DNA of 27,201 nt. Origin: Anaerolineae bacterium (GTDB taxonomy: Bacteria; Chloroflexota; Anaerolineae; B4-G1; SLSP01). Positions 1 through 27,201 of the stretch are shown one piece after another. Position 1 is the first letter of the stretch. The number at the start of each line of letters is the position of its first letter. Made by a program: the position numbers and the translations under genes. A model generated the notes under the pieces. The model was given only the letters and a program-made list of their open reading frames with translations, was not told the origin of the DNA and did not search any database. Location: assembly GCA_021107605.1 (NCBI GenBank), contig JAIOSN010000031.1, positions 1 through 27,201 of the forward strand, written 5' to 3'.

Positions 1-704
1 ATGGCGAAGACTACGGAATGAAAGGCGGTGGCGATCATCAAATCCAGCCCGTCGTAGAGCGTGGGGGTAAAAGCGGCGGCACACTGTTTATCGAGGCTTT
101 GCAGTATTTGTAGCTCCTCCCAGCTGCCGAACGATGAAAAGGGAATCCCGCGTAACTGCACGGGTAATGCTTGTAAAACTTCTACCCACTGTTTGGTATC
201 TAGTCCCGGTGATTTCCGCAGATTGATGCCACATATTGGTAGTTGCTGCGCAGGCGGTCGTGAGCGGGCCGGTAAGGTTAAAGGATAAGCAAAGGTAAGG
301 TCTGGGGACACTAACACTTTGGGATGGTCTAGGGCTTGTTGACTGGCTCGGTCGCGGACATAGAAAAACTGGGCCTGTTCCACCAAAGTTCTTACCGCTG
401 CGTGGTGTTGAGGTCGTACCGTATCAACTCCCAAACCGACAATCCCAATGGGCGTCTGGAGTTGTTCCCCCCACACTTCAAAGGTGTCAAAAGGACGCGG
501 CGGGGCTTGCTGGAACAATCCCCCCCCACCCAGGATGAGAAAATCCAGCCGGTTCAAGCGATAGAGTTCGTCTGGCGTGATATCGAAGGCCGTATCTATG
601 GGGACAAGCTGATGGGGAGGAGCCAGTGCTTGGCGCAAGCTTGCTAAGATTGCAGAATCCCCTTGATTATCTTGATGCCACCATCCAATTACACCGATAT
701 TCAT
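1..704 (-). CDS. Polysaccharide pyruvyl transferase family protein (CsaB/WcaK-like), 3' end truncated by the window edge
   Basis: Not in the ORF track. Manual translation from ATG at 704 is open to the edge: MNIGVIGWWHQDNQGDSAIL...LILGGGGLFQ...IGIVGLGVD...FYVRDRASQQAL...VSPDLTF...MIATAFHSVVFA. These match the NxGD, GGGG, VRDxxS, PDxxF and FHxxV motifs of PS_pyruv_trans. An AAAGG SD-like site lies upstream, right after the wzt stop. Confidence 0.82.
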   Translation of the reverse strand, partial: MNIGVIGWWHQDNQGDSAILASLRQALAPPHQLVPIDTAFDITPDELYRLNRLDFLILGGGGLFQQAPPRPFDTFEVWGEQLQTPIGIVGLGVDTVRPQHHAAVRTLVEQAQFFYVRDRASQQALDHPKVLVSPDLTFAYPLTLPARSRPPAQQLPICGINLRKSPGLDTKQWVEVLQALPVQLRGIPFSSFGSWEELQILQSLDKQCAAAFTPTLYDGLDLMIATAFHSVVFA

Positions 705-718
705 CTTGATTGCCTTTA

Positions 719-1981
719 TCAACCAGCTGGTTTGTCAGCTACGTATTTTTTCCACTCAACTAACGGCACGTAGATGCCGCGAGCGGCCCCACTCCCCACC
801 GCGTACACAGTGAAGGGCGCGGATTGTCCAGAAGCCATCACCACACTATCACTTGGATCAGTGATTCTGACGATTACCCGATACACTCCAGAGGTAAGTT
901 GCAGCGGTTGATATCGGACGGCTATTATGCCCTTCCCGCAGAGCTCGCAGAGGCCTAACTCGTCAGCGGCAGCTTGGCTGGAATCCGCAGTGTTGCAAAG
1001 GGTGCCATCTTCTTCACGGATTATGCGTGCATCTACTCGTCCAATCGGCTGTGCCGAAGCTGTCTGATAGTGGATCTTGACCGTATTTGGTAGAGAGCTA
1101 GCTAACCCGACTCGCTCAGTTTTGACGCTAGCGGGAACCACCTCGATTTTGGTCAAGATCAACCCCCCTTGCGAATCCAGCAGAGAGGGAGTAGCTCCAC
1201 TGCCACCCTGTTCAGTCGACGGGGACGGTGGCTCCAATAATAATTCCTCATATTTTGAAATGACGGCATCCACTCTACCGCGAGTAACAACTTCACCTTT
1301 TACTAGCAGTAAGGCGGTATCACACATATTGCGCAACAAGTGCATATTATGGGAGACGAAGACCAACGTTGTGCCAGCACGTCGTAATTCACGCATGCGC
1401 TGGACGCACCGGTGTCGAAAGCCAGCGTCTCCCACGGCTAACACCTCATCGACCAAGAGGATTTCTGGTTCCACGTGAGCTGCTACCGCGAAGGCCAGCC
1501 GCACATACATCCCGGAAGAATAACGTTTAACCGGCGTATCAATAAACCTCTCTAATTCAGAGAAGGCGATAATAGCATCCAATTTATGCTTGATCTCTTG
1601 TTGCTTCAGTCCTAAGATAGCGCCATTAAGATAGATATTTTCGCGCCCGGTCAATTCTGGATGGAACCCGGCTCCCAGTTCAATCAATGAGGAGAAGCGT
1701 CCATTGAGGATGACGCGCCCAGAGGTCGGACGAGTGATATTGGATAGTATCCGCAGCGTGGTTGTCTTTCCCGCTCCATTGGGGCCGATCAGACCCAACG
1801 CTCCGCCCGGCTCAACCTTGAAACTAACTTTATTCAAAGCCCAAAGGATACGTGAAGAATCGGTCTCTTCCTGCTTTCGCGATAACCAAGTGGACAAGGC
1901 TCCCCGCAGAGTGCCTAGAGTACCAATGCGATAACGTTTTGAGATATTATCAAAGATGATGGTACCAGTTTCAGTATTCAT
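719..1981 (-). CDS. wzt: Polysaccharide ABC transporter ATP-binding protein Wzt with C-terminal Wzt_C-like domain (420 aa)
   Basis: Walker A GPNGAGKTT, ELGAGFHPELTGRENI, signature YSSGM, Walker B ILLVDE, H-loop VSH, plus an ~170-aa beta-rich extension. True start is probably ATG 1981 (MNTETG), which overlaps the TGA at 1978-1980 (ATGA), not 2107. Confidence 0.93.
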   Translation of the reverse strand: MNTETGTIIFDNISKRYRIGTLGTLRGALSTWLSRKQEETDSSRILWALNKVSFKVEPGGALGLIGPNGAGKTTTLRILSNITRPTSGRVILNGRFSSLIELGAGFHPELTGRENIYLNGAILGLKQQEIKHKLDAIIAFSELERFIDTPVKRYSSGMYVRLAFAVAAHVEPEILLVDEVLAVGDAGFRHRCVQRMRELRRAGTTLVFVSHNMHLLRNMCDTALLLVKGEVVTRGRVDAVISKYEELLLEPPSPSTEQGGSGATPSLLDSQGGLILTKIEVVPASVKTERVGLASSLPNTVKIHYQTASAQPIGRVDARIIREEDGTLCNTADSSQAAADELGLCELCGKGIIAVRYQPLQLTSGVYRVIVRITDPSDSVVMASGQSAPFTVYAVGSGAARGIYVPLVEWKKYVADKPAG

Positions 1982-2756
1982 ATTAAATCCGCGAAGGTGG
2001 GTTCGGCCCATTTGAAAAATATATAGCTGCCCAGCAGTAAAACCAACGATACGCCAGCACTCACCATACCGCCGGCCAGCGGGGTGGCTGACCGGGGAGT
2101 AATACACGTCGATAACCGTCCATAAGACTCCCCATCGGGTTCAAAAAATAATAGAAATGGAACCTGGGGGGGACCAGGTCTACCGGATATGTGATTGGAG
2201 TGGCGTACATCCAAACTTGGGTCAGCAGCGGTACCACAAACCGCATATCGCGGAAAAAGATAATTACCACGGCTCCGGTCAAAGTGACGGCGATGGTTAG
2301 GGTAATCTGGATTAACAAAAGTGGAATGATCCAGAGCGCATATTGAGTGGGCCAGAGACGATACCAAATCAACATCCCGCCAAGAACTAACGAAGCTGCC
2401 ACGAGATCCAAAAAAGCAGCCCCCACGCTGGCTAAGGGCAGCACCTCACGCGGGAAATAGATTTTAGTGACGAGATTCATATTATTGATCAAACTAGGAA
2501 TCCCAAACCCGAGTGACGTAGCAAAGAACGTCCACGGAGCCAAAGCCACATAAACAAAAATAGGATATGGAATATCGGCAGTATCAACGGCTAAAAATTT
2601 TGAGAAGACAATACTGAAGATCGCTGTGAAGGCCAATGGCTGCAAAATAGCCCACGCTACTCCTAACAGTGATTGTTTATAGCGTACTCGTATCTCACGC
2701 AGAGTCCATAGCCAGAGTAAATCGCTATATTGATACAATTCGACTAGCTGTCTCAT
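1978..2756 (-). CDS. wzm: Polysaccharide ABC transporter permease Wzm, frameshifted near 2065-2080
   Basis: REIRVRYKQSLLGVAWAILQP, LVTKIYFPRE, FFRD, ATPITYP and LNPM are Wzm hallmarks. The frame stops at 2061, but the typical last helix and tail (SLVLLLGSYIFFKWAEPTFADLI*) continue in another frame to 1978. Confidence 0.9.
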
Positions 2757-2766
2757 AGAATTCCTT

Positions 2767-4269
2767 TCATTGTTTTCTTAACGTGAAGACCCAGATTGCA
2801 GTCACCACGCTGGCGAGCAATAGTGAGGTTGTCCCTACGCCAATGAGAAACCCCCTGTTGATAGTGTTCGGCGGCGGCGGAGCGATATCGGCGAACACCT
2901 CTCTTGTTGGTGAACTGGGTTCCATCCCCGGCGTGGGGAGCGAGAGAGTTTCAGAAATTATTTCTTCAGTCCCGGTCAGAGGAGGAGAGAGGGACACAAG
3001 CGGGGCTACCGAAAGAACTGTACCTCGCAGATACCAAATCTCAGCTCCTCCCAGATGGGTATAAACCACGTGCAACTCATTGCCTAATCTGACGGCGGCG
3101 GCTGTATAGTGCGCGCTGGAAGCGGCGGGACTGAAGTCATCCAGCGGTTTGACTGGCAACAGATTATCGCCTAGCCAACGAGTGTAGTAGATTCCCACCT
3201 TTTGCTCCGCACGAGTACGCATGTTCACCAGCAAATGCCTTTGACCGGTCGCGTCCACCAACGGAACAATGTACCCATTGATGCCCTCCATGGTGGTTAG
3301 GATATCTTGAGCCGCGCCCCATGTTTCTCCTCCATCGGTGGAGACGCGATGGGCGCGTCCAACATTTGAGCCATTGACGTAGATGAGATGGATTTCGGAG
3401 TCCCCCATGGCGGTTATGTAGGGCCAACCCACAAATGTATCTGTTGGATCCCGGTACTCAAATTGCCCAGGTGCTTCCCACGTCTCCCCGCCATCTACGC
3501 TGCGAGTGTAGTAGATGGCTTGTCCATACCCTTGTTCCTGATTAGTCTGCCATACCACGTGCAGACGATCAGCCCCATCAGTGATGAGTTGGACTTTGGA
3601 AAGGCTATTTTCAAGATGGTCAAAAGAACGTGATAATTTAGTCTCCATCTTCCAGCTCTGCCCCTCATCTTGAGAGCAAATATGATAAATCCCGGCCGCA
3701 GCGCCTCGCGTAGCGTAGACAATATGCAAATTACCGTCCCCCGCAGCTACAATATCAGATTCCTGAGCAGAACGGGCGCTATTATTGGCTACAATGAGAG
3801 GGGTGCTCCAAGCATGAGCAGATACAGCCTGCTGCGATAAAGCATTACTGTAATAGAAATTGGATTGTCCGGTCCATACCAGATGCAGCCGGTTAGCAGC
3901 ATCCAGAGCTACGGCCACGCCGGCCGCAATCGCCTCTGCAGGGACAAATAAAATGTCCAGGGGTGAAGTCCAAGACACCCCATCCCAGCGCGTATAATAA
4001 ATACTGTTGCCGGTGCTCAATGCACTCCCGTCTCGTGATCGGACTGGCCCCCCACCTACTTCTTCGCTCCAGAAAACATGCACATACCCATAATCATCCG
4101 TTATAATTGCTGGATGCCCAGAACTGGCAGGCGTGTTGGATATGTTGAGCGGCGCAGTCCAGATAATAGGGCCGGCTTGCGCCTCTACCGGGGCAACTCC
4201 CGGCCCACAGCATACAGAGAGATTGAGGAGTAGCAAAGCAAGCTGAACCCAACTAGGTTTCCAGGTCAT
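2767..4269 (-). CDS. Secreted, C-terminally membrane-anchored Asp-box (BNR) beta-propeller protein, 500 aa
   Basis: Signal peptide (VEA|Q), Asp-boxes SQDEGQSW, SVDGGETW and STDGGETW, Pro/Thr/Ser-rich stalk, C-terminal TM helix ending in RKQ. Confidence 0.8.
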   Translation of the reverse strand: MTWKPSWVQLALLLLNLSVCCGPGVAPVEAQAGPIIWTAPLNISNTPASSGHPAIITDDYGYVHVFWSEEVGGGPVRSRDGSALSTGNSIYYTRWDGVSWTSPLDILFVPAEAIAAGVAVALDAANRLHLVWTGQSNFYYSNALSQQAVSAHAWSTPLIVANNSARSAQESDIVAAGDGNLHIVYATRGAAAGIYHICSQDEGQSWKMETKLSRSFDHLENSLSKVQLITDGADRLHVVWQTNQEQGYGQAIYYTRSVDGGETWEAPGQFEYRDPTDTFVGWPYITAMGDSEIHLIYVNGSNVGRAHRVSTDGGETWGAAQDILTTMEGINGYIVPLVDATGQRHLLVNMRTRAEQKVGIYYTRWLGDNLLPVKPLDDFSPAASSAHYTAAAVRLGNELHVVYTHLGGAEIWYLRGTVLSVAPLVSLSPPLTGTEEIISETLSLPTPGMEPSSPTREVFADIAPPPPNTINRGFLIGVGTTSLLLASVVTAIWVFTLRKQ

Positions 4270-4272
4270 TTT

Positions 4273-5388
4273 TTAACCAAAGAGATAACGGAAATATGGC
4301 CGGAGCGCTTCTTGATTCCGAATAAATTTCATGAATAGTAGCGGTACACCCAATCCGACTATGAACATCAGCGGAAAGAAAAGTAGGACTTGATGAGCTA
4401 GCATTCCTGGTATAATCTGCCGGACAACACGAGCGAAAAGTTCCATCACCGTGATATGCAACAAGTAAATACCATATGATTGCCGTCCCCATTGCTGTAC
4501 ATTGCGCGAGAACCAGGTCTCTGTGAGAGGAGCAAACCCGAGGAAGTAACAGATAAAAGCCAATGAGTATAGAGCCGGCGCCAACGTGGTGGGATTAAAA
4601 CGATAGTCTTTTCCGGTTGTCCGGTAGATAACTTCCGGTTCGATGACAGTTAACACTGCCAATACCAGCAACGCTATGAAGAGCCATCTTTTATGCTCTT
4701 CAATCCAAAGCTTGAATTCGCTGCTATGCAGGCCCACCACTATCCCCCACGGGAAATAAAAGGTTGACCAAATTAAACTCCAGGGCCACAAGGCTGTAAG
4801 CCAAGTTATGCCAGGAATATCCACGTTGAGTAATCCTAGATAGTGTATGGACATTGCCCCGATATGCAGGCAAGCAGAGCCAATTAGTAATATCGCTGGT
4901 TTACGTTTGGCCAGCGGAATCAGAAAAGGTGTCAAGAGATAAAATTGACAAAGCACCGGCACATAAAAGTAAGGCCCCACGGCTTGTCCTAATAAGATTT
5001 GTTTGATATAGCCGGCGGGTGAAGAAAAGACACCTTCAAACGCTTGCCCAATGAAGATGATCAGAGACCAGATAAAATATGGAATGAGTAAATTTTTTAG
5101 GCGCTTGCCTACCATCTTCCAGGTAAATGTGGCATGAGAGCCACGCGCGGCGTAAGCCACGAAGAAACCCGAGATAAAAAGAAAGGCGGGGACGGCGTAG
5201 ACTACTAATTGGCGGAGAACTAGAAGAACGTAATATGAGGGCGTGCCAATCTGATCGAAATTGGGGACACTCACCGGTTGGTAACGATCAGCCCACAGGA
5301 ACATAGCGATCTGCCCCCAACCAGCGGCATGGCCAACTATTACGCTCAGGATAGCTACTCCCATTAGCAAGAATAGACGTTTAGTCAT
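4273..5388 (-). CDS. Acyltransferase family 3 (AT3) integral membrane acyltransferase
   Basis: GVAILSVIVGH at the N-terminus, YAVPAFLFISGF, RLKNLLIPYFIWS, YFYVPVLCQFYLL, SYGIYLLH; about 10 hydrophobic segments. Confidence 0.88.
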   Translation of the reverse strand: MTKRLFLLMGVAILSVIVGHAAGWGQIAMFLWADRYQPVSVPNFDQIGTPSYYVLLVLRQLVVYAVPAFLFISGFFVAYAARGSHATFTWKMVGKRLKNLLIPYFIWSLIIFIGQAFEGVFSSPAGYIKQILLGQAVGPYFYVPVLCQFYLLTPFLIPLAKRKPAILLIGSACLHIGAMSIHYLGLLNVDIPGITWLTALWPWSLIWSTFYFPWGIVVGLHSSEFKLWIEEHKRWLFIALLVLAVLTVIEPEVIYRTTGKDYRFNPTTLAPALYSLAFICYFLGFAPLTETWFSRNVQQWGRQSYGIYLLHITVMELFARVVRQIIPGMLAHQVLLFFPLMFIVGLGVPLLFMKFIRNQEALRPYFRYLFG

Positions 5389-5406
5389 CAGCTTCTCCTC
5401 GTTTGA

Positions 5407-6288
5407 CTATTCGCTGAATGATTCGTCGCGATACCGCTCAATGGCCTCAATGCTGAACTCTACAAAGATTGGCCCGATCTCCTTATTGGCCAGACGATTA
5501 GGATGTGAGTCTTTGCCCTCTCGATAATTTTGGCGCAACATATTGAAATCAAGTGCTGTGGGATCGTCTTCAGCTAAGTATCCAAAAAGATCAAAGGTAA
5601 CTATGTTGGGATGCCCGTCTAAATACTCGGTTGATTTCAACCACTCGGCAAATGTCCTGACTCTGGTTGCTGCTGCCACATCCGTCCCGGCTGGATTTAG
5701 CGGAGGCGGCGTCACGATAATAAACAGTTTATCGCGGTGCTCATCCATCACGTTACGTAATTCCAAGTAGTCGCTCTGATAATGCTTAAGCTGTTCATTG
5801 CTGGTGATATTGCTAACAGGGAAACAGGATTTGAAAGCTATCACCTCGTGCTGCATCAATCCGCTGAAGGCATTTAGCGGTAACGTGTGTAATTTTTGAG
5901 CAAAGATTTGAGCGAATCCTGAAGGGTTAGTATTATCGTTGGGGATATTATAGCTATACCCGCGTTGTTGTCCATCTGGGCCACGTAATTCATGCCAGTT
6001 GTAGCCATGATCCCAAAAATCGTAGCCCTCGGTTGTGAATGCTGTCCGGACCTCTCCAGCCTCAATCAAATTATGTCCGACTGAATGATGGAGAAAAACA
6101 ATGTTAGTGTAGTCCCCGTGGTTATCTTGCGAAACCGCTGGGTGATCAAGTACGGCTTGGATCACGTCCAAAATGCGCCACAAACCCAATCCGCGGCCCC
6201 TTAACAGGAGCAAACCTAAGCCTGTCAGCAGCACACTCCCAATGATGAACCGAAGTTGCCGTCTGGAGATTTTATAATTCATCTGCAT
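5407..6288 (-). CDS. Membrane-anchored or exported hypothetical protein, probable SGNH-like hydrolase/transacylase fold
   Basis: N-terminal SRRQ plus hydrophobic helix; IVFLHHSVG resembles the block I FxGDS serine motif; C-terminal DSHPN has an Asp-x-His pair. The fold call is inferred from motifs only. Confidence 0.55.
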   Translation of the reverse strand: MQMNYKISRRQLRFIIGSVLLTGLGLLLLRGRGLGLWRILDVIQAVLDHPAVSQDNHGDYTNIVFLHHSVGHNLIEAGEVRTAFTTEGYDFWDHGYNWHELRGPDGQQRGYSYNIPNDNTNPSGFAQIFAQKLHTLPLNAFSGLMQHEVIAFKSCFPVSNITSNEQLKHYQSDYLELRNVMDEHRDKLFIIVTPPPLNPAGTDVAAATRVRTFAEWLKSTEYLDGHPNIVTFDLFGYLAEDDPTALDFNMLRQNYREGKDSHPNRLANKEIGPIFVEFSIEAIERYRDESFSE

Positions 6289-6289
6289 C

Positions 6290-7282
6290 TCAAAGTTTTT
6301 TCTCTCTGGTCACGTTGATAGGGGTAGCTCTTTGGTATGCGGTTGTCTGTTGTTTGCGACGAATATCTGCAATGACACGGGTAACTTGCTCTACTGAGAG
6401 CTTCAACGTCTGAGCTATTACATGGTCAGAAATACCTTGCTCGTACCCTTGCCAAATTGTATCTAAAATATCGAAAGGTACTCGAAAGAAAAACTCTTCT
6501 TGAGTGCTCGCGGCACTGTAAGTATCCGTAGTTGGAACTCGCTCCCGGATTTCCTCCGGCACCCCCAGATACTCCGCTAGTTGAAAAACTTGCGTCTTGA
6601 ATAGATGGACAATAGGACTGACATCCACGCCGCCATCCCCGTGTTTCACGAAAAAACCCAAATCATGCTCGTTCTTATTGGCGGTGCCCACAACTGCGTA
6701 GTTACGCAGCTCCGCATGATAGTAAAGCATAGTCATACGGGTACGTTGTTTAAAATTAGAAGCGGCGACAATTTGATAGTATTCTGAGGAAGATAACCGT
6801 TCTTCAAATCTTTCACCAGCTGGATTGAGTACCACAACTTTGAAAAAATTAAGGGTATTTTCTTCCAATAAGTTGCCCGGCAAAACGATTTTGGCTTTCC
6901 ACTTAGAATTATATTGGGGGAAGACTCGTTGGATGGCTACGTCTCGTCGCCGGTAACAACCTAACCTTTCTAGGGCCGCGGTGATATCTTCTGTCACAGT
7001 ATCAATTCCATAATACGTGGCTACCTGATGCGCCAGTGTTGTGCTATCAGGACTGGATTCTTTCTCCGGTAGCAATATCCCTACTACTCGCTGCGGCCCA
7101 AAAACACGCGCGCAAAGAGCCAAGACAACGGAGGAATCAAGTCCGCCACTGATACCGACGATGGCTCCCTGGCGACGCAATTTATGATATACGCTCTCTT
7201 CAAGTAACTCTGTGATCTGGCTGGTTTCTTTAGCAGCGTCAAATTGACCGAGCCAAGATACCTGCTTTCTACTATCTTTCAT
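6290..7282 (-). CDS. nadE: NH3-dependent NAD+ synthetase-like amidoligase (NadE paralogue with insertion)
   Basis: PP-loop ISGGLDSS, SNFKQRTRM, VGTANKNE, GFFVKHGDGG, LFKTQV. No nitrilase domain. An ~50-aa insertion precedes SNFKQR, and the C-terminal PTTDTYS...QEEFFF segment is atypical. Confidence 0.85.
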   Translation of the reverse strand: MKDSRKQVSWLGQFDAAKETSQITELLEESVYHKLRRQGAIVGISGGLDSSVVLALCARVFGPQRVVGILLPEKESSPDSTTLAHQVATYYGIDTVTEDITAALERLGCYRRRDVAIQRVFPQYNSKWKAKIVLPGNLLEENTLNFFKVVVLNPAGERFEERLSSSEYYQIVAASNFKQRTRMTMLYYHAELRNYAVVGTANKNEHDLGFFVKHGDGGVDVSPIVHLFKTQVFQLAEYLGVPEEIRERVPTTDTYSAASTQEEFFFRVPFDILDTIWQGYEQGISDHVIAQTLKLSVEQVTRVIADIRRKQQTTAYQRATPINVTREKKL

Positions 7283-7315
7283 AATGTTCCCTATGTCCCC
7301 TTTGGCAAATGTTAT

Positions 7316-8230
7316 CTATAGTAGCTGCCCTTTATTCTGAGCTAGTATGACCCGGATGTTTCCTTGTTGGTCGCGGACAGTTTCTAGTTGGGTGAAGTGA
7401 TTATTTCTGGATACCTTGCGGGCGATAAATTCCCCTTGCCCCAAGCCCACTTCGAAACATAACCAGGAACCGGGTTTCAAAAATCGCGGAGACTCACTCA
7501 ACAAACGCAGCAAGATTGAAAGACCAAAGGGGCCTCCATCGAAGGCCAACGTTGGCTCGTAGTCACCAATCTCGGCGGGCAATTCCTTGATTTTGGCAGA
7601 AGGAATATACGGCGGATTACAGGTTATGAGATCAACTCGGCCCCAGAATTCCTCGGTATCAAATGGGACAAATAAATTCCCCACCCGGAACTTAACTTGA
7701 CTTGTCAACTTCAGATATTCGGCGTTTTGTTGCGCCAGGTGAATCGCTTCTGCAGCGAGGTCTGCACCGAAAATCTTGCACCGTGGGCCCAGATTAGCTA
7801 GAGCTAGCCCGATATTGCCACTGCCGGTACAAAGATCGATGATGTTAAGTACACCGCACTCTGTTGCTAAACTGTATGCCTTCTCCAAAGCCGCCATCCC
7901 TAACAGTTCGGTCTCTTTGCGTGGAATCAAGGCGGCTGGAGTAGACAACATCTCAATTCCCATAAAAGATTGCCGCCCGGTTATATGCGCCAATGGCGTC
8001 CCCTTTAACCGTTCAGCGATCAGTGCGTACAGGTGCGTCAACTCTTTCTCTCCCAAGTGGGGAAGTTCTTGTAATTCCAGAGATTGTGCAACAGCCTTAG
8101 GTTGGCCGGTCACATAAAACCAGAGAGCATACAGAGTTGCTTCTGGCGTCTCCAATGGTTTATCGGCTAGTCCAGACCAGCTAGTCGATAGGCGGGCCGC
8201 TAATTGTCGGAATAACGCTAGCTGGTTCAT
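7316..8230 (-). CDS. PrmC/HemK-like SAM-dependent N-methyltransferase (304 aa)
   Basis: PLAHITG, LIPRKETE, DLCTGSG, NPPY, FDGG and FEVG motifs. Start is probably ATG 8230 with a GGAG SD. The N-terminal domain (DKPLETPEATLYALW) is unlike housekeeping PrmC as I know it. Confidence 0.85.
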   Translation of the reverse strand: MNQLALFRQLAARLSTSWSGLADKPLETPEATLYALWFYVTGQPKAVAQSLELQELPHLGEKELTHLYALIAERLKGTPLAHITGRQSFMGIEMLSTPAALIPRKETELLGMAALEKAYSLATECGVLNIIDLCTGSGNIGLALANLGPRCKIFGADLAAEAIHLAQQNAEYLKLTSQVKFRVGNLFVPFDTEEFWGRVDLITCNPPYIPSAKIKELPAEIGDYEPTLAFDGGPFGLSILLRLLSESPRFLKPGSWLCFEVGLGQGEFIARKVSRNNHFTQLETVRDQQGNIRVILAQNKGQLL

Positions 8231-8243
8231 CAATATCTCCAAT

Positions 8244-10211
8244 TCACGGCGGCGGAAGGCGGTCAACTAATTTGGTCAACGGTTTAGATAGAGCGGGACT
8301 CGCGGGTTGAAAGTTATCCACGAACAAATGGTGGAGCAACTGTGCTGACAGGATTCCCACCAGCGCCATCTCATCCATCTCTCCTAACCGCGCGCGCAAT
8401 TGAGATTTACGCCTTAAACGTTCTACTGCCGCAGGGTCGAACAAGCCTGCAACGCGCAAGGCCTCAGGTGACAATAGTTCTGCCACATAATCGGGTGTGA
8501 CCTGATCAAAGAAACTCCTCTGGATAGGAGCGCGATAGGGATGTTTAGTGCGCTGCCAAATCTCGGCAGGCACTAAGCGGCGCCCTAATTGCTTGAGCAG
8601 CCATTTTTCTTTGAGACCACGTAATTTCATCCTGGAGGGCAGCCGATTGCAGAATTCCACCACGCGATGATCGAGGAAGGGGAAACGCCCTTCTACCGAG
8701 TGCGCCATGGCCATCCGGTCGCCTTGAGACGAGAGCAAATACTGCGGTAAGAAAATCTTCATCTCCAGATACTCTGCTTGCGCTAGAGGCGACCAGCCGG
8801 CAAATGGGACTGGCAAAGGGAATGGAGTATGTTGCTCAGAGATAGTTATTTGTTCCCCGTCTACCAGAAAACGTTGAAGCCGTGAGGTGTTAGTCCACCG
8901 CAATATGTGAGAATAGCTGGTTGCATCTGTTGCCATCAGACCTTGCTTGAAGAATGCTTGCAGATAAGGCGACATCTGGTCCCGCAAACCGGGGATGTAA
9001 GGGTAAAGCCGGCGTAACAAGAGTGGGCGCAGTGCTGAATCTGGCTCGCGCGCCCAGAAGCGCCGTACCTTCATCTCTTTGAAGATATTATAACCGGCCA
9101 GGATTTCATCCGCGCCCTCACCGGTCAACACGACTTTCAGGTCATGTTGGTGTACCAAATTTGAGAGTAGAAACATAGGAGCCGGAGAAGCCCGCAACAC
9201 GGGGATTTCCGTATGCCAGATGACCTGGGGAAAAACCCGAGCAATATCTTTATAGTTGCAGTAAACTATCCGATGATCCGTCTTCAGAAATGCGGCCATC
9301 TGGTGCTGGTATTTGCTTTCGTCAAACTCAGCGTCCTCGAAAGCGATGGAGAAGGTATCCAACTGGTTGTGGGTGTAATTGCGGATGATGGCTGTGGTAA
9401 TAGCTGAATCTAAGCCCCCACTCAGATAAGCACCCACTGGAACGTCGGCTCGCAGGCGGATACGAGTGGCGTCAATCAATAGCTCTTCAAATTCTGCCAG
9501 GTATTCTTTTTCTGGACGTGATACGTGCGGCTCAGTGTAGTCCAACGACCAATAGGGAGTAATGGTATAGTCGCCCTGCCGAGCTAGTAGATAGTGCGCC
9601 GGCGGAAGCTCTCGGATATCGTTGAAGATGGTCCGCGGCGAAAGCGTGCTCCAGTAGGTGAAAATCTGTGCCAGAGACAACCTGTCAATGGAAGCTTTGA
9701 TTGCTGGATGTGCTAACAGCGCTTTGATTTCCGAACCGAAGATCAATTTACCCTTATTGACAGTGTAGAATAGCGGACGAATACCCAGGCGATCACGGGC
9801 CAGGAAGAGAGTTTGTCTGCGTGTATCCCAGATAGCCAGAGCAAATTGACCGTTCAAATCTTCCAGGCAAGCGACACCGCGCTCCTCATATAGATGAAGT
9901 ATGACCTCGGTATCTGTGTGCGTCGAAAAGCGATGCCCCCGCGCCTCTAACTGGGGTCGCAATTCCACATAATTGTAGATTTCGCCATTGAAGACGATCC
10001 AGAGCGAACCATCTTCATTGCTAATCGGTTGTTGCCCGCTGCTTAAGTCAATAATGCTCAAGCGGGCACTGCCCAGACCAACCTTCTCATCTCGATAGAG
10101 ACCAAACTCATCCGGGCCACGATGCCGGAGCATCGCTAGCATTTGGAGCAGCACCTCTTTCTCCACTGGTGGTTGCTCTCTCAGATTTAAGACACCGGTT
10201 ATACCACACAT
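8244..10211 (-). CDS. asnB: Asparagine synthase (glutamine-hydrolysing) family amidotransferase
   Basis: N-terminal MCGI (Ntn Cys), HRGPD, FNGEIYN, DTEV, ARDRLG, LSGGLDS, GEGADE, SVEGRFPFLD. Confidence 0.95.
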   Translation of the reverse strand: MCGITGVLNLREQPPVEKEVLLQMLAMLRHRGPDEFGLYRDEKVGLGSARLSIIDLSSGQQPISNEDGSLWIVFNGEIYNYVELRPQLEARGHRFSTHTDTEVILHLYEERGVACLEDLNGQFALAIWDTRRQTLFLARDRLGIRPLFYTVNKGKLIFGSEIKALLAHPAIKASIDRLSLAQIFTYWSTLSPRTIFNDIRELPPAHYLLARQGDYTITPYWSLDYTEPHVSRPEKEYLAEFEELLIDATRIRLRADVPVGAYLSGGLDSAITTAIIRNYTHNQLDTFSIAFEDAEFDESKYQHQMAAFLKTDHRIVYCNYKDIARVFPQVIWHTEIPVLRASPAPMFLLSNLVHQHDLKVVLTGEGADEILAGYNIFKEMKVRRFWAREPDSALRPLLLRRLYPYIPGLRDQMSPYLQAFFKQGLMATDATSYSHILRWTNTSRLQRFLVDGEQITISEQHTPFPLPVPFAGWSPLAQAEYLEMKIFLPQYLLSSQGDRMAMAHSVEGRFPFLDHRVVEFCNRLPSRMKLRGLKEKWLLKQLGRRLVPAEIWQRTKHPYRAPIQRSFFDQVTPDYVAELLSPEALRVAGLFDPAAVERLRRKSQLRARLGEMDEMALVGILSAQLLHHLFVDNFQPASPALSKPLTKLVDRLPPP

Positions 10212-10223
10212 TAAGAGCCGCCC

Positions 10224-11750
10224 TTACGCTAAACCCGTCTTTTTGATCTTGCCTGAAGAAGTCTGCGGCAAGGCATCCCGAAAAACCACATATTTGGGAA
10301 TCATGAAATCCTCCAGATGCGCACGGCAATAAGCCAATATCCGCGCGGTGCTCAGGCCTGTACCTTCAACTACTAGAAAGGCCTTGATAGCTTCCCCTAA
10401 AATTGGATCCGGCACTCCGATAACCGCGACTGCCTGTACCCCCGGCAACCCGTAGAGCACGTTTTCCACTTCTTTGGGAGCTATTTTTTCACCCCGGCTC
10501 TTGATCATATCATCCTTGCGCGAGACGAAATAGAAGAAACCTTCTTCGTCCATGCGGAAGAGATCATCCGTGTAACAGACCCGCTCCCCGGGAATTGGGG
10601 CAGGGCGGTAACGCTTCTTCGTCGCGGCTGGATTCCCCCAGTAGCCGCGCATCACATGCCGCCCGCGCACGACTAACTCCCCCACTTCTCCTGGCCCTAG
10701 CCGGCGCCCGGCGTCATCTTCAATCCATACTTCTGTGTCTGGCATGGCGATACCTACGGAGCCAGGACGTGTATCCAGTTGCTCTGGCGGGAGGCAGAGG
10801 GTCCGTTTGGTCTCGGTCAACCCGTACATGGAGTAAAGGGTAGCTCCGGGGAACTCTTCTCGCAGTTGTTGGATGTGACTAGGGGGCAACGCTGCGGCTG
10901 TATTGGTCAGGTAACGGAGATTGGAGAGATCGTATTGACTGAGATCCATTTTCACCAGGAGGGTAAACAAGGTAGGCACACCCGGAAAACCTGTGACCTT
11001 TTCCGTTACCATTTGTTTTAGAATGGCGGCTGGATAGTTGAACCCTTTTTCCAAGACCAATGTCCCTCCAAAACGAAAGACCATCAGGAGCTGATAGAGT
11101 CCATAATCAAATGAGAGCGGCAGCACGTTGATGATAATATCAGCTGCCACGTTCTCCAAATAGGAAATCACAGAATCAGCAACGAAGACTACATTGCTAT
11201 GATCCTCCATAACGCCTTTAGGTTCACCGGTGCTGCCAGAAGTGTAAACCAGGCAAGCTAAGTCAAGATCGATATTGACTTTGACCGGTCGCTCGTCAGG
11301 GTAATTCTCCTGGATGTTTTTCCAGGAATGGAATGGAGCGACGAGCTTGTTGACGGTGTTCGCAGTAAACACCAACGCTTTTAACGACGCCACTTCCGGT
11401 AATAGCTGTTCCGCCAGCACGACTCTGCGTCCGGAGGTGATCAGGGCGCTCGCCTGGCAGTTGTTCAAAATATAGACCAACTTCTGATATTTAGTTGAGT
11501 AGTTGACGACAACGAAAACCCCGCCTGCCTTCAGAGCAGCGAAAATTCCAATGACCAATTCGACGCTGTTGGGCAAATAGAGCACAATCCGTTCGCCGCG
11601 CGCTAGTCCTTGCTCTTTGAGGGCATTGGCTAGCCGGTTAGCTTGGGACTCAATTTGAGCGTAGGTTAGGCGCTGTCCACCAGAGATCAACCCAATTTTA
11701 TCAGGTACACAATCCGCTTGTTGCTCTAGAAATTCTTGAACTAGCGTCAT
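10224..11750 (-). CDS. Stand-alone adenylate-forming (ANL) enzyme, probably loading the adjacent carrier protein
   Basis: YTSGSTGEPKG, LSFDYG, YGLTE, RKDDMIKSRG, and C-terminal PQTSSGKIKK. GGAGG SD. Confidence 0.92.
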   Translation of the reverse strand: MTLVQEFLEQQADCVPDKIGLISGGQRLTYAQIESQANRLANALKEQGLARGERIVLYLPNSVELVIGIFAALKAGGVFVVVNYSTKYQKLVYILNNCQASALITSGRRVVLAEQLLPEVASLKALVFTANTVNKLVAPFHSWKNIQENYPDERPVKVNIDLDLACLVYTSGSTGEPKGVMEDHSNVVFVADSVISYLENVAADIIINVLPLSFDYGLYQLLMVFRFGGTLVLEKGFNYPAAILKQMVTEKVTGFPGVPTLFTLLVKMDLSQYDLSNLRYLTNTAAALPPSHIQQLREEFPGATLYSMYGLTETKRTLCLPPEQLDTRPGSVGIAMPDTEVWIEDDAGRRLGPGEVGELVVRGRHVMRGYWGNPAATKKRYRPAPIPGERVCYTDDLFRMDEEGFFYFVSRKDDMIKSRGEKIAPKEVENVLYGLPGVQAVAVIGVPDPILGEAIKAFLVVEGTGLSTARILAYCRAHLEDFMIPKYVVFRDALPQTSSGKIKKTGLA

Positions 11751-11799
11751 CGACTCTTCCTCCAGTTAAAATGCCTGGTCGGGCTTGAGGTAACTAATC

Positions 11800-12048
11800 T
11801 TAAGCCGTTTTCTTCCGGATGTAGCCGGCAAGTTGCATAACTGAATCGAAATTATCAGGTGTCAGATCTTGATCTTCAACCTCAAGGTTAAAATTCTCTT
11901 CAACAAACGTGACTAGATCCATGATTCCCATGGAATCAACAATACCCTCTTCCAAGAATGAAGTGGCATCTGCATAAGGATAGCCCTTTCTACTAAAGAG
12001 AAGGTTTTCAGCAATATACTCACGAATTTTTTTCTCCACCGTTTGCAT
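11800..12048 (-). CDS. Acyl/aminoacyl carrier protein (DltC/ACP-like, 82 aa)
   Basis: Small and acidic, with GIVDSMGIMDLV phosphopantetheine-serine motif and NFDS near the C-terminus. AGGAG SD. Confidence 0.92.
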   Translation of the reverse strand: MQTVEKKIREYIAENLLFSRKGYPYADATSFLEEGIVDSMGIMDLVTFVEENFNLEVEDQDLTPDNFDSVMQLAGYIRKKTA

Positions 12049-12214
12049 GTTTTTTCTCCTAGTTTACTATTGACTCCGCTGAAAAAAGATGGTTCATCAT
12101 AAGGACGCTAAGAAAAAAATAAATTTTGGCGCGAACTTATTTAATCGGGTCTGTCAAAAAGTCAATTTTCTTCAGAGAGTGGAGTTAAATATCTTTATCC
12201 TCAAAATTGTTTTT

Positions 12215-12361
12215 GTAAACGTTCAGACTCTGCGGTTTTGACGGTAATTTGACCTGGGCAGTGCGCTGCTAGGTATCATCAGAACCTGCCACAGGAGTAC
12301 CAGCTGATAAACCTCGGAGATCTGGGGGGGGGTGTTTTTCCTTACCCCCCTGAACGCTTAC
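12215..12361. mobile_element. 147-bp MITE-like element
   Basis: Terminal inverted repeats GTAAACGTTCAG (12215-12226) and CTGAACGCTTAC (12350-12361), 11/12 match. Flanks TTGTTTTT and TTATTTTT (7/8) could be a target duplication. No ORF inside. Confidence 0.55.
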
Positions 12362-12372
12362 TTATTTTTTTT

Positions 12373-12400
12373 CTCCGTGTCCTCTGTGTCTCGGTGGTGA
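12373..12400. repeat. 9-bp-period short repeat (CTCCGTGTC CTCTGTGTC TCGGTGGTGA)
   Basis: Directly visible, 10 bp past the stop of the 913-aa gene. Confidence 0.6.
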
Positions 12401-12409
12401 GATATTTTT

Positions 12410-15151
12410 TCAGTTTCTTGCTCTCAGCCATTGCGTTAGTACAGTTCCCCCGATCAGCAAAAATACCACTGAAATTCCTCCCAGGGCCAGATAAGGTAAG
12501 GTGATCGGTCCCAGTGAAAGCGAGGGAGTAATTACCGGCGGATCTGGATCAATCTCCGGGCGAGGCGTAGCAGAGACGGCCGGTGTAAGGGTGGGGAGTG
12601 GGGTTGGTGTAGAGCGTGGAGTTATGACCGGCGTCAACGTTGTTAGCGTATCTGTCATCACGGGGATGGTACGAGCCAGGTAGCGGATGGCGATAAGCTG
12701 GTTATTCTCCGTAGTAGCTATTTTTTGGCGAAAGATCACTGGCAGCTTGCCGGCCCTCTCCTGTAAGACCATGACTGCACCAGGCAAGTATTCTTCATAC
12801 ATCCGCAAGTGAACTAGTTCAGTAGTTTGCCAGGCCTCCTTGTCCCAGAAGGTATAAGAGAGTGTCGTTTCCTCTGAATCCGCGTGCTCTAGTCCTAGCA
12901 AGTGTAGCCTCCCGTTACCAGCGGTATCAATCCCGTTTACTCCATATAGGGACTTGATTCCTCCGACCACTAGAGCAGACGACCATCTTTCTCCCTCATC
13001 TAGGGACCATTGATGGTATAAAATGGGTCTCCCGTCCTCGTGTTTAGTCCAAAGTAGATGGACTTGTCCGGTCAAGGTGGTGACTACTTGCGGGTGTTCA
13101 CAAGTAGCCTGATCGATCAGCAACGGCGGCGACCAAGTTTTTCCGTTATCCATAGAGTGGGCATAATACACCCACCCGGTAGTTGCGGATATGTCCCACC
13201 ATGTTGAACGCACCCAGGTGATATGTAACACTCCCTGCGCAGAGATAGCCAAACTAGGATGATCCACCATCGCCCAGCCCTCAACGGTAGCATCAAAAAC
13301 TGGCGTTGGCTCTGACCAACTATTACCGTGGTCGTCGGAGTAGGTGTAGTAAATCCCGCGTCCCTCGTTGAGAGGGACAGCATATACAACATGCAAGGTG
13401 CTTTCCCTGCTGGCTACCAGCATTGGATGGTCACCCCCTATCTGCTCCCCCAGGTACTGGGATAATAACTGCGGCTGGCTCCAGTTACTGGCAACGCAAG
13501 CATCTTCTGCCAGGGCCTGGGAATAGAAAATCTCTCCTCTTTGTCCCCCACTCCAGACTACATGCAAGTATTCATCAACGGCGATGAATGCCGGGTGAGT
13601 GACTTTCTCTTCTTCAGCCGAATGCAATATCGCGATAGGCTTTGCCCAACGTTCTCCCTCGCAGCGTGTGTAGATGAGGGCTGTACCTGGTAACTCCTCT
13701 TGTTCTGATTCACTCCATACTAGATGAATGATCTCATTATCATCAATCGCCAGGGCTGGCAGAGATGGAAATTCCGTTCGCTCCGCGATGGTAGTTGGTT
13801 TCGTCCAGGGGGATGATGGCGTACTTGTCCATTTCTGCAGCTCCCCTTGACTTCGCAGCAACCAGATTTGATCGTTTTGCCCATGTCCTACCACCACTAG
13901 CGCCCCCCCCCACTCCCAAAGCGTAGCCAGAGTATCCAGGTGAATCAACTCAGCGGCTTCAGGGTCTGCGAAAATGAATTCTAGCTGTTTGGGTTGAGAC
14001 CAAGTGGTAACGCTCTCATTGTCTGTCGTGGTGATTGTATGCTGCATGGCCAGGGTAAGATTTCCAGTGTGATCTTTTGCGACGAGGAGCAATTGGCCTA
14101 CTCTGGAGCGGTGAAAGGAGACACTTTGGGGACATCGCGCAGCTATACTAAGAATCCGTTCTGGTGCTTCCCAAGCTGCGGCGTCGTCCGGCACACGTTG
14201 TTGGTAAAGTGTACAACTGTTTGCATCCTGACTAGATTTCCAGAGCAAGAAGGCTTCATTGTTGCTATCAAAGGTGAGCTGGGGATGATCGGCTGCCCCG
14301 GCTCGATTATCCACTTCAACTGGGTCAGACCAGGTTTTCCCCTCATCAAGAGAACGTGCATAGAATAGAGCATTCTGATACTCGTCACGCCAGGTTACCA
14401 CCACTTCTCCGGTTCCATCAGTAGCCAGATCCAGATAGGCTGCATCTGCATCTAGCAAACGGAAGTAAATTGTGGTATATAAGGCTAGCGGAGATGACCA
14501 AGTCTGTCCACCGTCAGTTGATTTTCGATAATAGATACCGGCAGGATAGGTTGTGGTATGCGTGGGGCGAAGGTAGATCAAATGCAAGACTCCGTTAGCA
14601 GCGGATACCAGACGCCAGGATAGGGCGGAAGGCGCTATGACTTGTGCCCATTCCCAATTATTATTCTCATGGAGCAGACGACTGTGCAGCAGAGCTCGTA
14701 ACTCTGTTTCCGAATCAGGCGCCGCGAGCCAGATGGCATGAGCGTGACCATTGGCATCCCCCACAATTTCAGGGAATGTCTCCAATGGGCGGGTAACAAA
14801 TTGTCCTCCTATTTCTTCTGTTTCAGGGAGCGTCTCCAATGGGCGGGTAACAAATTGTCCTCTTATTTCTTCTGTAACTAAGACTGGTGCTAGTTGGGGG
14901 GAGGACCATTGCCCCTCAGTGTAGCGGCGGGTGGTAATGCCATCAAAGGCATCCCACCAGAGCACGCGCAAACTGTTCTCTGGCCCAGCTACTACCAGGG
15001 GGGTGGTGGCTGCTCCTGATTGCGAGAGATTGATAGGATCGGTCCATAATTCTTCACCAATGCCTTGAGCAAGGGTATCTCCCCACCAGAGCAAGCATAA
15101 ACCTATTACCAAGCGCACGGATTTTGCGAGTATCATTCTTTGGCGACTCAT
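12410..15151 (-). CDS. Secreted, C-terminally anchored Asp-box (BNR) protein, probably two propellers, 913 aa
   Basis: Signal peptide (TLA|Q); Asp-boxes STDGGQTW, SLDEGKTW, SDDHGNSW, SMDNGKTW and SLDEGERW; TPRSTPTPLPTLTP stalk; C-terminal TM helix followed by RARN. Confidence 0.82.
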   Translation of the reverse strand: MSRQRMILAKSVRLVIGLCLLWWGDTLAQGIGEELWTDPINLSQSGAATTPLVVAGPENSLRVLWWDAFDGITTRRYTEGQWSSPQLAPVLVTEEIRGQFVTRPLETLPETEEIGGQFVTRPLETFPEIVGDANGHAHAIWLAAPDSETELRALLHSRLLHENNNWEWAQVIAPSALSWRLVSAANGVLHLIYLRPTHTTTYPAGIYYRKSTDGGQTWSSPLALYTTIYFRLLDADAAYLDLATDGTGEVVVTWRDEYQNALFYARSLDEGKTWSDPVEVDNRAGAADHPQLTFDSNNEAFLLWKSSQDANSCTLYQQRVPDDAAAWEAPERILSIAARCPQSVSFHRSRVGQLLLVAKDHTGNLTLAMQHTITTTDNESVTTWSQPKQLEFIFADPEAAELIHLDTLATLWEWGGALVVVGHGQNDQIWLLRSQGELQKWTSTPSSPWTKPTTIAERTEFPSLPALAIDDNEIIHLVWSESEQEELPGTALIYTRCEGERWAKPIAILHSAEEEKVTHPAFIAVDEYLHVVWSGGQRGEIFYSQALAEDACVASNWSQPQLLSQYLGEQIGGDHPMLVASRESTLHVVYAVPLNEGRGIYYTYSDDHGNSWSEPTPVFDATVEGWAMVDHPSLAISAQGVLHITWVRSTWWDISATTGWVYYAHSMDNGKTWSPPLLIDQATCEHPQVVTTLTGQVHLLWTKHEDGRPILYHQWSLDEGERWSSALVVGGIKSLYGVNGIDTAGNGRLHLLGLEHADSEETTLSYTFWDKEAWQTTELVHLRMYEEYLPGAVMVLQERAGKLPVIFRQKIATTENNQLIAIRYLARTIPVMTDTLTTLTPVITPRSTPTPLPTLTPAVSATPRPEIDPDPPVITPSLSLGPITLPYLALGGISVVFLLIGGTVLTQWLRARN
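14767..14874. repeat. 54-bp in-frame tandem duplication inside the 913-aa gene
   Basis: 14767-14820 and 14821-14874 match at 51/54; they encode TEEI(R/G)GQFVTRPLET(L/F)PE twice. Confidence 0.95.
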
Positions 15152-15246
15152 TGTTTTCCTCTATGGCTCCAAGAGCGCGCGTTTCTGTTTCTGCAATTAG
15201 CTGGCGCAGATGAGTATTTTGTGGATCCAAAATTAACAGCGAACTT

Positions 15247-16920
15247 TCATTTCCAACCTAGAGTTTCCAACCCAACTCTTAAGGCTGAACGTAACAATGT
15301 GGGATCGCCTAGCAACATTTTGAGATAAGTCAACATAGGCCCAGGGCGGAAAGCCCACTCGCGAAAGGCTCGCTTAGCCCACCACTCCAAATCCTCGGCT
15401 TTTAGCTCTGGATAATCTAAGACTGTGGAGCGGTCCATATCCACCTCTTCCCAACGTGTCCCGGCGCGGAACCACTTATTTTCCACTACTTCTTGAAAAA
15501 ACGGCGTTCCTGGGTGTGGCGCTGCTATATGAAAAAGAACCAAATCAAGGGGTACCCGTTTAGCGAAATCAATTGTTTTACGGATGCTGGCTTTGGTCTC
15601 GCCGGGCATACCGATGATGAAATAGCCCCAGTTCATAATGCCGGCCTCTTTTGACCAACGTATAGCTCGTTCAACTTGGGTCAACGTGGTCCCTTTCCGC
15701 ATCCGATCTAACATCTCTTGAGCACCGGACTCAATGCCCCACGAGATCATCCAGCACCCGGCGCGGTGCATCAGCTGTAACATCTCTGCATCTACGAAGT
15801 CCACGCGGCTGTTACAGGTCCATTTCACCGGCAACTGCCGGGCCAGGATGCCCTCACAGATTCCGACCACATGCTCACGATTGATGGTGAAGAGATCCGT
15901 GTACATGTGTATCTTATGCACCCCTAGCCTCACTAGCTCTTCGATCTCTGCCAATACATGCTCTGGGGAACGGAAGCGGACTGAATTGTTATAGGAGAGA
16001 TGTTTGATGCAGAAACGACATTGACCAGGACAACCTCGACTGGCGACCACGAAAGTGTAAGGCCCTCCGACTAATGGGGCGCGGTACTCATCAAGCGGTA
16101 ACAAGTCATGTCTGGGCAGAGGTAGATCGTCCAAATTGGCAATGAAGGGACGTGAGGGGTTAATGGTAATCTCGTCACCCTGCCGCCACACCAGCCCTTT
16201 GATGCGTGCTAGATAGCTCTCTTTACTCTCAGCTACCTCTCCCTGCCACGAAGATTGCCAGTCTGGATCGGTGGTGGTGAAGAGCCGGCGTAAACGTGTA
16301 GCGAATTTCGTGTCCATCCCGGCCCACCGATCTGCCGTCGTGAGATGCGACTGACGCAGTGTCTCTAGTAGATCCACTAACTCTCGGAAGGTGAGTTCTG
16401 GTTCTCCACACAAGACGAAATCCAGAGCCGGAAACGCCTCCAGAGTAGTGCGTGGCATGGGCGTGACATGCGTTCCAAAAGCAATGGTCTTGGCCCCTCG
16501 CGCTTTGGCTAAAAAGACTCCATACATATCATTTTGAAGTGTCGGTGCGGTAACTTGAGTTAGATAATAACGGGGATGCTTCTCGTCCAGCAATTGCTCA
16601 AAGGCTTCCCAACTCATCCGCGAGGGGATGGCATCAATGAGAGCTACTTTATAATCAGGGAAAAGCGCGGCTATCTGGGCTAGACTTACTTGTGGCCAGA
16701 TCATCCCTTCACGCGAGCGCCGACCCACGCGATGTTGGCTACGAATCCAGATACCGCGATCCGGCCCCGGAGGATTTACCAGCAGAATATCGACCGCGCC
16801 TTCAGGGCGTGCTTGTATGCGTTCCTTAACCCAGCCGTCAGTATTGGGGAAATTGGGTGGATGAAGGTGTTGGCGAGTATGGCGACCTCGGTTCTGATAT
16901 TTGTTTTCCCGCTGAGACAT
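15247..16920 (-). CDS. B12-binding-domain radical SAM protein, HpnJ-like
   Basis: ILLVNPP...SLAQIAA N-terminal domain, RGCPGQCRFC (CxxxCxxC), KWTCNSRVD, GIESG, FIIGMPGET, AAPHPGT. Start overlaps the upstream stop (TAATG). Confidence 0.88.
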   Translation of the reverse strand: MSQRENKYQNRGRHTRQHLHPPNFPNTDGWVKERIQARPEGAVDILLVNPPGPDRGIWIRSQHRVGRRSREGMIWPQVSLAQIAALFPDYKVALIDAIPSRMSWEAFEQLLDEKHPRYYLTQVTAPTLQNDMYGVFLAKARGAKTIAFGTHVTPMPRTTLEAFPALDFVLCGEPELTFRELVDLLETLRQSHLTTADRWAGMDTKFATRLRRLFTTTDPDWQSSWQGEVAESKESYLARIKGLVWRQGDEITINPSRPFIANLDDLPLPRHDLLPLDEYRAPLVGGPYTFVVASRGCPGQCRFCIKHLSYNNSVRFRSPEHVLAEIEELVRLGVHKIHMYTDLFTINREHVVGICEGILARQLPVKWTCNSRVDFVDAEMLQLMHRAGCWMISWGIESGAQEMLDRMRKGTTLTQVERAIRWSKEAGIMNWGYFIIGMPGETKASIRKTIDFAKRVPLDLVLFHIAAPHPGTPFFQEVVENKWFRAGTRWEEVDMDRSTVLDYPELKAEDLEWWAKRAFREWAFRPGPMLTYLKMLLGDPTLLRSALRVGLETLGWK

Positions 16921-18152
16921 TATTCGTGTTCCTCCGCCTCTCTTCCCAGATCATCTTCCACCAATTGAGCTCGCTGGTTTAATTCCTCCAACACGCGCAT
17001 GATCACCCAAAAGATAGCGAGCTGAATACCCAGCAATGTTAACACAGTGCCGGCCAAGAGATAGAGCCAGAGGCGTTCGATTTCCCAACCACGCAATCCC
17101 AGTATAAGGCTAACAACGCCAAAGCTAATCCCACTCAACATAGCTAGCAACCCCAGCCACCAAAAATGTAATTCCAGCGGGGGATCAAAGAGAGGGCGAC
17201 CAAAAAGTCCCTGGCGTATGGGCCGTTGATGAAAAAGGGAGACCAGCTGGTTGAAAGTGGCGCCCAAAGCAAAGATACTAACTCCAGCTATACCTAAAAC
17301 TACGGATACAAAGGCCCCGGTTACTCCCCACGGGGATAATTCGCTGGTTCCAGATATGCGCACCCCGACTAGGATCAAAGCGATCAATAATCCAATACTT
17401 ATTAACCCCGCTCCAATGCTACCTAGAATCCGGACTGGATTGTAAGATAAGGCTGTCCAGATAATGGTACCGAGAAACCGCATCCCATCTTCAACCACAT
17501 TCAATTTAGAGGCGCCCTCACGCTCCTTATAGGGCATGGGTATTTCCACCAGAGTCAAATTCTCATGTACGGCACGGGTGCTCATCACTGGAGTAAAATT
17601 AAGGCCATCAGGCAAGGGATAAAGAGAAGTAAGAGCAGCGCGACGCATAACGCGCATCCCACTAGCCGGATCGACAACCCGATGGTTGCTTAACAAGGAA
17701 ACCAAACTTGACCATAAAAGGTTGCCCAATTGACGTACTCTGGGCATCTCGCTTTCAGCGCCGGAACGCCGGGAGCCGACCACCACATCAGCCCCATGGA
17801 AGATTTCTTGGCAGAGAGCGGGGAAGGATTCGGGGGGATAAGTGCCATCCGCATCTAAAAAGCCTAGCAACTCTCCTCGCGCGGCATGGAAACCTGTTTT
17901 AAGCGCAGCGCCGTAACCTCGGTTGGGATCATGCCGCAGCAACCGCACGGTTGGATACTGTGCTGCGATCTCTGCAGTGCGGTCTTTAGAGCCGTCATCT
18001 ACTACCAAGAGCTCTAACCCTAGCTTGATTTCGGCTAATGCAGGACGGATTGATAAAGTTCGCTCAATAATCTCTGCTATTCCTGCTTCCTCATTGTAGG
18101 CTGGGATCACTACGGAAAGAGTGGAGAATTCCGCTACTTTAACAGCACTCAT
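16920..18152 (-). CDS. GT2 glycosyltransferase, DPM-synthase/polyprenol-phosphate type, with C-terminal TM helices
   Basis: VVIPAYNE, VVDDGSKD, NRGYGAA, FLDADG, VVVGSR, SGMR, and about 4 C-terminal hydrophobic segments. Confidence 0.9.
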   Translation of the reverse strand: MSAVKVAEFSTLSVVIPAYNEEAGIAEIIERTLSIRPALAEIKLGLELLVVDDGSKDRTAEIAAQYPTVRLLRHDPNRGYGAALKTGFHAARGELLGFLDADGTYPPESFPALCQEIFHGADVVVGSRRSGAESEMPRVRQLGNLLWSSLVSLLSNHRVVDPASGMRVMRRAALTSLYPLPDGLNFTPVMSTRAVHENLTLVEIPMPYKEREGASKLNVVEDGMRFLGTIIWTALSYNPVRILGSIGAGLISIGLLIALILVGVRISGTSELSPWGVTGAFVSVVLGIAGVSIFALGATFNQLVSLFHQRPIRQGLFGRPLFDPPLELHFWWLGLLAMLSGISFGVVSLILGLRGWEIERLWLYLLAGTVLTLLGIQLAIFWVIMRVLEELNQRAQLVEDDLGREAEEHE

Positions 18153-18187
18153 ATTATTTCTTCCTTACTCAATCAGGTTAATGATGA

Positions 18188-18931
18188 TTAAAAAAATACT
18201 TCCCGACTACGTGGATGGGGAACTTTTTGCTCCGTGATGGAACGCAGCACTTTGGCCGGAACGCCTCCCACCACGGTATGCGCGGGGACGGCATGAGTCA
18301 CTACCGCGCCAGCAGCCACGACTGACCCGCGACCTACGCGCACACCGTCAGTAATGATCGCCCCTGATCCAATCCAGACATCATCCTCAATCACAATCCC
18401 CTCGGCAGTAAGTCCTTGTTCCACAAATGAACGGGTAGGGTCTTCAAAGACGTGATTTACGGCGATGATCTGGACAAAGGGAGAGGTGTAAACGCGGTCT
18501 CCTAAGGTTACTCCGCCTTGTCCCCGGATCACTGTATATTCTCCAATCAGGCTATCTGCTCCTATCTGGATACCGGCATGAGGTAGGTCACGGAAATTAT
18601 AAACGTGGAGTACCGCACCGTGCATGATCAGCGTCCCGGCTCCGATCACTATTCCTTGTGGGCAAGCGTGGAGATAGACGCCTTCGTCCAGGTAGGAGCC
18701 AGCCCCTAACTTGATGTGATTAGCAAAACGCAGCCGTACACCTGACTCAATGGCGGCTACCCCCTCCATCTGTAACATCAAACGGTAGCTTACAGCCCGC
18801 AGGCCGATACCAATGAGGGTGGGAATCCAGCCGGCAAGGACTTGTAACCCTTGCTCCAAAATATACCGGGGGAGGTTATCTGCTTGCCGGCGCAAGTATA
18901 ACCGAGGTCCGCCATTAATACGAGTAGTCAT
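18188..18931 (-). CDS. Hexapeptide-repeat (left-handed beta helix) acyltransferase
   Basis: Repeated IGxG/LGxG/VGxG hexapeptides, [23 protein letters not shown]. Confidence 0.9.
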
Positions 18932-19059
18932 GATTACGGGTTTTCCTTTTTTTGAGTGAGGAGCGATTGGTGTAGTACCCGCTAGAAACCGATATCAGAT
19001 TGGAATAATTGAGCTGTCTTCGGAGACTGATTAATCTAGATGCCGCTTCTCAATAAACC

Positions 19060-19088
19060 AGTATATCATAAACCACTCTACTTGCTAC
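19060..19088 (-). promoter_or_regulatory. Possible sigma70-type promoter for the LbH-GT2-rSAM unit
   Basis: TATACT at 19060-19065; the -35 (GTAGCA) is poor. Confidence 0.25.
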
Positions 19089-19227
19089 CATTTTTTACAG
19101 ATTAACGGTAGATACACCTGATAAGGATTGGCTAAGACGTGAATATAAGCAGCTTGGGGATTGCCGCCAGTTTCATCTAATTCGACAGTGTGCAACAGAC
19201 TCCTCGCTTGAAAGGAACCCGTAAGAG

Positions 19228-22200
19228 TTAGCGCGCTCCCTGAACGACAGTAGAAGGAGTAGCTATGATCGCTGACTCTGATTGCGTGGAGGCGGCTATG
19301 GTTGCCACGAGATTCTGGATGTAGAAGAAATCACCCACTTGGACGACGGGAACATCCAGATATTTGATCAATTCCTCCTGTGGAGCCTCCAAAATCCACG
19401 CTTGGGCCTGGAAAAGGCTCTGATAATCATAGTAGTGTTGGGTCACACCTTCTCCGTGGGTGGCCTCAAAATTAGCGACGAACCAATAAGGAGCTACTTC
19501 GTTGTATTCCGCTACGGCTGTCTGCACTTTAGTCAAAATATGAGCGTGCATATATTCTCCAATTTCAGGAACTAAGAAGATGAAATTCCTAGCTACGCTC
19601 AAAGCTCGGTGATACTCCCCGTCTGTAAAAGGTGTATCTTTTGAAAAAGTGGACATTCGCAAGTTAAGCAATCTGTTAAACTCTGCGCGGACAGCTGCTG
19701 ATTCAGGGTAACCGGCCAGTTCTTCCAATTCCAAATAGCCTAAGTAGCCAGCGAGATAAGCATTGTGGACATAAGGGTATTCTATCAAATACTCATTAGC
19801 AGGCGGAGATTCTAACTTGCTGGAGCTAGTATCAAATACCTCTTGCGCAGAGCCGAAAACTTCCGCATATTTCCACAATCCATAAAACATCTGGGGCGGC
19901 CATGTCCAGCCAGCAAAGCTATATCCGGTGATTTTGGGGATACTGTTTTCTCTATCCGACTCAACCTCTTGAGGGAAACTGGAAGATTCGCGGGTAGTGC
20001 CATCTCGCCAGCCTATGTGTGTGTATTGGGTCGGTGAGAAGTTCTGATATTCACTTTGCAGATATGTCTTAACTTGTTGTTGTTGATTTTCCGGTAGATA
20101 GGGTAAGGCCATAATCAATGTATAGAGTACATCTGTCGGCTGGTGCCAGTAATCAAGCAAGTGATCTCCGTAGTCTTCTTTGGTGCGGATGTCAAATAAA
20201 CCCACGCTGCGATAGCCAGGACAGAGATGCCCGGCAGTTAATATCTTTTGGATCTCTTGTGACAAACAATTCTTCAATGTCGTTGTTGTAGCAAGCGTCA
20301 AATCAGCATTTTGGACAGCCACAGTTTCTAACAGCGGGAGCGCGGTTGGCGTACCAGGATCATTGCCAAAGGCGATAATCGAGTTGCTGCGGTGCATGTA
20401 AATTTTTCCTTGATAGGGAATAGGGGCATTCTGGTCTCCGTGCTGCCCATAGATACCATTGAGGCTATGGTCTGGCCCTCTAAAAAGGTTGTTGATCGTG
20501 TAGTCGGTGGAGTTAACGCCTTCATACAAATCGTTGTATCCTGGAATTAGGGATGCTAAATTGTAACTAAAGTAGACCCACTCTCTAGTGGCATCCGCGT
20601 CACTGGGATAGAACTGGGTATTTGGAATAGTGACGTCAAATGCTCCCGCCGAACGGTCATTACAATGGTTCCAGTAAATAAGATTTCCGCCACCCGAATA
20701 GGCCAGCGGCTCATCCATGGCTTTCCAAAGCGAACTGGGCGTACTGATCTTCGAGGAGCCGACCTCCCAGCCGCTCACCTGTCCGCCGGGGATCCATTCA
20801 TCTGACATATAGTGGTTGGATTGATAGAGCTTCCTATCTACACTCACCACGGGAGGATAACGATTGCCGCTATGTGTGCCGTGCCAGAGGATCGGGGCAT
20901 ATTCTGCTACTGTGTCATAATCAAAATCGAAGGTAACTTCTTCTCCGGTTTCCTTATTCAGGACAAAGTAAGTGCGCCGCCAGGGTTTCTCTTCAAAGTA
21001 TTGTAGTGCGCGAGTAGCATCAACTAACCCGGCTGCATTGCGTCCGCCAAAGAGCGTGCCTCTAGGGTCACTGGCCCTCGCCGGATAAACATCATCCCGC
21101 TCTTTCCCCAGTAAGTCAGTGCTCTCGGCTGGGGGGAGGTAATGTCGATAATTATTACTCCCGGCAAATACCACGACGTTTGTCTCTGGTTGTATCACCG
21201 GCCACCAAGAATGAAATCCCGCGCCCGGCAGCTGATCTGATTTCCAAACCAAGCTGCCTGTTTGAGCATCAAGTGCGTAAGCATAAGAATCGTTGGAGGC
21301 AAAGTAGATGGTGCCAGCATGGTAAGCTGCCGAGAAAAGAATAGGGCCAGCGGTCTTATATTTCCAGGCTAGTTGTCCTGCATTCGGCTCACCTTGAGCA
21401 TGGATTGCATAAAGGTATCCATCTCTATTGCCCACATACACTTTACCTTCCACAACCAATGGGTTGGTTTGGAAACCAGCAGTTGCCTCAAAGACCCATA
21501 GCGACTCGCCCGTCAGGGCATCAATAGCGTGCAATTTGTGATCAAGACCGCCGACGTATACCACCCTATCTTTAACGGTAGGAGAATGTCCCAACGGCAT
21601 CTCGGTAGGATACACCCAGACTTCAGCTCCGGTGGCAGCGTCTAAAGCGTAGAGACCTCTAGCCGTGGAGATGTAGAGTTGCCCATTTGCAGCAATAATC
21701 TGCACTTGGGGGGGGATATACGGCTCGATTGGTCGAAACCAGACCGGCTTTAGGGCTCCTCTTACTTCTTCTGACGTCCAGGAAGTCCGTTGAGGATTGG
21801 CTCCTGCCATAGGCCATTCCGTATGCCTACCCTTAAGAAGCAAGGGAAGATAGTTGTGGTAAGCATTAGTGAGCAGTATTGCAGTGTCGCTATTGCCTTC
21901 TCCATCAGCTTGGCGTAACTCTGCTATATTGACGAGACTTTGTATGTAGTATGTAGTGATCGTGACGGGATATTGAATAGTGACTTCTTGTCCATTGGTT
22001 AAAATATCGCTCCAGGTGAAACTATGTTGTGAACTTTCATAGAGAGGCTCTACTGTGGTGCCTGCCAACTTAAAAGACAAGGGGGCAGTCACGCCTATTG
22101 GTAAGGTATCGGTCAATGTATGTGAGCCTTCAGTGCCGAAAAGATGCAAGGTGTAAGTTACCGTGTTACCATAATCTCCATTGCTCGGAGCGACAGTTTT

Positions 22201-23601
22201 AACTATATCGGCTACTGGCTTTCCCCAAGCGACAGTGAGCGTGGGGCGACCGGCCGCGTTCCAATCGTCGGCATCCGCAGAAATGAAGTACTTGCCGCCA
22301 TGATAGTCCCAATCAGATTGATAGAGAGCCAAGCGTAAAGGGATACCGCTCGCGTAGGCTTCAGCCACAGAACGACTTACATCCCAATGGTAGGGTATCC
22401 CTGGCCAATCAGGAGTTTCGGTAACTGGCTCTACCCAGGTCGCAGCAATGTTCTCTTGGGCCAGTGGAGCGTTATTCCAGGTCAATGTCTGTTCATCCCA
22501 ATCCTCTCCCACCGTGAGGGCCTGGATCAGGGATGGTTGTGCTTGCCTGGGATCACAGTTCCCAAAGTGATGGAGCGTCAAGGTTGCCGAGATGACAACT
22601 TTATCTGCGGGTAATGTGTCTAGGGGGAAAGTGACGTAATACTTAGAGATACAAGGCCAATCTCCAGCATCAGCTAAATTCTGAACATTGAAAAATTCCT
22701 GATGCGCATAATTCAGCTCGCCCCAGGCAGAAAAATAATCTGGCTTGGCCGGATTTCCACAGTCGGTGCCACCACCTACCATCGCGTCAGGAACGATTAT
22801 TCCAGCTAACCCTTCTCGAATGATGGTGATAGTTTCAGAGATAGCCGCTGGGGGGGTAAACTCTTCTGAAGGGTCAAAAACCAGCTCGCCCCAAGAGCTT
22901 GGATTTTGAGACGACATTATTTCAGGCCAAGATTGGTCCGTCAGGGGTGCGGCTTCCAGAGCATCGCGGTCATGCAGGACTATGGCCATTCCCCAGATGC
23001 TCCCCGGTGCCGGCGCTGCTTGTAGTCCCAAACTGGCAAAAGGAATCACATAAGATAATGTCCAGGCGCGGTCATCAACATTGTCGTTAGGAGCATTACC
23101 TCGCCAACCTGAGGTGGTAGTGAAGGGTAGGGTAACGCTTACCCATTCGTCGCCTTGCCCTAGGTAAGCGGCCTGGTAGTTATCGCGTGGTTCCTCCCAC
23201 CAATTTAATGTGGCATCAAAGCGGTAGGTGTCTGCGTCCAAGACGTCATCAGTATTGCCATTTTGGCTTAGATAGAGAGTGACTGCATCCCAATTCGTCA
23301 AATCGTCTGCTGAAGGGTTCGACTTATACCAAAGTCGCCGGTCAAAGACCGCAATGCGTAGGTAAAGATGCTGGTCCCTGTATCCTACTCGTACATCAGC
23401 TGCGTTACTATCGGCAGAGAGAGTTCCAAACCAGAAAATGGCCGTCTCTGAGAAATGCACGTGATCGTCAAAATAAGGTACATTGACGCGACGGAGATGA
23501 GGGTTTGCTTGTCCGCTTACGTCCAGTGATAGGTGAGCGTAAATTAGCAAAGAAACCAAAGCTACTAAGAAAGCAAAGCGTTTTAGTGATCGAAAAATCA
23601 T
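19228..23601 (-). CDS. Large secreted multidomain protein: CBM9/DOMON-like, DNRLRE-like, DUF11-like, YLPL motif, PQQ-like beta-propeller, helical C-terminal region (1457 aa)
   Basis: Signal peptide; DVRVGY..LYLRIAVFD..WTLSYVIPFASLG; VISATLTL..WDEQTLTWNNAP; IVKTV..GNTVTYTL; YLPLLLK; WPMAGANPQRT followed by LYALDAATG..W repeats. GAGG SD. Domain names are recognition-level calls. Confidence 0.78.
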   Translation of the reverse strand: MIFRSLKRFAFLVALVSLLIYAHLSLDVSGQANPHLRRVNVPYFDDHVHFSETAIFWFGTLSADSNAADVRVGYRDQHLYLRIAVFDRRLWYKSNPSADDLTNWDAVTLYLSQNGNTDDVLDADTYRFDATLNWWEEPRDNYQAAYLGQGDEWVSVTLPFTTTSGWRGNAPNDNVDDRAWTLSYVIPFASLGLQAAPAPGSIWGMAIVLHDRDALEAAPLTDQSWPEIMSSQNPSSWGELVFDPSEEFTPPAAISETITIIREGLAGIIVPDAMVGGGTDCGNPAKPDYFSAWGELNYAHQEFFNVQNLADAGDWPCISKYYVTFPLDTLPADKVVISATLTLHHFGNCDPRQAQPSLIQALTVGEDWDEQTLTWNNAPLAQENIAATWVEPVTETPDWPGIPYHWDVSRSVAEAYASGIPLRLALYQSDWDYHGGKYFISADADDWNAAGRPTLTVAWGKPVADIVKTVAPSNGDYGNTVTYTLHLFGTEGSHTLTDTLPIGVTAPLSFKLAGTTVEPLYESSQHSFTWSDILTNGQEVTIQYPVTITTYYIQSLVNIAELRQADGEGNSDTAILLTNAYHNYLPLLLKGRHTEWPMAGANPQRTSWTSEEVRGALKPVWFRPIEPYIPPQVQIIAANGQLYISTARGLYALDAATGAEVWVYPTEMPLGHSPTVKDRVVYVGGLDHKLHAIDALTGESLWVFEATAGFQTNPLVVEGKVYVGNRDGYLYAIHAQGEPNAGQLAWKYKTAGPILFSAAYHAGTIYFASNDSYAYALDAQTGSLVWKSDQLPGAGFHSWWPVIQPETNVVVFAGSNNYRHYLPPAESTDLLGKERDDVYPARASDPRGTLFGGRNAAGLVDATRALQYFEEKPWRRTYFVLNKETGEEVTFDFDYDTVAEYAPILWHGTHSGNRYPPVVSVDRKLYQSNHYMSDEWIPGGQVSGWEVGSSKISTPSSLWKAMDEPLAYSGGGNLIYWNHCNDRSAGAFDVTIPNTQFYPSDADATREWVYFSYNLASLIPGYNDLYEGVNSTDYTINNLFRGPDHSLNGIYGQHGDQNAPIPYQGKIYMHRSNSIIAFGNDPGTPTALPLLETVAVQNADLTLATTTTLKNCLSQEIQKILTAGHLCPGYRSVGLFDIRTKEDYGDHLLDYWHQPTDVLYTLIMALPYLPENQQQQVKTYLQSEYQNFSPTQYTHIGWRDGTTRESSSFPQEVESDRENSIPKITGYSFAGWTWPPQMFYGLWKYAEVFGSAQEVFDTSSSKLESPPANEYLIEYPYVHNAYLAGYLGYLELEELAGYPESAAVRAEFNRLLNLRMSTFSKDTPFTDGEYHRALSVARNFIFLVPEIGEYMHAHILTKVQTAVAEYNEVAPYWFVANFEATHGEGVTQHYYDYQSLFQAQAWILEAPQEELIKYLDVPVVQVGDFFYIQNLVATIAASTQSESAIIATPSTVVQGAR

Positions 23602-23638
23602 TTTTCCACCTCAAATGTTATTAAGTTAAGCCACTGAC

Positions 23639-23742
23639 CAGACCTCGGAGGTCTGCTGCGATCCTAGCCCGAAAGAAACTTACTGCAGATAAGACGTGGT
23701 TTGCAGCTAGGCAGCGCTACCAGAAACCTCTGAGGTCTTATC
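23639..23742. repeat. REP-like palindrome pair
   Basis: CAGACCTC-G-GAGGTCTG (23639-23655, perfect) and AAACCTC-T-GAGGTCT (23724-23738); also GATAAGAC (23688-23695) and GTCTTATC (23735-23742). Confidence 0.65.
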
Positions 23743-23756
23743 TTAATGACATTGGC

Positions 23757-23785
23757 AGTATAACCAATAAGGGAATTTTGGGCAA
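23757..23785 (-). promoter_or_regulatory. Putative sigma70 promoter for the 1457-aa gene
   Basis: TTGCCC-17 bp-TATACT on the minus strand, about 150 nt upstream of the start. Confidence 0.5.
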
Positions 23786-24044
23786 GGGAAGAGTAAGTAA
23801 TGCTACCATCAATCAAATAGGCGGATAGTACCAGTCCCCCCTACTGTGGGGAATAATTGAAAGTGACAAATGGCAAGCTGCCAGACTGGTATTGTAGATA
23901 CGTAAGAGGTAAATTGCGAGGTTTATATCAAGTTGGCTCTACGGGCGCAGATGGTATTTCGTATAGCCAGTTTTATTTTTTGAGGCATAATTTTATATTT
24001 GATATACGTTTCATTGTAGAGATCGGCATGACTACGCGAAATAA

Positions 24045-24692
24045 CTATGGTTTTCTCTCGAATTTGAAGCCGTGTCCACGCACAGTTACCAGATATTCAT
24101 GATCCGGTGCTAATTCTGCTAACCGCTCGCGTAACCTATACACTAACGCATCCACCGCTTGATCTGTCACTCCACCCAGAGCCTCTGGCCAAATAGTCTC
24201 AATCACGGTTTGCCGTTTCACCACATCGCCACCACGCGCCATTAAGAGAGCTAGTAAGCAAAATTGAGATGGAGATAATGGCGGCTCCAATTCGCGGCGC
24301 CCTAAAGTGACCTGCCGCGCATCTTGATCAATCGTCAGGGATGGCGCTATACTCATTAAGCCTGCCAACGGCAAAGTGGCCTCTCCAGCGACATACCCCA
24401 TCCGCACCGTCCCCGCCAAAAATATCTCGTCGCCATCGCGCAACCGGTAAGGTTGTCCCCGGACTGGCTCAGCATTGACCTGCGTACCATTCTTACTACC
24501 TAAATCACGTAGCAAAACACCATCTTCGTCATGCTCAAATCGCGCATGGTACCGGGAAATTTGCCGTTCCAAAAAGACAACATCGCAATCAGACGAGCGA
24601 CCTAGTGTCAGCGCGCTCTCCTGCAACGGCCACCGAGTCCCTGCCAGAGTGCCATCATAAATAATCAACATAGGTACATTTTTTTTGTCCAT
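24045..24692 (-). CDS. FHA domain plus OmpR/PhoB-type winged-helix transcriptional regulator
   Basis: LGRSSDCD..ISRYHA..DLGSKNGT (FHA); LSPSQFCLLALL..VVKRQTVIETIW..VDALVYRLRERL..VTVRGHGF (wHTH). ATG 24692 has a GGTGG SD; the alternative start is GTG 24701. Confidence 0.9.
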   Translation of the reverse strand: MDKKNVPMLIIYDGTLAGTRWPLQESALTLGRSSDCDVVFLERQISRYHARFEHDEDGVLLRDLGSKNGTQVNAEPVRGQPYRLRDGDEIFLAGTVRMGYVAGEATLPLAGLMSIAPSLTIDQDARQVTLGRRELEPPLSPSQFCLLALLMARGGDVVKRQTVIETIWPEALGGVTDQAVDALVYRLRERLAELAPDHEYLVTVRGHGFKFERKP

Positions 24693-24704
24693 AATCACCA
24701 CCAG

Positions 24705-24757
24705 TTGACATTTGATACATCACGAATAGTATAGAGACGATGACCAAATTGTTAGAA
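24705..24757. promoter_or_regulatory. Overlapping divergent promoters
   Basis: Plus strand: TTGACA (24705-24710)-16 bp-TAGTAT (24727-24732). Minus strand: TTCTAA-18 bp-TATACT (24728-24733). Confidence 0.5.
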
Positions 24758-25738
24758 TCTGGAATAGTTTTGCGAGAACGTTACCAAATCGTCAGCCCGA
24801 TTGGGCAAGGCGGCATGGGAGCTGTTTACCGTGCCGCCGACTTGCTGCTACCTGGTCGCGTCTGTGCCTTGAAAGAAATTGCCCCTCGTGAAAATGAGTT
24901 ATCTGACGAGGCGCTCCGGCAACTGCAAACCCAGTTCCGGCGCGAAGCAAGAGTGCTAGCCCGTTTGGATCATCCCAACTTACCTAAGGTTTCCGACTAT
25001 TTTACAGCAAAGAGTCGCGAATATCTGGTAATGGATTTTGTTCCCGGCTATGATTTACGCGAGATCATTGAGCAGCAGAAAGAAAAAGGGATATTTCTAG
25101 AATACCAACGCGTTATGCGCTGGATTGAACAGTTATGTGACGCGCTTACTTACTTACACTCGCAAGCCCCCCCCATACTCCATCGAGATATCAAACCCTC
25201 CAATATCAAACTGACTCCCTCTGGATTCTTGAAACTCGTGGATTTTGGCTTAGTAAAATTACTCACTAGTGATAAAGCCCGAACTATCACAGTGGTGCAA
25301 GGAAGAGGCACAGCCGCCTACACGCCGCTAGAACAATATGGCAGTGATGATGAACATACCAACATTCAGAGCGATATCTACGCTCTGACAGCGACGCTCT
25401 ACCATCTGCTAACAGGAAGACCACCCGCAACAGCCCAAGAGCGCTTCCTTAATCCCAAGATCCTGGTGCTGCCAAGCAAGATCAACGCTGACATTCCGGC
25501 CCACGTTGAGCGAGTTATTCTACAAGCGCTCTCTCTGCATCCTGATGATCGTCCACCCGATGTTGAAACATTCCGCGCTCTGCTGCGGCAGGAACAAGCG
25601 ACCTCCTCCACTGACACGGTTGACACGGTGATGAATAATTCTCCCCGCCCTCATTGGAAGGACATGCTGCGGGCAAACATCCACCTGGTGATAGCTTCTG
25701 CCATCTTGATATTTTTGGCCATCCTGCTAACACCTTAG
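24740..25738 (+). CDS. Hanks-type Ser/Thr protein kinase with C-terminal TM helix
   Basis: GQGGMGAVY, ALKE, HRDIKPSN, DFG, GTAAY, SDIYAL; ends in a hydrophobic helix. Confidence 0.95.
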   Translation: MTKLLESGIVLRERYQIVSPIGQGGMGAVYRAADLLLPGRVCALKEIAPRENELSDEALRQLQTQFRREARVLARLDHPNLPKVSDYFTAKSREYLVMDFVPGYDLREIIEQQKEKGIFLEYQRVMRWIEQLCDALTYLHSQAPPILHRDIKPSNIKLTPSGFLKLVDFGLVKLLTSDKARTITVVQGRGTAAYTPLEQYGSDDEHTNIQSDIYALTATLYHLLTGRPPATAQERFLNPKILVLPSKINADIPAHVERVILQALSLHPDDRPPDVETFRALLRQEQATSSTDTVDTVMNNSPRPHWKDMLRANIHLVIASAILIFLAILLTP

Positions 25739-25784
25739 TAAAATTTATGAGGGTGCATTTCAAATGAGTTGAGAGCTCTGTCCG

Positions 25785-25841
25785 GGTTGCGTGTTGCGTA
25801 AATCTTCTCCAAACGGAACACGCAATACGCAATACGCAACC
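25785..25841. terminator. Heptamer-based hairpin between convergent genes, possible bidirectional terminator
   Basis: GGTTGCGTGTTGCGTA and TACGCAATACGCAACC form 16-bp arms with one G-T pair; no clear U-tract directly adjacent. Confidence 0.5.
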
Positions 25842-25862
25842 AGAAATTCGCCCGATTGTTTT

Positions 25863-25890
25863 TTTGCGTTAATTCGCGCCATTCGCGGTT
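25863..25890. repeat. 9-bp-period short repeat (TTTGCGTTA ATTCGCGCC ATTCGCGGT)
   Basis: Directly visible, about 20 bp past the stop at 25911. Confidence 0.5.
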
Positions 25891-25910
25891 GATTTTGACT
25901 TGACCAACGG

Positions 25911-27201
25911 TTAGAAATCCACCAACCGCCGCCAGAGCGGACGCGCATATTGATAGATCATCAATAGCGCGATAAGCAACAAATCACCAGACAATACAGT
26001 CACCCCGCCCATCAAAATCTCCTTGCTGGCCAGCCAATAAATCCCCCCTGGGAAGAGATATTCGCCGCCACTTACTACTAAAATGTATCCCAGTAAGCTG
26101 CCAATTCCTCCCCACAACCCTACCCGCAGGGCTACAACGTACTTCAGCTGCCGCGAAAGCGCACTGGCAAGTCCCAGCAAGCCGATACTCAGCCATCCTA
26201 ACAAACCCCAAACCAATAGGTAAGCACGACGTGGGACAGGCAAATATAATGGCGCCGGCAATCTAGGAAGTGGCTCTGGCATTAAGGTAGGTTCAGGCCC
26301 GGCAGCGGCTTCCAGCGTAGGCGTGGTAGAGATCATAATCACGGATTGCCCCACACGGATGGTGAGCTGTAGATGAAAGAAAGGTGCCACTAAACCTGAT
26401 CTCACAGTGATATCCAATTGCCCCACCCTATCTAGGGTGATCGGGATGAAAGCTGCGCCGTCTTCCGTCTCTGCCGAGATTATCTCGGTCCGATTCTCCT
26501 GTGGATAGGTAAGGATAAATTCAACCGCAGTACCATCGGGAACAGGTAGCCCATTATGATCTACAATGATACTAGTACGCAAGTAGATCACATCATCTTT
26601 GCGAATACCATGTTTTTCTTCCAGGGTCATCTCTTGCCCACCTTCCGTCACCACGGAGAGAGAGATTATCTGTTCTGCCGTGGGTCTGGTTTGCAACGCG
26701 AGATCGTAGTTCAATGCGGGGATGGAAAGAGGAGAATTCCCCCTAGCTGGCAGATCCCCAAAGAGTGCTCGCACCCCAGCCTGCACAAAAGCCTCACCAG
26801 GGCTGTAAAGCGCATAATAGAGGGACAATTTACTAACATCAGTGCTGTCCAAGCCATAAGGAGCACCAAAATTCAACACCACCAGCTCCCCAGTTAGTAA
26901 TTGTGCTTCCTGCTCTAAAAACTTTCCCAGAGCCGCAGCTTCGGGCGACTCCATGCTTAGATCGGTGACAGCAAAAATAATCCAGTGGGCCTCTCGCAAA
27001 GCGATGTGCAAAGCAGACAGCTCTTCCTCTACTTCATTTCCCGCCCCCACCGGCGCTACGAGCGGTCTCTCCAGAGCCACAAGTAACTCGTGAAAGGTGA
27101 ACTGTTGCACTGCTCCGGCCGCAACTTGATCTGTACCCTGCGCACCATAGAATAGCTGCAACGCCTGCCCTACACTATCCGCCGGCAGGGTAAGCCGCGC
27201 C
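25911..27201 (-). CDS. C-terminal part of a membrane-anchored protein, probably GH3 (beta-N-acetylhexosaminidase-like); 5' end outside the window
   Basis: The frame is open to the edge (ARLTLPADSVGQALQLFYG...). LVVLNFGAPYGLD..LYYALYS resembles a GH3 C-terminal domain; an Ig-like segment, Pro-rich linker and about 3 TM helices follow. The catalytic domain is not visible. Confidence 0.6.
   Translation of the reverse strand, partial: ARLTLPADSVGQALQLFYGAQGTDQVAAGAVQQFTFHELLVALERPLVAPVGAGNEVEEELSALHIALREAHWIIFAVTDLSMESPEAAALGKFLEQEAQLLTGELVVLNFGAPYGLDSTDVSKLSLYYALYSPGEAFVQAGVRALFGDLPARGNSPLSIPALNYDLALQTRPTAEQIISLSVVTEGGQEMTLEEKHGIRKDDVIYLRTSIIVDHNGLPVPDGTAVEFILTYPQENRTEIISAETEDGAAFIPITLDRVGQLDITVRSGLVAPFFHLQLTIRVGQSVIMISTTPTLEAAAGPEPTLMPEPLPRLPAPLYLPVPRRAYLLVWGLLGWLSIGLLGLASALSRQLKYVVALRVGLWGGIGSLLGYILVVSGGEYLFPGGIYWLASKEILMGGVTVLSGDLLLIALLMIYQYARPLWRRLVDF

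What the first reader, a model, noticed from the sequence alone, without database searches (positions are those of the whole stretch)
4273..12048. Candidate undescribed system: Dlt-like carrier-protein pathway installing an amidated/N-methylated acyl group on a surface glycan
Seen: seven tightly packed, co-oriented genes (carrier, adenylation enzyme, AsnB, PrmC-like, NadE-like, SGNH-like, AT3) just upstream of wzm/wzt. Established: DltA/DltC/DltB/DltD use an adenylation enzyme, a carrier, a membrane acyltransferase and an extracellular SGNH-like protein to aminoacylate teichoic acid; AsnB-family enzymes amidate polysaccharide uronic acids; PrmC methylates amide nitrogen. Inference: an amino or dicarboxylic acid is loaded on the carrier, amidated by AsnB and/or the NadE paralogue, N-methylated, then moved across the membrane by AT3 (replacing the MBOAT) and placed on the glycan by the SGNH-like protein. 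I know of no characterised pathway with this combination. Related ligase/carrier/AsnB trios do occur in exosortase-linked EPS loci.
Basis: partly seen in the sequence, partly recalled or inferred. Interest (0 to 1): 0.82.

Follow-up and report, generated by a model that had tools for sequence, protein, structure and literature searches.

The report
Carrier-protein amide cassette for surface glycan
Seven adjacent genes in an uncultured Anaerolineae bacterium combine a widespread, uncharacterised four-gene "carrier-protein amidation" module (whose "NAD synthase" is not the cell's NAD enzyme) with a dedicated methyltransferase and a membrane acyltransferase/SGNH pair; together they probably put an amidated, possibly N-methylated aspartate-like group on an exported surface sugar polymer.

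Summary
The seven genes are real, intact, co-oriented and tightly packed (gaps -23 to 49 nt), and all seven family calls hold.

**Four-gene core.** ACP, ligase, AsnB and the NadE-like enzyme form a module that recurs in more than 580 species of many phyla, mostly in polysaccharide loci. It equals the S. meliloti pSymB operon asnB-SMb20651-SMb20650-nadE. This scan has met the module several times on other DNA.

**Not housekeeping.**
- Related genomes carry a canonical NadE elsewhere.
- The MAG has a second PrmC with a proper PrmC_N domain.
- Module-linked PrmC-likes from five phyla form their own clade.

**Substrate.** The ligase has an invariant VinN-like pocket (Asp235 plus Lys-Arg), which points to an aspartate-type amino-dicarboxylate.

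**Delivery pair.** The 293-aa protein is a membrane-anchored SGNH fold (Z 13 to the OatA C-domain). It sits directly next to an AT3 in 21 of 80 related loci. This pair also occurs without the module. An ACP-AT3 complex prediction gives only weak support.

**Verdict.** On-carrier amidation is likely and amide N-methylation is plausible. Export through AT3/SGNH is unproven. The role of NadE-like versus AsnB is unknown. I class it as a new variant of carrier-protein-dependent envelope decoration.

The parts
11800..12048 (-). Dedicated acyl/aminoacyl carrier protein (82 aa), phosphopantetheine site Ser39 in the DSM motif
   Evidence: PF00550 23.6 bits. Below the cut-offs of all named ACP/DltC models. 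Ser39 and Asp38 are invariant in 13 orthologues. 35.5% identical to the S. meliloti SMb20651-type ACP.
10224..11750 (-). Stand-alone adenylating ligase, type 1, predicted to load an aspartate-like amino-dicarboxylate on the ACP
   Evidence: AMP-binding plus AMP-binding_C. TIGR03098 474.5 bits, below the cut-off of 592. Best PDB matches are the LgrA A-domain (307 bits) and VinN 3wvn (230 bits). The pocket code D-Y-Y-T-T-T-M plus K-R is invariant in 48 orthologues, including S. meliloti. VinN uses D230, F231, S299, K330 and R331.
8244..10211 (-). AsnB-family glutamine amidotransferase (655 aa), intact Cys2 glutaminase and PP-loop
   Evidence: GATase_7 166.8 bits, Asn_synthase 316.8 bits. TIGR03108 467 bits, below the cut-off of 817. 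51.4% identical to pSymB asnB. Next to NadE-like in 59 of 80 loci.
7316..8266 (-). HemK/PrmC-family SAM-dependent N-methyltransferase paralogue (NPPY). Alternative ATG start at 8230.
   Evidence: TIGR03534 205.1 bits against a cut-off of 199.1, but PrmC_N only 20.4 bits against 23.4. Second PrmC in the MAG at C173 with PrmC_N 70.6 bits. Separate clade, SH-aLRT 99. In 7 of 80 module loci of other phyla.
6290..7282 (-). NadE-like PP-loop ATP-pyrophosphatase paralogue (PRK00876 type, about 40-aa insertion at residues 99-138), no glutaminase domain
   Evidence: NF002048 436 bits. The match to PF02540 and to PH0182 is split by the insertion. ACP and ligase adjacent in 67 of 80 loci each. Canonical NadE elsewhere in relatives.
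5407..6288 (-). Membrane-anchored extracytoplasmic SGNH-fold protein (293 aa). Invariant Ser69 (HHSxG), Asn198, Asp260-Ser-His262.
   Evidence: AF2 pLDDT 84. VIA-align top 50 are all SGNH/GDSL, with the OatA C-domain at Z 13.3. Foldseek E 1e-4. Invariant columns. 416 species genomes hold a relative.
4273..5388 (-). AT3-family integral membrane acyltransferase (371 aa), TM1 His20 conserved
   Evidence: PF01757 107.6 bits. Directly adjacent (131-267 nt) to the SGNH-like gene in 21 of 80 related loci. Directly after NadE-like in 5 Chloroflexota loci. Weak-support ACP docking on its cytoplasmic face.
719..2756 (-). Wzm (2061-2756) and Wzt (719-2107) ABC exporter of the glycan; context, not part of the cassette
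   Evidence: ABC2_membrane and ABC_tran; galactan/teichoic-acid exporter models. Co-located in L009, L011, L031, L041 and L074.
18188..18931 (-). Left-handed beta-helix (hexapeptide) acyltransferase: alternative, cytoplasmic acceptor-side transferase for the carrier-bound group
   Evidence: Hexapep 59.8 bits. A related 165-aa LbH gene sits directly before the ACP in 8 Ignavibacteria module loci.

Best explanation
The region is a composite glycan-decoration cassette made of three units.

**Unit 1: a widespread four-gene carrier-protein amidation module.**
- The ligase adenylates an aspartate-like amino-dicarboxylic acid. It probably does so in the VinN manner, through the side-chain carboxyl, with the amino group held by Asp235 and the free carboxylate by Lys-Arg. 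It then thioesterifies the acid to Ser39-phosphopantetheine of the ACP.
- AsnB uses glutamine and ATP to turn the remaining free carboxylate into a carboxamide.
- The NadE-like PP-loop enzyme performs a second ATP-dependent activation. Its substrate is unknown: a second carboxylate on the acceptor, or the amide itself.

**Unit 2: a dedicated HemK-family methyltransferase.** This enzyme class methylates planar amide or amino nitrogens. It probably N-methylates the new carboxamide.

**Unit 3: a split AT3 plus membrane-anchored SGNH pair.** It is built like OatA/OafA and transfers an acyl group across the membrane to the glycan exported by Wzm/Wzt. In this lineage the acyl group is probably the carrier-bound one.

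**Shown:** gene content, recurrence, paralogue status, pocket residues and folds. In a homologue, ligase-dependent acylation of the ACP is also shown.

**Inferred:** substrate identity, order of steps, the methylation target, and the hand-over from ACP to AT3.
For: **The module is real and widespread**
- Of the 80 best loci (from more than 584 species genomes with a NadE-like relative), 67 have the ACP, 67 the ligase and 59 AsnB adjacent.
- Their neighbours are Wzc-type kinase, priming sugar transferase, Wza, GT4, DegT and a PPTase.
- The S. meliloti pSymB operon has the same four genes, at 51.7%, 51.4%, 45.3% and 35.5% identity. There the ligase gives acylated ACP in E. coli and cannot replace FadD (PMC7232532).

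**The two suspect genes are paralogues**
- A canonical NadE lies elsewhere in 4 of 5 module-bearing genomes and in all 3 same-family genomes.
- The MAG holds a second PrmC.
- Five other module genomes each have a higher-scoring PrmC elsewhere.
- The 11 locus-linked PrmC-likes form one clade, SH-aLRT 99.

**Substrate**
- The code D-Y-Y-T-T/S-T-M plus K-R is invariant in 48 type-1 ligases. VinN uses D230, F231, S299, K330 and R331 for 3-methylaspartate/aspartate.

**PrmC-like link**
- It is adjacent to the module in 9 loci of 5 phyla, always with a type-1 ligase.
- Geothrix and an acidobacterial MAG carry ACP-ligase-AsnB-NadE-SGNH-like-PrmC-like.

**SGNH/AT3**
- Folds; adjacency.
- Module association is clustered on the SGNH tree: 12 changes against 24.6 in shuffles. 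The window sits in a subclade with 17 of 22 module-linked rows.
- ACP against AT3+SGNH: score 0.58, best of 3 controls 0.02, verdict 'weak support'. The mark was reached by 58 of 80 solved complexes and 2 of 110 mismatched pairs. Scores of 0.60 or under came from only 7 of those 80 solved complexes and from both mismatches that passed.
- In that model the ACP residues 38-44 around Ser39 touch Lys/Arg-rich AT3 loops and termini.
Against: - The AT3/SGNH pair is separable from the module. Among 34 loci with at least 8 kb on both sides, AT3 occurs 5 times with and 5 times without the module, and 22 SGNH loci have no module nearby.
- The module lacks AT3 or SGNH in most other phyla (7 of 80 each). 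There an LbH or another transferase sits beside the ACP.
- No AT3 is known to take a carrier-protein donor (my knowledge).
- The complex score is in the range that is more often wrong than right.
- A thioester-bound aspartate has only one free carboxylate, so two amide-forming enzymes are not explained.
- PrmC-like is absent from about 90% of module loci. In G260 it lies on a different contig from the module.
- The SGNH-like protein has D-x-H rather than the usual D-x-x-H.
- No biochemical datum exists for any of these proteins except ACP loading in S. meliloti.
Confidence: 0.5

Rival explanations
1. There are two independent decoration units that merely share a glycan locus. In the cytoplasm, a soluble acyltransferase such as the LbH enzyme at 18188-18931 transfers the module's amidated acyl group to an amino sugar or lipid-linked intermediate. 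The AT3 plus SGNH pair is an ordinary split OatA/OafA-type O-acetyltransferase fed by acetyl-CoA.
For: - AT3/SGNH pairs occur without the module, for example in Anaerolinea thermophila L060 and Longilinea arvoryzae L071.
- The module occurs without AT3/SGNH in most phyla.
- LbH genes sit directly before the ACP in 8 Ignavibacteria loci. LbH enzymes such as LpxA and LpxD are known acyl-ACP users (established knowledge).
- Wzm/Wzt pathways finish the polymer in the cytoplasm, so cytoplasmic decoration is natural.
Against: - AT3 directly follows NadE-like in 5 Chloroflexota loci, and SGNH-like genes directly follow it in Acidobacteriota and a cyanobacterium.
- The SGNH subclade of the window is almost wholly module-linked.
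- There is weak-support ACP-AT3 docking with Ser39 at the interface.
Confidence: 0.33
2. The module's product is not a glycan substituent at all. It is a free small molecule or a lipid head group, and the glycan context is incidental.
For: - In S. meliloti the four genes stand alone on pSymB between sugar-transport, aldo/keto-reductase and min genes, with no glycan genes.
- The ACP's best named model is an ornithine-lipid ACP, though far below cut-off at 48.9 against 130 bits.
Against: - In the window and in most surveyed loci, the neighbours are glycan synthesis and export genes.
- Conserved synteny with Wzm/Wzt, GT2 and BNR proteins in Anaerolineae.
Confidence: 0.12
3. NadE-like and PrmC-like are the cell's housekeeping NAD synthetase and release-factor methyltransferase, placed here by chance.
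For: - Both pass curated NCBIfam cut-offs: NF002048 at 436 against 313 bits, TIGR03534 at 205.1 against 199.1 bits.
- No other NadE was found in this 73%-complete MAG.
Against: - The MAG has a second PrmC with a strong PrmC_N domain.
- Same-family genomes use a canonical 264-587-aa NadE and lack the NadE-like type.
- 4 of 5 module genomes have both NadE types.
- NadE-like is adjacent to the ACP and ligase in 67 of 80 loci across phyla.
- The PrmC-like clade is distinct from housekeeping PrmC.
Confidence: 0.03

Closest known systems
Sinorhizobium meliloti pSymB operon asnB - SMb20651 (ACP) - SMb20650 (ligase) - nadE
   Same: The same four families are adjacent. The ligase is 51.7% identical, AsnB 51.4%, NadE-like 45.3% and ACP 35.5%, and the ligase pocket code is the same. 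Ligase-dependent acylation of the ACP was shown there (PMC7232532, citing Ramos-Vega 2009).
   Different: The S. meliloti operon has no methyltransferase, AT3, SGNH or glycan genes nearby. Its acyl group and product are unknown.
Dlt D-alanylation system (DltA, DltC, DltB, DltD)
   Same: The logic matches: a stand-alone adenylating enzyme, a small carrier protein, a polytopic membrane acyltransferase, and a membrane-anchored extracytoplasmic SGNH-like protein that acts on a surface polymer.
   Different: - The ACP scores 23 bits against the DltC cut-off of 68.
- The membrane protein is AT3, not MBOAT. No MBOAT was found in the MAG.
- The 293-aa protein has no DltD family hit.
- The substrate pocket is aspartate-like, not D-alanine-like.
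- Three on-carrier tailoring enzymes have no Dlt counterpart.
VinN-VinL (vicenistatin) and related beta-amino-acid starter-unit pathways
   Same: A stand-alone A-domain enzyme with Asp235, a bulky residue at 236, Ser/Thr at 301 and Lys-Arg in the beta13-beta14 loop loads an aspartate-type acid on a discrete ACP, followed by on-carrier tailoring.
   Different: VinN's product is decarboxylated by a PLP enzyme and feeds a polyketide synthase. Here there is no decarboxylase or PKS. The tailoring enzymes are amidotransferases and a methyltransferase, and the context is a glycan.
OatA / OafA / PatA-PatB type AT3 or MBOAT plus SGNH O-acyltransferases
   Same: An AT3 membrane domain sits next to an extracytoplasmic SGNH domain. 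The structural match to the OatA C-domain is Z 13.3, to PatB 10.9 and to the OafA/B SGNH domain 9.7.
   Different: The two domains are separate genes. The block I motif is HHSxG rather than GDS, and block V is D-x-H. The known enzymes use acetyl-CoA, not a carrier protein.
XrtA/PEP-CTERM (exosortase A) associated accessory set (TIGR03098 ligase, ACP, TIGR03108 amidotransferase)
   Same: These are the best-scoring named families for the ligase and a strong one for AsnB. The context is an EPS locus.
   Different: Both scores are below the family cut-offs (474.5 against 592; 467 against 817). No exosortase was found in the MAG. No PLP decarboxylase or hydrolase pair is present.
PrmC/HemK release-factor N5-glutamine methyltransferase
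   Same: NPPY and SAM motifs are present. It is 98 bits to E. coli HemK and marginally passes TIGR03534.
   Different: The N-terminal domain is divergent (PrmC_N below cut-off). It is a second copy in the genome and forms a separate clade that travels with the module. A non-release-factor substrate is inferred.

Membership tests
Dlt system | DltC-type D-alanyl carrier protein | tested here: not met
   NF003464 23.2 bits against a cut-off of 68; TIGR01688 17.4 bits against 52.35.
Dlt system | DltB MBOAT membrane protein | tested here: not met
   The membrane protein is PF01757 AT3. No PF03062 match in the 73%-complete MAG.
Dlt system | DltD-family extracytoplasmic protein | tested here: not met
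   No Pfam or NCBIfam hit at all for the 293-aa protein. The fold is SGNH-like, as DltD's is, but DltD is not among the top 50 matches.
Dlt system | D-alanine-specific DltA | tested here: not met
   DltA is not among the best 25 of 107 NCBIfam hits; the best is TIGR03098. The pocket has a Lys-Arg pair typical of acidic substrates.
Four-gene ACP/ligase/AsnB/NadE-like module (S. meliloti pSymB type) | All four families adjacent and co-oriented | tested here: met
   compare L209 and 59-67 of 80 loci.
Four-gene ACP/ligase/AsnB/NadE-like module (S. meliloti pSymB type) | Type-1 ligase pocket D-Y-Y-T-T/S-T-M plus K-R | tested here: met
   The window reads DYYTTTM-TKRT. S. meliloti reads DYYTSTM-CKRC. 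Invariant in 48 loci.
Four-gene ACP/ligase/AsnB/NadE-like module (S. meliloti pSymB type) | NadE-like of the PRK00876 type with an internal insertion, additional to a canonical NadE | tested here: inconclusive
   Type and insertion are met. A canonical NadE was found in relatives but not in this incomplete MAG.
Four-gene ACP/ligase/AsnB/NadE-like module (S. meliloti pSymB type) | Ligase loads the ACP | not testable with these tools
   Shown only for SMb20650/SMb20651 (PMC7232532).
AT3-SGNH O-acyltransferases (OatA/OafA type) | AT3 membrane domain with a conserved TM1 histidine | tested here: met
   PF01757 107.6 bits. His20 present in at least 90% of 13 orthologues.
AT3-SGNH O-acyltransferases (OatA/OafA type) | Extracytoplasmic SGNH domain with a Ser-His(-Asp) triad | tested here: inconclusive
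   Fold met (Z 13.3 to OatA-C). Ser69, His262 and Asp260 are invariant, but the spacing is D-x-H and block I is HHSxG.
AT3-SGNH O-acyltransferases (OatA/OafA type) | Both domains in one polypeptide; acetyl-CoA donor | tested here: not met
   They are separate genes 18 nt apart. The donor is not testable here.
XrtA/PEP-CTERM associated accessory set | TIGR03098 ligase and TIGR03108 amidotransferase above cut-off; exosortase in the genome | tested here: not met
   474.5 bits against 592.35; 467 bits against 816.9. No PF09721 match in the MAG (73% complete).
PrmC (release factor N5-glutamine methyltransferase) | Catalytic NPPY and SAM motifs; TIGR03534 above cut-off | tested here: met
   205.1 bits against 199.1. 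NPPY at 217-220.
PrmC (release factor N5-glutamine methyltransferase) | PrmC_N release-factor-binding domain; orthology with housekeeping PrmC | tested here: not met
   PrmC_N scores 20.4 bits against 23.4 here, but 70.6 bits in the MAG's other copy. Separate clade, SH-aLRT 99.
NH3-dependent NAD+ synthetase (NadE) | PP-loop and NAD_synthase domain | tested here: met
   PF02540 181 bits. SGGLDS at 45-50.
NH3-dependent NAD+ synthetase (NadE) | Acts on NaAD as the cell's NAD synthetase | not testable with these tools
   Context argues against it. I did not examine the NaAD-binding residues.

The most novel reading that the evidence does not exclude
This would be a complete trans-membrane aminoacylation route analogous to Dlt but built from unrelated parts. 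An N-methyl-(iso)asparaginyl-type group is assembled on a dedicated carrier protein. It is then handed to an AT3 acyltransferase, which would be the first AT3 shown to use a carrier-protein donor. A split SGNH transferase finally places it on an ABC-exported glycan. The HemK-family enzyme would be the first of its kind to methylate a non-protein, carrier-bound amide. The NadE-like enzyme would have a new chemistry, a second activation such as amide to amidine or nitrile.
Probability: 0.2. Interest if true: 0.85.

Novelty: new variant of a known kind. Interest (0 to 1): 0.62.

Why it matters
- **Annotation.** More than 580 species carry a gene that annotation pipelines name "NAD(+) synthase", and a smaller set carry a "PrmC". 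By context and phylogeny these serve a carrier-protein pathway in surface-polysaccharide loci. Metabolic reconstructions that count them as NAD or translation genes are wrong.
- **Unknown chemistry.** The module's product is unknown, although the module is among the more widespread uncharacterised glycan-tailoring cassettes.
- **What this window adds.** It shows the most complete version seen here: loading, amidation, a dedicated N-methyltransferase and a candidate export and transfer pair. It therefore gives a concrete, testable pathway.
- **Cultured carriers.** Geothrix limicola Red804, Mesorhizobium robiniae DSM 100022, S. meliloti and Marinilabilia salmonicolor all carry a version in which it can be tested.
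- **If the AT3 step holds,** the known donor range of AT3 acyltransferases would widen from CoA thioesters to carrier proteins.

Tried and rejected
- **Promoter and terminator scan** of 1-16000. Counts were near chance (19 promoter-like against 18.3 expected) and nothing informative lay inside the cassette.
- **The search for related loci with the single PrmC-like protein.** It found only 3 weak relatives. The class-wide search and the NadE-seeded loci were needed instead.
- **Literature searches** for the gene combination gave nothing specific. The S. meliloti lead came from earlier scan notes, and I checked it.
- **Housekeeping reading** of NadE-like and PrmC-like. Rejected.
- **Membership in Dlt or in the exosortase-A accessory set.** Rejected on cut-offs and missing parts.
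- **DUF362 protein and alternative QueC-like PP-loop protein.** These accompany the cassette in relatives but are absent from the window.
- **Not examined:** NaAD-binding residues of the NadE-like protein; aspartate-binding residues of AsnB. No ligase-ACP or NadE-ACP complex prediction was made, because the single job went to ACP against AT3+SGNH.
- **Unpublished genome.** The 400-genome class tally includes G351.

Full report
**1. Observation**

The window is read almost wholly on the minus strand. The seven ORFs of the finding lie where stated.

| Coordinates | Product | Evidence |
|---|---|---|
| 11800-12048 | ACP, 82 aa | PP-binding |
| 10224-11750 | Ligase | AMP-binding plus AMP-binding_C |
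| 8244-10211 | AsnB | GATase_7 plus Asn_synthase |
| 7316-8266 | HemK/PrmC-like methyltransferase | |
| 6290-7282 | NadE-like | NAD_synthase, matched in two stretches |
| 5407-6288 | 293 aa | no family hit |
| 4273-5388 | AT3 | Acyl_transf_3 |

The catalytic motifs are all intact:
- ACP: DSM with Ser39.
- Ligase: A3 and A10 motifs.
- AsnB: Cys2 and SGGLDS.
- Methyltransferase: DLCTGSG and NPPY.
- NadE-like: SGGLDS.

Gaps between the genes are 49, 12, -23, 33, 1 and 18 nt. A 500-aa BNR/Asp-box gene lies between the AT3 and wzm/wzt, so "just upstream" needs that small correction.

Further upstream are a 913-aa BNR protein, an HpnJ-like B12 radical-SAM enzyme, a GT2 and a hexapeptide acyltransferase.

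The window is contig C131 of a 2.09-Mb MAG in 356 contigs, 73% complete. By its relatives it belongs to the Anaerolineae.

**2. The 293-aa protein is a membrane-anchored SGNH-fold protein that pairs with AT3**

It has more than 900 homologues, all unnamed. Relatives occur in 416 species genomes, mostly Chloroflexota.

An AlphaFold model from 22 sequences has mean pLDDT 84. It shows an N-terminal helix (residues 9-29) followed by an alpha/beta domain.
- Foldseek against the PDB puts GDSL/SGNH acylhydrolases first (E about 1e-4).
- The Foldseek-independent search gives only SGNH/GDSL proteins in its top 50. These include the OatA C-terminal O-acetyltransferase domain (Z 13.3), PatB (10.9), Ape1 (11.6) and the periplasmic SGNH domain of a Salmonella LPS acetyltransferase (9.7).

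Invariant residues sit where SGNH blocks I, III and V lie: Ser69 in HHSxG, Asn198, and Asp260-Ser-His262. The Asp-His spacing is one residue shorter than usual.

In 80 species loci seeded with this protein, an AT3 gene is present in 26. In 21 of those it is directly adjacent, 131-267 nt away.

**3. The core is a widespread four-gene module**

Neighbourhoods of three homologues already showed ACP-ligase-AsnB next to the SGNH-like gene. They also showed AT3 and Wzm/Wzt nearby.

I then seeded from the other side with an alignment of NadE-like proteins. More than 584 species genomes have a relative, in Cyanobacteria, Ignavibacteria, Acidobacteriota, Bacteroidota, Actinomycetes, Planctomycetota and Proteobacteria. 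In the best 80 loci, an ACP is adjacent in 67, a ligase in 67 and an AsnB in 59.

The other recurrent neighbours are polysaccharide genes:
- Wzc-type GNVR/AAA kinase (17 loci)
- Priming sugar transferase (11 loci)
- Wza-type exporter (9 loci)
- GT4, DegT aminotransferase and an Sfp-type PPTase

The same four genes form an operon on S. meliloti pSymB, annotated asnB, acyl carrier protein, acyl-CoA ligase and nadE. Identities to the window proteins are 51.4%, 35.5%, 51.6-51.7% and 45.3% respectively.

A 2020 paper summarises earlier work on that operon. SMb20650 is cotranscribed with ACP SMb20651, its co-expression gives acylated SMb20651 in E. coli, and it cannot replace FadD (PMC7232532).

Earlier notes of this scan had met the module repeatedly on other DNA and supplied this lead. 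I checked it myself.

**4. NadE-like and PrmC-like are not the housekeeping enzymes**

*NadE.*
- Four of five module-bearing genomes also have a canonical NadE. It gives a single full-length match of 249-270 bits in ORFs of 275-434 aa. The fifth has a fragment.
- The three same-family genomes (92-95% complete) each have a canonical NadE and no NadE-like gene.
- In the window's own MAG only the NadE-like copy was found. With 27% of the genome missing, that is not evidence that it is the sole copy.

*PrmC.*
- The MAG has a second copy at a contig end (C173). It scores 168 bits over the first 151 model positions and has a strong PrmC_N domain (70.6 bits). The window copy's PrmC_N scores 20.4 bits, below the cut-off of 23.4.
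- In 400 Anaerolineae genomes, nearly all have one PrmC at 30-41% identity to the window protein. Only G260 (48% identity, 295 bits, plus its own second copy) and G030 (39%, 165 bits) stand out.
- Five genomes of other phyla that carry a module-linked PrmC-like gene each have a higher-scoring PrmC elsewhere.
- In a tree, the 11 locus-linked proteins form one clade (SH-aLRT 99, stem length 1.22). The 33 housekeeping copies fall outside it. The window's nearest relatives come from a Chitinophagaceae MAG and an Ignavibacterium MAG. The grouping was partly chosen by similarity, which I note as a caveat.

**5. How far the add-ons belong to the module**

*PrmC-like* lies beside the module in the following loci:
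- The window.
- L074 (Anaerolineaceae), with the order ACP-ligase-AsnB-PrmC-NadE-DUF362-AT3-SGNH-Wzm-Wzt.
- Seven of the 80 NadE-seeded loci: Ignavibacterium, Geothrix limicola, an acidobacterial MAG, Rhodocyclaceae, Nitrosomonadales, Mesorhizobium robiniae and Chitinophagaceae.

In Geothrix and the acidobacterial MAG the order is ACP-ligase-AsnB-NadE-SGNH-like-PrmC-like. That is the window's gene set without the AT3.

In G260 the PrmC-like gene sits among glycosyltransferases on one contig, while a module variant with the SGNH-like gene is on another. G030 likewise has both on different contigs.

PrmC-like is therefore a rare accessory, in about 10% of module loci, but a recurrent one.

*SGNH-like and AT3.*
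- Distant SGNH-like relatives (the FLHHSTG family and a related FGHxSVG family) accompany the module in about 14 of 80 loci of several phyla.
- AT3 directly follows NadE-like in five Chloroflexota loci.
- On a tree of 81 SGNH-like proteins, module linkage is clustered: 12 changes against 24.6 in shuffles. The window sits in a subclade with 17 of 22 rows module-linked. Another clade of 21 rows has no module-linked member. Relatives share labels, so this shows stable association, not function.
- Against coupling: among 34 loci with full flanks, AT3 occurs five times with and five times without the module.

**6. Substrate**

The ligase's best solved relatives are NRPS adenylation domains: LgrA at 307 bits and VinN at 230 bits. 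Fatty-acyl ligases score lower.

I mapped the specificity positions through the HMMER alignment to LgrA and a MAFFT alignment of 80 ligases. This gives two types.

| | Type 1 | Type 2 |
|---|---|---|
| Members | window, S. meliloti, 48 loci | about 30 loci |
| Identity to window | 40-70% | 27-38% |
| Pocket code | D235, Y236, Y239, T278, T/S299, T301, M322, then Lys-Arg in the beta13-beta14 loop | Cys or Ile at 235; keeps the Arg |
| Conservation | essentially invariant | |

VinN recognises 3-methylaspartate and aspartate with D230, F231, S299, K330 and R331. The Asp holds the amino group, and Lys-Arg hold the free carboxylate (PMC11253843).

The likeness argues for an aspartate-type amino-dicarboxylate for type 1. 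For type 2 it suggests, more loosely, a dicarboxylate without the amino group.

All nine PrmC-like-linked loci have type-1 ligases.

**7. Mechanism**

*Shown:* the parts, their recurrence, and ACP loading in a homologue.

*Inferred:*
- The ligase loads the acid.
- AsnB amidates the one free carboxylate.
- The HemK-family enzyme, a class that methylates planar amide or amino nitrogens, methylates that amide.
- The group leaves the carrier for the glycan.

The role of the NadE-like enzyme remains unexplained. A thioester-bound aspartate offers only one carboxylate. Three observations bear on this:
- In 12 Anaerolineae loci the NadE-like gene is replaced by a different PP-loop protein with weak QueC likeness.
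- In some phyla the NadE-like gene is duplicated.
- In some loci it stands without AsnB.

A second adenylation, either of an acceptor carboxylate or of the amide oxygen, is the best guess.

For the hand-over, I used the one complex prediction on ACP against AT3 plus SGNH.
- The verdict was weak support: score 0.58, best of three controls 0.02.
- The mark was reached by 58 of 80 solved complexes and 2 of 110 mismatches. Scores of 0.60 or under came from only 7 of those 80 and from both mismatches that passed.
- The ACP contacts only the AT3, through residues 38-44 around Ser39. It sits on Lys/Arg-rich loops and on both termini. By the positive-inside rule that is the cytoplasmic face.
- An acidic ACP could dock there unspecifically.

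**8. Comparison and verdict**

The cassette works like Dlt in outline but fails each Dlt membership test. It also falls below the cut-offs of the exosortase-A accessory families, and no exosortase was found in the MAG.

It is a member of the uncharacterised S. meliloti-type four-gene module, extended here by a dedicated methyltransferase and a split OatA-like AT3/SGNH pair.

I found no characterised pathway with this combination. The core, however, is neither new to the literature nor to this scan.

I rate it a new variant of carrier-protein-dependent envelope decoration.
- Loading and amidation are likely.
- Methylation of the amide is plausible.
- AT3/SGNH delivery is possible, and I put its odds somewhat above those of two independent units.

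Noticed in passing
window 15247-18931 and loci L020, L028, L033, L040, L046, L054, L055, L074, L132: The HpnJ-like B12 radical-SAM gene and the membrane GT2 (and sometimes the hexapeptide acyltransferase) travel with the carrier-protein cassette in many Anaerolineae loci. Identities are 52-71% for the rSAM and 55-62% for the GT2, so they may belong to the same glycan pathway.
   Followed up: partly
window 12410-15151 and 2767-4269; L009, L031, L041: Two BNR/Asp-box proteins (913 and 500 aa) bracket the cassette. The same bracket (BNR913 - cassette - BNR500 - Wzm - Wzt) recurs in at least three other Anaerolineae loci. Their role is unknown.
   Followed up: partly
L009:9004-9999, L007:4917-5939, L210:8408-9337 and 9 more loci: In 12 of 80 SGNH-seeded loci, the NadE-like gene is replaced at the same position after AsnB by a 331-340-aa PP-loop protein with only weak QueC/DUF7411 likeness. 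This is a non-orthologous replacement and suggests the PP-loop step is essential to the module.
   Followed up: partly
L074:7570-8847 and 16 other loci; absent from the window: A 425-447-aa DUF362 protein usually sits just before the AT3 gene in related loci but is missing here.
   Followed up: no
ligases of about 30 loci, e.g. L011, L020, L037, L132, L183: A second ligase type (27-38% identical) serves the same module but lacks the amino-group-binding Asp235 (Cys or Ile instead) while keeping the pocket Arg. This suggests a different, non-amino acid substrate in those lineages.
   Followed up: partly
window 24045-25738: A divergently transcribed pair lies upstream of the glycan locus: an FHA plus OmpR-type DNA-binding regulator (minus strand) and a Ser/Thr protein kinase (plus strand). 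They are possible regulators of the locus.
   Followed up: no
window 14787-14806 and 14841-14860: A 20-nt stem-loop-like sequence is repeated exactly, 54 nt apart, inside the 913-aa BNR gene. It is probably just a repeated coding unit.
   Followed up: no
L141 (Geothrix limicola Red804), L206 (Mesorhizobium robiniae DSM 100022), L183 (Marinilabilia salmonicolor): Cultured isolates carry the module. Two of them, Geothrix and Mesorhizobium, also carry the PrmC-like gene. They are ready experimental systems.
   Followed up: no
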